DNA of 64,000 nucleotides from a virus: the IMG/VR virus record IMGVR_UViG_3300028027_000001; one strand, written 5' to 3'. The notes under the pieces were generated by a model that was given only the letters and a program-made list of their open reading frames with translations, was not told where the DNA came from and searched no databases. Shown here in pieces: positions 1 to 64,000 of this stretch (positions are counted from its first letter, which is position 1; each line of letters begins with the position of its first letter). Both the position numbers and the translations under genes were made by a program.

Positions 1-193
1 CTTGAAAATAAGTTCCATCCATTTGCCCATTAACTAATTCAATATTGGGATAATTTTTTAACCACTCTATTTCCATCATATGATCACCTTCAATTGATAC
101 TACTTTAGCTAATGCGGAATAATAAACTGAGTGATCTTTACTTAATTTGTTCCACTTAACAATATCTCCAACTTTAAATTTCTTTGCTTTCAT
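1..193 (-). CDS. hypothetical protein (runs off window edge), KOW/SH3-like FKVGDIV start
   Basis: ATG at 193 reads MKAKKFKVGDIVKW..., open to position 1, promoter at 221. Confidence 0.75.
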   Translation of the reverse strand, partial: MKAKKFKVGDIVKWNKLSKDHSVYYSALAKVVSIEGDHMMEIEWLKNYPNIELVNGQMDGTYFQ

Positions 194-238
194 AACTTTT
201 AATTTTTAAATTTATAACTGGAATATACGAAACGTTTT

Positions 239-352
239 TTATATTACTTCGACCTCTATTACATTTGTATTATCTAAATACCAATTTAATTCCTCCTCTT
301 TAATTAATTTAGTAATTAAACTGTTTCCTTCTTTGTAAATAACTTCTAACAT
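239..352 (-). CDS. small hypothetical protein (37 aa)
   Basis: MLEVIYKEGNSL...VEVI*, read by eye, downstream of promoter at 376. Confidence 0.6.
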   Translation of the reverse strand: MLEVIYKEGNSLITKLIKEEELNWYLDNTNVIEVEVI

Positions 353-479
353 AATATCATTTTTTAATTATGCTTGAATATACGAAATCAAGTTTGTATA
401 TTTGTGTCCTGAGACCAAGAAAGCCTATATGAAACATATAAGCGAATAATTTAAAGCAGGCGATTATCATTTACACTGA

Positions 480-866
480 ATACAATGCCTTTTAATATTT
501 GAATCTATTATTTAATTTATCAATCATTACTACTTGGTCCCTCATCTCCCTCCTCCCTGGCGTCTCCATAAGTCATAGGTTACCTTATGGCCTCCCTGTT
601 GCGGCGATTGGTTTCGGTCGTTCGTTAATGTTTGGAGTAAATTAATTTTAATTCCCCGTTCGTCTCGTTTGACTATAATCGTGGATAGGGCCTCGGTTTA
701 ATATTCAACTGTTCCTGCCTGTCTCCGCTACTTCCGGTATGTTTTTCAATGGGGCAATTAATTAAATTACTGGGATAGTGGAGAGAATGGATTAACCGAT
801 TGTCGCACCTTAAGCCGTAGCATCTGTTCTGTTTAATTAATTCAAAGAAAAACGCACCTTGGTGCG
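480..866 (-). ncRNA. putative large structured ncRNA (about 390 nt)
   Basis: No ORF, raised GC, long-range complementarity (AGTAATTTAATTAATTGCCCC with GGGGAATTAAAATTAATTTACT), class C motif at 869. Confidence 0.45.
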
Positions 867-920
867 ATTATACATATGTGTGTTTTCCGTCTTTTATACG
901 TCTTCATGAAAACCTTTTCA

Positions 921-938
921 CCCTCCCTTACGGGAGGG
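921..938. terminator. GC-rich hairpin, putative terminator
   Basis: ccctccc-ttac-gggaggg perfect 7-bp stem. Confidence 0.5.
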
Positions 939-1086
939 ATCAAAGGGAAATTAACGGTTATGAAGCGTTGTTTCGTTATTAATCACCATAATCGGTGATA
1001 ATCATATCGTCTGCGTTGATCGGCGCTTATATTTCGCTTAAATCAACACTGTGATGTAGCCATAATTGCGATAAATGGCAATTCTG

Positions 1087-1210
1087 TTGTTAGGACAGGA
1101 TTCGAACCTGCTTAAATCCCCATGACAGGGACGATGGTGTGATTACACTCACTCATCTTAGGGATGTGAACCCATTCCATCTGTGTTTTACCTATTACAC
1201 CCACCTAACA
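1087..1210 (-). ncRNA. tRNA-like RNA 1 (anticodon loop replaced by 39 nt)
   Basis: Acceptor TGTTAGG/CCTAACA+A, D-arm GTG..AGGTAAAA..CAC, stem GATGG/CCATC, variable arm, T-arm GCAGG-TTCGAAT-CCTGT. Confidence 0.8.
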
Positions 1211-1220
1211 TTTTATTTTG

Positions 1221-1321
1221 TTATTAGGACAGGATTCGAACCTGCAATCCGATGGGCACCTCTATTGGCTTTAAGTGCTCCGAACACACCACCGCAGTTA
1301 TCCAATTACGTTCACCTAACA
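1221..1321 (-). ncRNA. tRNA-like RNA 2 (33-nt insert)
   Basis: Acceptor TGTTAGG/CCTAATA+A, TAATTGGATAA D-loop, stem CGGTGG/CCATCG, T-arm identical to RNA 1. Confidence 0.75.
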
Positions 1322-1403
1322 TTTTATTTTTAAAGTAAAACCATTTCGTTTTACTTGCTTTTATACCTGGAATATACGAAAGTTCCGTCGGTAATTTGCG
1401 TCC

Positions 1404-1790
1404 TTATCGGAGACGTTTGAAGTATGAGTAATCATTTCTATCTCCATCTATTTCCACTTCCACCGGGTATTGGTGTTGTGGGGTATATTCTATAAATTTA
1501 CCTATTTCCCATATCTTTCCATCATCACTTACCATTATTTCCTCACCTAATTCCGGTAGTTCTATCGGGCGTTCCTGTGAGAAACCGTTGAGAGTATATT
1601 CGGTTAATGAAAGGGTAGGTTGGGATATTTGTTGGTATCTTCCATCGGAGGTGTAATATCTTGCTCCAACATTCGCATCAAATACTATTTCTATTGGGTA
1701 TATTCCTTCAGTTTCTATCTCCGTTATTTTACCCCATCCATATATTACACAATATACTTTATCTCCTACTTTAAATGTTGTTTCTTTCAT
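1404..1790 (-). CDS. hypothetical protein (KOW/SH3-like FKVGDKVY)
   Basis: ORF track, AAGGTT-ATG start context, promoter at 1820. Confidence 0.8.
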   Translation of the reverse strand: MKETTFKVGDKVYCVIYGWGKITEIETEGIYPIEIVFDANVGARYYTSDGRYQQISQPTLSLTEYTLNGFSQERPIELPELGEEIMVSDDGKIWEIGKFIEYTPQHQYPVEVEIDGDRNDYSYFKRLR

Positions 1791-1857
1791 AACCTTAATT
1801 TTATCATTTTAATATACTGGAATATACGAATTACTCAGGTGTCCTCCAAGTAATTAT

Positions 1858-2032
1858 TTACTTACTTTACTTACTCTCAGGTAATTACCTCAGGTACATT
1901 TTACTTACTCCTTACTTACTCTTATGTGAGAAATGCGGTGAGGGACGTGGAAAATATATATTTTTGGAAGTGGGGGGAAGGGCGGGGAGGCGCGGGAGAT
2001 GTGGGTTAGACCCCAACTCCCCTCTGCCCCCC
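1858..2032. repeat. TTAC(T) simple repeats followed by a G-tract/C-tract inverted element
   Basis: ttacttactttacttact... at 1858-1921; gggggg-aagggcggggagg...ctcccctctgcccccc at 1972-2032. Confidence 0.6.
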
Positions 2033-2096
2033 TATGTCCTACACAGTTGGCAAATATTATACACATTCACTTACCCCCAAGTACATTTACTTTCCT

Positions 2097-2327
2097 CTAA
2101 ATATTCTCCCCAAATATATTCCCCAAATACTTAACCTCATCCCACCCCATCATCTCATCTTCAATAATCGATTTAGATAAATTCTCATGTCCGTAATTAT
2201 ATTCCCCAAATAATCTTTTCTCAAAATAATACCACTTACCATTTAACCAAACAAAACGAGATATCCCATTCACAGTCTGACCAATATCATACAAATCCCC
2301 ATTTTCAAACGTTATATTCTTTCCCAT
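2097..2327 (-). CDS. hypothetical protein
   Basis: ORF track; likely start MGKNITF. Confidence 0.65.
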   Translation of the reverse strand: MGKNITFENGDLYDIGQTVNGISRFVWLNGKWYYFEKRLFGEYNYGHENLSKSIIEDEMMGWDEVKYLGNIFGENI

Positions 2328-2977
2328 CGTTATTATTGCTTTTATTATGTATTGAATATACGGATTGAATTCTGATTGTTTATTTCCCTCGTTATTCACC
2401 CTGGATTATCTCCCCATCTCTCCCATGTCCATCTTATATCCATTATGCCATTCTCCGGTTTTGATTTTGGAGCACATCCAATATCTCCAATTGTCGCTTA
2501 ATCATACGGAACTCGTTGAGTTTGGCCGTTCCCCACTCACTTATATTATCAGTACTTTCTAATATCTCTAGTGAGTTTATTTCCTCTTCTAGGTGTTTAT
2601 ATATGGTTTTATTGGTTTCCATATTAATAAAATCTTAAGTAATGTTGTTTATCCTTCTTATCTAATTCAGTATTGATTTTATCCATTTTACTAACAGTTT
2701 CAATCAATTTATCTAACTTTTTATCAATATCCTCTGCTTGTTTCTCTAACCTTTCTAATCTCTCTAGTTTATCTTTATCCATCATTTCGTTGATTTTTAT
2801 TAGCGCATTTCACTGCCTATTTTACTTAATCCATAACACCCCTCGTTGATATCCTTGGGTGCGTTTTACCACAACTTACCACCTGATTCCCAACCACTTT
2901 ACACACTATTTACACCTCATATTTCCTTTTGTAACATATACGTAGGATGGGTTGGTCACATGGGGTAATGCAATTAT

Positions 2978-3184
2978 TTATCTTCCCGGTATATTTCCTC
3001 CATCATAGAAACAACCTTGGTTCATTACAGGTTTTGGTTTGTAGTGATGAATATAAACTACTTCTGTTCTAACAGGTTGTTGTGCAGGTGTTGTATCTTT
3101 AATTGCTGCAACTGTTGCTCCTACTATTAATGCTCCTCCTAATATTAAGGACATATAATAAATGTAATCTTTCTTATCTTCCAT
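2978..3184 (-). CDS. small membrane-anchored hypothetical protein
   Basis: Hydrophobic segment LILGGALIVGATVAAI. Confidence 0.7.
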   Translation of the reverse strand: MEDKKDYIYYMSLILGGALIVGATVAAIKDTTPAQQPVRTEVVYIHHYKPKPVMNQGCFYDGGNIPGR

Positions 3185-3434
3185 TTTGTTTAATTTTAAA
3201 TTATATCCATTTCAACAACCTCCCATCCTTCCGGGTTAACTTCAATATTATTGATGATTAATTTATCATCATTGGTCCAAGTGAAACTATGAACATCCTG
3301 ATTATCTTGTTTATTAATTGCTAAATACATAATATTGCTTTTTTAATTATACCTGAATATACGAAATCAATTTATATAATTTTTATCCTTAAATTCAAGA
3401 GTAGTTTGTGTTTTTTTTGTGGAGTTATAAGTAA

Positions 3435-3620
3435 TTACCTTAATGCTCTTAATTCACTTTCAGTCATTACTTCTATCTCTAAGGTGTGGTTAATTAGTTT
3501 TAATTTAGCCACGTCAGAAATTTTTTTAGATGACATTATTTCCACTATGTCATAAAAATCCCCATTATACCAAATTTTACCTAATGCCCGGTATGCATCT
3601 GAAAACATCATATATCCCAT
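3435..3620 (-). CDS. hypothetical protein
   Basis: ORF track. Confidence 0.65.
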   Translation of the reverse strand: MGYMMFSDAYRALGKIWYNGDFYDIVEIMSSKKISDVAKLKLINHTLEIEVMTESELRALR

Positions 3621-3631
3621 ATCAATTAGTT

Positions 3632-4030
3632 TTATAAATTACTGTTCCTTAATTGGTTTTGTACTGATTGTTTAATCATTTCTGTACCTTCAAATACATC
3701 GTCCAACAAATAAATGTTTGCATGGTATTTGTCAATTAAATTATCTAATTCCTTAATGAATTGTCTTAATTGTTCTGGATTATTTTCTTCGAATTCGTTC
3801 ATAACCTTGATTATTTTCCAAATTTTAGTTTCCTCTAACCTAGTATCACTCAACATCACTTTCTCCTCTAACAAATCTTTTACATCACTTTCGGGATTAT
3901 TCATAACTAATTGTCTTAACATTTGATCGTTCATTCCAACTTCATTAAGTATTAATTCCATTTGTTCCCCATTTACCTCTATTTCATCTAGCAATGCAAT
4001 AATTACCTGTATGATTTTATCTTTATCCAT
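3632..4030 (-). CDS. hypothetical protein
   Basis: ORF track, promoter 4061, AAAGGTT-ATG. Confidence 0.8.
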   Translation of the reverse strand: MDKDKIIQVIIALLDEIEVNGEQMELILNEVGMNDQMLRQLVMNNPESDVKDLLEEKVMLSDTRLEETKIWKIIKVMNEFEENNPEQLRQFIKELDNLIDKYHANIYLLDDVFEGTEMIKQSVQNQLRNSNL

Positions 4031-4419
4031 AACCTTTGTTTATTTATTAATTTTATGCTTGAATATACGAACGTAAGTTTGATTATTTTTGTCCTAATTT
4101 AAAAAAACTATACATTCTAAATCTTCTAATATAGTGCTTCCTATGATTACATCTACCTGAGCAGGTAAGTTTAAATACTCTTCCATAACCTTTATTTAAT
4201 TAAATTAATATTTCTTCTTTGATTGTGTAGTGATCGTCATAACCCGCACTTTTAACATCTGCTAAATATTTTTGAGAATATTCATGTAACTTTTCTAAGT
4301 CAGTACTAACAAATATTATTCTACCTTTTGAATCGAATGAGATATAAACTTTTTCCATAACCTTTATTTTTAATATGTCTGAATATACGAATTATTACTT
4401 GATTATCTTGGTCCTTTAA

Positions 4420-4749
4420 TTATAAATCTCCTTCTAATCCTCCACAATATCTAGCGTAACTATACCCTTGTGTATCTACAAAGTAATTTTTACCTTTATG
4501 TTTTAAAATCCAAAATTGTTCTCTATCAAAATAATCATCAAACAATGAAAAATTATCTATATTGATTGGGTGTTCCTCACCATCCTCATCATACTCTACT
4601 AACAATGAAGTATCTATTGTTGGTAGACTTTTTAACATATCCTTGATTCGTTGAGGAATATCTTTCAATTTATTTACTACACAATCTTCAGGTCGATTTT
4701 CTTTTCTATCAACATAAACCCAATTTCTAATTTCATCAAAATTACTCAT
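4420..4749 (-). CDS. hypothetical protein
   Basis: ORF track, promoter 4776. Confidence 0.8.
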   Translation of the reverse strand: MSNFDEIRNWVYVDRKENRPEDCVVNKLKDIPQRIKDMLKSLPTIDTSLLVEYDEDGEEHPINIDNFSLFDDYFDREQFWILKHKGKNYFVDTQGYSYARYCGGLEGDL

Positions 4750-4802
4750 AACCTTTATTTTTTAAATTTATACTGGAATATACGAATTTGTCGGTAATAA
4801 TC

Positions 4803-5078
4803 TTAGTCCTCTATTTTATAATCTCCATCAAATATCTTGTAATGTCCCATTATTACATCACATATAATATAACATAACATGTTTTTATTTTGGTCATAAC
4901 ATGGTACTCGGTAAGAACCATATTGGCCTGATGTGAAGAATCCTTGTTCAACATCAAATGTAGTTACATCAGGATATTTTAATTTGATATGACCATTAAA
5001 TAATGTTGTTAGTGATGTAGCAAATGACTTATTAATGTCATCTGATGGTTGTTGGTTTAATGTTAGGTTAGTTATCAT
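4803..5078 (-). CDS. hypothetical protein
   Basis: ORF track. Confidence 0.75.
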   Translation of the reverse strand: MITNLTLNQQPSDDINKSFATSLTTLFNGHIKLKYPDVTTFDVEQGFFTSGQYGSYRVPCYDQNKNMLCYIICDVIMGHYKIFDGDYKIED

Positions 5079-5082
5079 AGTC

Positions 5083-5463
5083 TTAGTCCTTATTTACAAT
5101 TTTTTTAATTTCTCGTCTCCAAGCTTTTAAGAATAACTCTTTATTAGTTATTACTATTTCGTTTGGGATAGTATTGTCACGCTCTAACGTATCTAACAAA
5201 TCATAAAATAAATTTGTGAGTTGATCTAATTGGGATGGTTCTTCAACTAAATGGTTAATAGCCATATCTGCTGGGTGCCAATATCCGTGATTGTCGATAT
5301 CAAAATTTATTTTAAATGAGTTGTCATAGTTACAATACGCTGTGATAATTCCTATTTCTCCTATTTTATCTAATATATCATCATTCCAGCCTAGCTCGGA
5401 AACAGCTGATAAGTTATCACTCCAATCAAAACCTACTACTTTACGTCCTACTAACTCTTCCAT
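5083..5463 (-). CDS. hypothetical protein
   Basis: ORF track, promoter 5493. Confidence 0.8.
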   Translation of the reverse strand: MEELVGRKVVGFDWSDNLSAVSELGWNDDILDKIGEIGIITAYCNYDNSFKINFDIDNHGYWHPADMAINHLVEEPSQLDQLTNLFYDLLDTLERDNTIPNEIVITNKELFLKAWRREIKKIVNKD

Positions 5464-5530
5464 AATCTTTATTATTTATTAATTTTATACTTAAATATAC
5501 GAATTTATTCTGTAATAAACTTATCCTTTA

Positions 5531-5755
5531 TTATTCATTATCTTTTTGTTTTGAGATGCGATATCTTATATCCCCAATAAAATCAACCCCTTGATTACTA
5601 TTATCTATAGCTATTACTTCTAAATTGTTAGGTAATAATTCAGCTAATGGTTCAGTCCAATATAATTTTACTTTACCATTACCTATTCCCACTCTTCTTG
5701 CTATCGGTAATATTTCTCCTGTGCTAGGTATTTTTACTCCAAATGTAGTGCTCAT
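5531..5755 (-). CDS. hypothetical protein
   Basis: Start reassigned to MSTTFG, downstream of promoter 5778. Confidence 0.75.
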   Translation of the reverse strand: MSTTFGVKIPSTGEILPIARRVGIGNGKVKLYWTEPLAELLPNNLEVIAIDNSNQGVDFIGDIRYRISKQKDNE

Positions 5756-6087
5756 AATTTTCATTTTAATTATAACCAAATATACGAATAAAAAATGGAG
5801 AACTATTGTCCTCCATCAAAAATAATTTTTGTTATTTCATAGATGCTAGGTGCACCTACATCTCCAAATTCATTATAAATTGCTTCCATAATTTATTTTT
5901 TATTACTAAATGCATTACCAATTGCTAATAACATTAAAAATACAAAAAATGTTGTCCATTTATTATCTTGTATTGCTTCGAAAAATTCTCTCATTTATTT
6001 AAGTGTTCTGTTATTTTTATTCTAAACCTCTATCCCCGTATATTAACATTAAAATTTTATAATGTAATTTTTGTAAGTATCTTCTTA

Positions 6088-6297
6088 TCATTTGTCTAAA
6101 TGTTTAATTAATTTTTTTAAAACATCCCATTCTGTGAAATGAATTGAGAATTGCTGTTTATCACTTATAGTAACATCATAACCCTCTCCATTACTCCACT
6201 CTGTTACTTCAATAAAATCATATTCTTTATGATAAGGACCCCCCAATCGTGAATTAACGGCTCGTCGTTGATTTTCCTCTATTTTTAATTTACTCAT
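6088..6297 (-). CDS. hypothetical protein
   Basis: Start reassigned to MSKLKI. Confidence 0.7.
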   Translation of the reverse strand: MSKLKIEENQRRAVNSRLGGPYHKEYDFIEVTEWSNGEGYDVTISDKQQFSIHFTEWDVLKKLIKHLDK

Positions 6298-6298
6298 A

Positions 6299-7225
6299 TT
6301 ATAATGATTTAAAGTATTCAATAACTTCTTGTTCTGATTTTAGTACTTTCATCTCAATTCCTTTATCTTGAACATATTCTAAAGCAATCTCTGCTGAATT
6401 ATGAGCTCCATTTGCCCAACAGTTAGATGAAAACATATCAATCCAAGCATATCCATCATTACTTAAACGATGTAATTTATATGTACCCTGTTGTTTAAAT
6501 ATATAAACATAATCCCGATTATATTCGATTTGTGGAGGTGGATTTTTTAATAATCGTTCTAGTACTGGGAGTTGAGAGGCTGTTGCGGCTTTAAACATTT
6601 TACTAACCATTTCGTTATCAAACGTTACTTCGTTAGAAAACGTTCCGGTATTATCTAAAACATATTTATTAATTATTTTTTTCCAATCCGCACAAGCCAT
6701 ATCATAAATTTCCTTAACTTGCTCTCTTGTTAATATTTGTTTTTCCATAATTTTTCCCCACTTCCTTGTATTATCATCATATATAAGTCCGGTTCCTTCA
6801 CCTGATATTATATTAGATGGGCTGTATTTTCTAACTTCTTCTTTAACGATTTGATAATCTCCTGCTGTATTATAATATCTAGTACCAATTGGATAATATT
6901 TACGAGCATAGGCTAATCTACCTTCATTGGTTGTCATATCGAATACTTGATATGTCGCATCAAATGGTCCTTTGTATAACTCTACACCCTCAACACCAAT
7001 TAAACACTCATTTCCTTCTTCATCACGAACAGCTAACAAATCATCATTATTAGCATGCCATTCATGATCTGTAATAGCAAATATTGTTCCTATAGTATCG
7101 GTATCAAATGAATTATTTTGTGATGTAATTGTAAATCCTAATTCTTTAAATTTTTCGTTATAAGTTTCATATGTGTAGCCTGGGTCTTTAATTTTTACTT
7201 GATCTCCTACTTTAAATTTTTCCAT
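6299..7225 (-). CDS. multi-domain hypothetical protein (FKVGD N-terminus)
   Basis: 308-aa ORF, promoter 7250. Confidence 0.85.
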   Translation of the reverse strand: MEKFKVGDQVKIKDPGYTYETYNEKFKELGFTITSQNNSFDTDTIGTIFAITDHEWHANNDDLLAVRDEEGNECLIGVEGVELYKGPFDATYQVFDMTTNEGRLAYARKYYPIGTRYYNTAGDYQIVKEEVRKYSPSNIISGEGTGLIYDDNTRKWGKIMEKQILTREQVKEIYDMACADWKKIINKYVLDNTGTFSNEVTFDNEMVSKMFKAATASQLPVLERLLKNPPPQIEYNRDYVYIFKQQGTYKLHRLSNDGYAWIDMFSSNCWANGAHNSAEIALEYVQDKGIEMKVLKSEQEVIEYFKSL

Positions 7226-7285
7226 GATATATTTTTTAAATTTATACTTGAATATACGAATGATTTATTGAAAATAAACGTCCCT

Positions 7286-7627
7286 TTATCTATAAAATTC
7301 TTCATCGTTAATTTCCTCTTCCTCATCATCATATGAATCCCAATCATCTTTGATTTCCAATACATCGTCTAAATCTTCATCTTTGTACTCAGGGAGTAAA
7401 CCCATACGTTCGATGAGACGCCATACTCGTTCCTTAGTTTTGTCAATAGGTGTTCCTTCAATTTCGGTATAACCTTCAACAGTTAAATAAGCCAATTGAG
7501 CTAATAAGTCACACGTTAAATGATCCATTTCATTTAAATCATAGTTACCTGCATCAAATTTAGATTTGATAGTTAACCATTGTGTTTCAATTGTGTTGTT
7601 TTTTAATATACTTAATACTTTTGACAT
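7286..7627 (-). CDS. hypothetical protein with acidic C-terminus
   Basis: ORF track, promoter 7659. Confidence 0.8.
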   Translation of the reverse strand: MSKVLSILKNNTIETQWLTIKSKFDAGNYDLNEMDHLTCDLLAQLAYLTVEGYTEIEGTPIDKTKERVWRLIERMGLLPEYKDEDLDDVLEIKDDWDSYDDEEEEINDEEFYR

Positions 7628-7696
7628 AACCTTTATTTTTAATTTTTTATTTATACTGAAATATACGATTTTAATTTAAAATTTTATTATCCTATT

Positions 7697-7924
7697 TTAG
7701 AACATTTTTAAATCTTTTAAATCTTTGTCTTGGATTGCACTTGCATAGAAGAAAATTAGTACTGCTAATTCAATTAATACTAATGTTGCAAAAAACATAG
7801 TAACTCCTATTAATGCATCCGATTCTAAACATAATTCATTTTTATACCATTGAAATAATAATGGTGATAGAAATACTTGTAAACTAACAAATATCGAATA
7901 ACCAATTGCTCTTAACCACTTCAT
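7697..7924 (-). CDS. two-TM membrane protein
   Basis: Two hydrophobic segments. Confidence 0.7.
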   Translation of the reverse strand: MKWLRAIGYSIFVSLQVFLSPLLFQWYKNELCLESDALIGVTMFFATLVLIELAVLIFFYASAIQDKDLKDLKMF

Positions 7925-8090
7925 ATTTTTTAATTTAAATTATACCACTTATCTAAAGCGGCTTGTTGTTGTTTACTATCTAATTCGTCAAAAAACTTAT
8001 TGAATAGTTTTAATGAAACTTCATCTAAACTCATATTATTTCTTTTTAATTATACCTGAATATACGAATTAATTTTCAATAATCTTTGTC

Positions 8091-8321
8091 CTATTCAATA
8101 GGATCATTTAATAAGTAATCATTTGCTTCGTCTTCAAATGACCAATCATAATCTGTTATTAATTCTTTATCACATAAATCAATTTGAAACTTGATTAATT
8201 GGTCTCTAACTACATCGGTAATAACCTTCTTTAAATAGCTTTCTAATAGTATACCAACCGGGTTTCCTGTTTGGCCTAGTGATTGGAGGATGTCGTTGTT
8301 AATTTCTTCTATTGTTTTCAT
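8091..8321 (-). CDS. hypothetical protein
   Basis: ORF track, promoter 8347. Confidence 0.75.
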   Translation of the reverse strand: MKTIEEINNDILQSLGQTGNPVGILLESYLKKVITDVVRDQLIKFQIDLCDKELITDYDWSFEDEANDYLLNDPIE

Positions 8322-8374
8322 AACCTATTTATTTTAATTTATGCTGGAGTATACTAATGGGTATTTAATTATCT

Positions 8375-8620
8375 TTATCCCCCTGTAGTATACTTTCTTA
8401 CTAATTTAAAGATTTCTGTTATATCTGTAAATTCTATTTCTTTGTCATTCTTAATTGGGAAAAAAGCAATTGTAAAACCATGATTTGCTTGGAATGTTTC
8501 AGTTACTCGCTTACCATTAATGGAATTAATGTAGACCCATGGAAAATTACCTGCTAATTTAACATCAATTCCTAATAGTTTCATTCTATCTACAAATACT
8601 GTTAATTTATCTTTTTCCAC
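8375..8620 (-). CDS. hypothetical protein
   Basis: GTG start in AAAGGTT context. Confidence 0.75.
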   Translation of the reverse strand: MEKDKLTVFVDRMKLLGIDVKLAGNFPWVYINSINGKRVTETFQANHGFTIAFFPIKNDKEIEFTDITEIFKLVRKYTTGG

Positions 8621-8632
8621 AACCTTTATTTA

Positions 8633-8872
8633 TTAATGTTTAACACCCACTTGAAGAACTTTAATTACGTCCTTTCTATTTAAAATATTTTCATTTAGAC
8701 TTACAAACTCCCACTTAAACTCATCTGTAAGTATGAAATGACCTAGTAATTCGTGTTCTGCTTGGTTAATTAAAAATTCAACAACTATTTTTTGATTCAT
8801 TGCTTTTCTTTTGTTTGCTCTACGAGTGATTCGCGATTCAATAGGATGTGGTATAATTTTTCTATTAGTCAT
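8633..8872 (-). CDS. hypothetical protein
   Basis: ORF track, promoter 8898. Confidence 0.7.
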   Translation of the reverse strand: MTNRKIIPHPIESRITRRANKRKAMNQKIVVEFLINQAEHELLGHFILTDEFKWEFVSLNENILNRKDVIKVLQVGVKH

Positions 8873-8942
8873 AACTTTTTTATTTATTAATATGCTTGAA
8901 TATACGAAATATCTATTAATTTTTTATGTCCTTTATTGGTCT

Positions 8943-9140
8943 TTATATATCTCTTGTTAATCGTTCACTCATTAATTTAGTAAAACAATCTAAGTATCCT
9001 GATTGGTAATCAACTTCTTTTTGTTGAGTTTCCATTTCTTTACATTGTTTAAAATAAGAAGTAATCATTTCTAAATGCTCATCACTTAATTGAATTTGGT
9101 TTACAATTGCGTTGTAAAACTGTTCTACTGCTGTTTTCAT
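8943..9140 (-). CDS. hypothetical protein (MKTAVE family)
   Basis: Same N-terminus as 14467..14670. Confidence 0.75.
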   Translation of the reverse strand: MKTAVEQFYNAIVNQIQLSDEHLEMITSYFKQCKEMETQQKEVDYQSGYLDCFTKLMSERLTRDI

Positions 9141-9145
9141 ATCTT

Positions 9146-9349
9146 TTATTTTACAAATTTCATAGGTATGGGGCTAACTGTATAATCATAAAATTCCATC
9201 ATTTTATCATAGCACCCAGTTAATTCACAACTATTCAAATACTTAATCCACGCTTTAATATATTTTAAACGATCTTTATGGTATATAACTTTCATCCCTC
9301 CTATATCGTTAACATAATTTCGTAATGTTTGTTTTGCTCTTGGTGTCAT
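9146..9349 (-). CDS. hypothetical protein
   Basis: ORF track. Confidence 0.7.
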   Translation of the reverse strand: MTPRAKQTLRNYVNDIGGMKVIYHKDRLKYIKAWIKYLNSCELTGCYDKMMEFYDYTVSPIPMKFVK

Positions 9350-9361
9350 AATCTTATATTA

Positions 9362-9592
9362 TTAAGGGTTATTACCTTTTTCTGTGGAAATCCAATATGC
9401 AAATGGGGATGTGATGGCATCACTTGTTTCAATTGAGAACTTCCAAGGTTGATTATCATTTCCGTTACAATCCAGAGTGGCTATATTATTTTCCAGTTCA
9501 ATAATTTTTGCTTTTAATGGACTTGAATCTCTTCCTTTAATGAAAACTGTACTACCCACCCTAACATTTTTCAATTTATCTAAATAATTCAT
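9362..9592 (-). CDS. hypothetical protein
   Basis: ORF track, promoter 9616. Confidence 0.75.
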   Translation of the reverse strand: MNYLDKLKNVRVGSTVFIKGRDSSPLKAKIIELENNIATLDCNGNDNQPWKFSIETSDAITSPFAYWISTEKGNNP

Positions 9593-9642
9593 AACCTTTA
9601 TTTTTAATTATAACTAAATATACGAAGAAAAAAAGTGGAGAC

Positions 9643-10449
9643 TTAGGCCTCCACAAATTCACTTGCTATAGCATATAGCTGAGCATTTATTTTAATATCT
9701 TGTTGGAAATTTTTCACTTTACGTGCCTTTCTAATTTTAGTTCCAGACATGTAACTGAAATCACCACCCAATATTTTCTCTTGTATTCTGTTGAATACAG
9801 TAAATAAATCGTTTGGTTTATCCTCTACACGGATTGGTGTTAATAACGCATCTAAATCGATGTTAAGCGCATCAATTTCATCTTCCTCGAAACGTGTCGT
9901 TAATGAGCGTTTCGCTAAGTCTCGCGCCTGATCTTCGCTTAGTTGAGTTGATTTCATTTTATTCATTGATTCAACTGTCAATGGCAGTTGCTCTACCATG
10001 AATTTGATTTTTTCTTGTAATTCCTCAAATGTGTAGTTCATATGACGAATTCGTAATTTATCAAAATCTTGAGTTGATACCACTAGGCCGTTGCTACATA
10101 TTGCTCGGAAGATACCACTCTGAAATGTAAATGAACTAGAACCATCATGGGAATTTGAGATTAGGACGGTTGGGTATACCACATCCCCATCAGCACCGTT
10201 GATAACTAAATCAGGATTTCTGAATATTAATAGGTGTTTTTGGAAACCTTTTCTTTTTCTAGCTTTGATTTCTTTACACTCTGTAACGAAAAAATTCAAT
10301 TTTTCCATATCTTCAATCACCTGTGAAGTAGGGATATGAACATATTTTTCTGACATTCCATCCACTGCACTTTGGGTGAATACTGAAGGAGCTAATGATT
10401 TCATTTCATTTTGGCTCAAAAATTTTGTGTTGTCTAAATTTAAAAACAT
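9643..10449 (-). CDS. DUF932/DUF945-family protein
   Basis: Motifs APSVF, S-KY-HIPT, KH, NSHDGSSSF, GIFR-ICSNGLV, FNRIQE. Confidence 0.85.
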   Translation of the reverse strand: MFLNLDNTKFLSQNEMKSLAPSVFTQSAVDGMSEKYVHIPTSQVIEDMEKLNFFVTECKEIKARKRKGFQKHLLIFRNPDLVINGADGDVVYPTVLISNSHDGSSSFTFQSGIFRAICSNGLVVSTQDFDKLRIRHMNYTFEELQEKIKFMVEQLPLTVESMNKMKSTQLSEDQARDLAKRSLTTRFEEDEIDALNIDLDALLTPIRVEDKPNDLFTVFNRIQEKILGGDFSYMSGTKIRKARKVKNFQQDIKINAQLYAIASEFVEA

Positions 10450-10508
10450 AACCTTAATTTTTTAATTATTTATTTTATTTATACTTAAATATACGAATTA
10501 AATTCTAA

Positions 10509-11222
10509 TTAATTTTGTCCTTTTGTTTTTTCAGCATACTCCCATCTATAACCATGGGAAGTTTTCTGTTTTCCTTTCAATGCGCTAGTGATACCCCCAT
10601 TAGTGCCTTTATAACCTAAAGCATTTTCTGCCTGAGTTATTGAATCAAAACGTTGTATTATTTCTCCTTCTAAACTTAATTGATAAACTGGTTTGTTTTT
10701 CTTTTCAAAGAATGATGGTTTATGTTTTTTACCTCTTAATAAGTGGGACCTGTTAGGATATGTTCTAGATTTTCGGGTGGCTATGGTTTTATCTATGACT
10801 TCTTGGGGGACTTTATATCCTAATCTAGCTTTTGATTGGCGTTCCCTAGTTTCAATAGATCTCTTTTTCCCTTTATTAGATTGAGATCTTCTTTTATTTT
10901 GATCCTCAGTCCATACTATTCCCTTATTACCTCCTTCTCCCCCTTCACTAATGTTAACTAACATACCATTGGGATCTACATTTTTTCTCCCAAATTGTTT
11001 GATATAATTAATCTCCATTTCACATGCTTGTGATTTAGTTAAATTTTCATGAACTAATTTTACTGTGGGATCACCATGTTTTTCCACGTATCTTTTCCAT
11101 ATTGGGTTCCTCTCCCCAAAATTATAAGGTCTAGATTTAACTGATCCTATTCCTACATAAAATACTTCTTGTGTTGTAGGGTTTAGGTGAAAATAAACAA
11201 AATATATATTATCTTTTGACAT
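10509..11222 (-). CDS. GIY-YIG-like homing endonuclease with NUMOD3/NUMOD1 DNA-binding repeats
   Basis: YFVYFH...FYVGIG...R, E-xx-YI, LVNISEGGEG, NUMOD3-like repeats, C-terminal PVYQ...FDSITQA. Confidence 0.8.
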   Translation of the reverse strand: MSKDNIYFVYFHLNPTTQEVFYVGIGSVKSRPYNFGERNPIWKRYVEKHGDPTVKLVHENLTKSQACEMEINYIKQFGRKNVDPNGMLVNISEGGEGGNKGIVWTEDQNKRRSQSNKGKKRSIETRERQSKARLGYKVPQEVIDKTIATRKSRTYPNRSHLLRGKKHKPSFFEKKNKPVYQLSLEGEIIQRFDSITQAENALGYKGTNGGITSALKGKQKTSHGYRWEYAEKTKGQN

Positions 11223-11444
11223 CGTTTTTGTATGGGAATATACAAAACGATATGTTAACATCCTAGTATTCTTTCTAAAAACCTTTACTTCTTTAATTAT
11301 TTTTATTATGAATCTCTTTTAGTTAATTTAACTCTAATTACTTCTCCTTGACCGACAATGATGTTGCCTATTTTAACTGACTTATCTTTAAGATAAAATG
11401 ATGTTACCTTACCGGCTCTATTCTTAACATATATGTAAGGCATA

Positions 11445-11663
11445 TTATTCTATAGATGTTAAATACTTTAAACAATCATCGATACATTCTTCTATGGTTT
11501 CAAATCCTTCCCAACAACATTCTGCCATAATAGCATTGCCTGGGAGTTGATGGTGTTTCCATATTATTCTATTTTCCCATTCACCACCCATTCGTTTAAT
11601 GGTATTTTGGAATGATATTGAATGTCCTGATTCAAATACTTGATTAAATTTTTCTGCTAGCAT
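11445..11663 (-). CDS. hypothetical protein
   Basis: ORF track, start reassigned. Confidence 0.7.
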   Translation of the reverse strand: MLAEKFNQVFESGHSISFQNTIKRMGGEWENRIIWKHHQLPGNAIMAECCWEGFETIEECIDDCLKYLTSIE

Positions 11664-11680
11664 GTTATTTTGTCCTTTAA

Positions 11681-12064
11681 TTATAACGTTAACCATCCTC
11701 TATCAATTAAGTATCTAACAACACATTTTAGTTCTGATATTCCTTGTTTTGATAGTGATTCTTGAGCTGATTCTATGGATTCAATATCATTCTTTAATAC
11801 TCCTATTAAAAACTTATCGTTATCCCATATATCTTCAGTCCATTCTGTTCTATCAGAGTGCCGTTTATCAGTAAATTTAATAACAAGCCCGTCATAGAAC
11901 GTTTCATCATCTCGATACATTCTCTCTACTTCAAATACACACTCATCAGTTTCAAATGTTAACCCTTCAGTGTGAACTGGGTTTAGTTCGATGCTGTCTT
12001 CGGGTTGGGTTGGTTGTAAATCTTCTCTAACATACCAAACACCATTAATTTCTACTCTGTCCAT
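11681..12064 (-). CDS. hypothetical protein
   Basis: Promoter 12095, start MDRVEING. Confidence 0.8.
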   Translation of the reverse strand: MDRVEINGVWYVREDLQPTQPEDSIELNPVHTEGLTFETDECVFEVERMYRDDETFYDGLVIKFTDKRHSDRTEWTEDIWDNDKFLIGVLKNDIESIESAQESLSKQGISELKCVVRYLIDRGWLTL

Positions 12065-12106
12065 AACCATTTTTATTTATTTTTTAATTTAACTGAATAT
12101 ACGGCT

Positions 12107-12301
12107 TTATTTTTGAGTAACTTTGTCCCTCACTAATCTTACGTATCCTGTTTTCTTAAATCTACATTTATCAAATGTCATTTCATACCCTAAATCACAT
12201 ACCACAGTATATCCGTGTTGTGTTTCAGCTAGTACTTGGTATTGTTGGTTTTTAGTTAAATAATCTTCCATTCCATTAATGTAGTTCCCGTAAACAATCA
12301 T
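12107..12301 (-). CDS. hypothetical protein
   Basis: ORF track. Confidence 0.7.
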   Translation of the reverse strand: MIVYGNYINGMEDYLTKNQQYQVLAETQHGYTVVCDLGYEMTFDKCRFKKTGYVRLVRDKVTQK

Positions 12302-12327
12302 AATTAATCCGTTTTATTTAATTATAA

Positions 12328-12615
12328 CTATTTCTTTATTATTTCAAAGTTATTTAATTTTAACCATTCTAGGAATTCTACTACATCCCATTCTTTAGGA
12401 TCCAATTCCCCCATCACACCATCACCAAATTGTTCAATAAACCTATTCAAATATGAATTTTCTATTTCATCACTAAAGTGAAATTGATTATTATGAGTAA
12501 ATGCTAATGCAGTTGGTTCATTTTCAATATCTTCTTGGGTGGTTTGAGGTAATTTACCTTCTTCCCTCAATATGTCTATACGAGCAAATACTCGTGCTAT
12601 GTCTTCGTTATTCAT
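12328..12615 (-). CDS. hypothetical protein
   Basis: ORF track. Confidence 0.75.
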   Translation of the reverse strand: MNNEDIARVFARIDILREEGKLPQTTQEDIENEPTALAFTHNNQFHFSDEIENSYLNRFIEQFGDGVMGELDPKEWDVVEFLEWLKLNNFEIIKK

Positions 12616-12621
12616 AATATA

Positions 12622-13155
12622 TTATCTTTCAATTCCTAATTCTTCTAATGTTACTGGAGTGTAGTCTACATGCTCACAAGATACGCAGTGGTACCTATCG
12701 TCAGGCACTTCAGTATAAGACATTCCCGTCATCCATTCATCAACCCACTGAGTTTTCATTATCCGTTCTTCATGTATATGTCCGTGTATATTTCTAGGTA
12801 CTCTAAATTCAAGTTCACGCTCATGTACAGGACAATGTGTTAACCATAACCCTTTATATCGAATCATCCCCGATACACTATGAACATATTTTAATAGTTC
12901 GGGTATGTCTTTAGCCATATCGTGGTTACCTAATACAACGCGTTTAAGTCCGTTCATTCTGTTTAGTAATGGGTATGGTTTACTGGATTCCATAGTTACA
13001 TCACCTAAGATATAAACTGTGTCACGTTTGGATACTTTCTTATTCCATTGTGAAATAATATGTTCGTCGTGTTCTTCGGCTGTAGAGAAACCACGTTTTT
13101 TAGCCATGTTTAAGTGGCCTAGATGTAGGTCTGCTATCATAAAAACTTTACTCAT
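12622..13155 (-). CDS. calcineurin-like metallophosphoesterase
   Basis: DLHLGH, LGD, GNHD, THCP, HGHIH motifs. Confidence 0.9.
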   Translation of the reverse strand: MSKVFMIADLHLGHLNMAKKRGFSTAEEHDEHIISQWNKKVSKRDTVYILGDVTMESSKPYPLLNRMNGLKRVVLGNHDMAKDIPELLKYVHSVSGMIRYKGLWLTHCPVHERELEFRVPRNIHGHIHEERIMKTQWVDEWMTGMSYTEVPDDRYHCVSCEHVDYTPVTLEELGIER

Positions 13156-13193
13156 AACTTTAATTTTTATTGAATATACGAACTATATTTTAA

Positions 13194-13646
13194 TTATTTT
13201 AGTCCTTCTCTCACTTCTTTAATATGTTTACAATTCTGTTTTGATCGAATGGCACCAAAACAATTACATTTTAATCCATTCGGTGTCATTCTTACCTCAT
13301 AAAAACCACCACCACTAGATGATTCAAATTTCCAGGTTTTAGGTTTTTCGATTGGTTTAGGTTCGGTAACCGGTTTTTCTCCAATAATATCTAAATCTTT
13401 GTATCGAGTGTGAGGAACACATTCAATTCCGTATGGAATTATTACCCATTTATTCAAAGCAGCATAATGTACAACGCCTATCGCTTTGGTAGGATGTTTA
13501 GGTACCTTATATTTGAACGGTTTATGATATGCGGACTGGATATTGTCGCGTTGTGGGTATAAAATGGCTTGCTCACCTGGTTTGGTGTGTATTATTTTGT
13601 GTTCGGTTCTACCGTCTTTGTATTCGATGTGGAGTTCGTGTAACAT
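13194..13646 (-). CDS. SWIM zinc-finger protein
   Basis: C-terminal CNC-x9-CKH; start MLHELH after promoter 13667. Confidence 0.8.
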   Translation of the reverse strand: MLHELHIEYKDGRTEHKIIHTKPGEQAILYPQRDNIQSAYHKPFKYKVPKHPTKAIGVVHYAALNKWVIIPYGIECVPHTRYKDLDIIGEKPVTEPKPIEKPKTWKFESSSGGGFYEVRMTPNGLKCNCFGAIRSKQNCKHIKEVREGLK

Positions 13647-13701
13647 AACCTTTATTTTTATAAGTGGAATATACGAAAGGATTATCGGTAATAAGCGTCC
13701 T

Positions 13702-13902
13702 TTATTGGCTGTATTTCTCACTAGCTTTTAAGGCACTTGGAAGATAATCCCAACAACCACCTGTATTAACTTCTTTACCATTAACAGACATTATGGTATA
13801 GGCCCATTCATTATAGTGATTTTGTTCATGAATAATAACAGAATCCCCTTTTGAATTTTTAGTGTGGATTTTTCTGTAAGAAACATATTTATTTTTACCC
13901 AT
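13702..13902 (-). CDS. hypothetical protein
   Basis: ORF track. Confidence 0.7.
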   Translation of the reverse strand: MGKNKYVSYRKIHTKNSKGDSVIIHEQNHYNEWAYTIMSVNGKEVNTGGCWDYLPSALKASEKYSQ

Positions 13903-13904
13903 GA

Positions 13905-14417
13905 TTAATTTATTTTAGGATTACTAATTAAATTAGATTCTTCACCCCAAGAAGTTACCATTAAAAAACCTCCTTTAACTTTGCAAAAGACTATAGGATC
14001 AGGATCAAATTCAGCCGCGGCTCCAAACATAGTATGTGGAGCTAAAATATGGAAATGTGCTATTATTGAAGAACCATCAGATAACCACTCTCCTTCTGTT
14101 AAGTATTTTTTATCAATTTTAAAATTAAGAATGTCTTGTATATTTTTATATGGTATTGAATAAATATAATTATTAGATGTTCTAAATCTTAAATTTTGGT
14201 TTTCTACTAAAATTTCATTTATATTTTCTTCAGTTACAAATGGATTTTGAGGGAATAATAATTCATATACTCTAATTAAATCTTTAAACTCTTCTCGAAT
14301 TAAAAAATCATCAACTGTGGTTGTTTTATTAAACCCTAAATCAATAAGTTTTTTACAATCATCAATTGTTAACTCATTGGATTGTTTAATTTTTTCTAAA
14401 ACTAATTCTTTTAACAT
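13905..14417 (-). CDS. hypothetical protein
   Basis: ORF track, C-terminal DPIVF...WG motif. Confidence 0.8.
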   Translation of the reverse strand: MLKELVLEKIKQSNELTIDDCKKLIDLGFNKTTTVDDFLIREEFKDLIRVYELLFPQNPFVTEENINEILVENQNLRFRTSNNYIYSIPYKNIQDILNFKIDKKYLTEGEWLSDGSSIIAHFHILAPHTMFGAAAEFDPDPIVFCKVKGGFLMVTSWGEESNLISNPKIN

Positions 14418-14466
14418 AACCTTTATTTTTTGTAAGTGAAATATATGATATTATTAGGGATAATTA

Positions 14467-14670
14467 TTAGATGCTATTATTGTATGTTTCACTGTAATAC
14501 TTATACCCTGTTTTAAATTCCTCTTCTTGTAGTTTTGCCTCTACCTTACCACATCTGTACGCGCGTACTATTTGGTGTTTTTCCATTTGAAATGCTTGAT
14601 CAACTAAATCAGATTCAATAAATCTTGTTTTATGTATTTCAGATATTAACCATTCTACTGCTGTTTTCAT
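14467..14670 (-). CDS. hypothetical protein (MKTAVEWL family)
   Basis: ORF track, promoter 14687. Confidence 0.8.
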   Translation of the reverse strand: MKTAVEWLISEIHKTRFIESDLVDQAFQMEKHQIVRAYRCGKVEAKLQEEEFKTGYKYYSETYNNSI

Positions 14671-14724
14671 ATTTTTTTATTTGATTAAATATACGAAAGG
14701 ATTATCGGTAATAGACGTCCTTTA

Positions 14725-14994
14725 TCATTTATTTTTATATTCGTCAATATAATAAGCACAACCAAAAATTAACCCTACTAATAGTAAAATTCTATCAACC
14801 CAAGTTGCACCTACGAAAGGTAGTGGAAAGTGTGTGGGTAATTTCCCCGTTACAAAACTACCAATGATTAATAAACTATACATCAAACCATAGAATGCAT
14901 AGAATGGTGCTAGAACCATATGAAATACATTTATGTATTTAAATAATGTTTTAAAGAACATTACAATACCTAGTGAATTAAATAAATCTTTCAT
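14725..14994 (-). CDS. membrane protein
   Basis: Start reassigned to MKDLF after promoter 15015; hydrophobic helices. Confidence 0.7.
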   Translation of the reverse strand: MKDLFNSLGIVMFFKTLFKYINVFHMVLAPFYAFYGLMYSLLIIGSFVTGKLPTHFPLPFVGATWVDRILLLVGLIFGCAYYIDEYKNK

Positions 14995-15138
14995 AACTTT
15001 TAATTTTATAGGTGAAATATATGAATAAAAAATGGAGAACAAACGTCCTCCATTAAAATCCAAGATAGTTAGCTCATTTCTATCCCACGTGTTTGTTCGG
15101 AAGTTCACTCTCCTTGATATGCATTGTGTGGTGGATTT

Positions 15139-15354
15139 TTATAATTTAAAAAATCGTTTTTTATAAAAACTGTGTGGTGATTGTACATCATCATGCCATT
15201 CATCGTATGGCCGAGCATGGAAGCCACCAAATGATAATGATTTGTAAATAACTAATACTTCATCTGTTGTTGTGTGGTTACACATTCCAACTATTTCGTA
15301 CTGGCCCCCTTTATAGTGCTGCCAAATTTCTCCTGGTTGTGGGTATTTTTTCAT
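15139..15354 (-). CDS. DUF1653-family protein
   Basis: G-x-WQHYKGG-Y, H-TT-E-LVIY, ARP motif. Confidence 0.8.
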   Translation of the reverse strand: MKKYPQPGEIWQHYKGGQYEIVGMCNHTTTDEVLVIYKSLSFGGFHARPYDEWHDDVQSPHSFYKKRFFKL

Positions 15355-15358
15355 AATT

Positions 15359-15847
15359 TTAATGGTTTACTATATTTTGTAGTGCATTGTGAATTGCATT
15401 ATATCGTGAAGCATATTCTAAATATTCTTCTTCTGGTATTTGTGTGTATTCTTTTAATTGTTTTTCAGTATATGATGAATTAACATGTCCTGATTCAAAT
15501 TCTCTGTGATTAACACCCATTATGGAATTAAAATTATATATATCACCGTTTAATGCATAAGTGCGTTCCCATCTGTCTGTATATGATTCTGGGTTAATTG
15601 ATTTGATATACATAACAGATAATTCTGTTGCACCAAACCTGCTATCATTATCATGAAATTTTAAATATACATTTGTATATCTTTTAATTACCTTATTATC
15701 TTGTTTTATAAGATTTTCTTCATATTTCTCAATATTACTACTAGCTTTTTCTAATAAATCTTTTACTGACATGTTTTTATCAATATCAGAATTTTCTAAT
15801 ATTTCAATTAATTGTCTACTTTTACGAATATTTACAACATCTTTCAT
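15359..15847 (-). CDS. hypothetical protein
   Basis: ORF track. Confidence 0.8.
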   Translation of the reverse strand: MKDVVNIRKSRQLIEILENSDIDKNMSVKDLLEKASSNIEKYEENLIKQDNKVIKRYTNVYLKFHDNDSRFGATELSVMYIKSINPESYTDRWERTYALNGDIYNFNSIMGVNHREFESGHVNSSYTEKQLKEYTQIPEEEYLEYASRYNAIHNALQNIVNH

Positions 15848-15859
15848 AATTTTATTTTT

Positions 15860-16054
15860 CTATAATTTTATTGATTTAATTTCTCCAGTTTTAACAAACT
15901 CCTCTAACAACTCAACAAATTTAATTGCAATTTGTTTTTTTAATGCTTTTTTCTTTTTACGAGGTAAAAATTCTAATTGTATCACCTCGGGAATAAATGG
16001 TACTAGCATTTCAGTTTCGAAATACAATTTCTTTTTAGTTACTTTTGCTTTCAT
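15860..16054 (-). CDS. hypothetical protein
   Basis: ORF track, ATGA coupling. Confidence 0.7.
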   Translation of the reverse strand: MKAKVTKKKLYFETEMLVPFIPEVIQLEFLPRKKKKALKKQIAIKFVELLEEFVKTGEIKSIKL

Positions 16055-16311
16055 GACAATTTAATTCTAGGTTCATAAGTTGATGTATTTTGGAGTGCTT
16101 GTCTATACTTAATGTATAATTCGTTTAATACTTCATGGTAAAAATTTAAACTTTCCTCAGTTTGTAATATGTCTTCAATAGCCATTTCCACTAAGAAAAT
16201 TGTATCTTCAATTTGCCTTAAACCCCAATAACCCATTAAATCATCTGGTTGTTTGTTTAATGGTGTTTCGTTAATAAGCCTATATGCTTCTGTTTTTGCG
16301 TCTAATGTCAT
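16051..16311 (-). CDS. hypothetical protein
   Basis: ORF track. Confidence 0.75.
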   Translation of the reverse strand: MTLDAKTEAYRLINETPLNKQPDDLMGYWGLRQIEDTIFLVEMAIEDILQTEESLNFYHEVLNELYIKYRQALQNTSTYEPRIKLS

Positions 16312-16316
16312 AACTT

Positions 16317-16544
16317 TTATTTTTTTAAATCAATAATCCAATTTCCTATTTGGTATAATAATCGTAGCATTAAGTAAATGTAACCTATAGCTATTACTAC
16401 AAACATTCCGTTAAAAAATACGACAATAATATCTTTTCTATTTATTTCACGGATTGAATCCATCATAAAAAGCCATAGTAAACCTATAAAATAAACTATA
16501 GTACATACTCCTATTACACCCAATAATCCCATTAAAATTTCCAT
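16317..16544 (-). CDS. two-TM membrane protein
   Basis: Hydrophobic segments. Confidence 0.7.
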   Translation of the reverse strand: MEILMGLLGVIGVCTIVYFIGLLWLFMMDSIREINRKDIIVVFFNGMFVVIAIGYIYLMLRLLYQIGNWIIDLKK

Positions 16545-16549
16545 AACCT

Positions 16550-16882
16550 TTATTTATTGATGAAATATACGCTTTTTACTTTATTTGCTTCCATCCTTCT
16601 TTCTTGTTCTTTATGAAATTCAATTACATCATTTGCTTCTTGTTCGGTATGGAAAGGTGAAGGTGGGATGTGGTGGTGGATACTTATTGCTAATATTGTA
16701 CGTTTACTATTTATGGGTATAATATCTAGCTCCTCTACATATTGGGGATATAAGTATTTCCAATCTAACCAAGGATAAACTGAATGTTTACCGATTGTTA
16801 ATTTGGGTGTTGCTACTTGAGGGATGTATTGTTTTTCACCGTTGTTTTTCTCCTCTACTTTAATTCTGTATTCGTATCTCAT
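16550..16882 (-). CDS. hypothetical protein
   Basis: ORF track. Confidence 0.75.
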   Translation of the reverse strand: MRYEYRIKVEEKNNGEKQYIPQVATPKLTIGKHSVYPWLDWKYLYPQYVEELDIIPINSKRTILAISIHHHIPPSPFHTEQEANDVIEFHKEQERRMEANKVKSVYFINK

Positions 16883-16886
16883 AACC

Positions 16887-17108
16887 TTATTTTAATTTAT
16901 TTAAACAGTTTTTACATAGTATATCTTCAGAAATAATTTCTCTAGTGGGTTCTTTTAAAGGTAAATATAAAGCCCAATTCACATTTTCATATTGAATATA
17001 AGCCCAATTAAAATTTCTTGATTTAACATTGCATAGGGAGGCATTATTTGTAGTTCCTTCGAATAGATGCCACTTTTTGCTGGTAATACCTAAATTATAT
17101 TTTTTCAT
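16887..17108 (-). CDS. hypothetical protein (possible Zn-binding H..C..CxxC)
   Basis: ORF track. Confidence 0.7.
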   Translation of the reverse strand: MKKYNLGITSKKWHLFEGTTNNASLCNVKSRNFNWAYIQYENVNWALYLPLKEPTREIISEDILCKNCLNKLK

Positions 17109-17311
17109 GACTTCATATCTAATTTTAATCTGTTGATAGGCAATAAACTGATTTGTTTATATTCTCTGCTATTTGGATATGGTTGATAAGTAGCTGATGG
17201 GTGGATACAATAGGCCTCATTGTTATTGGTTGGGTTTAATCCTATAAAAATAAAAGTTAATCCACCCGCATATTTAACTCTATCACCATTCTTAAAATCT
17301 ATATTTTCCAT
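17105..17311 (-). CDS. hypothetical protein
   Basis: ORF track. Confidence 0.7.
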   Translation of the reverse strand: MENIDFKNGDRVKYAGGLTFIFIGLNPTNNNEAYCIHPSATYQPYPNSREYKQISLLPINRLKLDMKS

Positions 17312-17317
17312 AACTTT

Positions 17318-17602
17318 TTATTTTATTGCATTAGATAATTGTGATTGAGCTTCTAGATAAACATCATTGAAATGTTTTTCTGTAGTTAAGCATGTTTCAA
17401 AAATATAATTTTCTACTTGGAAATTCTCCTCTATGGATATAGTTAATTGATTCCATTCGTGTTTAATGGTGATTTTGTTATGTTCTGTAATTTTAACCAA
17501 TTCATCTAGACCCATTTCATCCTGAAAATATAAATACACGGGTAAATCTAAATTTGTTTCAATTTCTTCTACTTTTCTTTTAATTACTTTTAGTTTACTC
17601 AT
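17318..17602 (-). CDS. hypothetical protein
   Basis: ORF track, promoter 17619. Confidence 0.75.
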   Translation of the reverse strand: MSKLKVIKRKVEEIETNLDLPVYLYFQDEMGLDELVKITEHNKITIKHEWNQLTISIEENFQVENYIFETCLTTEKHFNDVYLEAQSQLSNAIK

Positions 17603-17651
17603 AACCTTATTTTTGATTGAATATACGAAAAAATATTTGGTAAGACAAATG

Positions 17652-17675
17652 AAGGCGACAATTTCTTGCCGCCTT
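17652..17675 (-). terminator. hairpin closing the ncRNA cluster
   Basis: AAGGCGGCAA-GAAA-TTGTCGCCTT then CATTTG. Confidence 0.6.
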
Positions 17676-17801
17676 ACTTACTAGGTCACCGATGCCTCCT
17701 AGCGTGATGGGTTATTTAATGTCATTTTGTCTAATTTCACTTTACGTGACATAGTCGCAGGGTCCCATTTAACTGACAAAACCCGATTCGGTATTAAGGT
17801 G

Positions 17802-17909
17802 TAGTTAGGACAGGATTCGAACCTGTGCAGGGTGTCATCCCCCGGAGCATCTAAAGTTTTGACGTACTTATTATTGAGCTCCTGCATTACCACTTTCTGC
17901 CATCTAACT
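17802..17909 (-). ncRNA. tRNA-like RNA 3 (29-nt anticodon loop)
   Basis: AGTTAGA/CCTAACT+A, D-arm GCA-GAAAGTGGTAA-TGC, GGAGC/GCTCC stem, variable arm GGG-ATGACA-CCC, T-arm ACAGG-TTCGAAT-CCTGT. Confidence 0.8.
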
Positions 17910-18053
17910 ATTCCATAAATTGGTTCCGTAAGCATTTTTTGATATTGAAATTCTTATTACTACAAAAGGCAGTTGAATAACAATTTGCCCATCATAACAA
18001 ATACCTAAAGTTATTTGCCATTTTCTATAAATGCTTAATCTATATTCTCCCAT
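17904..18053 (-). CDS. small hypothetical protein (49 aa) inside the ncRNA cluster
   Basis: MGEYRLSIYRKWQITLGIC...WNS*, A-rich leader; TAG lies in the acceptor stem of tRNA-like RNA 3. Confidence 0.55.
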   Translation of the reverse strand: MGEYRLSIYRKWQITLGICYDGQIVIQLPFVVIRISISKNAYGTNLWNS

Positions 18054-18074
18054 TATATTTATTTTAATTTTTAG

Positions 18075-18140
18075 TAGTTAGGATAGGAATTGAACCTACT
18101 GCCGATTTTTCACGAGGGCCACCATTGCCACTACCTAACT
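18075..18140 (-). ncRNA. tRNA-like RNA 4 (shortened, 66 nt)
   Basis: AGTTAGG/CCTAACT+A acceptor, T-arm GTAGG-TTCAATT-CCTAT, reduced central part. Confidence 0.65.
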
Positions 18141-18259
18141 TTAAACCAAATGCTTTAGTCGCCCGGAATCCATCTGGGGCTTATTACTAGATAACTTGTA
18201 GCTTACTTACCATGGTTCATACCGTTGCTACTAGGAAACCCAACATTGCATTTTATTAG

Positions 18260-18370
18260 TGGTGAGAACAGGACTCGAACCTATATGATAGCTGCAAGCA
18301 GTCTCCACGCTGGATACATTTTAGTGCACCATAACTATCTTTTCGCGTCTACCAATTCCGCCATCTCACC
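18260..18370 (-). ncRNA. tRNA-like RNA 5 (Leu-type D-arm, branched insert)
   Basis: GGTGAGA/TCTCACC+A, GCG-GAATTGGTAGA-CGC, GATAGTT/AGCTATC enclosing about 39 nt, T-arm ATAGG-TTCGAGT-CCTGT. Confidence 0.8.
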
Positions 18371-18538
18371 TTAATTACAGTAGGTTGTAAGGTACTTGTT
18401 AGTTAGACTTTCTCTTACCCCTTTATTAACCTGTATCAAAAATTTTTATTTTGGACCTAACTGGTGGAAACTTGAAAAAACCACCTCACGTATAGTACAC
18501 TCACCTAAGAACTACCAAAGACTTATGCCTAACTGTCG

Positions 18539-18617
18539 TAGTCAGATTAGGACTCGAACCTAAATTAAGATGCCTATTGGACTCATACTTCTCCTATTCC
18601 AATTAGAGGATCTGACT
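18539..18617 (-). ncRNA. tRNA-like RNA 6 (11-nt loop)
   Basis: AGTCAGA/TCTGACT+A, CTC-TAATTGGAATAG-GAG, T-arm TTAGG-TTCGAGT-CCTAA. Confidence 0.7.
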
Positions 18618-18782
18618 ATAAAAAACAGGAAGCACCTGTTCAGATCTTGGACACTAGTATACTTATCCTCCTGTTTCGCCACCCATGCCTTTGGGTCAAT
18701 CTGTTTTGTAGTTTTATGTTTTCACATCTACATGACTTTAACTACAAAAGTACGCGTAGTAATTTAATTCCCCACGCGGAAT

Positions 18783-18859
18783 GAGGTTGAGAGCCTCTGT
18801 GTTGTAATATATCAATTTAACATTCTTAATATTTATTCACTTCTCACATGAACAACACA
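18783..18859 (-). ncRNA. kissing-loop structured RNA, copy 1
   Basis: TGTGTTGT/ACAACACA stem, TGAGAA loop, 3-prime hairpin GAGG-CTCTCAA-CCTC. Confidence 0.6.
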
Positions 18860-18946
18860 TATAACCAGTCGCTCGCTTTAGAGTCAGCCACCCACTAATG
18901 GATCGCACAGGAATCTAATTTCTCACACCTGTACTGATTATTATTT

Positions 18947-19040
18947 GAGGTTGAGAACCACTGTGTTGTGAGTAAGATTCTTACTTTTCAGTATGTTTCT
19001 CTCCTTTACCTTCTTACGCCTTTCTCAAGGGAACAACACA
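18947..19040 (-). ncRNA. kissing-loop structured RNA, copy 2
   Basis: Same closing stem and loops, different interior. Confidence 0.6.
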
Positions 19041-19067
19041 TTTCTTTTTATACCTAAATATACGAAT

Positions 19068-19295
19068 TTATTCTGTAATCTCCAAATTTTCTTCTTCAAT
19101 AATCTCAGCTTCTTGAACTGTTTCTACAAATAAATAATGTGTTTCATTTCGTAAAACATGATCAACAAATGGTAAATAGTCTCTCCATGCCTTAATTTTG
19201 TCGGCATCTAATTGACCGTCTTTATTAATAAAGAACGTGTGAGCAATGCGTCTTCTTACAAGATAACATCGATCATTGTGTTTGTATAGTTCCAT
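19068..19295 (-). CDS. hypothetical protein
   Basis: ORF track. Confidence 0.8.
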   Translation of the reverse strand: MELYKHNDRCYLVRRRIAHTFFINKDGQLDADKIKAWRDYLPFVDHVLRNETHYLFVETVQEAEIIEEENLEITE

Positions 19296-19297
19296 GT

Positions 19298-19555
19298 TTA
19301 AATCACGTTAATTTTAGTTACTTTATACTGTCTCATGTATCGATCAACAAACGACTTTCCAACACCTAAATCAATAACTTCATATTCGTTAGGAATCAGT
19401 GGTTTACGTTTTGATGAATCTAATACCTCATCTACAGTTACGTTTTGAAACGTAGATATAAATTGTCTTTTACCTTTTTTTAATACAACAACGGTTGTGA
19501 TTGGTTCTTCTGATGGGCGACCTTTACCCGATGTCTGTTGAGTGTATGGATTCAT
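19298..19555 (-). CDS. hypothetical protein
   Basis: ORF track, promoter 19586. Confidence 0.8.
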   Translation of the reverse strand: MNPYTQQTSGKGRPSEEPITTVVVLKKGKRQFISTFQNVTVDEVLDSSKRKPLIPNEYEVIDLGVGKSFVDRYMRQYKVTKINVI

Positions 19556-19612
19556 AACCTTTATTATTTATTAATTTTATACCTGAAATATACGAATAGG
19601 ATATTTGGTTTC

Positions 19613-20659
19613 CTAGTCTTTGATAATCATCTTTTTAGAGTCGATTACTTTATTGTCAACTATTAATCGGTAATAGTAGATTCCTGCAGGTAAATGTTCT
19701 TTTTCAATTTCAATTTTGTTTTTTTCAGGGTCTAATTCATATTTTAAATTAAAATTAGCATAAGTAGAATACTTAATGTCAATGTATGATTTTGAATGTT
19801 TAGGGACAATATATTCAATTACTGTTGAGTATTTGAATGGGTTTGGGTAATTTTGACCTAGTTTAGGTACAACTGTATCCTGTTTGTCTAGTATGGATTG
19901 GTTAGGTTTTAAATAATCAACTAAAATGGATTTTGATTGAACACACCCATTTTTATCTGTTACATTTACCAAATAAGTTCCCGCTTTTATTGTTTTTAGG
20001 TTTTGTGTTTTAGCACCATTACTCCAAGAATATGAGTATGGTGGTGTACCATAATTAACACTTATTGATATTGAACCATTACTAGCTGTTTTAGTGTTCG
20101 GTTTAATAACAGTTTCATCAATTGTCATTGGTGTTAAAGTATCTATAACATAATGAAAACCAACAGTTTCCATAGTACATCCCTTAGAATCAACTACTCT
20201 AACCCTATATGCACCCGCTCCCACATTTCCAGTATTTGAAATGAATGGTTTATTGTTCCTATCAAAATAATAGAATGTATATGGAAACAACCCACCACTA
20301 ACAAAATTTTCCATATGAGATAAACCACCAGGACAAACTATTGGGGTAAATGTTGTTGTTAATCTAAGCTTAAGTGGTTGTGGAATTGAGTCAGAAACTG
20401 TTTTAACACATCCCTTGGTGTCTGTTACCTTAACCGTATATTTACCCGCCTTAGATTGCAGATTCTGCGCATTATACCCGTTAGACCACTCATATTTGTA
20501 TGGGCCTGTTCCACCATCTACTTTAGTTAGTAATATTTTCCCATCTCCACCAAAACAATTTGCTGATACTGGTTTGGCTGTTACAATCATTTTTGAACAA
20601 TCTTGAGTATAGGAAATGAAGGGGGTTAGAAAAATAGCAATTAAAGTAGATAGTTTCAT
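19613..20659 (-). CDS. secreted SprB-repeat protein with T9SS type A C-terminal sorting domain
   Basis: Signal peptide ending SYT-Q; three SprB-type repeats (GGTGPYKYEWSNG, AGxYxVxVTDxxGC); CTD with QNYPNPF, GIYYYRL, KKMII. Confidence 0.85.
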   Translation of the reverse strand: MKLSTLIAIFLTPFISYTQDCSKMIVTAKPVSANCFGGDGKILLTKVDGGTGPYKYEWSNGYNAQNLQSKAGKYTVKVTDTKGCVKTVSDSIPQPLKLRLTTTFTPIVCPGGLSHMENFVSGGLFPYTFYYFDRNNKPFISNTGNVGAGAYRVRVVDSKGCTMETVGFHYVIDTLTPMTIDETVIKPNTKTASNGSISISVNYGTPPYSYSWSNGAKTQNLKTIKAGTYLVNVTDKNGCVQSKSILVDYLKPNQSILDKQDTVVPKLGQNYPNPFKYSTVIEYIVPKHSKSYIDIKYSTYANFNLKYELDPEKNKIEIEKEHLPAGIYYYRLIVDNKVIDSKKMIIKD

Positions 20660-20669
20660 GGGGTTTTAA

Positions 20670-20918
20670 TTATAAATATTTGTTTTGGTAGTAAGGGACA
20701 TATTTGTTTCTGACATCCAGTCCTTTTTTAATATCACAAAACTTTGAAGACTCGGTTAATACAAATGCATCCATTTCTTCATCACTAGCACATTCACATA
20801 TTATATCCAATTCACTTGGTGTAATGTTATACATTGTATACATAAGGCTGTCAATCAAATAAGTTATGCCTCCACCTCCTGGTGCTCCTTCACTTACTTC
20901 TTTTCTTAGTTTTTTCAT
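20670..20918 (-). CDS. hypothetical protein
   Basis: ORF track. Confidence 0.75.
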   Translation of the reverse strand: MKKLRKEVSEGAPGGGGITYLIDSLMYTMYNITPSELDIICECASDEEMDAFVLTESSKFCDIKKGLDVRNKYVPYYQNKYL

Positions 20919-20928
20919 AACTATTTAA

Positions 20929-21342
20929 TTAAAATGAATTTCTTCTATCGGTAATATCTTTTATTATTCCTAAATCAGGAAATATTACAGATACTGTTCT
21001 TCCAAACTCTTTATTTGGGGTGAATTGATATGTTATTTCTTTTATAGGACCATATAATAAATTAATTGCAGTCTTTAAGTCTTCTACTTTATCTGCTTCA
21101 TATGGGGTTAAAGCAAATTTATAGACTAAGTCTTGAACATGAGTAACTGAAAATTGGTTTTCAAATATAATTATTGCCTCTGACTCACATTCAATGTATG
21201 GTAATAGAAAACCTAAAAAATCATCATTGAATATTTCTTGTTGGTTAGGGATAATATTAATTTGAGCTCCTTTAATTACATCAAACACATACCAAGTATT
21301 TGTGTCTTTATTTTTTCTAATTGATCCTAAATACGTTCTCAT
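20929..21342 (-). CDS. hypothetical protein
   Basis: ORF track. Confidence 0.8.
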   Translation of the reverse strand: MRTYLGSIRKNKDTNTWYVFDVIKGAQINIIPNQQEIFNDDFLGFLLPYIECESEAIIIFENQFSVTHVQDLVYKFALTPYEADKVEDLKTAINLLYGPIKEITYQFTPNKEFGRTVSVIFPDLGIIKDITDRRNSF

Positions 21343-21343
21343 A

Positions 21344-21523
21344 TTATTTTTCAGTTATAATTAAATTTTTTATAAATGTATCGTCTTGGTCATGTAAATC
21401 CAATTCTAATCTACCTTCACCATTAGTATTCCATCTAATTATCCACCCATCGACCACAACTGAACCATCTTTTGGTTCGTTTGATACTTGGTTTGTTACT
21501 GTAAAATTAGGTAAATCACTCAT
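21344..21523 (-). CDS. hypothetical protein
   Basis: ORF track, start MSDLP. Confidence 0.7.
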   Translation of the reverse strand: MSDLPNFTVTNQVSNEPKDGSVVVDGWIIRWNTNGEGRLELDLHDQDDTFIKNLIITEK

Positions 21524-21524
21524 A

Positions 21525-21770
21525 TTAATCAAGCATTATTCCATAACTAGTTAAAATCTCTCTAATCATCTCTCTGTAGCGTTCCGCTACTGAATCTTCT
21601 ACTGAGCATGCTTCTTTACCATGATTGATATGGGATTGAGCATATTTGGTAGTTTTTCTTAGTTCTTGATCTAAGTCCCACATAGCTAATTTCCACTTAT
21701 AACCATCAAGTGCTGTTCTAATATCATCTTGATCTTCTACAGCATCAAATTCTAATATAACCTTTGCCAT
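21525..21770 (-). CDS. hypothetical protein
   Basis: ORF track, promoter 21795. Confidence 0.8.
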   Translation of the reverse strand: MAKVILEFDAVEDQDDIRTALDGYKWKLAMWDLDQELRKTTKYAQSHINHGKEACSVEDSVAERYREMIREILTSYGIMLD

Positions 21771-21806
21771 CTTATTTATTTTTTAATTATGCTTGAATAT
21801 ACGAAC

Positions 21807-22040
21807 TTATTTTTGATTTTCAAAATATAATTCAATTTCCTCATTGTGAGGTTTATTTAATTCTTCAAGTTTATCGGCGATCATCCTTAAACTAAATTCA
21901 TTCCAATAACCTTGTTGTTTCGACCAAAACACCCAAAATCCATCAACTTCAGTATAAAAGTACCCCAAATGTTGGGTATGGAAGTATACTTCGTAGCGAT
22001 ATTTGGATTCTGTGGATTGTAATTTTAGTTCTGGTTTCAT
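21807..22040 (-). CDS. hypothetical protein
   Basis: ORF track. Confidence 0.75.
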   Translation of the reverse strand: MKPELKLQSTESKYRYEVYFHTQHLGYFYTEVDGFWVFWSKQQGYWNEFSLRMIADKLEELNKPHNEEIELYFENQK

Positions 22041-22279
22041 TTAGTTACTGATTCTATTTTTTCAATGAGATATTTTTGTAATTCTTCAATTTCAATTTTA
22101 GTACTTGGTGTATTGAAACATTCAAATTGAACCCCATCAACTCTATCAGTCATTATTAATAAGTGATAATCATCTGATATGGGATCCTGATTAAGTTGGG
22201 ATTTTACGGAATTGATCATTTCCACATTTTCCTCAAACTCTGCTTGTTGTGGTAATCTAATTACAAATATTGGTTTCAT
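22037..22279 (-). CDS. hypothetical protein
   Basis: ORF track. Confidence 0.75.
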   Translation of the reverse strand: MKPIFVIRLPQQAEFEENVEMINSVKSQLNQDPISDDYHLLIMTDRVDGVQFECFNTPSTKIEIEELQKYLIEKIESVTK

Positions 22280-22285
22280 ATTATT

Positions 22286-23332
22286 TCAATTTGATAATGG
22301 AATTTTAATGGTTGGGTGTGATTGATAATTTTCTAAAGTAAAATCACTAATAGAATATGTCGGTAAACAATCACCCACAGCCCATTTAACAATTTCACTT
22401 TCAATTTTTAAAGTTGGTAGTGGGTATGGTTCTCTATTTAATTGTTCTTTAATTGGTTCAATTTGATTTGAATAGATATGACAATCCCCCATATTAGCAA
22501 TTAGTTCATCCGGAATCATATTCACTTCTTTAGCGATTATTTCTAATAATAAGCCATAAGATGCTAGGTTGAATGGGGTGCCTAATGGAACATCTTGGCT
22601 TCGAGCATTATACATTAATGAGATTGCTCTTTTAGGAACAGTATCTCCATATATTTTAGGTTCACCTCTGTATAGGTATTTATTTGCCTCGTGTTTTGGG
22701 TCTTCAGCATTTCTAACCCAGTCTACGTTATCAATAACCCATTTCTGTCTTTCATCATCACTCAACTCTTTGGTGTAAAATTGAAAGCTATAGTGACATG
22801 GTCGTAAAATCATATTATCTAATTCACCAACATTCCAAGCTGAAACGATGATACCTCTATCGTCTGGGTTTGTTTTGAGTAGGTGGATTGCATTTGCTAT
22901 TTGGTCTATTATTTTTCCATTATATTGAATTGATCTCCAGCCGGCACCATAGATGGGACCTAGATTAAACATTGAATCATGGAAGGAATGACCCCCAGTT
23001 TTTACCTTTTGTTTAATTTCTTCAAGTGTGTATGGGGAGGAACATGAGTTTTTATATTTTTTAAACCAATCCCCGTCCCAAATAGAAATGTTATCTTTCC
23101 ATAAATGTCTAATATCTGTTGAACCATTAAGAAACCATAAAAGTTCACCAACAATACTTTTCCAGTGAAGTTTTTTCGTAGTCAATAATGGAAACCCGTC
23201 TGACATTTTATGTCTAATTTGTCTACCAAACACAGAAATTGTTCCAACTCCAGTCCTGTCTTGTTTTTTTACTCCATTATCTAAAATATCTTGAAGCAAT
23301 GCTTGGTATTGTTTATCTAAATTGTTTGCCAT
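22286..23332 (-). CDS. thyA: thymidylate synthase
   Basis: DRTGVGT, FPLLTTKK, ELLWF, LGPIYG, PCH, RSQDVPLGTPFN, GDCHIY. Confidence 0.97.
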   Translation of the reverse strand: MANNLDKQYQALLQDILDNGVKKQDRTGVGTISVFGRQIRHKMSDGFPLLTTKKLHWKSIVGELLWFLNGSTDIRHLWKDNISIWDGDWFKKYKNSCSSPYTLEEIKQKVKTGGHSFHDSMFNLGPIYGAGWRSIQYNGKIIDQIANAIHLLKTNPDDRGIIVSAWNVGELDNMILRPCHYSFQFYTKELSDDERQKWVIDNVDWVRNAEDPKHEANKYLYRGEPKIYGDTVPKRAISLMYNARSQDVPLGTPFNLASYGLLLEIIAKEVNMIPDELIANMGDCHIYSNQIEPIKEQLNREPYPLPTLKIESEIVKWAVGDCLPTYSISDFTLENYQSHPTIKIPLSN

Positions 23333-23362
23333 AACTTTTTTATTTGATTAAATATACGAATC

Positions 23363-23620
23363 CTATCGGCCTAGTACAATTCCTCTTTTAATATCATATT
23401 TGAATGGATCTGCCGGTCCTTTTCTAACAGCATTGTAATCTTCATGGTCACCATCCCACCAATCACCTCCATTCTCCTCACTATAAAAATCTCTACATAC
23501 TTCGATATGTTCAATTCTATCTTTAGTTACATCTCTAAATCCACTTTCATATCCTTGAACGTATACTTCTAAATTACCATCTAATGTCATTAAATGGTTG
23601 ATTAATTCGTTAATAGTCAT
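23363..23620 (-). CDS. hypothetical protein
   Basis: Start MTINELI. Confidence 0.75.
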   Translation of the reverse strand: MTINELINHLMTLDGNLEVYVQGYESGFRDVTKDRIEHIEVCRDFYSEENGGDWWDGDHEDYNAVRKGPADPFKYDIKRGIVLGR

Positions 23621-23757
23621 AACCGAATAATTTATCATATGAATAATCAATCACTTCACCCCATCTTAACCCAGTTGTTAAAAATAGGAATGCTGGGATA
23701 ACAAATGTTATTAATAATAAGCTCCACATTGTGGAGATTAATAAAAATAATAATCTT

Positions 23758-23952
23758 TTAGCTAATAGTTTCATCTTTTATTTCTTTTAAAAAAACACCA
23801 CAACCAAAGTCTTTGGTTTGGTTAATAATTCTGTGACTTAATGTCTTGTATTCTTTTTCTTTTAATAGGAACTGGAATTGTTCAAATTGAAATTCCTTTC
23901 CCTCACATACACATTCGTATGTTTTTCCTTCGAATTTAAACTGTAGTTTCAT
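23758..23952 (-). CDS. hypothetical protein
   Basis: ORF track. Confidence 0.7.
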   Translation of the reverse strand: MKLQFKFEGKTYECVCEGKEFQFEQFQFLLKEKEYKTLSHRIINQTKDFGCGVFLKEIKDETIS

Positions 23953-24277
23953 CTATTTTGGTTAATGTGTAATTACTGTTTTTTGTTTTAAATACTACTT
24001 TATCAGGAGTAAATGAAATTAATTCGGTAATAGGTGTTGTTTGCCAAACATAATACTGGTTAAATGGGGACATAATCAATGATCTACCCACTGAGGGTTC
24101 TTTGTGTCTTGATTTAAATGTTGAATCATCATTCCACTCAATCCACGTAATATCAACGGATTTAACGATCATATTATCGTGTTCTCTAACAAGACACCAC
24201 TTTGGGTGATCCACCGTTATTCCAATCATACTAGCAAAGGTATCTAAGTCAAAGGATGTGTTTTCTATTTTACTCAT
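23936..24277 (-). CDS. hypothetical protein
   Basis: ORF track, WQTT...FKTKNSNY motif. Confidence 0.8.
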   Translation of the reverse strand: MSKIENTSFDLDTFASMIGITVDHPKWCLVREHDNMIVKSVDITWIEWNDDSTFKSRHKEPSVGRSLIMSPFNQYYVWQTTPITELISFTPDKVVFKTKNSNYTLTKIDETTV

Positions 24278-24578
24278 TTCTTATATTGTTTAATATATTC
24301 GTGTAATGATTTTAAATCAGTGCAAATTGGTAAACCGTTATCATCTGCTGTCAATCCCCATTTCCATAATTATTTTCATAGATGAACCAATTAATCCAAT
24401 CAATTCCTTCTACACTATAGTGACTTTTAAATGTTAATTGTAAAAGTTTATCTAAACCTTGCCATACCGGAAATTTTTCATTCTCTAAAAAGTCAAATCC
24501 CAAATTATACAACTCTTGGAATTGTTTAGTTGTTTGTTTATACTCTTTAATGATTTTTTTAAATTCTTTAAACTTCAT
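24274..24578 (-). pseudogene. hypothetical protein with an apparent 1-nt frameshift near 24357
   Basis: Track ORF stops at 24351; the shifted frame continues GLTADDNGLPICTDLKSLHEYIKQYKK* to an ATGA overlap with the next gene. Confidence 0.6.
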
Positions 24579-24783
24579 AACTTTATATTTAATTTTTCTT
24601 CTGTTAGATCATCTAATAGTTCGTGGCAATTAAGGCATTTTGGGTCACAATTCATATCTAATACTTCTTTAATATCAAATTGATGCTGACACACGTGTTC
24701 TACTTTAAAATACTTTTTTACTCTCTTAATTACTCTTTTCATTATTTTTTTATTTATACTGGAATATACGAATGAGAATTTAA

Positions 24784-24993
24784 TTATCTCTGTCCTCTAA
24801 TTTGAGAGAGTATTTCTTCGTTGGTTTGGTAATCGTGTGATTCGATTTCTTCTCCAATTAAAGCATCAATTCTACCTAATTGGTATGCTTTCTGTTCGAG
24901 TGATGTGTTGAGGTGTTGAGGAAACACATCGTGTAAACTGTCGGTAAAACCCTTCATATACACTGCTAGTAGTTGTTCGTCGGTAATATTCAT
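24784..24993 (-). CDS. hypothetical protein
   Basis: ORF track. Confidence 0.75.
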   Translation of the reverse strand: MNITDEQLLAVYMKGFTDSLHDVFPQHLNTSLEQKAYQLGRIDALIGEEIESHDYQTNEEILSQIRGQR

Positions 24994-24994
24994 T

Positions 24995-25528
24995 TTATTT
25001 ATTTTTAGTTAAAATTAAACAACCATTTTCATCAAGTTTATAACCTGAATTTGGTGCGTGTTCTTCAAAACCTCTAACTTCTGATTCTGTTAATTCAGAA
25101 CTGTATGGTAACATTTCAATCTCAACCTCTATTTCTGTTGGTTGTTGTAGCAGTAATTGTATAAATTCATCTACTGGTAATCTTGAAAGATAAATGTTTT
25201 CTGTTGACCTATCATATCCCCATACTATACCTTGTTTAAATTGCTCAAGTGTAAACAACTTATCTTTATTCAACTCCACGGCTTTGTTGAAACCTTTTAA
25301 ATAACCTATTCTAAAATAAGGGTCTTGTTTATACTTTTGACTATCCAATCTTAATGGGTCAGTATTGTTACATTCTTCTAAAGCTAATGCTCCAACATCT
25401 ATTATACCAAACATTTCATCACAGTTCTGTTTGGATAATCTTTTATAAGGAGATTCTTGGGTTGTAGCTATACAACTATCATCTTCGGCATATAACTTGT
25501 ATTCTTCACCAATTTTCTTTAATATCAT
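24995..25528 (-). CDS. hypothetical protein
   Basis: ORF track, promoter 25558. Confidence 0.8.
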   Translation of the reverse strand: MILKKIGEEYKLYAEDDSCIATTQESPYKRLSKQNCDEMFGIIDVGALALEECNNTDPLRLDSQKYKQDPYFRIGYLKGFNKAVELNKDKLFTLEQFKQGIVWGYDRSTENIYLSRLPVDEFIQLLLQQPTEIEVEIEMLPYSSELTESEVRGFEEHAPNSGYKLDENGCLILTKNK

Positions 25529-25585
25529 AACCTTTGTTTTAATTTATTAATATGCTTGAATATACGAAACCTATTTAAGAAAACA

Positions 25586-25605
25586 AAAGCCCCTGTTGGG
25601 GCTTT
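25586..25605 (-). terminator. intrinsic terminator
   Basis: aaagcccc-tgtt-ggggcttt. Confidence 0.65.
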
Positions 25606-25609
25606 AAAA

Positions 25610-25909
25610 TTATTTTTTCTCTAATATAATTATTGCATCCCGTATCTGGGCGCACACCTCATACAGCTCATTTTCTTCAAATATGGAGAGATTTTGTTTT
25701 AAGGTAGATAAAAATTCTTTCCTATCCACAGTAATGTCATATATTGTTTGTTCTTGTTCAACCAACACCGACAAAGCATGTAAGTGGCGTTTACGTCCCT
25801 TTAGGTTAGATAAGATAGTAGTAACCAATGCTTCAGCAATTCGCACATCTCTCTTAGTAATCAATTCCTCGAATTCATCACTATTAAATACAATAATTTC
25901 ACTTGCCAT
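25610..25909 (-). CDS. hypothetical protein
   Basis: ORF track. Confidence 0.8.
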   Translation of the reverse strand: MASEIIVFNSDEFEELITKRDVRIAEALVTTILSNLKGRKRHLHALSVLVEQEQTIYDITVDRKEFLSTLKQNLSIFEENELYEVCAQIRDAIIILEKK

Positions 25910-25910
25910 A

Positions 25911-26069
25911 TTAAAATAAATTTAAAAACCCAGGATCAATTGGTTTATCCTTGAGTTTTTGGTTACGCTCATCGTCTTTTAATAACCGAGTTGCTAACTT
26001 TTCTAAGTGTTTTTCCTTTTGTTTGTCGTAATCTTTAATTATACGTTGGTGTTTCTTAGACGGTTTCAT
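25911..26069 (-). CDS. small basic hypothetical protein (52 aa)
   Basis: MKPSKKHQRII...FLNLF*, class C-like motif at 26073. Confidence 0.65.
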   Translation of the reverse strand: MKPSKKHQRIIKDYDKQKEKHLEKLATRLLKDDERNQKLKDKPIDPGFLNLF

Positions 26070-26081
26070 ACTCATAAATAT

Positions 26082-26738
26082 TTACTTTTTTCTTGAAACC
26101 AAAGAATAAGGATCATCATCTACACTGTCATTCCATCCACCCAATTCCTCCAATTTAGATAAATGGTATTCGTCTAATTCAAAATGAACTAAATCAGAAT
26201 GGAATTGACCTTGTCTACCTGTTTCAATCCACTGGATGTCACTTTTAGTGAATGTATTACCAATATATAGGAAATAACAATTGTAGCATAGTAATTGAAC
26301 GTTATTTAATCCCCAATGGGTTCTATTTCCATCTATAAAATTAAGTAGTAATGGTGGTTTGTTATCAATTGTTCTACGTTGTGAAAAACCACACGCATAA
26401 CATTCCTCCTTCATATAACCAGATTCAATCATACTTGCTCTGATTTTATCTGGGTGGAAACTAGCTGCTGATACTTCTCCGTTTATTATTTTAAGTATAT
26501 GGGGTAATGTTTTTGCATTTGGGTGAGGGCTAGATAAAAATTTCTTAATACCTTTACCACATTGGTTTTTATGCACGTCAAATAATGATTGTCCTGTGGC
26601 TTCATCGGTATAAGCCTTCATGTATCTTTTAACATGTTGGTAGGAACAATTCAAGTATCTTGAAGCGGCTCTAACTGACTTTGTCTGTGACATGGCCGCT
26701 AAAATCATTTCTTTAGTTAAATGTAAAGCTCTTGGCAT
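26082..26738 (-). CDS. HTH plus degenerate HNH-fold protein
   Basis: N-terminal SVRAASRYLNCSY HTH; CYAC...IDGN...NNVQLLCYNC. Confidence 0.7.
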   Translation of the reverse strand: MPRALHLTKEMILAAMSQTKSVRAASRYLNCSYQHVKRYMKAYTDEATGQSLFDVHKNQCGKGIKKFLSSPHPNAKTLPHILKIINGEVSAASFHPDKIRASMIESGYMKEECYACGFSQRRTIDNKPPLLLNFIDGNRTHWGLNNVQLLCYNCYFLYIGNTFTKSDIQWIETGRQGQFHSDLVHFELDEYHLSKLEELGGWNDSVDDDPYSLVSRKK

Positions 26739-26785
26739 ATTTTATTTTTTATTGAATATACAAAAAAAGCTTGGTAAAACCAAGC

Positions 26786-27043
26786 TTATTCTTCTTCTTC
26801 TGATAATTTAGGATTTACAATATCGAGATGTTTCTTACTAATCGTTTCATATTTCTCGTATTGTTCGGGTTCCATAAATACTACATCGGTCCATGTGTGG
26901 TCCTTGTTTCCAAACATGGTAGTTACACCACGTTTAGCCCCCGTAGTAGAACAATCTACACAGGTTTTAGTTCCTGGGAGGGCTTTAATGCGGAGTGGGT
27001 TTATTGGTTCTTTGCAATGGATGCAAGGTATAGATTCATTCAT
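26786..27043 (-). CDS. DksA/TraR-type C4 zinc-finger protein
   Basis: CIHCKEPINPLRIKALPGTKTCVDC. Confidence 0.8.
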   Translation of the reverse strand: MNESIPCIHCKEPINPLRIKALPGTKTCVDCSTTGAKRGVTTMFGNKDHTWTDVVFMEPEQYEKYETISKKHLDIVNPKLSEEEE

Positions 27044-27416
27044 ATTGTTTGATAAATTTGTATAATTGTTTTGGGGTTTTGATTATATGTTCGACATCGT
27101 TTTCATCTACTATACTACATTCTTCCCCATCTTCTGCTGTTCTTTCGAATACATACCATAAGATAACGGAGGATGGTATTTCTCCATATGTTTTAGCAAG
27201 TAAATTTTCAATTATCACCATATATCCCATATCGTATGCAAACAAGTTAATACCTAATTCTTCAGCTAATATGGATCTTTCACTAGCATCACATAACGCT
27301 TCAATTAAACTTAGGAAATACGCTTCATCTTGTTTTTTAGGTGATAATGTTTTTTCTTTTATTTCAACACCTTTCCCAATTAACTCAGATAGATGTTTCG
27401 TCTGTCTCTTCTCCAT
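27036..27416 (-). CDS. hypothetical protein
   Basis: ORF track. Confidence 0.8.
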   Translation of the reverse strand: MEKRQTKHLSELIGKGVEIKEKTLSPKKQDEAYFLSLIEALCDASERSILAEELGINLFAYDMGYMVIIENLLAKTYGEIPSSVILWYVFERTAEDGEECSIVDENDVEHIIKTPKQLYKFIKQYE

Positions 27417-27570
27417 ATGCTTTTACGTTAAATATAGATATGAATTCATCTACTGTTAATTTTTTAATCTCAGCAAATATTTGAGCAGCTTCATAAGCAT
27501 TATTTGCTTTTACTTTGTGTATAGGCTCTGAATTTGAATCATAAGCACTAAAATAAACATAAGTTTCCAT
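27385..27570 (-). CDS. hypothetical protein
   Basis: ORF track. Confidence 0.7.
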   Translation of the reverse strand: METYVYFSAYDSNSEPIHKVKANNAYEAAQIFAEIKKLTVDEFISIFNVKAYGEETDETSI

Positions 27571-27571
27571 T

Positions 27572-28744
27572 TTATAAGTTTATTAATGTGTGAGATAAAT
27601 CTTCTAAATGTTGGATATGGACCTTAAATATATCTGCTTCAAAATCTCCAGTAAATCCAGGACCATCTTTAATGATTTGTGGGAAGTTATGCAATATATG
27701 GATACTATCAGTAGTCAATTGTTTAGCATCAAATTCAATTACAATGTCATTTTCACTAATAGGATCATTATGGCCAATACACATTACTCTTTTAGATAAA
27801 TCGTATGTTGTATTATGCTGTTCCTGGTCAAGATAATGCGAATATAACACTTGCATTTCGTCCTCAATATAAATCCTGTCACACCACGGTTCAAACGCTT
27901 CTAACAACGCTAAATTACAGTTTTTAACAACATATGCAATGTTGTATACTGGTGGAATGATTGGGTACTGGAATTCATCATTTTTAATCCATGATTTCCA
28001 TTTGCGCAAATAGTTACGTTGTGCTCGTTTAGATACTATTTTAAAATAATCATCATCCGTTCCCACTTTATCATTCCATCTGTGCCCACGACATGTTAAA
28101 TGATAGACAAAAGCATCTCTAGATTGAATTAATTCATACCCAGCTAGTATCCAACGTTGAAATATATCTGAGTCTTCATAAGGGAATGGAGCAAATAATG
28201 GGTCATGTCCTCCTATTGCTTGGAAATCTTTTTTATAGATAATCCAAGGTGCGAACATGCCTTTTGTTGTTTGATCTTTAAATTCAATTTGTGCGTCGGC
28301 AACAAATGTTTCAAAAGCATCTATATCTAATGTGTCAAAATCCATTCCAAAATCACGAATGATTTTTTCTTTACCTTCAGGATGTAATGGTGGTTCGATT
28401 CTAGTACCACAAACAACAGTTCCAGGTTTGATATGTTTAACTAGGTTTTCAATATAATTAGGTCCTAGGATCATATCGGCATGGATAATACCTACAATTT
28501 CATTAGTAGCTAACTCAATCCCTTTATCATATAAAATAGTATGACCTACTCGTTCTTCACTCCTAATAATTCTTGTTTTATTATTAGGTAATGTTTCTAC
28601 TGTTTGCATCCATTCCCAAGTTCCATCAGTTGAACCATCATCTAATAAGATGATTTCAGCTTCTGGAGCATGTTTTAAGATAGAGGCATATGCATTTTGG
28701 ATATGCTGGAGGTTGTTGTACGATGGTAATATTAAACTAATCAT
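27572..28744 (-). CDS. glycosyltransferase family 2
   Basis: ISLILPSYN, DDGSTDGT, HADM, GGHD..F..EDSD. Confidence 0.92.
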   Translation of the reverse strand: MISLILPSYNNLQHIQNAYASILKHAPEAEIILLDDGSTDGTWEWMQTVETLPNNKTRIIRSEERVGHTILYDKGIELATNEIVGIIHADMILGPNYIENLVKHIKPGTVVCGTRIEPPLHPEGKEKIIRDFGMDFDTLDIDAFETFVADAQIEFKDQTTKGMFAPWIIYKKDFQAIGGHDPLFAPFPYEDSDIFQRWILAGYELIQSRDAFVYHLTCRGHRWNDKVGTDDDYFKIVSKRAQRNYLRKWKSWIKNDEFQYPIIPPVYNIAYVVKNCNLALLEAFEPWCDRIYIEDEMQVLYSHYLDQEQHNTTYDLSKRVMCIGHNDPISENDIVIEFDAKQLTTDSIHILHNFPQIIKDGPGFTGDFEADIFKVHIQHLEDLSHTLINL

Positions 28745-29430
28745 ATTTTCTGTATTGTTAGTCCCCATATAACGTTAGGGGTGTTTATATCATAATATGG
28801 GTAATATTTTGGGTTATTAATTTCTGGTGAGGTTTCATCCCAATTTACATAATCTTGGGATATATAAAATTTCTCATTAGAAATATAATATCCATTCCTT
28901 TCTAATTCCTTTTTAATTAGGTTTTGTCTTCTATAATCATAGTACCTTAAAAATGGCTCACCCGTTTCTTCATAATTCATATACGGGCCTGCAGGTAATG
29001 TGATTATTAATTTTGAGTTTTTATCCTTTAATAGTTTACATGACTTATTGATTCCCGCTAAATCATGATTCCATCTACAGGTATCATCTTCTGCTAAACC
29101 ATTTGCCATACGATCTCCAGCAAACCAAAAACCAAAATGTTCAAATACTGAAATTGATATTATATAATCGTATTGGTTATTTTCATCAAATTCAATAAAA
29201 TCACCTTGGATATGTGACCATTGAGTATTTTCTCTTAACCAACATCCAGGATTTGATGGTCTGATGTCGGTTGTGGTTACATTTTTAAAACCCAATTCAT
29301 GAATTGACTCTGATACTCCTTCTACTCCTCCCTCACATTCCCCAATAATTAAAACCGATTTGGTATTATCAGTTAATTGATCAGTAAAATAAGGTACTTC
29401 TACTAATTTGGTTCCTCTTAAATTAATCAT
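28741..29430 (-). CDS. class I SAM-dependent methyltransferase-like protein
   Basis: VLIIG, TTDI, GDF, YDYIISISVFEHFG, LIITLP. Confidence 0.7.
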   Translation of the reverse strand: MINLRGTKLVEVPYFTDQLTDNTKSVLIIGECEGGVEGVSESIHELGFKNVTTTDIRPSNPGCWLRENTQWSHIQGDFIEFDENNQYDYIISISVFEHFGFWFAGDRMANGLAEDDTCRWNHDLAGINKSCKLLKDKNSKLIITLPAGPYMNYEETGEPFLRYYDYRRQNLIKKELERNGYYISNEKFYISQDYVNWDETSPEINNPKYYPYYDINTPNVIWGLTIQKI

Positions 29431-29455
29431 GTGTTATTTTTTGGTTTATTATATC

Positions 29456-30265
29456 TTAATATTTTAAAGGGGCACCATAATATGGAGCATCCCAATTTGA
29501 TTGCATAACTATACCCAAATATTGTTCTGAAATTTGTTGTTCTGTTATTTCTAAATGTTTGTATTCATCATATTGTTGTCCATAGTGGAATACTTTAAAC
29601 ATCGGTTCTATGGGCCATATTTTGAAGTTATTTCTGTATAATAACCACTCCCCATACCATGTAAATTCACTCGGGCAGAATCCAATTAGATCAGCAAATG
29701 TTAAATTATTTGGCTTACAGTATTCTTCTTCTAATGTTTCCCAAACATTACAATTCCATATGGATGGGGTCGGACCAAAATCATACACTCTTCCAGGACG
29801 AGAAAATAAACTTTGGATCTTTTTTCTATCGTCTTTGAATGATATCCTACAATCAAATGGTAAATTATTAAATTTACTAGTTGCTACCCAAGTATGAAGT
29901 TCTTTTTGTTCATGCATACATGTATAAGGGGTATTTACATCAAACATAAAATCACTTATACTGAATGGTTTAATAAAATATGAATCTGAATCTATCAGTA
30001 CATAATTTTCACATATGTTTAGTTTCCAAAAACTGGATTTTACTATCTGTTGAGTTAGCCATCCTGGGCCTGAGACATTGTAAATAGTTTCATCAAATAC
30101 TAAATGGGCATTTTCAAAAATTGAAAATAAATCTTGATCTTCTCTTGGGATACTGATGTAAAAAGGTATATTATCAGTATTGTGTTGTTGGATTGAGTTA
30201 TATAATACTTTAACTCTTTCTAAGTCACCCCTATATGACTTGCAGTATAAAACTATTTTATGCAT
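29456..30265 (-). CDS. DUF6492-like GT-A-fold protein
   Basis: GWLTQQIVK, YVLIDSD, SEFTWYG. Confidence 0.65.
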   Translation of the reverse strand: MHKIVLYCKSYRGDLERVKVLYNSIQQHNTDNIPFYISIPREDQDLFSIFENAHLVFDETIYNVSGPGWLTQQIVKSSFWKLNICENYVLIDSDSYFIKPFSISDFMFDVNTPYTCMHEQKELHTWVATSKFNNLPFDCRISFKDDRKKIQSLFSRPGRVYDFGPTPSIWNCNVWETLEEEYCKPNNLTFADLIGFCPSEFTWYGEWLLYRNNFKIWPIEPMFKVFHYGQQYDEYKHLEITEQQISEQYLGIVMQSNWDAPYYGAPLKY

Positions 30266-31127
30266 TTTTTAATCCGTTAATCATTCCTACTTCGTTGAAT
30301 ATAGGAAAATTTCCCCACTTATCCAACCATTTTTGAATGTTCTTTTTTTCCGCTTCAACTTGCCTTGGATCACTTTTACCATCAAATAATTCTAAACGAT
30401 GTGAACCTCGAGCTCCAAAATGCCATACTAGTGAAGACCCAGTTAATAAAAACTTGAATCCCTTTTGTAACATCCTTAAAAACAAATCCATATCTTCCCA
30501 GCTAGCTGGGGCGAATATAGGATCATTCCCTCCTATTTCATCCCAATCACGCTTACGGATTAATCCCGATACACCTTCTCCTTTAGGTATTTCATAGGTT
30601 TTATTAGCCCACATAAATTCCATAGCATAATCTTCAAATTCTCTAGCATTAAAATCATGATAATACGCACCAAAAATTTCTTTATCTACGATATATGTTC
30701 CAGGCCTTGAGGAAGGATTATTAAACATATTGGGTTCCATTCTGTGAGATGACACCCACAATTTTTCATCAGGATACTTTTCCAGAGTATCTAGTAATGC
30801 TTTATCCCACCATTTACCAACGTAAAAGTCTGAGTGTAAAAACATGATATATTCGGTTTCAACGCGATCCGCACAAAAATTCATTCCACCACCTATACCA
30901 ACCGGTACTTCGTTTTTATCAATGAAATATGTTAAATTGTATTGCTTAGCATTTTGTTCTAACCACTCATCTGTCCCATCGGTACAATTTTCGGCATGGA
31001 TTATGAATGGAGCGTCTGTGAAAAAGCTGTTTTTCCTAACGGAATGAACAGCTAATTTAAGATAATCCAAATTATTATAAGTGGAAATGCAAAATGTAAG
31101 ATAATGATCTTTATTAAATACCTGCAT
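30258..31127 (-). CDS. glycosyltransferase family 2
   Basis: ISTYNN, ENCTDGT, HSDF, GGND..F..WEDMD. Confidence 0.9.
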   Translation of the reverse strand: MQVFNKDHYLTFCISTYNNLDYLKLAVHSVRKNSFFTDAPFIIHAENCTDGTDEWLEQNAKQYNLTYFIDKNEVPVGIGGGMNFCADRVETEYIMFLHSDFYVGKWWDKALLDTLEKYPDEKLWVSSHRMEPNMFNNPSSRPGTYIVDKEIFGAYYHDFNAREFEDYAMEFMWANKTYEIPKGEGVSGLIRKRDWDEIGGNDPIFAPASWEDMDLFLRMLQKGFKFLLTGSSLVWHFGARGSHRLELFDGKSDPRQVEAEKKNIQKWLDKWGNFPIFNEVGMINGLKNA

Positions 31128-31752
31128 ATAGATTATTTTGAAGGATCTGACGTTTTAATGTTTTTGGATGGTACAAACTCCATTCTTCCTCAAATGGTAA
31201 TCGGGATAATGTTTGGTAACCTTTTACTGTTTCGTGTACTTTACCTTCCCATCTAATATTTGGGTCGCGTCTGAAAATACGAAGTTGTGGGTCAAAAGCA
31301 TTAATCCAACCTTTTTCATTCATTGTCCATCCCATTTGATTAACATATATGTCTATCTCATTTGCATCACCTGATAGAGTGTTGATTCGAGGGACCCAAT
31401 ATGCGTCAATAGATGGATTTAATTCCAAGACAGCTGGTAGAGACTTAATTAAGTTCTCGTGTGGTAATTCATCTGCGTCTAAATTACAGATAAAATCTTT
31501 ATTACACATATCAATGAGTTTATTTTTCCATGATGCGAAATCACGGTCAAAGTGGCCTTTACCCCACATAAATTCATTGTTAATTGAATGGGTACGGAGA
31601 AAATTCTCCACCTCGGGATCACCATTTGCTTCATCATATAAAATGACAATGTTATCTTGTGGTCGCTTGTGCTGAAGCAAAAAGTGCACTAAACGTTGAA
31701 TCTCAAGGAATTCATTACACACAGTAACCGAGTATGAAATTGATGGACTCAT
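31114..31752 (-). CDS. glycosyltransferase family 2 (beta-1,4-glucosyltransferase-like)
   Basis: DFASWKN, LDADE, VPRIN, D-Q-RIF, W-GKVHE. Confidence 0.88.
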   Translation of the reverse strand: MSPSISYSVTVCNEFLEIQRLVHFLLQHKRPQDNIVILYDEANGDPEVENFLRTHSINNEFMWGKGHFDRDFASWKNKLIDMCNKDFICNLDADELPHENLIKSLPAVLELNPSIDAYWVPRINTLSGDANEIDIYVNQMGWTMNEKGWINAFDPQLRIFRRDPNIRWEGKVHETVKGYQTLSRLPFEEEWSLYHPKTLKRQILQNNLYAGI

Positions 31753-31809
31753 ATTTTTTATTTTATGTAAATATATGAAAAAAGCCTGGTTTAACCAAGC
31801 TTTCTTATT

Positions 31810-32271
31810 TTATTTAGGTAATACTCCTAGTTCCTCAAGTGCACCAATATAGTCGCGCTCTGGGAAGTATTTGATGTTTGCCATATCTGGTCTATGAGTC
31901 ATGTACTTTCCTTTTTGTCCTGGGATTGGGTGGTTTTTTTGTTCAGCTTCAGGTATTTCTACTTGTTTTACTACAGCCCATCCCCAATTATCTACAGATG
32001 TTCCACCAGCATAAATCATTCCTAATTCATTTTTAATTAGGTTTGGAAACCATACTAAACCTGTTTCAGGATCCTTCCAAGCTAATTCTTTATGTAACTC
32101 AGGTAAACCTTGGATGGTTTGCTCATAAAATTCACTACCTTCAGTTAGTAGTGTGTTTGAATAGAAACCACAAGATAAGGATAAGTAGTTATAAATACCT
32201 TTAGATACTTCTGTTTTGTAGCAGAGGTCCCCTTTTGATTTAGGACAATTGATTATTTCGTCGTTTTGCAT
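31810..32271 (-). CDS. hypothetical protein
   Basis: ORF track. Confidence 0.8.
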   Translation of the reverse strand: MQNDEIINCPKSKGDLCYKTEVSKGIYNYLSLSCGFYSNTLLTEGSEFYEQTIQGLPELHKELAWKDPETGLVWFPNLIKNELGMIYAGGTSVDNWGWAVVKQVEIPEAEQKNHPIPGQKGKYMTHRPDMANIKYFPERDYIGALEELGVLPK

Positions 32272-32277
32272 ATTATT

Positions 32278-32934
32278 TTATTTTAGGTATAAATGTTTAA
32301 GTACTACTCTTTTAATTTGTTCTTTTATTAATTCATTTTTAGTTATACCCTTCAATTCTCTTTTTTTAGGATAAACTATTTTTTTATATGCCTCAGAAGG
32401 AGAGATTGATAAGTGTTCAGATAACCCCATTACTTTGTATTCATCAACGGGTGATAAATTTTTCTTAACAATCCAAACCCTATCATTAACCCAAGAAACA
32501 TTATATTTTTCAGATAATAATGATCTCCATCTTTCTAAAAAACTTTCATCTGAGTATATCCTTTCATGAGATTCAGTTAATCCACTAAAAGAAACTATGT
32601 CTGGGGAAATGGTAGATATAAATGAATATACTATTTTAAATAAAGTGGATGTTACTTTGAGAAAGCTTGAAGGGGTTTTTAGTTTATCAGATATATCACC
32701 CCATTTCCAACTAACGTCCCAATATTTTGAAAGAGAATATTTTTTATGATCTATTGGGGCCCTATCAATGTCGTAATGATTTCTAAAATTTACAATAGCT
32801 ATTACATCTCCATCCAAAATGACTTTATATTCAAAATCATTTGACTTAAAGTAATCTAATGGAGAATCATATAACTCATTTAAAAAATGAGAATAATATT
32901 TTTTTACATATTCCTTAATTAACTTGGAATCCAT
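32278..32934 (-). CDS. hypothetical protein (paralogue family with 37671 and 57210)
   Basis: KVTSTLFKIVYSFISTISPDIVSFSG core. Confidence 0.8.
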   Translation of the reverse strand: MDSKLIKEYVKKYYSHFLNELYDSPLDYFKSNDFEYKVILDGDVIAIVNFRNHYDIDRAPIDHKKYSLSKYWDVSWKWGDISDKLKTPSSFLKVTSTLFKIVYSFISTISPDIVSFSGLTESHERIYSDESFLERWRSLLSEKYNVSWVNDRVWIVKKNLSPVDEYKVMGLSEHLSISPSEAYKKIVYPKKRELKGITKNELIKEQIKRVVLKHLYLK

Positions 32935-34229
32935 TATTGTTCTATTTTTTTAAGTTTAGGAAGAGTTGGGAGTGTTAGAGGAACCTGTTTAACTGGGGAT
33001 GGAATAGCATCAAGGATTGTTTTGAATTTATCTTTCATATTATCGAATGAAAAATTATTTCTTGTATGGTAACCTTGGCGCTTAGCTAATTCAGCATACT
33101 TTTTATAATTGTCGAACATGTCTAAAATCACACTTGACGCCTGTTGAATATCAACGCTAAACCAGCTCGCTTCTTTCAACAGCATATTATTCGCTGCTGA
33201 TTGATGAATAGGCGTTAAATTACCGCCTAAAAGCGCAGTAAACTCAGGTTTTAAATAATCTAATTGACCGCTCCACCCGGTAGTAATAATTGGTTTATTA
33301 ATTGATGAGAATTCACATAACGTTCTTCCCCAACCTTCTCCTTTAGTTAATGAAACCATACATTTTACTTTAGGATGATTATACAGCTTATTAATTTCTT
33401 CATCTGTAAATTCACCATGTAACAAGTAAATATTAGGTAATGTATTCGCTACAACTGTTTTTTTAATTTCGTTAATTCGTTTAAGGATTTCTTCACGATC
33501 TGTATATGATGCTGAAACAGTAGATGTTTTAAGTATAAGTGCAGGAGTATTTTTCTTATTCTTGAATAATTCAAGGAATAACTTGATTAGCAATCCAACA
33601 TTTTTTCTATCTTCACCAATTGGTGTATTTCCAACCCACATTGAATTGAATAAATAACAAAATTTTTCTGGGATTGTGTCTAGATTAAATTCAGAGTTAT
33701 CAACATCTGTTATTTTATATGTGTTTAGATCAACACCTTCTAATAATGTATCTCCTGGTTTAGTCCATTCAATTAAACCAATGTTTTGGTTTGTATTTTT
33801 GTCTACTTTATGGAATTTACTTGAACGTAACACATCAATTGTATGTTTTGATGAACCTAATACTAAATCCATACGTTGACATCCTTCTACCCAATCAGAC
33901 GGAGCTATTGTAGATTCAATACCTGCGGTAATTCCACAATTCCATCCCCCAATTGGTTGAAATTCACCTGGGATGGTATGCATGAAGAAAAAATCAGGTT
34001 TATATGTGATTTGTTTAGTAGGAAGAAAATATTCTTCTAAAAACTTCCATTCAGGATTAATATCAATAAAATTAGTTGGTGTGTTGCCCCAAGCACATGG
34101 TAGGATTTTAATATCCCACTCATCTTTTTTTAATTCGATTAATGCCTTTGCAATATTTCTCCCACACGCCCCGTAACCACTAAAAGTAGTTACTGGAGAG
34201 TATAAGATGCATGTATATGCTTTTTTCAT
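32934..34229 (-). CDS. glycosyltransferase family 4 (GT-B)
   Basis: SGYG, RKN, GEGWGR-x-x-E, PIITTGWSG. Confidence 0.9.
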   Translation of the reverse strand: MKKAYTCILYSPVTTFSGYGACGRNIAKALIELKKDEWDIKILPCAWGNTPTNFIDINPEWKFLEEYFLPTKQITYKPDFFFMHTIPGEFQPIGGWNCGITAGIESTIAPSDWVEGCQRMDLVLGSSKHTIDVLRSSKFHKVDKNTNQNIGLIEWTKPGDTLLEGVDLNTYKITDVDNSEFNLDTIPEKFCYLFNSMWVGNTPIGEDRKNVGLLIKLFLELFKNKKNTPALILKTSTVSASYTDREEILKRINEIKKTVVANTLPNIYLLHGEFTDEEINKLYNHPKVKCMVSLTKGEGWGRTLCEFSSINKPIITTGWSGQLDYLKPEFTALLGGNLTPIHQSAANNMLLKEASWFSVDIQQASSVILDMFDNYKKYAELAKRQGYHTRNNFSFDNMKDKFKTILDAIPSPVKQVPLTLPTLPKLKKIEQ

Positions 34230-34240
34230 ATTTGTTATTG

Positions 34241-35158
34241 TTATTTTAAATTATTAATATTAAATTTATCTATTTCATCTTCCCATATTCTATAAAGAGT
34301 ATATCCTTTTTCCATAGCTAATTTATTTTTTACTCTATCATTAATTCTATTTCTCTTTTGGGTTTCATTTAAGTCATTATAGCCTTTATCTTTACCATGC
34401 CAATATATACCATCAATTTCTATCAATATGTTTTTATGGGGAATGTAAAAATCATATACCTTGTATGGGGTTTTACCTCCCTTATATTCTATAACATGTT
34501 GGAATATATGAGAAACATTATGCTCATCCAATATTTGTTTAAATTTTAATTCAGGTTTTGTATTAGTTCCATTTAAACTACCGTTAATTTGGTTTTTTTC
34601 GATGTTGGATTTACATAAACACTTTCTAGAGCAATAGCTACCTATATTTATCTTTCCTTCATAATACTTTATTAAAGAAGTATATACTATAAATTCTTTA
34701 TCACAATATAAACAATTATTTATTTGGGTTGCATTTTTAGTCCTTTGAAGGTTTTTACATGAAACCGAGCAGTATTTTTGGGATGAGTTCCAATTTTGGG
34801 TTGTAAAGGGTTTAGAACAATATTCACAACTATTTTTTAATTTTTCTTGAGTAATACTGTTATAAAAACATTTTCGACATACATCATTATTAGCTGAAGA
34901 TGTTAAAAATGCAGGATATGTTTGAAACTTTTGAGTTTCCCCACATGATGGGCAATTTTTTACCCACAGGTCTGGGTTTTTAGATATTCCTGTGTATTTG
35001 TTTTTGTGTTGGCTACTTTTATCATATTCTTCTTTTTTGCATTGAGAGCATGAATAATTTAACCCATCTTTAGTAGCATTGTTTTTATAAAAATATTTTA
35101 CATCTTTTTCAATATTGCACCTACAACATTTCTTTTTTTTCTCTTCCATTTTCAACAT
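34241..35158 (-). CDS. Zn-ribbon repeat plus DUF559/Vsr-like endonuclease
   Basis: Multiple CxxC; YDFYIP..LIEIDGIYWH..D..KN..GY..RIWE. Confidence 0.8.
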   Translation of the reverse strand: MLKMEEKKKKCCRCNIEKDVKYFYKNNATKDGLNYSCSQCKKEEYDKSSQHKNKYTGISKNPDLWVKNCPSCGETQKFQTYPAFLTSSANNDVCRKCFYNSITQEKLKNSCEYCSKPFTTQNWNSSQKYCSVSCKNLQRTKNATQINNCLYCDKEFIVYTSLIKYYEGKINIGSYCSRKCLCKSNIEKNQINGSLNGTNTKPELKFKQILDEHNVSHIFQHVIEYKGGKTPYKVYDFYIPHKNILIEIDGIYWHGKDKGYNDLNETQKRNRINDRVKNKLAMEKGYTLYRIWEDEIDKFNINNLK

Positions 35159-35267
35159 ATTTAATAATAATTTGTTCTACCAATTTTTGTAATTTTAAGC
35201 CGTTCTCATCACAATATTGTTTTAATTGAGTGTGGACTTCTTCTCTGATAATAATTGATTTTTTCAT
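35121..35267 (-). CDS. small ribbon-helix-helix-like protein (48 aa)
   Basis: MKKSIIIREEVHTQLKQYCDENGLKLQKLVEQII, class C motif at 35273. Confidence 0.65.
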   Translation of the reverse strand: MKKSIIIREEVHTQLKQYCDENGLKLQKLVEQIIIKYVENGREKKEML

Positions 35268-35321
35268 TTTATTATAAATATGTAGAGGGTATACCAAAGT
35301 ATACCCTTGTATAACTTGATT

Positions 35322-36263
35322 TTAATAAATTAGTTTTGTATTTCTTGTTGTGTCTGGAGTATACGAAGTAGCATTCACTAATTCAAATGTTTCTCTAGGT
35401 TCCCAAGTATTAAATAACACATCAATTGCTTCAATAGCACGTTGACCCATAATTTCACTTGTAAATCCCGCTTCGTTTAATGCCCATTCTCTACCAGCTA
35501 AACCTCTACGTTTTCTTTCTGTTGATTCTAATGAGTAAATATTGAAAATTTGTTCAGCTGCATCTTCAGGTTTACATCTATCATCACTGATGTATGGTGT
35601 TTTAGGTGAACCTTGGATTGAAATATTGGTTGGGAATACAGGAAACGCCCATTCACCGTGGTTTTTGTATGTGCCTCTGTGGTTTGAAGGGAAATCAGCT
35701 GTGAAGTCTAACCATTCACCATTTTCATTTTCAAATCTCATTTGATCTTGCATACCACCTTGAACGTTTGCTATAATTGGTGTTCCTGATACTATGGCCT
35801 CAGCTAAAGATAACCCAAACCCCTCATTACTACTTAATAATATTTGAGCATCAGCCATATTGTATAACAAATTCATGGCGTCTGGTGAGTTGCGGTCAGT
35901 TGAAAAATAGATGTTTGATTTATAATCAGCTAATAAATAATCTACTACAGCAATTAAATCAGTCCCGTGGTCACTCACTGGTTCAGTGTGAAGAAGGAAC
36001 GCACATTTTTGTGCTTGCTCAGGGGTTAATTTATCTAAAAATAAACGAAACGCCAGCAATGCATCTGGGATTTGTTTGCGGCGCATATTTCTAGAGTTAA
36101 AGAATAATACGAAATCGTATTCTTTCTCTTTAAAGAATTTTTTCTTCATATCTACTAACTCAAGGGTGTTGGGATCTAATGGTTTAAATACATTATGATT
36201 AACACCATGAGGAAGATAAGATAAAAGGATTGGACTGTTTCTATTTGTTTTCATTTTGTTCAT
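35322..36263 (-). CDS. glycosyltransferase family 4, C-terminal half of a split gene
   Basis: YLPHGV, RNMRRKQ, EGFGLSLAEA, GGMQDQ. Confidence 0.88.
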   Translation of the reverse strand: MNKMKTNRNSPILLSYLPHGVNHNVFKPLDPNTLELVDMKKKFFKEKEYDFVLFFNSRNMRRKQIPDALLAFRLFLDKLTPEQAQKCAFLLHTEPVSDHGTDLIAVVDYLLADYKSNIYFSTDRNSPDAMNLLYNMADAQILLSSNEGFGLSLAEAIVSGTPIIANVQGGMQDQMRFENENGEWLDFTADFPSNHRGTYKNHGEWAFPVFPTNISIQGSPKTPYISDDRCKPEDAAEQIFNIYSLESTERKRRGLAGREWALNEAGFTSEIMGQRAIEAIDVLFNTWEPRETFELVNATSYTPDTTRNTKLIY

Positions 36264-36393
36264 TTATATAATTTAAAACTGTTTTTTCGATAAAACCTCC
36301 AATTTTTAAAGTATTGTCCTCACAATACTCTTTTATTTTAATATACGAATCTTCTCCGAAGGTCACAGTATATTTTTTCTTTTTTTCTTTCAT
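36241..36393 (-). CDS. small ribbon-helix-helix-like protein (50 aa)
   Basis: MKEKKKKYTVTFGEDSYIKIKEYCEDNTLKIGGFIEK; resembles 35121..35267. Confidence 0.6.
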   Translation of the reverse strand: MKEKKKKYTVTFGEDSYIKIKEYCEDNTLKIGGFIEKTVLNYINEQNENK

Positions 36394-37046
36394 AATAACT
36401 TTTTTCCTTTGTTTCTGTTACCTATTTGATCTGTGTACCCGAATGACTCTGCTATTTCTGTTGTTTTGAATAAGGGTTGATGGTTAGAATAGTGAAAACA
36501 TTTTTCCAAATCACCTTCTTGAGTAAAATCAAACGAGGCACATGGTAATATATGATCTATTTCCCAAACATCCCCGTGATTTTCCCAAGTCATTTCCGGT
36601 GAAAATAATGACTCAATATATTGTTTAAATTCTTCAACAGTACAACCTAATATCTCCATGGTTTTTTTAGATTTAGTAAAACCAGTTATCAAAGAATATA
36701 TTCTAGATGTGGTAAGTTTTCTTAGTTTATAACTAATATCTTTCCCATATCTTCTTTGTTGGGCTAAATTATTATTTTTTAAATTAACTTTATTATATTC
36801 TTTTTGTCTATTAGGATGTTTTTGATCATACTCTTTTCTTTTTTGAGCAAATTTTTCTTTATTACTATGGTAATATTGGTTGTCATTTTGGTTTTTTCTT
36901 TTTCTATTTTCCTCATTACTTCTATACTCTATTTGGTATTGTTTTTCACAAGGAATGCACTTGCTAGAATGTCCACCTTTCACATGATTATTTATATAAA
37001 ATTCATTATATGGTTTATACTCTTTACATCTACAACATGTTTTCAT
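36390..37046 (-). CDS. HNH endonuclease
   Basis: N-terminal CxxC; WEIDHILP...CFHYSNHQPL...N. Confidence 0.85.
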   Translation of the reverse strand: MKTCCRCKEYKPYNEFYINNHVKGGHSSKCIPCEKQYQIEYRSNEENRKRKNQNDNQYYHSNKEKFAQKRKEYDQKHPNRQKEYNKVNLKNNNLAQQRRYGKDISYKLRKLTTSRIYSLITGFTKSKKTMEILGCTVEEFKQYIESLFSPEMTWENHGDVWEIDHILPCASFDFTQEGDLEKCFHYSNHQPLFKTTEIAESFGYTDQIGNRNKGKKLL

Positions 37047-37107
37047 AATTATGTTTTTATTATAAATATGTTAAAAATAATGCAAAGTCATGAAACGGAA
37101 TGAAAAA

Positions 37108-37665
37108 TTATGAAATTTTTTCTTTGTCAATATCAATATAAGGAATATCTCCCAATACTACCTTATTAACATTAAGGGTTTGTTTGGATATAGATAGTAA
37201 CATATCACAAGATTCATAATACGATTTGTTCCATAATGGATATGGTGTGGGTGAATCCCAAATATTTAGATAAATTATTGGGATTTGTTTTCTAACTTCA
37301 TTTTCAATAGCAAACAACCACTCATAGTACCTAGGATCTGAAATAAATAAAATAGCATCAGGTTTCTCGGTTTTTAACAACGTGCGAATCAAATTAGCAT
37401 CTCCATACCCACTTACAGGATATAAAAATACAGATGCATCTTCAACACCTGATGTTTTAGCAGTATCTGCAGATAAATCTAAACGTTTACCAGCTTCTGG
37501 GTGGTTTATGGCTCCTCCTATTGCTACAAAATTGTAGTGATGACATGTATTTAAGGTCAATTCACGGGCTACAGTCGCCACCCCGCTAAAAACCCTGAGA
37601 TCGTCCGCAATTAATAATATTTTTTTCCTTTGTTCTTTAGGTATATAACCTGGTTTTTCTTTCAT
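37108..37665 (-). CDS. glycosyltransferase family 4, N-terminal half of a split gene
   Basis: KILLIADD..SGVA, DPRY, WD, YESCD..SISKQT. Confidence 0.85.
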   Translation of the reverse strand: MKEKPGYIPKEQRKKILLIADDLRVFSGVATVARELTLNTCHHYNFVAIGGAINHPEAGKRLDLSADTAKTSGVEDASVFLYPVSGYGDANLIRTLLKTEKPDAILFISDPRYYEWLFAIENEVRKQIPIIYLNIWDSPTPYPLWNKSYYESCDMLLSISKQTLNVNKVVLGDIPYIDIDKEKIS

Positions 37666-37670
37666 ATAAC

Positions 37671-38195
37671 TTATTTTTTAGTTTTATAAACATTATATCC
37701 ATCATTTTTTGTTGATGATGAATACCCATTTATGGTTTTTAATTGTTTTAAAATATAAGCCCCATAGGTATTATTTTTTTGTTTTTCTCCTCCTTCACCA
37801 ACTTTACCACTACCTTCGATATAAAGACAATCGGGGTTATTTTTACTAATAAAATCTTTAACAATAACTGTTACTGTGGATAATATTCGGAGTAAATGTT
37901 TTATTGAAGTTTTAACATATTGGTTATTATCACCCCCAACATCGTAACCTACATTATAATAAGTATTAAAATTTCTTAATGTTGGAGAAAAACAATATTT
38001 CCATTCCTCACTACCAATCTCAAATTTATCAAAATTCACATCCACCACCACATTCTCCCCGTTCATTTCAATATGAAAAAAATAGTGGAGAGGTGATGTT
38101 GATTTAAAATCGAGGGGGGGAATGTTAGATTCACCTATTTCATTTATTACAGATTCGGTAATAGTTTTAACTAAAATATTTTTAAAATTAGACAT
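37671..38195 (-). CDS. hypothetical protein (paralogue family)
   Basis: RILSTVTVIVKDFISKNNPDCLYIEG core; promoter 38219. Confidence 0.8.
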   Translation of the reverse strand: MSNFKNILVKTITESVINEIGESNIPPLDFKSTSPLHYFFHIEMNGENVVVDVNFDKFEIGSEEWKYCFSPTLRNFNTYYNVGYDVGGDNNQYVKTSIKHLLRILSTVTVIVKDFISKNNPDCLYIEGSGKVGEGGEKQKNNTYGAYILKQLKTINGYSSSTKNDGYNVYKTKK

Positions 38196-38236
38196 AACTT
38201 ATTTTTTAATTTTAACGGGAATATACTAACTCCCTA

Positions 38237-38425
38237 TTACTTATCCAAATATTTTACCTCAGTTGTATGGATTAGTTTCCTAAATTCTGGGTCTGTGTTG
38301 TACAGATGCATTGCTCTTTCGGTTAATTTTTGAAGAGAGAATTTTTGTTTTATCGTATTCACGCGAAATTCTTCAAATAGATCTTTGTCTACTTTTACTG
38401 ATGTTAATTGTTGGTTTGCACTCAT
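38237..38425 (-). CDS. ribbon-helix-helix-like DNA-binding protein
   Basis: LTSVKVDKDLFEEFR..FSLQKL. Confidence 0.65.
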   Translation of the reverse strand: MSANQQLTSVKVDKDLFEEFRVNTIKQKFSLQKLTERAMHLYNTDPEFRKLIHTTEVKYLDK

Positions 38426-38496
38426 TTTAGTATATATTATAGTTCGTATATAAATATGGTGGAGGGATGTGTGAGTATATTCTTATATAACTTTAA

Positions 38497-38676
38497 TTAT
38501 TTAACACCAATCCCCTCACCATCCAAATACACTAACTTTACTACCCTATCTCCATCTATAATGGATATTGTGGGGTACTCATCATCAGGTATAGGATGTG
38601 TTGGTTTAATTTCAATTTTATACTCCCAACAAAGTTTATCTACTTTACTTAAAAATTCTACTATTCTATCTTCCAT
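38497..38676 (-). CDS. hypothetical protein
   Basis: Start MEDRIV. Confidence 0.65.
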   Translation of the reverse strand: MEDRIVEFLSKVDKLCWEYKIEIKPTHPIPDDEYPTISIIDGDRVVKLVYLDGEGIGVK

Positions 38677-38680
38677 AACT

Positions 38681-39625
38681 TTAACTATTATATGTTGCAC
38701 TACATAGTGATACTTTGTAAAAGGGACACCATTTACACCCATCACTCACTGTTGGTTTATGTTCCACTTTTTTATACCCACTCAAATCAAATGCTTCGTT
38801 AATAAACGTATCTATTGATTGAGTTGCCTTGTTTAATTTAACTTTACCTGATGGAGGTGAAAACGTTTGAATACGGCGAATAACGAAATCCTCACTTTCG
38901 AATAATTTACGTTTGACGATAAAGAATTCAATTTCAATTTTATCTACTGGATGGTTGAATATTTCGGATATGAATTTTTTGTATAGGATGAGCTGGAATT
39001 GTTTGTTTTCGTCTTTTTTCTCTTTGTCTCTCCATCCGTTACCCGAAGTTTTGATATCAATGATTTTAATTGTATCTGTTGGTTCATGATATAATACTAC
39101 ATCAAGGTAACCTTGATATACAACATTAGGTAGTGAGGGGTTTTGTATTTTGGATACAGGTACCTCACACCCAACCAAATACCAACCACGTTTAGAGAAA
39201 TGTTTGGATTTATTTTTAGCGAAATCACGGATAATTTCGATACCATCATCGAAAAATTCACGAAGTTGTTCAGGTGTGCAAAAGTGCTGGTTACCGTTTT
39301 TCTTGTATTGGGTCTTGTATTCAGCACGGAGTGCTTCCTCGAACATTTCTGATGTATTTAAACGGTCGGCTTCAGCAGCGCTTTGCTCATACATTACTGT
39401 TAAGTAGTGTTGGATCACAGTGTGGATGCTAGATCCGAATACTGTGTGAATGGTTGAGCTAAATTGTTTGTGCCCCTCTACATAGTTTAATGACCATTTC
39501 TTTCTACATTCATTAAACATGGATAACTGCGAGTACGAAATAAGTTTCTCGTTCGCCCAGTCCATTTCTTTCTGTTTATAGTTACGAATGTCCTGTACAA
39601 TTTGGGGTATTTTCTTTTTAGCCAT
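38681..39625 (-). CDS. PD-(D/E)XK nuclease (RecB/Cas4-like)
   Basis: ISYSQL..C, G..IH, E, GYLD, IDIKT, QL.LY, CKWCPF...C. Confidence 0.88.
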   Translation of the reverse strand: MAKKKIPQIVQDIRNYKQKEMDWANEKLISYSQLSMFNECRKKWSLNYVEGHKQFSSTIHTVFGSSIHTVIQHYLTVMYEQSAAEADRLNTSEMFEEALRAEYKTQYKKNGNQHFCTPEQLREFFDDGIEIIRDFAKNKSKHFSKRGWYLVGCEVPVSKIQNPSLPNVVYQGYLDVVLYHEPTDTIKIIDIKTSGNGWRDKEKKDENKQFQLILYKKFISEIFNHPVDKIEIEFFIVKRKLFESEDFVIRRIQTFSPPSGKVKLNKATQSIDTFINEAFDLSGYKKVEHKPTVSDGCKWCPFYKVSLCSATYNS

Positions 39626-39630
39626 AACCG

Positions 39631-39665
39631 GAATATACAAAGAAAGCCTGGCAGAACCAAGCTTT
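39631..39665 (-). repeat. terminator/promoter cassette end, copy 1
   Basis: gaatatacaaagaaagcctggcagaaccaagcttt. Confidence 0.85.
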
Positions 39666-39689
39666 TTAAGTATTTTTGATAGTACTGGG

Positions 39690-39926
39690 TTATTTAATTA
39701 TACCAGCACGTACTTGAAATAGTTTACGCATTTCATCTAATTGTTCGGATTGACCAACAATAGAATCATATGATTCCATACCCAAACATTCACCTTCAGC
39801 GCTTAAACTGATTGCACGTTCAGCGGCATCATGTAAATCCATATCCGTTTTAGCGTCTTCTTTTGCGTATTCTAATAGACGAATGAATAACGGAACGTCT
39901 ACTGTGATTGTATCTTTTGGGTTCAT
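39690..39926 (-). CDS. cassette cargo protein ending FQVRAGIIK
   Basis: ORF track; class C promoter 39938. Confidence 0.8.
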   Translation of the reverse strand: MNPKDTITVDVPLFIRLLEYAKEDAKTDMDLHDAAERAISLSAEGECLGMESYDSIVGQSEQLDEMRKLFQVRAGIIK

Positions 39927-39945
39927 GTATTTTTATGTATAAATA

Positions 39946-40185
39946 TTATGAATTTTGTTCTCGTATGATTTTTTCCATTTTTTCCAGGTATAGAATACCA
40001 TCCATTAATTCTTCACGTAAGTGTTTACAATAATCTAAAAAGTTTAAATCTGTACGTTCTAATCCAACACCATATTTTTCACGGCCGAATTGTGCACGTT
40101 CGATAAATTTATCTATTACTGAATCAACAACATGGTCTGTTGTTGGGATAGTGCGGCTATTTTGTTTTTCTTGGTTTTCTTGCAT
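39946..40185 (-). CDS. small helical protein, possibly MazG-like
   Basis: G-xx-KYG, HLREELMDGILY. Confidence 0.55.
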   Translation of the reverse strand: MQENQEKQNSRTIPTTDHVVDSVIDKFIERAQFGREKYGVGLERTDLNFLDYCKHLREELMDGILYLEKMEKIIREQNS

Positions 40186-40582
40186 TTTTTTCAGGTTTTG
40201 AGTTGTCTATGCCCATTTTTAATAATATTTCGGTTACACCATTTTTACCTAGCAATTCCATATATTCTACAGCATCTCTCAAACTACATTCGTAGTAACG
40301 AGCTATATGTTCTGCTTCGGGAGGTGTTGATGTTTTGGTTTTACCAACCCATTTCAACCATACTTTACGTTTTGGGATTAAATTGCAATACGCAGTGTAA
40401 ATATATTTCTTTTGGTCGTGTGGGATTTTTTGAACGTAATTGGCTAGCTCGATATAGTCTACGTTCATGGATATGAACTTATGGATCATATATGGTTGGA
40501 AGGACCCCCAGTCCCCCTCATCAAATGTGGAGGCTGGTTGTTTCTTCACTGTGATTTGCTCGAGCCAATCGAATAGAGTCAT
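40157..40582 (-). CDS. clamp loader small subunit (T4 gp62-like)
   Basis: F-PYMIHKFISM, IPKRKVWLKW, ARYYECS; adjacent to the AAA+ subunit. Confidence 0.7.
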   Translation of the reverse strand: MTLFDWLEQITVKKQPASTFDEGDWGSFQPYMIHKFISMNVDYIELANYVQKIPHDQKKYIYTAYCNLIPKRKVWLKWVGKTKTSTPPEAEHIARYYECSLRDAVEYMELLGKNGVTEILLKMGIDNSKPEKNARKPRKTK

Positions 40583-40584
40583 GG

Positions 40585-40815
40585 TTACAAGGAATGTTCT
40601 TTATATTCATCACGTAACTCTTTTGGTAAAGAGTCTAAAACGATTTTTTTAGATTCGATATCGTAAAATACACTTATCGGAACCAAACCGTCTTCGTCTG
40701 AACCAAGAATAAATTTGGAAATTTTACGTAAAATGTAACCTTGTTGGAAGATAATACCTCCGTCAAAACCTTCAACTGCTGTTGAATTAGCTAAATCAAT
40801 TTGTGGTTGTTGCAT
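40585..40815 (-). CDS. hypothetical protein
   Basis: ORF track. Confidence 0.8.
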   Translation of the reverse strand: MQQPQIDLANSTAVEGFDGGIIFQQGYILRKISKFILGSDEDGLVPISVFYDIESKKIVLDSLPKELRDEYKEHSL

Positions 40816-40828
40816 TGTTTATTTATTT

Positions 40829-41554
40829 TTATATGGTTTCTAAAATTTTAGCGATTGCAGCAAAGAAACATATTTCTTTATCTATCACGCTCGCACTCTG
40901 GAACATATGATCATTTATTGTGATAATCACGAGTCCTTCATTTCCAGATGCATATTTTTCTACATCTGTGTATAGTTTTTTATATAGACTATCAAAATCA
41001 CTCACATCACTATCCGCTATTAATTTACGGATTTCAGTAAATGTTTTTGAGTGTTTTTTAGATAGTAATTGAATTAAATTATTTTCAGTGTCTGCATCGT
41101 TGGTTAACGTTTGAGACAGCACAAGTTTATCGTCTATAATGTGTTTTTGCACATTGTTGATAATACGACGCAAATCAGGATAGTACGCGTTTATAATCGC
41201 CGCTACGTCGCTGATTTCGTACTGTATATTTTCAGTGTCGAGTATGTTTACTACGTGTTTGGCTACGTGTTTTTTGCTTGGTGGTTTCAAATTGTAGTCC
41301 TCCAAACGCGAACGCAACGGTTCAATTAAGCGTTCTGGGTAATTACCGGTTAATATGAATCGTGTATTTAAACTGTATGTTTCGATCATGTTTAGGAGCA
41401 ATACTTGCCCTGCTTGCAGGATATGGGTGCAATTATGGGTTAATACGTCATTATTCTCACCTATAAAAAAATTATGATTTTTACTAACAGTTAAATCATA
41501 CACCTTTTTTTTTCCTTCAAGTTTTTTTACATTAACTATATTTAATTTTTTCAT
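40829..41554 (-). CDS. split intein C-part (41 aa) fused to clamp loader AAA+ C-extein
   Basis: VYDLTV..HNFF...LTHN/C, then RFILTGNY, PLRSR, PDLRRIIN. Confidence 0.92.
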   Translation of the reverse strand: MKKLNIVNVKKLEGKKKVYDLTVSKNHNFFIGENNDVLTHNCTHILQAGQVLLLNMIETYSLNTRFILTGNYPERLIEPLRSRLEDYNLKPPSKKHVAKHVVNILDTENIQYEISDVAAIINAYYPDLRRIINNVQKHIIDDKLVLSQTLTNDADTENNLIQLLSKKHSKTFTEIRKLIADSDVSDFDSLYKKLYTDVEKYASGNEGLVIITINDHMFQSASVIDKEICFFAAIAKILETI

Positions 41555-42675
41555 AACTTTAAACCTTTAATCATTTTATTATAATATACTAAAAAATTAT
41601 CACTCATACACACTTCTGGGTTTATGAAGTTGATTAAATTGGATTCGTTCACCCATATAAATTTATAATCATTTTCTAAACACCATTTTATAGCTCCATC
41701 CATTTTATCAATTTGAGCAATATATTGACGTTTAGGCTTGAGTTCATATAATATTTTATTTTCCAAATCTATGAAATCAGGAATATATATTTTCCTCTCA
41801 TTTTCTGTAACATATTGAATTCTTATAGACTCATATTCAAGTTTAGGATTTGAAATAAAAAAACACACCTCCCAACTACTTCTAAAGTAATAGGTTTTAT
41901 TATTGAATGGTATATCAATTCTTCTTTTAGTTCTATAATTATTTTGGGGAGAGAAGGTTCCATCCAATATGTTTTTTTTCTGAGAATCGGATGATTTTTT
42001 TCTTCTTATATTTTTTTCTTCTTCTGATATATTAAATAACCATGGGTGATCAATATTTTGGTGGGTTAATTTCATGTTTTCTCTCCAAATAGTATTCCTT
42101 GAGGGGTCATCTTTCATTTCATTCCATTTTTCCATTCTTTTCTCCACCACATCTGGGGATGTTAGTATTTGGGAATGGATTAAATTGTGGTCATTGATAC
42201 TAAGGGATGAAATATATTTATTAAATAATGGGTTACACGGATGAGCAGTTTTAGCATTTTTGGATATTCTAAAATCATTAATGGTCAATGCCTGATTGGA
42301 AAATATACAGGATGGAATTAAAGATGATTTTTTAAATAATTCATATACTATAATACGTCTATCATTCTCATTAAAAAAACACGCTAAATGATTAAATATT
42401 CTAGTATAACCATACCACTTGTTATCTACAGGAGATTTAATATGATTGTTTATGGGGTTTACATCCATCCTATCTAATATATCATTTAATTGATAGTTGG
42501 TGATATAAACATACTTACTATCATATACATATTTGTATTCACTTGGGGTGAGGTATTTTTTTAGATCTGTCAAAAGAAGATTTCTCGATTCAAACTTATT
42601 ACCCGTTATAACATTTACCCACGGATAATGATATGTAATAAAGTTATTTTTTATTTCATCTAGATGTTTCATCAT
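41551..42675 (-). CDS. free-standing endonuclease (TnsA-like PD-(D/E)XK)
   Basis: FRSSWE, YE..RIQY, YIPDF, ELKP. Confidence 0.78.
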   Translation of the reverse strand: MMKHLDEIKNNFITYHYPWVNVITGNKFESRNLLLTDLKKYLTPSEYKYVYDSKYVYITNYQLNDILDRMDVNPINNHIKSPVDNKWYGYTRIFNHLACFFNENDRRIIVYELFKKSSLIPSCIFSNQALTINDFRISKNAKTAHPCNPLFNKYISSLSINDHNLIHSQILTSPDVVEKRMEKWNEMKDDPSRNTIWRENMKLTHQNIDHPWLFNISEEEKNIRRKKSSDSQKKNILDGTFSPQNNYRTKRRIDIPFNNKTYYFRSSWEVCFFISNPKLEYESIRIQYVTENERKIYIPDFIDLENKILYELKPKRQYIAQIDKMDGAIKWCLENDYKFIWVNESNLINFINPEVCMSDNFLVYYNKMIKGLKL

Positions 42676-42738
42676 ATTAATTTTGTTATAAATATATGAT
42701 AACCTTGGAGAGAATGGGAAATGTTGGTTGATTCGATG

Positions 42739-43359
42739 TTATATTGAAAGGACATAACCACATTCTATAACTTCTTTAGTAGTAACAACTATAGGATTGG
42801 AATTTTCATCATTAATATACCATTTATGGGATTCAGTACATACAACTTTTTCTCCATTTTCAAATTCTATTTCATAACAATCTTGTTCCCCCTTATAAAA
42901 TAATTCAAAGGGCATCCACTGTATTTGGGATGTTTCTTCGTTATATGATTTTACTAAGTCGTTTTTTTCATCAAGGAATTTTATTGGGATTTTTACAATC
43001 TCCCCTTTTCTTAAAACAGTCACCAATGTTTGTTCTTCTAAACACTCATCTAATATTACTATTTTAGGTGCCGGTTTAAAAGACATTACCGACACAAAAG
43101 GAAGTATTTCATTCCTGATATCGTCTATACCCCTCTTATCTGTAGCATTGATCATGATATAGTCACAGTCAATGTTACGAGCGATGATTTTGGCTAAGGT
43201 GGTTTTACCGGATCCGGCTTTGCCAAAGAAACCTAACATAGGTATGTTCTGTTGTTCAATCCATCCCTCTACTTTTTGTTTAAGGTAATCATCACACACA
43301 TAGCCCTCAAGTGTTGATGGTCTGTGTTTTTCGTTTAAAACATAATGTCTATCTTGCAT
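42739..43359 (-). CDS. clamp loader AAA+ N-extein (gp44/RFC-like) fused to split intein N-part (101 aa)
   Basis: EKHRP, Walker A GKAGSGKTT, NATD, Walker B IVILDE then CL; block B CTESHKW. Confidence 0.92.
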   Translation of the reverse strand: MQDRHYVLNEKHRPSTLEGYVCDDYLKQKVEGWIEQQNIPMLGFFGKAGSGKTTLAKIIARNIDCDYIMINATDKRGIDDIRNEILPFVSVMSFKPAPKIVILDECLEEQTLVTVLRKGEIVKIPIKFLDEKNDLVKSYNEETSQIQWMPFELFYKGEQDCYEIEFENGEKVVCTESHKWYINDENSNPIVVTTKEVIECGYVLSI

Positions 43360-43377
43360 AACTTATTTTTATAACCG

Positions 43378-43411
43378 GAATATACAAAGAAAGCCTGGCT
43401 AAGCCAAGCTT
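43378..43411 (-). repeat. terminator/promoter cassette end, copy 2
   Basis: gaatatacaaagaaagcctggctaagccaagctt. Confidence 0.85.
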
Positions 43412-43442
43412 CTTTGATTAAATGGGATAGAATATGGGTGGG

Positions 43443-44513
43443 TTAAATTTCTTTCCCTTCATCTTTTAACATTTGTTTGATTTTAGATACACCGGATGAT
43501 ATTCTTTCTGAAAAATTCTGAATAGTTGATAAGTGGGAAGATTGTTTATATTCTTCCTCAGTGATAATACCAGCCAATTTTTGCATGCGCAAGAATTCCT
43601 CGTTTACTGTAGGTGTAGCTTTAAGGGCATACGGAGCAAACAATTTAATCAAATCCAATTTTGCTTGTTGGTTTTTGACTTTATTAATAGTGATTACGTT
43701 GTTTGAATATTCGAAGTTTTTGTCGTATGTATTTTTCAAACGTTGAAGCAAACCATTAATTTCAACACGTTTACCTTTAATTTTAGCTGGGTCTAGGGTT
43801 ACTTTAAATGATACTGTTGCCTCAGAAGGTGCTGCTTTAGTTACACCTGGTGTTTCTGTATCGGTTGGTTCGATTCTTACAACATGATATTTAACTCCAG
43901 CATTATCCATGATAGTTTTAACTACTTTCTCAAGATATGCTTTAGTTGCGAATGGGCTGTCTTTTTGTGGGAATGTGATTTCGTCTCCGTTTACAATGTA
44001 GTGAACGCCTTCCTCCATTTTGCCACTATATTTTTTAAGGTTTGCAGGTGTTTTTAATGGGAAATAGTTTTTTCCAAATTTACCAACAATCATTTTAGGT
44101 AACGCTTTACCTGATAGTGTTTTCAAATATTCCTCAACAGTACCATCATTTCCTTCTGCTTGCCATGCTGCGTATCCTTTTTCCGCTTCTTTCAAACCAG
44201 CTTCGTATTCTTGAGGTTCACGAGCAGCAATATCTGCTAATTTGTTTTCTTTACCTTCATCGTCCAACTCGTCCCAGTGTTTCCATGCGGCTCCTGCTTT
44301 TTGTGCAGGGATTGATGGGCCAAATACTTTCTTGATTGCTTCTGGATCTCTCATGCTTTGGGCATAAGGGCCATAGTTGTCTATATTGTTTAGTGCGTCT
44401 ATGGCTGCTTGAGTTTCAGTTGATTGGATTGTTAAGTCGTAACTGTTACGGCCAAGGCCTTTCATTCCATCTTCTTCTCCATCCATTTCACGGATTATAT
44501 CGAATAATTTCAT
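43443..44513 (-). CDS. cassette cargo protein with RMQKLAGIITE motif (putative virion-internal protein)
   Basis: MKLFDIIRE leader, motif near C-terminus, class C promoter 44533. Confidence 0.8.
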   Translation of the reverse strand: MKLFDIIREMDGEEDGMKGLGRNSYDLTIQSTETQAAIDALNNIDNYGPYAQSMRDPEAIKKVFGPSIPAQKAGAAWKHWDELDDEGKENKLADIAAREPQEYEAGLKEAEKGYAAWQAEGNDGTVEEYLKTLSGKALPKMIVGKFGKNYFPLKTPANLKKYSGKMEEGVHYIVNGDEITFPQKDSPFATKAYLEKVVKTIMDNAGVKYHVVRIEPTDTETPGVTKAAPSEATVSFKVTLDPAKIKGKRVEINGLLQRLKNTYDKNFEYSNNVITINKVKNQQAKLDLIKLFAPYALKATPTVNEEFLRMQKLAGIITEEEYKQSSHLSTIQNFSERISSGVSKIKQMLKDEGKEI

Positions 44514-44558
44514 ATTTGTATGTATGTTTATGTATAAATATACAAAAAGATGACGCTA

Positions 44559-44825
44559 TTAAATAGCGTCACCGTATAAATTGTATCTTTTTACAGGTTC
44601 TGGTTCGATTGCTTTCTCCTCAGTTCTGATAACATATAGTTTACTATCGAGTGGAGCTAAACGAAATTCAACTTGCTCTTGATTTTTGTCGAACCATGCT
44701 TCAAGTGCATCTGTTAGTGATGGATGGACTACTTTTTTAGTATCGCCTACTAGTATCCAGGAATCACCTTTACCCTTTACGCGCGTAGCCAACAATTCAA
44801 GTGTTTCTACTACCTGTGTTTCCAT
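44559..44825 (-). CDS. hypothetical protein
   Basis: ORF track. Confidence 0.8.
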   Translation of the reverse strand: METQVVETLELLATRVKGKGDSWILVGDTKKVVHPSLTDALEAWFDKNQEQVEFRLAPLDSKLYVIRTEEKAIEPEPVKRYNLYGDAI

Positions 44826-44826
44826 A

Positions 44827-46473
44827 TTACATCATCATTTGAGATGGATCGTAAGCACCGTCTTCTTTTTTGTCTTCTGGTTTGTCTACGATAACACACT
44901 CTGTTAATAGAATAGTACTAGCAATACTGGATGCGTTGCTTAGGGCACTGCATGTTACTTTGGTTGGGTCGAGGATACCTGCTTCTTTCATGTTTACGAT
45001 TTCCTCAGTTTTGATGTTAAATCCAAACCATGGGTTTGTTCCTGCATCACCCGCCTTTCCAATTTCTTGGTTAATTGGGTAAATCTCTTCAGCATCGTAT
45101 CCTGCATTGATTAAAATTTGTTCGAATGGTTTACTACATATTTTGTATACTAAACGTTTACCAAAATTAAAATCAGATCCGTCTGCTTTTACCTCAGTAA
45201 TTGCTTCTCTAGCATATAATAATGCAACACCACCACCAGGAACAATACCGTCTTCTAAGGCACATTTAGTTGCATGTAAAGCATCGTCTACACGATCTTT
45301 CTTTTCTTTCATTTCGGTTTCAGTATTTCCACCTACGTGTACTAAAGCAACACCACCAATGAATTTTGCTAAACGTTCTTGCAATTTTTCAGTTTCGAAT
45401 GGAGTGGTTGATTTATCGATTTGTGCTTCTAATTCTTCAACACGTTGAGTGATTTTTTCTTCTGAACCTTGACCATCAACAATTGTGGTTTGTTCTTTGG
45501 TTACAGTGATTGTACGTGCTTTTCCAAACCATTCATCCTGGAATTTGTCCAACTTCATGCCTTTATCTTTGTCGAATACAGTACCTCCAGTTAACACAGC
45601 AATGTCTTCTAAGATTAACTTTCTACGATCACCAAAGTCAGGTGCTTTAACAGCAACTACTTTTAATGTACCACGCATTTTATTTACAATCAATGTTGCC
45701 AATGCTTCCCCATCGATGTCTTCGGCAATGATAAGCAATGATTTTCCAGTACGAGCCACACCATCTAAGATAGGTAGCAATTCTTTCACTTGTGTGAATC
45801 TATGATCAGCAATTAATACCAATGAATCATTTAATACCGCTGACATGTTGTTGTTGTTGGTAACGAAATATGGTGACTTGTATCCACGATCAAATTGCAT
45901 ACCTTCAACTACCTCTAAATATGTTTCACCAGTACGAGATTCCTCAATGTGTACTACACCTTCACGACCTACTTTCTCCATTGCTCTAGCAATTAATTTC
46001 CCAGTTTCTGGGTCATTGTTTGCTGAAATAGAAGCAATTTGTTCAAGTTGTTCTTCAGATGTGATTTTTTCTGATGAATTTTTAAGTGATTCGATTACTT
46101 GCTTAACAGCAGCATCAATACCACGTTTAATTTCAACTGCATTTCCACCTTCATTTAAACGTTGTAAACCTTGTTTAACGATTTCACGAGCCAATAACGT
46201 AGATGTAGTTGTACCATCACCAGCATTGTCTGCTGTTTTGATTGCGGCTTGTTTGATCATTTGCGCACCCAAATTTTCGATTGGGTCTTCCAATTCAGAA
46301 ATATGTTTTGCGATTGATACACCATCTTTTGTAGATACTGCTACACCATCATGAAAATATACTGTATTTCTACCTTGTGGTCCTAAACTGGATACTACGG
46401 CATCTGCCAAAATATCAATCCCGTTTGCTAATTTTTTACGTGCTTCAGCACCTAGTTTAATTTGTTTACTCAT
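44827..46473 (-). CDS. groEL: chaperonin GroEL
   Basis: LGPQGRN, TKDGVS, AGDGTTT, FDRGY, GIVPGGG. Confidence 0.98.
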   Translation of the reverse strand: MSKQIKLGAEARKKLANGIDILADAVVSSLGPQGRNTVYFHDGVAVSTKDGVSIAKHISELEDPIENLGAQMIKQAAIKTADNAGDGTTTSTLLAREIVKQGLQRLNEGGNAVEIKRGIDAAVKQVIESLKNSSEKITSEEQLEQIASISANNDPETGKLIARAMEKVGREGVVHIEESRTGETYLEVVEGMQFDRGYKSPYFVTNNNNMSAVLNDSLVLIADHRFTQVKELLPILDGVARTGKSLLIIAEDIDGEALATLIVNKMRGTLKVVAVKAPDFGDRRKLILEDIAVLTGGTVFDKDKGMKLDKFQDEWFGKARTITVTKEQTTIVDGQGSEEKITQRVEELEAQIDKSTTPFETEKLQERLAKFIGGVALVHVGGNTETEMKEKKDRVDDALHATKCALEDGIVPGGGVALLYAREAITEVKADGSDFNFGKRLVYKICSKPFEQILINAGYDAEEIYPINQEIGKAGDAGTNPWFGFNIKTEEIVNMKEAGILDPTKVTCSALSNASSIASTILLTECVIVDKPEDKKEDGAYDPSQMMM

Positions 46474-46479
46474 ATAACT

Positions 46480-46779
46480 TTATTTAATTTTGGATAAAAC
46501 TGTTTTTTCGTTTCCGATGAAATATTCATCTCCATCATGTTCAATTTTAGTAAATCCTTGTGTTGGTAAAATTACCACATCACCCACTTTCAATACTGTT
46601 TCTACGAATGTTCCTGTTACTGTGTGTGAACCAGGACCAACAGCTACTACTGTTCCTTTTGGATTTCTATCTTTACCAGCATCTGGTACTACGATAGATC
46701 CATACATTGTTTCCTCTGTTTCTAGTGGTTTAACGATAACCGCGTCGAATAGAGGTTCGAAAATTGTTTCGTTACTCAT
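46480..46779 (-). CDS. groES: co-chaperonin GroES
   Basis: PLFDAVIV, GSIVVPD, GTVVAVGPG, LKVGD. Confidence 0.95.
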   Translation of the reverse strand: MSNETIFEPLFDAVIVKPLETEETMYGSIVVPDAGKDRNPKGTVVAVGPGSHTVTGTFVETVLKVGDVVILPTQGFTKIEHDGDEYFIGNEKTVLSKIK

Positions 46780-47144
46780 ATTTCTACTTTATTTAATAAA
46801 TTATTGATTCCGTCTTTTACTGTATTCCATGTATCGATATATTCTTTGATTGAAGAATACTGTCCTTTATTTACATAGAATTTTTGTTTTGCAATTGAAT
46901 TAAGGGCATTTTTAAAATTACTATAGTAACCAATTACGTTTTCTGTTTCTTTACCTGAAGCTTCTGCTCCTCTAAATCCACGTTTAGCTGTAGTTCTTTC
47001 AATTACTGTGAAATTAGAATTGTCTTTTGAAATGTAAAATGGTTCCATTACAGGATCTGTAATGATACATACGTTTGATTGAGCATCTACATTGTTTGCA
47101 TCGCGAGCCGGACGACCCTTGCGTTTAGTTGTTGTTTCTACCAT
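46776..47144 (-). CDS. hypothetical protein with AT-hook-like KRKGRP
   Basis: ORF track, promoter 47167. Confidence 0.75.
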   Translation of the reverse strand: MVETTTKRKGRPARDANNVDAQSNVCIITDPVMEPFYISKDNSNFTVIERTTAKRGFRGAEASGKETENVIGYYSNFKNALNSIAKQKFYVNKGQYSSIKEYIDTWNTVKDGINNLLNKVEI

Positions 47145-47215
47145 AACTTTATTTTAATTTATAACTAAATATACGAAAACTTATTGGCTAAGCCAAATAT
47201 TTTTGATTATACATA

Positions 47216-47950
47216 TCAGAAGGTTGTTTGTTCTTTACGAATTAAGTAATATTCACTACTAGTATCCGATGTTTTAAATTCAAGTTTCATCAAACCACGG
47301 TAACTTAATGATAATTTACCTTCTTCCATATCTTTATTAGCATTCAATATGTTACGGAATGCATCTGAATTGAATGGGATGGAGGATGGGGATGGGGTTA
47401 AATTTGAATAGATCTGATATGTGATTTTGTTGTTATGTCCGTTTTCATCTCCAAAGGTAAATAAGATAATATCCTCATCATTTAAATCTTTACCAGTAGA
47501 TATCAACATGTTATTAACATCACCTAAAGCACCTTTTGCTTTGACTAAATTCACAATATCTTCCTTTTCTAGAATAGACACCGCATCCCATTGTGGAGCA
47601 GTTACAGAACCTACTTTACCCATTAGTAGCGGATCTGCCAATGCATATGTTAAATTGAATGCATTGTCAGCAATGTGTAATTTAGTATACACTGATTGTT
47701 TTTTCTCCAGGGTAAATATTAAATCACCAGCACATATATTTAGTAAACCCAGTAATTTTTTAGTATCATATATTGCCAAATCACTATCTTCTATGTCAAT
47801 ATTGTTGTGTGTAATTTTACCAATAACTTCCTTACTTAACGACATAAAATCAATAGTAAGTTGTTTGTTGCGTGTAACCCATTTAACGGATTCAATTTCA
47901 CCTAAGTGATATTTGTCTATAATTGACTTAAGTACTAATCTGTTGATCAT
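47216..47950 (-). CDS. DNA sliding clamp (gp45/PCNA-like)
   Basis: Size 244 aa, AIYD..KLL.LL, C-terminal GLMKLEF..YYL; sits between PolB and the clamp loader. Confidence 0.7.
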   Translation of the reverse strand: MINRLVLKSIIDKYHLGEIESVKWVTRNKQLTIDFMSLSKEVIGKITHNNIDIEDSDLAIYDTKKLLGLLNICAGDLIFTLEKKQSVYTKLHIADNAFNLTYALADPLLMGKVGSVTAPQWDAVSILEKEDIVNLVKAKGALGDVNNMLISTGKDLNDEDIILFTFGDENGHNNKITYQIYSNLTPSPSSIPFNSDAFRNILNANKDMEEGKLSLSYRGLMKLEFKTSDTSSEYYLIRKEQTTF

Positions 47951-47968
47951 ATAACTTTAATTTATGTT

Positions 47969-48003
47969 GAATATACAAAGAAAGCCTGGCAGAGCCAAGC
48001 TTT
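47969..48003 (-). repeat. terminator/promoter cassette end, copy 3
   Basis: gaatatacaaagaaagcctggcagagccaagcttt. Confidence 0.85.
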
Positions 48004-48011
48004 TCTATATT

Positions 48012-48281
48012 TTAAAATGTTTGATTAATGCGCTCAACACCAAGAGGTCTTAATTTATCCATGATTTCATTATTTTCCCTCTCTGCATCCTTCATTTGGC
48101 CATAGTTATCAATGTACATATAGAATGCATCATATCTACTTGCCAAATCCATTATTTCATCGGTTAATTCATATCCATCTTTCATTACAATTTCTTGCCC
48201 TTCTTTAACCAATTGGGCTTTGTATTGACTTTCAGTAATTAAACCAGCCAACATTTGCATCCTAAGTGTTTCTTTGTTCAT
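48012..48281 (-). CDS. cassette cargo protein MNKETLRMQMLAGLITE
   Basis: ORF track; class C promoter 48328. Confidence 0.8.
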   Translation of the reverse strand: MNKETLRMQMLAGLITESQYKAQLVKEGQEIVMKDGYELTDEIMDLASRYDAFYMYIDNYGQMKDAERENNEIMDKLRPLGVERINQTF

Positions 48282-48290
48282 AATATATTT

Positions 48291-48326
48291 GTTTATGTTT
48301 ATGCTTATGTTTATGTTTATGTTTAT
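48291..48326. repeat. hexamer microsatellite (GTTTAT)x6 in the 5-prime UTR
   Basis: gtttat gtttat gcttat gtttat gtttat gtttat. Confidence 0.8.
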
Positions 48327-48365
48327 GTATAAATATATGGATTTAAATTTAGGATGTCAAGTATC

Positions 48366-49268
48366 CTAGTCAAAGCTGAAGAAATCATCGATAAATGCAT
48401 TCAATTTGAGGTCCCAACCAATATCTGAGTATAAGGTTTGGAGTTTGTTTCGCATAATTGAATCAAATAGGCCCTCACGGTCAATATATTTGTTTATGAT
48501 TTCAATAATTTCTGGGGGATCGTTATAGCCATTAAATCCAATTACATCTATTTTATACGGGTTTGGTTTAAGCTGTGCATAATACATTTTATCACCCAAG
48601 GAAAACTCAGGGTATTTTGCTGATTGTTTCTTAAATCGGATAAAGTCGTTATATAATGATGCTGCTCTTGTATTAACGGGGCATTTTTTCTTGAGGGTGG
48701 AAAATAATTCACCAGGCATTGGTGGGCGCTCAATATACTCCCCTAGTTTTTTAAGTCCGGTTGGTTTGAGTAGATGCTTCCAATCTATGGTGTTTAACGA
48801 CGCTTTGAATTCGAGTACATCTTTGTCTATATCTTCTTTCGATTTACCAAACAATATATCCTTGATTACCTTCTCTCCAAAGTTACGGAATATAGGGGGA
48901 AAGTTTGATTTTATCAAATCTAACCCTTTAGTATCTAATTCTTCAACTTTTACACCTTCTTTATCTATAATGTACTGGGCGTATCTTCGTTTACCTGACC
49001 AGTATACTCTTTTTATTATGTATTCAGGTTTAAGGTCTAGGTAATGTTCCTTTGAGTTAAAGCATCTAGATGCTATGTTGTTTTGGAAATCATTTAATTT
49101 ATCACCTATTGATAGTTGGAGTTTCTTTACCTCTTCAATAATGATTTCATCTGGGGTATTATCATAGTCGGGAAGTCTGTGTCTCAGTATTGATTCTAAT
49201 CCAATAATAAGGGAATCGGTGTCACTACCTCTAACATGGGTATTAATTTCTTCTACATTAAACTGCAT
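48366..49268 (-). CDS. family B DNA polymerase, C-terminal piece
   Basis: Motif C SDTDS, KRRYA, TKGLD..KS. Confidence 0.92.
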   Translation of the reverse strand: MQFNVEEINTHVRGSDTDSLIIGLESILRHRLPDYDNTPDEIIIEEVKKLQLSIGDKLNDFQNNIASRCFNSKEHYLDLKPEYIIKRVYWSGKRRYAQYIIDKEGVKVEELDTKGLDLIKSNFPPIFRNFGEKVIKDILFGKSKEDIDKDVLEFKASLNTIDWKHLLKPTGLKKLGEYIERPPMPGELFSTLKKKCPVNTRAASLYNDFIRFKKQSAKYPEFSLGDKMYYAQLKPNPYKIDVIGFNGYNDPPEIIEIINKYIDREGLFDSIMRNKLQTLYSDIGWDLKLNAFIDDFFSFD

Positions 49269-50179
49269 GGGATTATTTTTTCTAGTATATAATTTATATC
49301 ATTAAATTGCATATATGATATTCTAATCAAATTTATTTTATTTAACTCACAATATTTATTCTTAACTTGATCTAAATATTTTGCTTTTTCAAATGACTTT
49401 TTCCCTCCAAAAAATTTAACAGGTTTATAATGCAATTCCCCATCAAATTCTATACATAAGTTCAAATGAGGGATATAAAAATCAAATCTCAAAACTGCAT
49501 TAGTTTCAGGATTTCTACAATCATCAAATGTCTTTTGGGCAATATACGAAATATTTTTTGTTTTTAAAAATAATTCTATAGATTCCTCTCCTTTACTCCA
49601 ACTACACCTAGGACATCGTTGCCCTTGTAGGTGGTTTGAAAGTTGTTGATTAAACCATCCGTGTTGGGGGCATTTTATTTTAAATTTATTATCAAAATAC
49701 CCAACATAAGAATCCCAATCGTATTCATATCCTAAATTTAAATCGTTAACTCTTGATTTTAAATCATCTAAAGGTATTGGTTTTCTATGGTTTTTACATT
49801 TAGGGCATCTCTGTTTCCCATGAACGTGATTTGTCCACAACATTTCAAACAGTCCATGTTCCTTGCATATTATAGAAACCTTATCCATTGTCTGAAAATC
49901 TGATGTTATTAAAGAATAATCATACAGCCCATCATGGATGTGATTGGCTGTTCTAATTTTATCTTCATATGTGTGGTTTTTTCCAACACATTTTGGGCAT
50001 TTAGATTTTTTTGCAATATGGTTGTCTAAAGATACTTCCCACACCCCGTGGATTGAGCATATTATTGGGTATTTTTCCATAACCCCCCTATATTCTTTTA
50101 TTAGGGAATAATCATATTTATCCCCATGCACATTTTTTGATTTTTGAATAGCTTCTTCTAATGTTAATCGTTTTCCCAT
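49253..50179 (-). CDS. free-standing endonuclease (CxxHG/CPxC repeats plus Vsr/DUF559-like domain)
   Basis: Three C-xx-HG..H....CPxC repeats; SKGE, FDFYIP, IEFDGELH. Confidence 0.82.
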   Translation of the reverse strand: MGKRLTLEEAIQKSKNVHGDKYDYSLIKEYRGVMEKYPIICSIHGVWEVSLDNHIAKKSKCPKCVGKNHTYEDKIRTANHIHDGLYDYSLITSDFQTMDKVSIICKEHGLFEMLWTNHVHGKQRCPKCKNHRKPIPLDDLKSRVNDLNLGYEYDWDSYVGYFDNKFKIKCPQHGWFNQQLSNHLQGQRCPRCSWSKGEESIELFLKTKNISYIAQKTFDDCRNPETNAVLRFDFYIPHLNLCIEFDGELHYKPVKFFGGKKSFEKAKYLDQVKNKYCELNKINLIRISYMQFNDINYILEKIIPCSLM

Positions 50180-50220
50180 GTGTGGCGTTTTAATGTCTTG
50201 TACGGTTATACATATTAACA

Positions 50221-52068
50221 TTATTTGTTAAGATATTCACTTTCAATTAATTTATTAGCATAACGAATAGTTTCTTGTATACTTCTTTGTCCGAATGTGG
50301 TAATAGCGGATGAACACATTTTGTATCCGTCTGTGTATCGCCATGAATTAATTGCGAAACAACCATAAACACTGTTCAATAGGATTTTTATGGAATGTTG
50401 TTTTTGATTATATAATTTCCCTTTATCTACATCCCCCGAGTTATATGCATCTTTCATTATTTTTTTATATTCTTGTCTAAGCCTAAACCAATCGGATAAT
50501 AATTCAGAGACAATACTGGTTTTACTAGTATCAAACATAACACCATTAGCTGAAATTGTCCAGTTATTTTTTTCAATCAGTGCTAACAGGTCTTTTACTG
50601 TTATTTTACCTTGCTTTAACTTATATGACCTTCTATCTAATTTTTCTACTGTTAATATTTTGTCTGGGTCTTCTTCTTTAAGTTCTTCAAAACTGCACCA
50701 ACAATTATAATTAGGGTTTGGTACTACGATTCTTCCCTTCATGGTTTCAACACCTAAATTTAATGATCTAATAATAGATGGGTATAGGGAAGCATAGTCG
50801 GCATTAATTAACCAACTGTGAAGCCCAACCATTGGGGGGAGTAAATAACCACCAGCATATCCGTCTTTTCTTTTAACAGTTCGAAGATTTCTTTGTATAA
50901 AAGAACCTGATATTGTTTTAACTATAATATTGTTTCCTTCAATACTATGGATATGACCTTCGATTGTTGGAGTACCACGTTGATGAACTACCAAATCACC
51001 TACTTCTATCTCACGTATGCTGGGATTAGTGGTGGTTGGTTTATTTGGGGAGATTATACCCTTTCTCTTTAAGTAAGTCAAAATGGCTCCTTCATTTAAA
51101 ATTGTATTATAATATATAGATTCATAAGGCGTATGACATAAATGTGAAATCAATATGGTTAACTCGATAAATTTCAGTTTATCCTCTAACGCTTCCAATA
51201 TTTCAACATCTCGAATGTTGTAATCTATATATTTGTTTGGATCTTCTCTGAACAATGTGTCAAGATTACCATCATATTCAATTTTACCTAGTTTGGCATA
51301 TTTGATGCCAATATCCCCCAGTTTATACGACGGTTCTTCCTTCATGATGTACTTCTTAAGCAACAACATAAAGTCCAAACAGTTAACTAAACCAATACGA
51401 ATTGGGGAATTGGGGTTATTTATGTTTTCATCGATTTTACCAATTGGAGATAAACGATATACTTCATCACCTAAACGTTTTTTAATACGATAATACAAAT
51501 AGGGCATATCGAAGAAATCACTGTTGAAACCAACACAAATAGTCGGATCCATCTGTTCCCACTTGCTTAAGAATTTACGTAACAACGTGTTTTCATCTAC
51601 ACATGGGAGTATTGATTTACCGTCTGCTGATATTTCTTCAATTTGATTTTGTTTATCTAAAATGAAACATATCTTTTCCTTAGTAGTAGCATCAATTAAA
51701 GCAATAGCGGTTACTTCAGCATTTGCTTCCCTAATAGTGGTTGGATTTAGTGGCCCAATAATTTCAATCTCAATATCCAGGTATACTAGGTTGTGATATG
51801 AGGGCATGTCATCTGTTTCGTAGTATAAATCACGTAACAAAACCAGTTCCTTATCTATATCGCGCTCCAATATTTTAGGGTCTTTCCAATCATACTTTCC
51901 GTATACTGGGGAGCACTTGTCACCAAATAAAGTGGTGTGTTCTCCATATTCATCTAGTCTATAGACTGTTGGTCTGTATTGGAATTTGGAAATGCCAGAT
52001 TTGTCGTCACGTAAGAAATAATGATACGCGTCTTCTCCGTTACGTGAATAGTATACACTTTGAAACAT
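50221..52068 (-). CDS. family B DNA polymerase, N-terminal piece (exonuclease, motifs A and B)
   Basis: DIE, FNSDFFD, YNIRD, DYASLYPSII, KILLNSVYG. Confidence 0.95.
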   Translation of the reverse strand: MFQSVYYSRNGEDAYHYFLRDDKSGISKFQYRPTVYRLDEYGEHTTLFGDKCSPVYGKYDWKDPKILERDIDKELVLLRDLYYETDDMPSYHNLVYLDIEIEIIGPLNPTTIREANAEVTAIALIDATTKEKICFILDKQNQIEEISADGKSILPCVDENTLLRKFLSKWEQMDPTICVGFNSDFFDMPYLYYRIKKRLGDEVYRLSPIGKIDENINNPNSPIRIGLVNCLDFMLLLKKYIMKEEPSYKLGDIGIKYAKLGKIEYDGNLDTLFREDPNKYIDYNIRDVEILEALEDKLKFIELTILISHLCHTPYESIYYNTILNEGAILTYLKRKGIISPNKPTTTNPSIREIEVGDLVVHQRGTPTIEGHIHSIEGNNIIVKTISGSFIQRNLRTVKRKDGYAGGYLLPPMVGLHSWLINADYASLYPSIIRSLNLGVETMKGRIVVPNPNYNCWCSFEELKEEDPDKILTVEKLDRRSYKLKQGKITVKDLLALIEKNNWTISANGVMFDTSKTSIVSELLSDWFRLRQEYKKIMKDAYNSGDVDKGKLYNQKQHSIKILLNSVYGCFAINSWRYTDGYKMCSSAITTFGQRSIQETIRYANKLIESEYLNK

Positions 52069-52089
52069 AAACTTTATTTTTAATTATTG

Positions 52090-52124
52090 GAATATACAAA
52101 GAAAGCCTGGCGGAGCCAAGCTTT
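52090..52124 (-). repeat. terminator/promoter cassette end, copy 4
   Basis: gaatatacaaagaaagcctggcggagccaagcttt. Confidence 0.85.
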
Positions 52125-52153
52125 CAATAACACAGCAGTAAGAGTTTTACTGG

Positions 52154-52507
52154 TTAAAATAAATGGTCTGGGGAACCAAATGTTATTTGCATTTCCCCAA
52201 TTTTTACATCCATTAATCCAGATTTTACTCCATCCTCAGGATATTCATTTACTAGGTCATCGATTGAAAATGAAGCGTGGATAGTGCCTTCTCCTCCAGT
52301 TGAAGTTGCAACTTCCTTAGAAGTTTGCTCAAATGGAAAAAAAGTACTGTAGTCTACTCCAAAATGTTTGCTTTTTAATTCCATTTTTTCTAAAAATTCA
52401 TCTTTATTTGAATTTAGGTAATTAGCTACATTTCCAATCCTTTCAGCATATTGAGCTTCAGTAATGATACCAGCTAACATTTGCATTCTTAATGATTCTT
52501 TATTCAT
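52154..52507 (-). CDS. cassette cargo protein MNKESLRMQMLAGIITE
   Basis: ORF track; class C promoter 52525. Confidence 0.8.
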   Translation of the reverse strand: MNKESLRMQMLAGIITEAQYAERIGNVANYLNSNKDEFLEKMELKSKHFGVDYSTFFPFEQTSKEVATSTGGEGTIHASFSIDDLVNEYPEDGVKSGLMDVKIGEMQITFGSPDHLF

Positions 52508-52534
52508 ATTTATTTACTTTTATGTATAAATATA

Positions 52535-52768
52535 TTATTTTTTAGCAGTTGTTGTTTTTGCTTTAGGTGCTTCAACGGTTTCCTCAACTGTTTCAACTAC
52601 TGCCTCTACTTTAGCTGGTTTTTCTGCTTTTTCGATTGTAGTTTTAACGTTTGCTAATACTGTTTCTAATTCATCAATTAATGCAATGAATTCGTTGTAT
52701 CTTACGTTTGGTTGAGACCATTCAGTTGTATGTCTCAAATCTGCTAAAATTTGTTGTGCTGTTCTCAT
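52535..52768 (-). CDS. hypothetical protein
   Basis: ORF track. Confidence 0.75.
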   Translation of the reverse strand: MRTAQQILADLRHTTEWSQPNVRYNEFIALIDELETVLANVKTTIEKAEKPAKVEAVVETVEETVEAPKAKTTTAKK

Positions 52769-53326
52769 TTATTTTGTTTTTGAATTAAATTTACTAAGTT
52801 CGTCTTGCGTGAAGAATTGCGTTAAATTTGGCGAGAAATATTTTACGTTTTTCATTACCTTCATATCATCTCGGTAAACCACATAACCTTCACCAACTTT
52901 TTTATAACGGCATGGTCGACCTTGTTGTTCTGAGCGTATTTTAGCAGTTTCAAGAGCATCTTCTTCCGTCATACATATTTTGGATAAATTAGAGGCTTGG
53001 ACTTCAGCATATCCTGCTTCAAATTTGTCCTTTAAACCGAATACTAACGCACCATTTCCAGTACATACATATGTTATATCCAACAACGCGTCAAAAACAC
53101 CTACAATGTCATTAGCAGCAACCGCTTCTTTCAATTCGTCCAGTTCTTCCTGGATAAAATTAATTACGAAGTCAGCATCTGCTGCCTCGATGGTTGGTTC
53201 AGTTCGGTTTTGGTATGACTTACCCATCATGATGTTAAATTCTTCTACTTCACTGATGAATGGAATGTATTTTGATTTGAATAGGTTAGTACTCAAATCT
53301 GCTAGTTTTTTGTATATAGTTTTCAT
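52769..53326 (-). CDS. MazG-like / PRA-PH-type NTP pyrophosphohydrolase
   Basis: EELDEL, DALLDITYV, EVQASNLSK. Confidence 0.85.
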   Translation of the reverse strand: MKTIYKKLADLSTNLFKSKYIPFISEVEEFNIMMGKSYQNRTEPTIEAADADFVINFIQEELDELKEAVAANDIVGVFDALLDITYVCTGNGALVFGLKDKFEAGYAEVQASNLSKICMTEEDALETAKIRSEQQGRPCRYKKVGEGYVVYRDDMKVMKNVKYFSPNLTQFFTQDELSKFNSKTK

Positions 53327-53328
53327 AA

Positions 53329-54039
53329 TTATTTAAATTTGATCATTTCAATTACTTCTTGTTTTGCTGTTTTTTCATGATTAGCAAACACCCCAGATAC
53401 TTCAGATGTAACCATAGATGCACCTTGATGTTTCACCCCTCTACAACTTACACAAGAGTGAGCAGAATCAATCATTACCATCACACCAATATTACCTACA
53501 CAAATTTTAGAGATGGCATTATGTATAGCTACAGTTAATTGTTCTTGGATGGCTCCACGACGGCCAAAATGTTCTACAATGCGATTAAGTTTAGACAAAC
53601 CTACAACGTGTCCGTCTTTCCCAGGAATATATGCTATATGTACGTTTCCTCGAATGGTTTGGTGGTGGTGGGAACACTGGCTGGTTAAGGGGATGTTTTT
53701 TTCTAATACGATTCCATTATATCCGTCGGATGGGAACGAAGTAACGTCTGACATTAATTCGTATCGGCCTTTCCATAAGTCATTTACATAAGCTTTAGCT
53801 ACACGACGTGGGGTATTGTCTGAATTTGGGTCGTCTTGCCACTTACACCCAAGGGCTGTTAAAAACTCCCCATATTTTAATGCCGCGGCATCAATAATTT
53901 GGGATTTTTCTTCATCATTTAATGAACGGTGTTCACCTTTAGCGATTAATTCAGCTAAATAAGTGGAAATACCATTAGCATGTCCTGCTGTTGCAATTTC
54001 GAGTTCCTCTACTTTTACTTTCTTTTCGTTTCTACTCAT
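53329..54039 (-). CDS. folE: GTP cyclohydrolase I
   Basis: TPRRVAK, CSHH, GLSKLNR, QEQLT, HSCVSCRG. Confidence 0.96.
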   Translation of the reverse strand: MSRNEKKVKVEELEIATAGHANGISTYLAELIAKGEHRSLNDEEKSQIIDAAALKYGEFLTALGCKWQDDPNSDNTPRRVAKAYVNDLWKGRYELMSDVTSFPSDGYNGIVLEKNIPLTSQCSHHHQTIRGNVHIAYIPGKDGHVVGLSKLNRIVEHFGRRGAIQEQLTVAIHNAISKICVGNIGVMVMIDSAHSCVSCRGVKHQGASMVTSEVSGVFANHEKTAKQEVIEMIKFK

Positions 54040-54091
54040 ATGTGTTTTTGTTTTTTATGTGAATATACAAATTTGGATTGTTATATCCAAA

Positions 54092-54595
54092 TTAAATTTT
54101 ATAAATTGCGTCTAAATTTCGACAATAACCACCATTATTGTCCATACCATAACCATACACCCATTCTTTATTTACTTCAATCCCATAAATAAATGGACAA
54201 GTTGGTCGTTTACAACGATATCTTTTAAGTAAAGTAACGGCCGTTAACGACGCAGGGTTATGCGATTTTAAGTGAGAATGAACCGCGTTCATAGTATTAC
54301 CCGAGTCAAAGAAGTCATCAACTATATACACATGTTTCCCAGTTAAATCTAACTCGATATCCTTGATTATTTGTAGCTCGGATTGTTCCTGCCCACTATA
54401 TGACTTTACTCGCATAAAATCACATTGGATATTTAAGTCGATTTCGCGTACTAGGTCAGCGAAAAACATAAATCCACCATTTAACAGGCCTACCATCACC
54501 ACATTGTTTAAATCAGGTTGGTGTTTTTTGGTGATAGCATTTCCCATTCTGCGAACGTGGTTTCTTATTACGGTTTTGGATATTATTTGTGACAT
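54092..54595 (-). CDS. hpt: hypoxanthine/guanine phosphoribosyltransferase-like protein
   Basis: LNGGFMFFADL, SY, VYIVDDFFDSGNT, VYGYGMD. Confidence 0.88.
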   Translation of the reverse strand: MSQIISKTVIRNHVRRMGNAITKKHQPDLNNVVMVGLLNGGFMFFADLVREIDLNIQCDFMRVKSYSGQEQSELQIIKDIELDLTGKHVYIVDDFFDSGNTMNAVHSHLKSHNPASLTAVTLLKRYRCKRPTCPFIYGIEVNKEWVYGYGMDNNGGYCRNLDAIYKI

Positions 54596-54616
54596 GGTTG
54601 TGTGTATTTAGTTAAA

Positions 54617-55453
54617 TCAAACATAGCGGTTTTTCCCAAACATGAGGATGTGCAAACGAGGACAAAATCTCCACCCACGCTTAAGTGCTTGTTCAGCTAC
54701 CCACCCTGTTCTTGAGTTTAATGTATTTACATCTACTCCCTCTGGCATTAAGCATATGTCTGATGGTTGGAAGTGTCTAAGTTGAGATAATATACTTTCA
54801 ATCTCCTCAATATCTTGCTCAGTAGCAACAACAAATTTCAATTGGAAGTCGCATTCTCTAAATCTTCGATCATTTATGTATCGTTGTATTACTGTAATAT
54901 CAATACGATCGCGCTCATGACGTTCAGCCCACTTTTGTTTATATTCAACACCGGAATTTTTCAAATTAGCTACCCATGGGGTTGATGATGCTAATTTAGG
55001 TGACATAGACATTAAATCTGAATATCTTGAAATACGATCATCGTATATGGTGGCATTGGTTTCAATGGTAATATGGTAATGTAATTCATGTAATTGTTTA
55101 CATAACTCAGCTAATGCGTCTGTTTGCATAGTAGGTTCACCACCCGAAATAACAACATGGTTAATGTTTTGATCATCTGTATTTTCTAATACGATTTTAA
55201 CGATATCCTCAATTTCCATTTGGTTTTTTTCCGGGTTGTGGCTGGAATATGGGGTGTCGCATAGTGAGCCGTTTCCGTCTAGTCCAACCCATGCACATCT
55301 CAAATTACAAGCAGATGTACGAATGAACAGACATGCGGTTCCTGTTAACTTTCCTTCTCCTTGAAATGTGCCACTATATTGGAATCCAGTGGAGTCCTCA
55401 TTTAGTTTGCCTTTGATTGGGAATATACCCCCATGTACTAAATTTAATTTCAT
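54617..55453 (-). CDS. queE: 7-carboxy-7-deazaguanine synthase (radical SAM)
   Basis: QGEG, FIR..CNLRC...CDT, SGGEP, IETN, SPKL, PRLH. Confidence 0.93.
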   Translation of the reverse strand: MKLNLVHGGIFPIKGKLNEDSTGFQYSGTFQGEGKLTGTACLFIRTSACNLRCAWVGLDGNGSLCDTPYSSHNPEKNQMEIEDIVKIVLENTDDQNINHVVISGGEPTMQTDALAELCKQLHELHYHITIETNATIYDDRISRYSDLMSMSPKLASSTPWVANLKNSGVEYKQKWAERHERDRIDITVIQRYINDRRFRECDFQLKFVVATEQDIEEIESILSQLRHFQPSDICLMPEGVDVNTLNSRTGWVAEQALKRGWRFCPRLHILMFGKNRYV

Positions 55454-55507
55454 ATAACTTATTTTTGGTTAAAGATACAAATGGCTCCTTTTGGAGCCAA
55501 ATGTTTT

Positions 55508-55750
55508 TTAAGATAACATACTCCTCAATTGCCCCTCAGTTAATACACCTGATTTTTTATCAATTGCTCTACCATTTTCTAATACTACTACAGTAGGTAC
55601 TGAGCGGATACCATATTCCGCCACGGTTTGTGGGTCTTGGTCTACGTCTATGAATTTTACTGGGTGGTATTGACTTATAGCATCAATAGTGGGTCTGAAT
55701 GATTTGCATGGGTTGCAAAATGTTCCGTAAAAGTAGATTAGTTGTTTCAT
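55508..55750 (-). CDS. thioredoxin
   Basis: CNPC, IRSVPT. Confidence 0.88.
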   Translation of the reverse strand: MKQLIYFYGTFCNPCKSFRPTIDAISQYHPVKFIDVDQDPQTVAEYGIRSVPTVVVLENGRAIDKKSGVLTEGQLRSMLS

Positions 55751-55840
55751 TTGATTATGTATTTTACAATAAGTGGGTGATGAAATTCGGGATCCCATGA
55801 GGTGGTATACGTCCAAACTGGGTGGATGTTACCATATTGG

Positions 55841-56336
55841 CTAATTGTTTGGGTATCCATATGTATCTTCTTGATATATTGATGAGTTGTTGTCGTTTTC
55901 AAAACATTCCACTTTGATTACTTTACAACGCCCACCATCGGTTTTGGATAGGACATCATTGAATTTGTCGAATACAAGTTTAGCACATGATTCAGCACCC
56001 ATCTTGTCCATAACTCTCAACGCACATAAACCTTCCATGGCCATTGATTCGAAAAAATCTAAATATGGATCATCTTTCTCAATTAACATGGTGTGATCCC
56101 ACATATAATTCATCCATGATTTTAGACCGTTACCCACAGGTGCATCTTTAAACCCTCCATAATCCACGATCCAGTTCATATCGTCCAATTGGTTTTCTTC
56201 AATTGGTTCATTGGATGCAAACCATACTTTGAATTTCAAAGAGTAGCCATGAGTTAGTTGACAGTGACTGTGAGATGCCTTCCATTGTCTCAAGGCAACA
56301 GAATAGTTGTCGAATTTTTTTAGTTGAAATGTACAT
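55841..56336 (-). CDS. queD: 6-carboxytetrahydropterin synthase, with a +1 frameshift in an A7 run near the start
   Basis: C-xx-THGY, WIVDYG, DH, AE, ECFEN; the ATG at 56336 gives MYISTKKFDNYSVALRQW only if one A of 56315-56321 is removed. Confidence 0.88.
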
Positions 56337-56337
56337 A

Positions 56338-57003
56338 TTATTTTGATTTAAAAATTATTTTGATTGAATCATATTTGAATGTTTCTTTAGGGTGGGTAAC
56401 CGACCAATTGGAACAATCCCAAAATATTTTGGAATATACGGAAATAGTATCACCAACAAAATATCCTGGTATAGGTCCCACTATTTTTTTACTCCAGAGC
56501 ATGCCTGATTCTGGTTTATATTCGTCTGCGGGTTGATACATATTACCTTCAAAGTATTTTTTTAAATAAATTCCATATTCGCTAACCATGGGAACCAGGG
56601 TATTTTTGAATTGATCTAAGCGAAGAAAAGTATCTTTTACTGCTATTGGTTTGCCTGTTGGGAATTTATAACTACCGAAGGGTTGGTATAGTGGTAATAT
56701 TATTCCTAAATCTTCTCCAAGTATCCCCAAACACCAGTATGAACTGCAATCAAATGTGGCTTCAATTACAGTTACACCGTTGTATTTGTAGTGGTCGATA
56801 AGATCGGAAGCCTCTACATACATGTTTATTCGATTTGAATTTGAATTGGAATCAATGGGTACCAAATAGTACCCGTTGATATCCCTTTCATAATTCATTG
56901 TTAATTTGGACTGTTTCCCATTTAAAAATGGGTATGGGTCGACTTCTACTTTTTTACAACCCACAGTAGCTAAAATTGCTACTAAATATAACCACGTTTT
57001 CAT
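56338..57003 (-). CDS. putative lipoprotein
   Basis: MKTWLYLVAILATVG-C lipobox; promoter 57029. Confidence 0.7.
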   Translation of the reverse strand: MKTWLYLVAILATVGCKKVEVDPYPFLNGKQSKLTMNYERDINGYYLVPIDSNSNSNRINMYVEASDLIDHYKYNGVTVIEATFDCSSYWCLGILGEDLGIILPLYQPFGSYKFPTGKPIAVKDTFLRLDQFKNTLVPMVSEYGIYLKKYFEGNMYQPADEYKPESGMLWSKKIVGPIPGYFVGDTISVYSKIFWDCSNWSVTHPKETFKYDSIKIIFKSK

Positions 57004-57209
57004 ATAACCTTTATTTTTAATCATGTTGGAATATACGAATTAGCATTTGATTAAACAAGTTCTTCTGCAATTCCTATTATTTCAGATACTACCAAAGCAG
57101 ATACTGCTAAAGGAATGTTTACTAATAAAAGCAAATATCCTACAATGCGTACTCCGGATTTTACGAAGCTAACTAGTTGATGTAATTTTGGATCTGGTTG
57201 TTTCATTGT

Positions 57210-57752
57210 TTATATGCGATTTAAGATTATACTATGCATGTCTCCCAAGTCTGGGTGATGCCACGATATTATGGATTTTCTGGAATATCCTGGTATTTTG
57301 TTTGTTTTGGTTAGTTGGGAGTATATTGGGAAATATCCACTTGAATCTGTACACGATATAGATAGATATTGTGGGTGTTTAGAAGTGGATGCATCTTGTA
57401 TTATTTTATGTATAGTTGAATATATTTTAATTAAATTTTCCCTACCACCTTTGGGTTCGGTTAATGGGATGTCTCCTTTAGGAGTAAAACCAATATCTAA
57501 TATACCACCAACAAATAATGTTTTGGATTTATCACCAGGAAATATAAATCGAATGGGTAATTCGTTTAATACAAATGAATACATAGTGTCACCTGTAGTG
57601 AAATAACCACCGTCTCCTTCATACGTTACCTCAAATGCGTTCTCTGGGTTGAGTGATATTTCTTTTACTACTTGTTTACTTTCAACTAAATAGTGATTTG
57701 GTATGCGGTTTGAAGGTAAAACGGATTGAAGGAGATCGGTAAGTTTAATCAT
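57210..57752 (-). CDS. hypothetical protein (paralogue family), MIKLTDLL leader
   Basis: KIYSTIHKIIQD....PQYLSIS core. Confidence 0.8.
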   Translation of the reverse strand: MIKLTDLLQSVLPSNRIPNHYLVESKQVVKEISLNPENAFEVTYEGDGGYFTTGDTMYSFVLNELPIRFIFPGDKSKTLFVGGILDIGFTPKGDIPLTEPKGGRENLIKIYSTIHKIIQDASTSKHPQYLSISCTDSSGYFPIYSQLTKTNKIPGYSRKSIISWHHPDLGDMHSIILNRI

Positions 57753-57754
57753 GG

Positions 57755-58669
57755 TTATGCATTATGAGTGGATAAAATATGTTCAGCGTGTGCTCGAGCT
57801 ACTTCCCAACTTACTTCACCAGTTTCGTCTTCATATTGTACTGGGTCTGGTTTGCCTAATTTGATGAATGCCTCAATGCGTTCAACTGAGGATGCTGATT
57901 TATAGTCTGAATTACCTGATGGGTATGGTTTGTATGATGTGTTTGTGCGTTTGTACACCTCATTAAATTCCAGTCCTAATTCACGGCATAATATTTCCCC
58001 ATCTTGTAAAATAGTAAATTTATCTCCATGTAAGTATGGTGTAAAATATCCTACTTTTTCTGCACCCCAGTTTCCTAAACGAAACGCATGGTCGTCAGCA
58101 TCACGAAATTCTTGTCTGCAGTCAGGATAAACTCCAAAATCACCCGCGTGGATTCCTAGAGCAATATCACATGGTTCATCAGTTTTACCAGATATAGATA
58201 ATGCAATCGCTTGTACAATGGATGCAAACATCTTGTTACGGTTTGGAACTACGGTTTGCCTTTGATTTTCCTCAGCGTAGTGGCCTTCAGGTACGTCTTC
58301 CCCACCTTCTACTAATGTGGAATTAAGTAAATCAACTAAACCGTCTAGTTTAATTACACGGTAGTTAATTAGAGATTTATTTGATGCTGATTCTTTCCAT
58401 TCCTTCTGCATTTTATCCAAGTCTAACCCTTCTTGTTTGTCTCCAGGGATGCCGTCTTTTACAGAAATATTATTAATTTTTTGGGATATGTAACCATTAA
58501 TATAATCAACTAATGATTGAGCGCGCTCCAATTCTACTCTATGTTTTTGACCATAGTCAAATGAAATAGCTGTTACAGTATCGAATTCTTTTAAGCAACG
58601 AAGTAACAATGTACTCGAGTCCATCCCACCACTCAGTGAAACTACGGCGTGTTTTCTTGTGTTTTTCAT
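57755..58669 (-). CDS. queC: 7-cyano-7-deazaguanine synthase
   Basis: SGGMDS, FDYGQKH, TVVPNRN, YPDCR. Confidence 0.95.
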   Translation of the reverse strand: MKNTRKHAVVSLSGGMDSSTLLLRCLKEFDTVTAISFDYGQKHRVELERAQSLVDYINGYISQKINNISVKDGIPGDKQEGLDLDKMQKEWKESASNKSLINYRVIKLDGLVDLLNSTLVEGGEDVPEGHYAEENQRQTVVPNRNKMFASIVQAIALSISGKTDEPCDIALGIHAGDFGVYPDCRQEFRDADDHAFRLGNWGAEKVGYFTPYLHGDKFTILQDGEILCRELGLEFNEVYKRTNTSYKPYPSGNSDYKSASSVERIEAFIKLGKPDPVQYEDETGEVSWEVARAHAEHILSTHNA

Positions 58670-58670
58670 A

Positions 58671-58922
58671 TTATTTTATTTTGTTTTCAAATATTTGATT
58701 AAATGTGTTTTCTAAATCATCTAATATTCCATCTAAATAATCGAATAAATAATCTTCTTGTTCAATATCCAAAGTACCATCCAATACATCAATGAAAGGA
58801 ATCTCAACATTACTATAGAACATTTTAACTAGATCTGGCTCATTGGATTGGATGTATAATAAGGCATTGTCTAATCTTTTACCCAAATATACTAAATCAC
58901 TTACTTCTTCTTCGTAACTCAT
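58671..58922 (-). CDS. acidic hypothetical protein
   Basis: ORF track. Confidence 0.7.
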   Translation of the reverse strand: MSYEEEVSDLVYLGKRLDNALLYIQSNEPDLVKMFYSNVEIPFIDVLDGTLDIEQEDYLFDYLDGILDDLENTFNQIFENKIK

Positions 58923-59079
58923 CTGTTAATGTTTTAATTCCATCTCCCAATTTCTCTACTTTTAATTTAAATTCGGGATCTATACCGTCATTTTGCTCAC
59001 TAATCCCTGCTAATTTTTGCATGCGTCTTCTTTCTTCGTATGCTTTAACAATAGTTTCACATCTGTTTTCTTTTTTCAT
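58897..59079 (-). CDS. small protein with RMQKLAGISE motif
   Basis: ORF track. Confidence 0.7.
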   Translation of the reverse strand: MKKENRCETIVKAYEERRRMQKLAGISEQNDGIDPEFKLKVEKLGDGIKTLTDELRRRSK

Positions 59080-59224
59080 AATTTATCTGATATTTGTTGT
59101 AACGTATCTAAATCTTCCTCACTTAAGCGTAAACGAACAAATCTACTATATAGTTTTTTAATCATAGCTAGATATTGTTCATCCATGATGTTTGATTGGT
59201 TTGAATAACTCATAATAATATATT

Positions 59225-59476
59225 TTAAATAAATGGACAATCTTGTAAGTCACCTAATGTAGCATCGTCCATTGGGTCTGGTTCAGCGAAAAAACCATCT
59301 AAGAAGTCCTTCGGGTATAAAAATACCATACCTGCAAATGTGGGGTTGGATATAGGACGCTGTTTTGGTTGTATTTTACTTTTGTAAGCTGCTGATGCTA
59401 CTTTTCTACCTAATTCAGGACCAGCTGCTTTTCCTAAATAGTCGTACAATGATAAAAATGTTTCTCTTGATTCCAT
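59225..59476 (-). CDS. hypothetical protein
   Basis: ORF track, promoter 59500. Confidence 0.8.
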   Translation of the reverse strand: MESRETFLSLYDYLGKAAGPELGRKVASAAYKSKIQPKQRPISNPTFAGMVFLYPKDFLDGFFAEPDPMDDATLGDLQDCPFI

Positions 59477-59530
59477 AACTTTTATTTTTAAATTTGATTG
59501 AATATACGAACTTGATCTATGGACTCCAAA

Positions 59531-60325
59531 TTAGAGCCCATTAATTTCACGAAATTTTCTTACATTGTACTCCACTAATTCCATAGCAATATCATCCATT
59601 GGTATGTCCTGGTAGTTGTTCATGTTTGATGTGGGTTTACGGTTTACTCCGTCTTCTCTATATACAGTACCATCTAAAGCAGCCATGACTGGGTTTGATG
59701 TATCTAGTGATTCGATGAATGGCATCTCTCTATATAGGGAAAATTCAGCAGGCCACGCCGTACCAAGTAAATGTACTCTATCACTACTTAATAATATACC
59801 TTCTTCGTACATTTTGGATATGGCTATGAAACGGCCTATTGCTTTACCAAAGTCTGGGTTTAATGCGGGGCATAGTTTGTTGTAATATGATGCACCATAT
59901 GAAAATGCGAATTTTTTGTAACCTAAATCACGATATGCTTGAACGCATAATATTGCTTCATGGAATGACTTTGCTTGGATTACAGCACATTTAGTAGTTG
60001 TTTCGGGTACTACTATGGTTGACCATCTCCTCGCGTTTACAACTGATGTATCGTAGTCTTCCCACGCATCAGGAATGAAGAATGTAGTTGGTTCTAGAAT
60101 GTTTACCCATTTTGTAAGTAATTCATCTGATACACTTTCTCCTAATTCGTGTAAGCTGTTGTCGAGGTATATTTCGATACCGTCTGTTTTACATTGCAAA
60201 AAATGATTACGGTATTGCTCGTTTTCCTCCATTAAGTGAGGAAGACAGTACTGATATGGCATGTGTTTTTTACTCCATTCAAGTAATGCGAAGGGCACCT
60301 CATGGCTGTACTTTACTTTTTTCAT
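59531..60325 (-). CDS. TGT/DpdA-like protein (putative deazaguanine transglycosylase)
   Basis: LDNS..ELG, IPD, VIQ, HLLG, SLDTS follow the TGT barrel motif order; next to que genes. Confidence 0.6.
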   Translation of the reverse strand: MKKVKYSHEVPFALLEWSKKHMPYQYCLPHLMEENEQYRNHFLQCKTDGIEIYLDNSLHELGESVSDELLTKWVNILEPTTFFIPDAWEDYDTSVVNARRWSTIVVPETTTKCAVIQAKSFHEAILCVQAYRDLGYKKFAFSYGASYYNKLCPALNPDFGKAIGRFIAISKMYEEGILLSSDRVHLLGTAWPAEFSLYREMPFIESLDTSNPVMAALDGTVYREDGVNRKPTSNMNNYQDIPMDDIAMELVEYNVRKFREINGL

Positions 60326-60379
60326 ATAACTTTAATTTGTGTTGAATATACAAAGGCTCCTTTTGAGAGCCAATGTTTT

Positions 60380-60628
60380 TTAATTTAATGCGTAATTATG
60401 GTTTGAACATTCATTATATGAATACTCTACTTCTCTAAAGCGATCGGCTCGATATCCTACCCAACGCATGCCCATCTTGGTGATGCCTTCGTTTACGGCG
60501 CCTTTAATAATGTATACTCGCTGATCTAACGCGTTTATATATTCGTGTTCAACTTCGTATTCTTCATCGAACATAACATATGCTCCTTCTGGTAAATTTG
60601 TGTCATTAACACAGATTACTTGCTTCAT
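60380..60628 (-). CDS. hypothetical protein
   Basis: ORF track. Confidence 0.75.
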   Translation of the reverse strand: MKQVICVNDTNLPEGAYVMFDEEYEVEHEYINALDQRVYIIKGAVNEGITKMGMRWVGYRADRFREVEYSYNECSNHNYALN

Positions 60629-61158
60629 TGCCATTCTATTTTATGATTATGTACTCTAATTGCGTACCCATTAATGCAAGGATAACCACAGTTATATGCA
60701 CCAAATGTGGTTTTCCAATCACCATATAAATTATGTAATTTACGTAATAATTTCATTGAAGTCATTACATTATATTCAATGTCGTTTCGCAATTTGGATG
60801 CGCTTACAGTTTCGTGGTTAATATATTTTGCCGTAGCCACCATTACTTGCATTGCACCTTGAGCTCCTGCCCCCGATGTTTGATTATGTTTGTATTTCCA
60901 GTGGAATGGACCTTTATATCCGGTCTCACTGGATGCTATCCCGTATGCAAATCTTTTTGGTATGTTGAATGAATCTGCATATTTTTCAATGTAGTAGTAC
61001 ATCTGTAAACATGGTGGGTCTGTTCTACTTACCGGAGAGCGTAGGGGTGGTAATTCCAATACGTTGGGGTCTTTTGGAGCAGGTTTGGGGTGTTCTCTAA
61101 ATGCTACTAGAGCCACTAAAACAATAGCGGCTACTAGTAAAAATCTTATTTGGTTCAT
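60625..61158 (-). CDS. lytic transglycosylase (SLT domain) with N-terminal signal/anchor
   Basis: IASSETG, S-AGAQGAMQV, AYN-G. Confidence 0.85.
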   Translation of the reverse strand: MNQIRFLLVAAIVLVALVAFREHPKPAPKDPNVLELPPLRSPVSRTDPPCLQMYYYIEKYADSFNIPKRFAYGIASSETGYKGPFHWKYKHNQTSGAGAQGAMQVMVATAKYINHETVSASKLRNDIEYNVMTSMKLLRKLHNLYGDWKTTFGAYNCGYPCINGYAIRVHNHKIEWQ

Positions 61159-61490
61159 GGTTGGGTAGCGTTTTGGTAAATTCTATATGAATACATTTTA
61201 AATATGCACATACCTACTGAATCTGAATATACCTGGTATTTTCCAGTTTGTTTATTGATTAATAGTAATTCATTATGTTCATCAACAGCAATAGATATGT
61301 CTTTGGTTGAGCGCATGCTGCGATATGGGTTGTCTTTGTAGGTGTTTTTTGACATATTATTGGTAACTTCAATTTTGTGAGTATATTTACCTACAAAAAA
61401 TCCTATTACTAGTGCAATTACAATTATAGAATATTGCATAACTTTATTTAACGTTGGTACAACGTTTTCCTTGTTCAAAACTGATTTCAT
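61155..61490 (-). CDS. membrane-anchored hypothetical protein
   Basis: TM segment SIIVIALVIGFFVG. Confidence 0.75.
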   Translation of the reverse strand: MKSVLNKENVVPTLNKVMQYSIIVIALVIGFFVGKYTHKIEVTNNMSKNTYKDNPYRSMRSTKDISIAVDEHNELLLINKQTGKYQVYSDSVGMCIFKMYSYRIYQNATQP

Positions 61491-61508
61491 ATTATGGGAT
61501 TTTATTGG

Positions 61509-61787
61509 TTACTTGGTTTTATTTGGGCATCCGTTTGCACCAAATTTGTCTAAAGATACTCCACACACACAAGTGCGAGATAGCACATCAAATTCACAAT
61601 TACGATAAGATGACTTTTTTGTTTGAAGGTAAATATACACTTCAGTGTCTAACGGAGATAAAGTCTTATCTGGGTATACTGTGTGGGAGATAAGTAGTTT
61701 TTTGAGTGGTTTTGGTTTGGAGATTTTACATAAAAATCCATTACGTCTCAAAAATAATAAGAAATGTGTTTTCAAATTGCGTTTCAT
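61509..61787 (-). CDS. hypothetical protein
   Basis: AAAGGTT-ATG, promoter 61813. Confidence 0.65.
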   Translation of the reverse strand: MKRNLKTHFLLFLRRNGFLCKISKPKPLKKLLISHTVYPDKTLSPLDTEVYIYLQTKKSSYRNCEFDVLSRTCVCGVSLDKFGANGCPNKTK

Positions 61788-61842
61788 AACCTTTATTTTT
61801 TAAATTATACTTGAATATACGAACAAATATTCTGATTATCAA

Positions 61843-61998
61843 CTATCCTTTCAATAGTTCACGAGTATCTTTTTTCTCTTCTGGTTCTTCCAATGGGAGA
61901 GGGGGCATCTTAAATATTACATACGCTACATACATCCCAGAAATGATTAAAATAGACATAACTATTATTATAAATGATAAAAGAATTAATATAGCCAT
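61843..61998 (-). CDS. small single-TM protein
   Basis: Start MAILI. Confidence 0.6.
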   Translation of the reverse strand: MAILILLSFIIIVMSILIISGMYVAYVIFKMPPLPLEEPEEKKDTRELLKG

Positions 61999-62029
61999 AA
62001 TAATATATTTTGTTTTTAAAAACTCAACC

Positions 62030-62240
62030 AAAAACCCACACGTCTGTGGGTATGGTTGAGGGTGATGCAGGTTATACAACGGTTACTCGAGTGACACATT
62101 GCTTTCCCTTACATCTAAAAAGTCCAGCAAGCAGTTCTTATGGTATAGTTACTGGAGCATTTAACCTACCGAATAGAACCGATAGGGGGGTAAAAGACAC
62201 ACCCTGGGACGCTGTTCGAATGGGTAGCGTGGTGTGTACT
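62030..62240 (-). ncRNA. structured ncRNA directly downstream of the HNH gene, ending in a terminator
   Basis: Stems ACACACC/GGTGTGT, CCTATCG/CGGTAGG, TCCAGTAA/TTGCTGGA, TCTTTTAC/GTAAGGGA; ACCCACA-GACG-TGTGGGT-TTTT. Confidence 0.55.
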
Positions 62241-62679
62241 ATTTGGTTAAGTATATTTCTATAGTCATGTTTTCATGTCGTTCCAAATGATGGAAATCTC
62301 GATGGCAATTAGAACAGAGTAATACACATTTTGATATTTCTTCTTCTAACAATTTATAGCTGGTTTGGTTAGCTCCGATATCAAATTTTTTTTGTGTTGG
62401 GTCTCTGTGGTGAAAATCAATAACATGGATTCTATCATCCCCACATCTTTCACACCCTGGTTTTTTATGATTATTTATCCATTCTAATTTACGTGAACGG
62501 GTAACTTTATTTCTTTCCAACCAAACCTCAGGCTGTTCAGAATATGTTTTTTTATACGATTTTTTCTCTTCTTCTCTAGAGCATACTCTACATATTCTTT
62601 GCAAACCATCTTTTTTTGATTTGTTCTTATTAAACTCGCTTACGGGTTTAATTATTGTACATTTTGGGCATTGTTTCAT
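62239..62679 (-). CDS. HNH endonuclease
   Basis: CPKC..CRVC, CERC..DFHH.D...KCVLLCSNCH..H; class C motif at 62683. Confidence 0.88.
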   Translation of the reverse strand: MKQCPKCTIIKPVSEFNKNKSKKDGLQRICRVCSREEEKKSYKKTYSEQPEVWLERNKVTRSRKLEWINNHKKPGCERCGDDRIHVIDFHHRDPTQKKFDIGANQTSYKLLEEEISKCVLLCSNCHRDFHHLERHENMTIEIYLTK

Positions 62680-62769
62680 GGTTATACATATATGAAACAT
62701 ATGGCAGAATCGAACTCCTCTTGAGAGATTACAAATCAAACACAATGCCTGCAAAGCAGGAAGAAATTG

Positions 62770-62842
62770 AGCCTCTGGCCGGCTACGATCCGACGACCTT
62801 TTGATTACAAATCAAATGCTCTACCAACTGAGCTACAGAGGC
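62770..62842 (-). tRNA. tRNA-Thr(UGU)
   Basis: GCCTCTG/CAGAGGC, loop TT-TGT-AA, atypical T-loop ATCGTAG. Confidence 0.9.
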
Positions 62843-62848
62843 AATAAG

Positions 62849-62935
62849 CGGAAAAGGTAGGATTCAAACCTACGGAACCCTTGCGAGTTCGCCGCATTTC
62901 AAGTGCGGTGCATTAGATCGCTCTGCCACTTTTCC
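62849..62935 (-). tRNA. tRNA-Ser(UGA)
   Basis: GGAAAAG/CTTTTCC+G, loop CT-TGA-AA, long variable arm. Confidence 0.92.
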
Positions 62936-62937
62936 AG

Positions 62938-63170
62938 TTCCCATTTAACTAAGCCAAATGGGGAAAATGCTTTGAGTAAAACTACCTACTAGGCAGCAAT
63001 ACTCATATGGTTTGTGTTGCCGTTTAAAGCGTTAAATAATTCTCAATATATCGTACCTCACATGCAATCAAAGCCAAAAACACGCCCATATGTGATGTAT
63101 TGTCGGTTTGTGTGTGGACGTGCCGAGAGTCGAACTCGGGTCTTACATGTTTTCCAATATAAATCAACGA
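62938..63170 (-). ncRNA. ssrA: circularly permuted (two-piece) tmRNA
   Basis: Acceptor piece ends GAC-CCGAG-TTCGACT-CTCGG-CACGTCC-A (63115) upstream of GGGCGTG (63087); G3-U70; P2 TTGCATG/CATGTAA; tag GNTNHMSIAA* at 63021-62989. Confidence 0.88.
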
Positions 63171-63178
63171 ACTATTCG

Positions 63179-63250
63179 TATTCGATACGGGAATCGAACC
63201 CGTGCCTCTGCCGTGAAAGGGCAGCGTGTTAACCGCTTCACTAATCGAAC
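63179..63250 (-). tRNA. tRNA-Glu(UUC)
   Basis: Loop CT-TTC-AC, T-arm ACGGG-TTCGATT-CCCGT. Confidence 0.9.
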
Positions 63251-63271
63251 ATATGTATGTTTTTTGAAATT

Positions 63272-63387
63272 GCCCCAGAACATACAAACTGTGCCGACAT
63301 ACGATTCGGAGCCGAGTGTGCTATTTTGTATACAACATTGCGTTTATATACCGCCTTGCGCTGCCTTCGTTCCCTTGTACTTCGGGC
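63272..63387 (-). ncRNA. putative structured ncRNA
   Basis: Closing stem GCCC-GAA-GTACAAG / TTTGTAT-GTTC-TG-GGGC, no ORF. Confidence 0.4.
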
Positions 63388-63534
63388 TTATTTTTTTAAT
63401 GCGTCTCGCATAATTTGATCTAAAGATACTTTAGATTCACGAACTACACGTTGTTTTACAGGGGATTTTTTACCTAAACTGTTCATCCACCCTTGTAAAC
63501 ATTCTACTCTTTGTCTTGTTGATGTTTTTGACAT
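63388..63534 (-). CDS. small basic protein (48 aa)
   Basis: MSKTSTRQRVECLQGW...ALKK*, promoter 63561. Confidence 0.6.
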   Translation of the reverse strand: MSKTSTRQRVECLQGWMNSLGKKSPVKQRVVRESKVSLDQIMRDALKK

Positions 63535-63661
63535 ATTTTTTTATTTTCTTTATTATGATTGAATATACGAATAAAATATATGATATCCAAGCATTTTTTG
63601 AAAGAAATAGCATCTCTTTTTGGAGATGCTAAATCATTGGGTAACGCGGGGTTGCGCGTAG

Positions 63662-63735
63662 TGGAGAAAACAGGAATCGAACCTGCGACCCTCTGCGTGC
63701 AAGGCAGATGCTCTAGCCAACTGAGCTACTTCCCC
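63662..63735 (-). tRNA. tRNA-Ala(UGC)
   Basis: GGGGAAG/TTTCTCC+A with G3-U70, loop CT-TGC-AC. Confidence 0.95.
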
Positions 63736-64000
63736 ATCTTATATCCATACATATGGGTAAATATGGTTAAAGTCGCATATTATGTGAAAGATAATTTATT
63801 CTTGGTATATTAAATGGGTGGATAAGTCTGAGTATATTACTATTACCCACCCCTTGTAATCTCCATTAATATATCTTCCATTCATGTCAATTATATGGGA
63901 TATCTGTTTTGTGGCTGTTGGGTTAAATAGGGAAACTAGTTCACATTCGTGTTCACTACCATCAAAATCAGTTTGAGTTAGTTTATAGTATACAATTTTT

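What the first reader, a model, noticed from the sequence alone, without database searches (positions are those of the whole stretch)
39631..52533. Four plug-in gene cassettes with shared ends and a common RMQxLAGII-type peptide inserted in the replication operon
Seen: units 39631-39946, 43378-44541, 47969-48336 and 52090-52533 all start (minus strand) with the identical 15-mer ATATTTATACATAAA. Each carries one otherwise unrelated ORF (78, 356, 89, 117 aa). Each ends with a near-identical 35-mer A(A)AGCTTGG-N6-CCAGGCTTTCTTTGTATATTC, a terminator-like hairpin fused to a fresh class B promoter. The cargo share a motif: LRMQMLAGLITE, LRMQMLAGIITE, LRMQKLAGIITE, FQVRAGIIK. A fifth copy, RMQKLAGISE, is at 58897-59079. 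The motif can be N-terminal, C-terminal or internal. Inference: a non-polar, exchangeable cassette that is expressed late, stops its own transcript and restarts the interrupted operon. The peptide may be a capsid-loading tag, since I-x-E resembles T4 prohead-protease sites. It is reminiscent of T4-type promoter/stem-loop shuffling cassettes but is tied to a protein tag.
Basis: partly seen in the sequence, partly recalled or inferred. Interest (0 to 1): 0.85.

Follow-up and report, generated by a model that had tools for sequence, protein, structure and literature searches.

The report
Portable scaffold-derived tag on swappable phage genes
In this uncultured T4-like phage, small late genes that come and go between replication genes all carry one short peptide that also ends the head scaffold protein and abuts a head-protease cut site, so they are probably cargo loaded into the capsid, though no virion data exist.

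Summary
The 15-mer occurs four times exactly, and the hairpin plus CTTTGTATATTC occurs four times (spacer N5, not N6), with a fifth, degenerate copy at 26754-26786. The RMQxLAG peptide is real.

The window is the replication and nucleotide-metabolism region of a distant T4-like phage. Its nearest isolate is Flavobacterium phage vB_FspM_immuto.

- **15-mer:** a local variant of the clade's late-promoter box, which precedes sheath, fibre, adaptor and baseplate genes in a complete relative.
- **Hairpin-promoter:** a PeSL-like terminator/promoter unit. At the polymerase site it stays behind when the cargo is absent.
- **Mobility:** cargo genes are present, absent or swapped across 80 related contigs and in ~99%-identical lake strains.
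- **Tag distribution:** the tag heads at least 1,394 protein clusters with mostly unrelated bodies.
- **New links to the head:** the same motif ends the scaffold-position protein in 13 of 13 relatives, and in the immuto, Mel-JY01 and RM378 phages. A T4-protease-type [LI]-x-E site sits on the cargo side of the tag in 67 of 69 N-terminal or internal tags and 28 of 30 C-terminal tags.

Best reading: late moron-like cassettes encoding capsid-targeted, protease-released proteins. This is a new variant of the T4 capsid-targeting system and is unproven at the bench. The scan noted T4-type tags in other phages before, but not this one.

The parts
52519..52533 (-). Late-promoter-like 15-mer upstream of cargo 4. 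It is also the exact 5' edge of the indel seen in natural strains.
52154..52507 (-). Cargo 4: 117 aa with the N-terminal tag MNKESLRMQMLAGIITE followed by a unique body.
   Evidence: orthologue in L002, different cargo in L004, absent in L005 and in X2/X3 contigs
52090..52125 (-). PeSL-like hairpin (11 bp) plus TTGGCT-17-TATATT promoter of the polymerase gene. It is retained in empty alleles.
48322..48336 (-). Late-promoter-like 15-mer of cargo 3, followed by CATAAA tandem repeats in the leader (48282-48321).
48012..48281 (-). Cargo 3: 89 aa with the N-terminal tag MNKETLRMQMLAGLITE.
   Evidence: site empty in L002, L004 and L005
47969..48003 (-). Hairpin plus gp45 promoter. The hairpin is absent from empty alleles of this site; the promoter is present.
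44527..44541 (-). Late-promoter-like 15-mer of cargo 2, fused to the T-run of the hairpin at 44549-44573.
43443..44513 (-). Cargo 2: 356 aa. It is a conserved family with a C-terminal tag. Here the tag is at residues 308-319, followed by a 37-aa extension that is an indel polymorphism.
43378..43412 (-). Hairpin plus promoter of the clamp-loader gene gp44.
39932..39946 (-). Late-promoter-like 15-mer of cargo 1.
39690..39926 (-). Cargo 1: 78 aa with a degenerate C-terminal tag (LDE-MRKLFQVRAGIIK).
39631..39665 (-). Hairpin plus promoter of the PD-(D/E)XK exonuclease gene.
58897..59079 (-). 60-aa protein with the tag at residues 19-27 (RMQKLAGISE). It has no 15-mer and no hairpin.
   Evidence: orthologues at other positions in L005, L046 and L047
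26754..26786 (-). Fifth copy of the hairpin-promoter unit (2 mismatches), upstream of the 26082-26738 gene and without tagged cargo.

Best explanation
The four units are late-expressed accessory gene cassettes. Each is a late-promoter box plus one ORF, usually followed by a terminator hairpin. They sit in intergenic gaps of the replication module of a distant T4-like phage that probably infects Flavobacteriia. They lie next to PeSL-like terminator/promoter repeats that belong to the core genes.

Cassettes are gained, lost and swapped, most likely by homologous recombination. The likely homology arms are the shared 5' end (promoter plus about 70 nt of tag-coding DNA) and the hairpin repeats.

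The shared peptide (core RMQxLAG[IL]) is a capsid-targeting propeptide. It copies the C-terminal peptide of the phage's own prohead scaffold protein and so docks the cargo in the prohead. The gp21-type prohead protease then cuts at the [LI]-x-E site that always lies between tag and cargo (ITE|G/S in N-terminal tags). This frees the cargo inside the head for delivery with the DNA.

Shown by sequence: the repeats, the mobility, purifying selection on the peptide, the scaffold link and the placement of the cut-site motif. Inferred: late timing, docking, cleavage and injection.
For: **Mobility**
- Gene maps of 80 related contigs show tagged genes present, absent or replaced at five or more intergenic sites in a conserved backbone.
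- The DNA alignment shows a shared 5' end, an unrelated middle and a shared 3' end. L005 is empty.
- Contigs from two other lake or aquatic samples join 52123 to 52534 with 20 other letters, with flanks about 99% identical.

**Unit structure**
- 58% of N-tagged genes have the late box within 45 nt upstream, against 10% of other genes.
- 54% have a hairpin plus T-run downstream, against 6% of other genes.

**Late class**
- In the complete relative G001 the same box precedes tail sheath, tail fibre, head-tail adaptor and baseplate hub genes.
- In the window it precedes a Hoc-like gene.

**The peptide is under protein-level selection**
- 36 distinct coding versions were found among 40 tags.
- Differing codon pairs are 3297 synonymous against 468 nonsynonymous.

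**Breadth**
- 1,394 cluster representatives match at E<=1e-3.
- 145 of 148 top hits are N-terminal, followed by ITEG or ITES.
- Bodies fall into 44 of 81 clusters and 81 of 112 clusters.
- 111 of 114 have no Pfam domain.

**Scaffold link**
- The ORF between the gp21-like protease and the gp23-like capsid protein ends in the motif in 13 of 13 relatives.
- The same holds in Flavobacterium phage immuto, Microcystis phage Mel-JY01 and Rhodothermus phage RM378.

**Cut site**
- [LI]-x-E follows the Gly in 67 of 69 N-terminal or internal tags (background 2.9%).
- It precedes 28 of 30 C-terminal tags within 12 residues (background 15%).
- T4 gp21 cuts after L/I-x-E (PMC9026906).
- T4's own gp23, gp21 and gp22 read FLTE-A, EITES and TITES.
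Against: - No virion proteome, cleavage data or transcript map exists for any member.
- The window holds no head genes, so the scaffold link rests on relatives with 57-70% identity in core proteins.
- The scaffold-position protein has no sequence match to T4 gp22 (E 0.15) or to any family. Its role rests on gene order and composition.
- The C-terminal-tag count is dominated by two gene families, so its independence is low.
- More distant relatives with the scaffold motif show no tagged cargo.
- The tag weakly resembles the SHOCT domain, whose function is unknown.
- Cargo 1 and cargo 2 are stable residents, not mobile.
Confidence: 0.6

Rival explanations
1. The tag is a SHOCT-like two-helix module. 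It lets many small phage proteins oligomerise or bind some common cytoplasmic partner that has nothing to do with the capsid. Its presence at the scaffold end reflects only a general helix-helix contact.
For: - SHOCT (PF09851) is the commonest Pfam hit: 16 of 49 tag segments, best E 0.013, and P0002 residues 314-324.
- The AlphaFold model of cargo 2 shows helix, Gly turn, helix at the tag.
- SHOCT is described as two amphipathic helices with a conserved Gly and Glu, found at either terminus of many architectures (PMC3581485).
Against: - All hits are far below Pfam's cut-off: 12-14 bits against 27.
- The part shared by the scaffold and the C-terminal tags is only the first helix plus AG[IL]; the second helix is missing.
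- This reading does not explain why an [LI]-x-E site always lies on the cargo side of the tag.
- It also does not explain why tagged genes carry late promoters.
- The SHOCT paper's own test did not support oligomerisation (PMC3581485).
Confidence: 0.2
2. The conserved 5' coding stretch is mainly a DNA homology arm for cassette shuffling, like PeSLs. The peptide has no function of its own.
For: - The shared 5' end (promoter plus about 70 nt) and the 3' hairpin bracket unrelated middles.
- The four window cassettes share a promoter sub-variant (C at position 10) that other late boxes in the window lack.
- PeSL recombination is documented in T4-type phages (PMC2839356, PMC4122927).
Against: - Tag codons differ mostly at synonymous sites (3297 against 468), using different Leu and Arg codon families. 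Mean nucleotide identity is only 82%.
- The motif also occurs at C-termini and in the scaffold, where it cannot serve as a 5' arm.
Confidence: 0.07
3. The repeats are ordinary regulatory signals (late promoter, terminator, core-gene promoter). The tagged ORFs are one paralogous family with a conserved N-terminal functional domain, with no cassette behaviour.
For: - The late box and TTTGTATATTC occur at many other genes.
- Cargo 1 and cargo 2 are syntenic in most relatives.
Against: - Presence, absence and replacement occur at identical junctions, including in ~99%-identical strains.
- The bodies are unrelated: 44 clusters among 81 proteins after masking the tag.
Confidence: 0.08

Closest known systems
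Capsid targeting sequence (CTS) of phage T4 internal proteins IPI, IPII, IPIII and Alt, removed by the gp21 prohead protease
   Same: - A short terminal leader is shared by otherwise unrelated, fast-evolving small proteins.
- The leader ends in L/I-x-E, the gp21 cut motif.
- A gp21-type protease is encoded by relatives.
- The T4 literature describes T-even internal proteins as a diverse set with only the CTS conserved (PMC3012670), and describes both N- and C-terminal propeptides (PMC9026906).
   Different: - There is no sequence likeness to MKTYQEFIAE.
- The tag is longer: 17 aa plus a second helix.
- It matches the C-terminus of the scaffold-position protein.
- It also works as a C-terminal tag with the cut site upstream.
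- The genes are scattered as single late cassettes in the replication module.
- The scale is at least 1,394 clusters.
- Packaging has not been tested.
PeSLs (promoter-early stem-loops) of T4-type phages (Arbiol et al. 2010, PMC2839356; Comeau et al. 2014, PMC4122927)
   Same: - The unit combines a stem-loop terminator with a sigma-70-like promoter (TTGGCT-17-TATATT, with the -35 inside the stem).
- It is repeated nearly identically.
- It flanks orphan genes that are inserted, deleted or replaced between relatives.
   Different: - The units here are shorter (about 35-45 nt conserved).
- They stand in front of core replication genes rather than in hyperplastic regions.
- The cassette's other end is a late promoter plus a protein-tag coding stretch, not a second PeSL.
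- Promoter and terminator activity is untested.
Morons of lambdoid phages (promoter-gene-terminator units between two genes)
   Same: Each is a self-contained transcription unit, with its own promoter, one ORF and a hairpin terminator, inserted between two functional genes.
   Different: Here the units share conserved ends and a protein tag, and they are driven by a phage late promoter.
Scaffold C-terminal coat-binding peptides and their mimics (P22 gp8 helix-turn-helix; SaPI1 CpmB copying the 80alpha scaffold C-terminus) and encapsulin cargo-loading peptides. This comparison is recalled knowledge and was not tested here.
   Same: A short terminal peptide docks a protein to the inside of an HK97-fold shell. 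Unrelated proteins gain entry by carrying the same peptide.
   Different: There is no sequence relation, and binding to the capsid protein is not shown here.
SHOCT domain (Pfam PF09851)
   Same: About 25-30 aa, two helices around a conserved Gly, G-[IV]-I-T-E-x-[EQ]-[YF], found at either terminus of diverse proteins.
   Different: All hits are below the family threshold. The C-terminal and scaffold copies lack the second helix.

Membership tests
T4-type CTS / internal proteins | A short terminal leader is shared by otherwise unrelated proteins. | tested here: met
   After masking the tag, 81 tagged proteins fall into 44 clusters and 112 representatives into 81 clusters.
T4-type CTS / internal proteins | The leader is bounded by the prohead-protease motif L/I-x-E. 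| tested here: met
   67 of 69 N-terminal or internal tags and 28 of 30 C-terminal tags have it. The motif definition is from PMC9026906.
T4-type CTS / internal proteins | The phage encodes a gp21-type (Peptidase_S77) prohead protease. | tested here: met
   PF03420 hits relative G001 at 2.3e-28, and phrog_207 matches. The window itself holds no head genes.
T4-type CTS / internal proteins | Sequence likeness to the T4 CTS (MKTYQEFIAE). | tested here: not met
   The tag consensus is MxKExLRMQMLAGIITE, which has no likeness to the T4 leader.
T4-type CTS / internal proteins | The protein is present in virions with the leader removed. | not testable with these tools
   This needs virion mass spectrometry.
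PeSL | A composite of a sigma-70-like promoter and a stem-loop terminator. | tested here: met
   The scan finds TTGGCT-17-TATATT at 52119, 47998 and 43407, with 10-11 bp stems. Folding energy is -15 to -18 kcal/mol, z -3.3 to -4.6.
PeSL | It flanks orphan genes that are indel-polymorphic between close relatives. | tested here: met
PeSL | Demonstrated early-promoter and terminator activity. | not testable with these tools
   This needs reporter assays or transcript mapping.
SHOCT (PF09851) | The score reaches Pfam's gathering cut-off (27 bits). | tested here: not met
   The best score is 14.2 bits. 16 of 49 segments hit only at E>=0.013.
T4 gp22 prohead scaffold | Sequence homology to gp22. | tested here: not met
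   BLASTP against T4 gp22 gives E 0.15. There is no PHROG or Pfam hit.
T4 gp22 prohead scaffold | The gene lies between the prohead protease and the major capsid protein, and encodes an acidic helical protein. | tested here: met

The most novel reading that the evidence does not exclude
A previously undescribed capsid-loading and release signal has been copied from the C-terminal docking peptide of the head scaffold. It marks more than a thousand families of proteins that Flavobacterium-type T4-like phages pack into the head and inject. Single late gene cassettes carrying it are traded between genomes, giving a mobile, addressable effector arsenal.
Probability: 0.5. Interest if true: 0.8.

Novelty: new variant of a known kind. 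Interest (0 to 1): 0.7.

Why it matters
If the tag is a capsid address, three things follow.

- **A catalogue of candidate injected proteins.** A simple sequence rule (RMQxLAG + [LI]-x-E) would pick out the probable injected proteins, likely host-takeover and anti-defence factors, of a very abundant freshwater and Baltic phage clade. Almost all of them have no known domain.
- **A route by which phages recruit cargo.** It would show that a phage can recruit cargo by copying the end of its own scaffold.
- **A practical handle.** It would offer a way to load foreign proteins into Flavobacterium phage heads, as the CTS does in T4.

The idea is directly testable because a cultured phage-host pair (vB_FspM_immuto on Flavobacterium sp. 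LMO8) carries the scaffold motif and two tagged genes.

Tried and rejected
- **Megablast** of the region against isolated phages found no match.
- **Pfam and PHROGs** on the five window cargo proteins, on ten long tagged relatives and on 114 representatives gave essentially nothing.
- **PDB sequence search** with the tag profile gave chance-level hits only.
- **Complex prediction** of the capsid protein with the tag peptide gave no verdict. This is not evidence either way.
- **AlphaFold2 of cargo 2** gave mean pLDDT 69 and pTM 0.35. Foldseek against PDB found no match at E<=0.001, and the ESM Atlas gave no usable hit.
- **Sequencing runs:** no RNA holder is listed, so transcript starts could not be examined.
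- **Tag profile in more distant genomes:**
  - Mel-JY01 and RM378: nothing found.
  - Partial genomes G004 and G005: only the scaffold copy found.
- **N6 spacing** of the 3' repeat gave no match; the spacer is N5.
- **Reverse complement of the 15-mer:** it contains TATAAATA, so I considered a divergent late promoter. I set this aside because the forward box precedes structural genes in the coding direction.
- **Clamp-binding (PIP-like) motif:** I considered this and rejected it. The polymerase's own C-terminal tail (KFFNFS-type, seen) is unlike the tag.
Full report
**1. The observation**

The 15-mer ATATTTATACATAAA occurs four times without mismatch, all on the minus strand, at 39946, 44541, 48336 and 52533. 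The 3' element is AGCTTGG-N5-CCAGGCTTTCTTTGTATATTC (N5, not N6). It occurs four times exactly and a fifth time with two mismatches at 26754-26786. ORFs of 78, 356, 89 and 117 aa lie between the ends. I built a profile from the tag. It scores cargo 2, 3 and 4 at E 1e-13 to 1e-15, and the 58897-59079 ORF at 8e-4. Cargo 1 is a degenerate C-terminal copy, as its orthologues show.

**2. Context**

All genes run on the minus strand. The flanking genes, in order, are:
- a MazG-like pyrophosphatase
- family-B DNA polymerase, split by an HNH endonuclease gene
- sliding clamp gp45
- GroES and GroEL
- clamp loader gp44, broken by intein-like halves and an endonuclease
- gp62
- a PD-(D/E)XK exonuclease

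Further out lie 7-deazaguanine synthesis genes, glycosyltransferases, thymidylate synthase and a Hoc-like gene. The polymerase is at most 30% identical to any isolated phage. The capsid protein of relatives is 57% identical to Flavobacterium phage vB_FspM_immuto. The clade is very abundant in lake and Baltic metagenomes.

**3. What the DNA ends are**

*The 5' end.* The 15-mer is a local variant of a box ATAT(T/G)TATAA(A/T)AAA.
- In the window this box also precedes the Hoc-like gene and several endonuclease genes.
- In the complete relative G001 it precedes the tail sheath, a tail fibre, the head-tail adaptor and a baseplate hub.
- Many copies contain T4's TATAAATA.

I therefore read it as the clade's late promoter, by inference. 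The four window cassettes share a sub-variant (C at position 10) that the other late boxes lack. This suggests a common origin of their 5' ends.

*The 3' end.*
- The hairpins have 10-11 bp stems and folding energies of -15 to -18 kcal/mol, followed by a T-run.
- The stem holds a TTGGCT that sits 17 nt before TATATT.
- TTTGTATATTC alone precedes other core genes.

This is the architecture of the PeSLs of T4-type phages: a terminator stem-loop fused to a sigma-70-like promoter (PMC2839356, PMC4122927).

**4. Are they cassettes?**

Yes, with a correction.
- Across 80 related contigs the backbone is conserved. Tagged genes appear, vanish or are replaced at five or more gaps: before pol, pol/gp45, gp45/next gene, around cargo 2, and g79/exonuclease. 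One genome has up to three in tandem.
- At the pol site, the window and L002 share the cargo, L004 has an unrelated body behind the same tag, and L005 has nothing.
- Contigs from two other samples, about 99% identical in the flank, join 52123 to 52534 with 20 other letters. The indel runs exactly from the first base of the 15-mer to just before the hairpin, and the hairpin-promoter stays.
- At pol/gp45 the empty alleles keep the promoter but lack the hairpin, in two lineages.

So the mobile unit is late box plus ORF, with or without the hairpin. The downstream promoter belongs to the core gene.

Statistically, 58% of N-tagged genes have the late box within 45 nt upstream, against 10% of other genes. 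54% have a hairpin plus T-run downstream, against 6%. Cargo 1 and cargo 2 are resident in most relatives. The 37-aa tail of cargo 2 beyond ITE is itself an indel: a variant in the source sample, like L004, stops right after ITE.

**5. The peptide**

The consensus is MxKExLRMQMLAGIITE(G/S)QYKxKLNE.
- Among 40 tags there are 36 coding versions. Differing codon pairs are 3297 synonymous against 468 nonsynonymous, so the peptide itself is selected.
- A profile search of 1.84 billion representatives gives 1,394 hits at E<=1e-3 and 464 at E<=1e-10.
- 145 of the 148 top hits that match the motif pattern are N-terminal, followed by ITEG or ITES.
- The bodies are mostly unrelated and without Pfam domains.

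**6. The link to the head**

In G001 the ORF between the gp21-type protease and the gp23-type capsid protein ends in FLRMQKLAGII. That position is the canonical scaffold position, and the protein is acidic and helical.
- All 13 homologues found end the same way.
- So do the corresponding proteins of the cultured Flavobacterium phage immuto (SRWQKLAGIIK), Microcystis phage Mel-JY01 (ERMKKLAGIVK) and Rhodothermus phage RM378 (ERIKRLAGL).
- The distant genomes have the scaffold copy but no tagged cargo. This suggests that cargo proteins borrowed the scaffold's end.
- Immuto itself has two N-tagged genes.

**7. The cut site**

T4 gp21 cuts after L/I-x-E (PMC9026906). T4's own gp23, gp21 and gp22 read FLTE-A, EITES and TITES.
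- [LI]-x-E follows the Gly in 67 of 69 N-terminal or internal tags, with x varying (T, S, N, Q, D, K). The background rate is 2.9%.
- In C-terminal tags (scaffold, cargo 2 family, cargo 1 family) it lies just upstream in 28 of 30, against a 15% background.

The site is therefore always between tag and cargo. A removable address would need exactly this arrangement.

**8. Verdict**

The best reading is late, moron-like cassettes encoding capsid-targeted, protease-released proteins. They are traded by recombination at shared ends next to PeSL-like units.

This is a new variant of the T4 CTS/internal-protein system (PMC3012670, PMC9026906), joined to PeSL-type shuffling. It is unproven at the bench.

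SHOCT likeness is real but sub-threshold. It does not explain the cut sites or the scaffold copies.

The complex prediction gave no verdict, and no RNA data were available.

Earlier notes of this scan describe T4-type tags in other giant phages that also echo scaffold repeats. That is a parallel, not evidence for this case.

Noticed in passing
window 40829-43359 (minus strand): The clamp-loader gene gp44 is in three ORFs. The first is the N-part plus an intein N-terminal splicing region, the second is an endonuclease gene with its own late box at 42687, and the third is an intein C-terminal region plus the C-part. Contigs in three or four samples join 41425 to 43049 with 10 other letters, so an uninterrupted allele exists. 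Relatives have one ORF of about 305 aa.
   Followed up: partly
window 48366-52068: The family-B DNA polymerase is split by a free-standing HNH endonuclease gene (49253-50221). Relatives L004 and L005 have a single 908-aa ORF.
   Followed up: partly
window 48282-48321: The leader of cargo 3 holds about seven tandem CATAAA units that extend the 3' part of the late box. Read mapping flagged this stretch as a repeat.
   Followed up: no
window 43443-43556: The last 37 residues of cargo 2, after ITE, are an indel polymorphism. A variant contig in the probable source sample, and relative L004, stop right after ITE. The tag therefore sits at a module junction.
   Followed up: partly
window 53329-58669: GTP cyclohydrolase, QueE-like and QueC-like genes suggest 7-deazaguanine DNA modification. 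The related immuto phage appears in a paper on such modifications (PMC10516641; I did not read it in detail).
   Followed up: no
window 44827-46779: The phage encodes GroEL (548 aa) and GroES (99 aa) in the middle of the replication module.
   Followed up: no
window 10509-11261, 34241-35158, 36390-37046; many positions in L010-L074: Several homing-endonuclease families occupy the same kind of intergenic gaps as the tagged genes in relatives. They are also preceded by late-type boxes.
   Followed up: no
L116 4725-5966 (NC_055915 125626-126867): The scaffold-position protein of Flavobacterium phage immuto is annotated 'DNA polymerase phi-like protein'. This is probably a low-complexity artefact of its acidic region.
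   Followed up: partly
window 58671-59079; L046 19626-; L005 3789-: The small tagged gene at 58897-59079 and its overlapping neighbour (58671-58922) move together to another site (between g79 and cargo 1) in L046.
   Followed up: no
window 55508-55798: A 96-aa protein ends in SGVLTEGQLRSMLS. This gives a weak hit (E 0.15) to the second half of the tag profile, and a similar tail occurs in G001 at 118601-118867.
   Followed up: no
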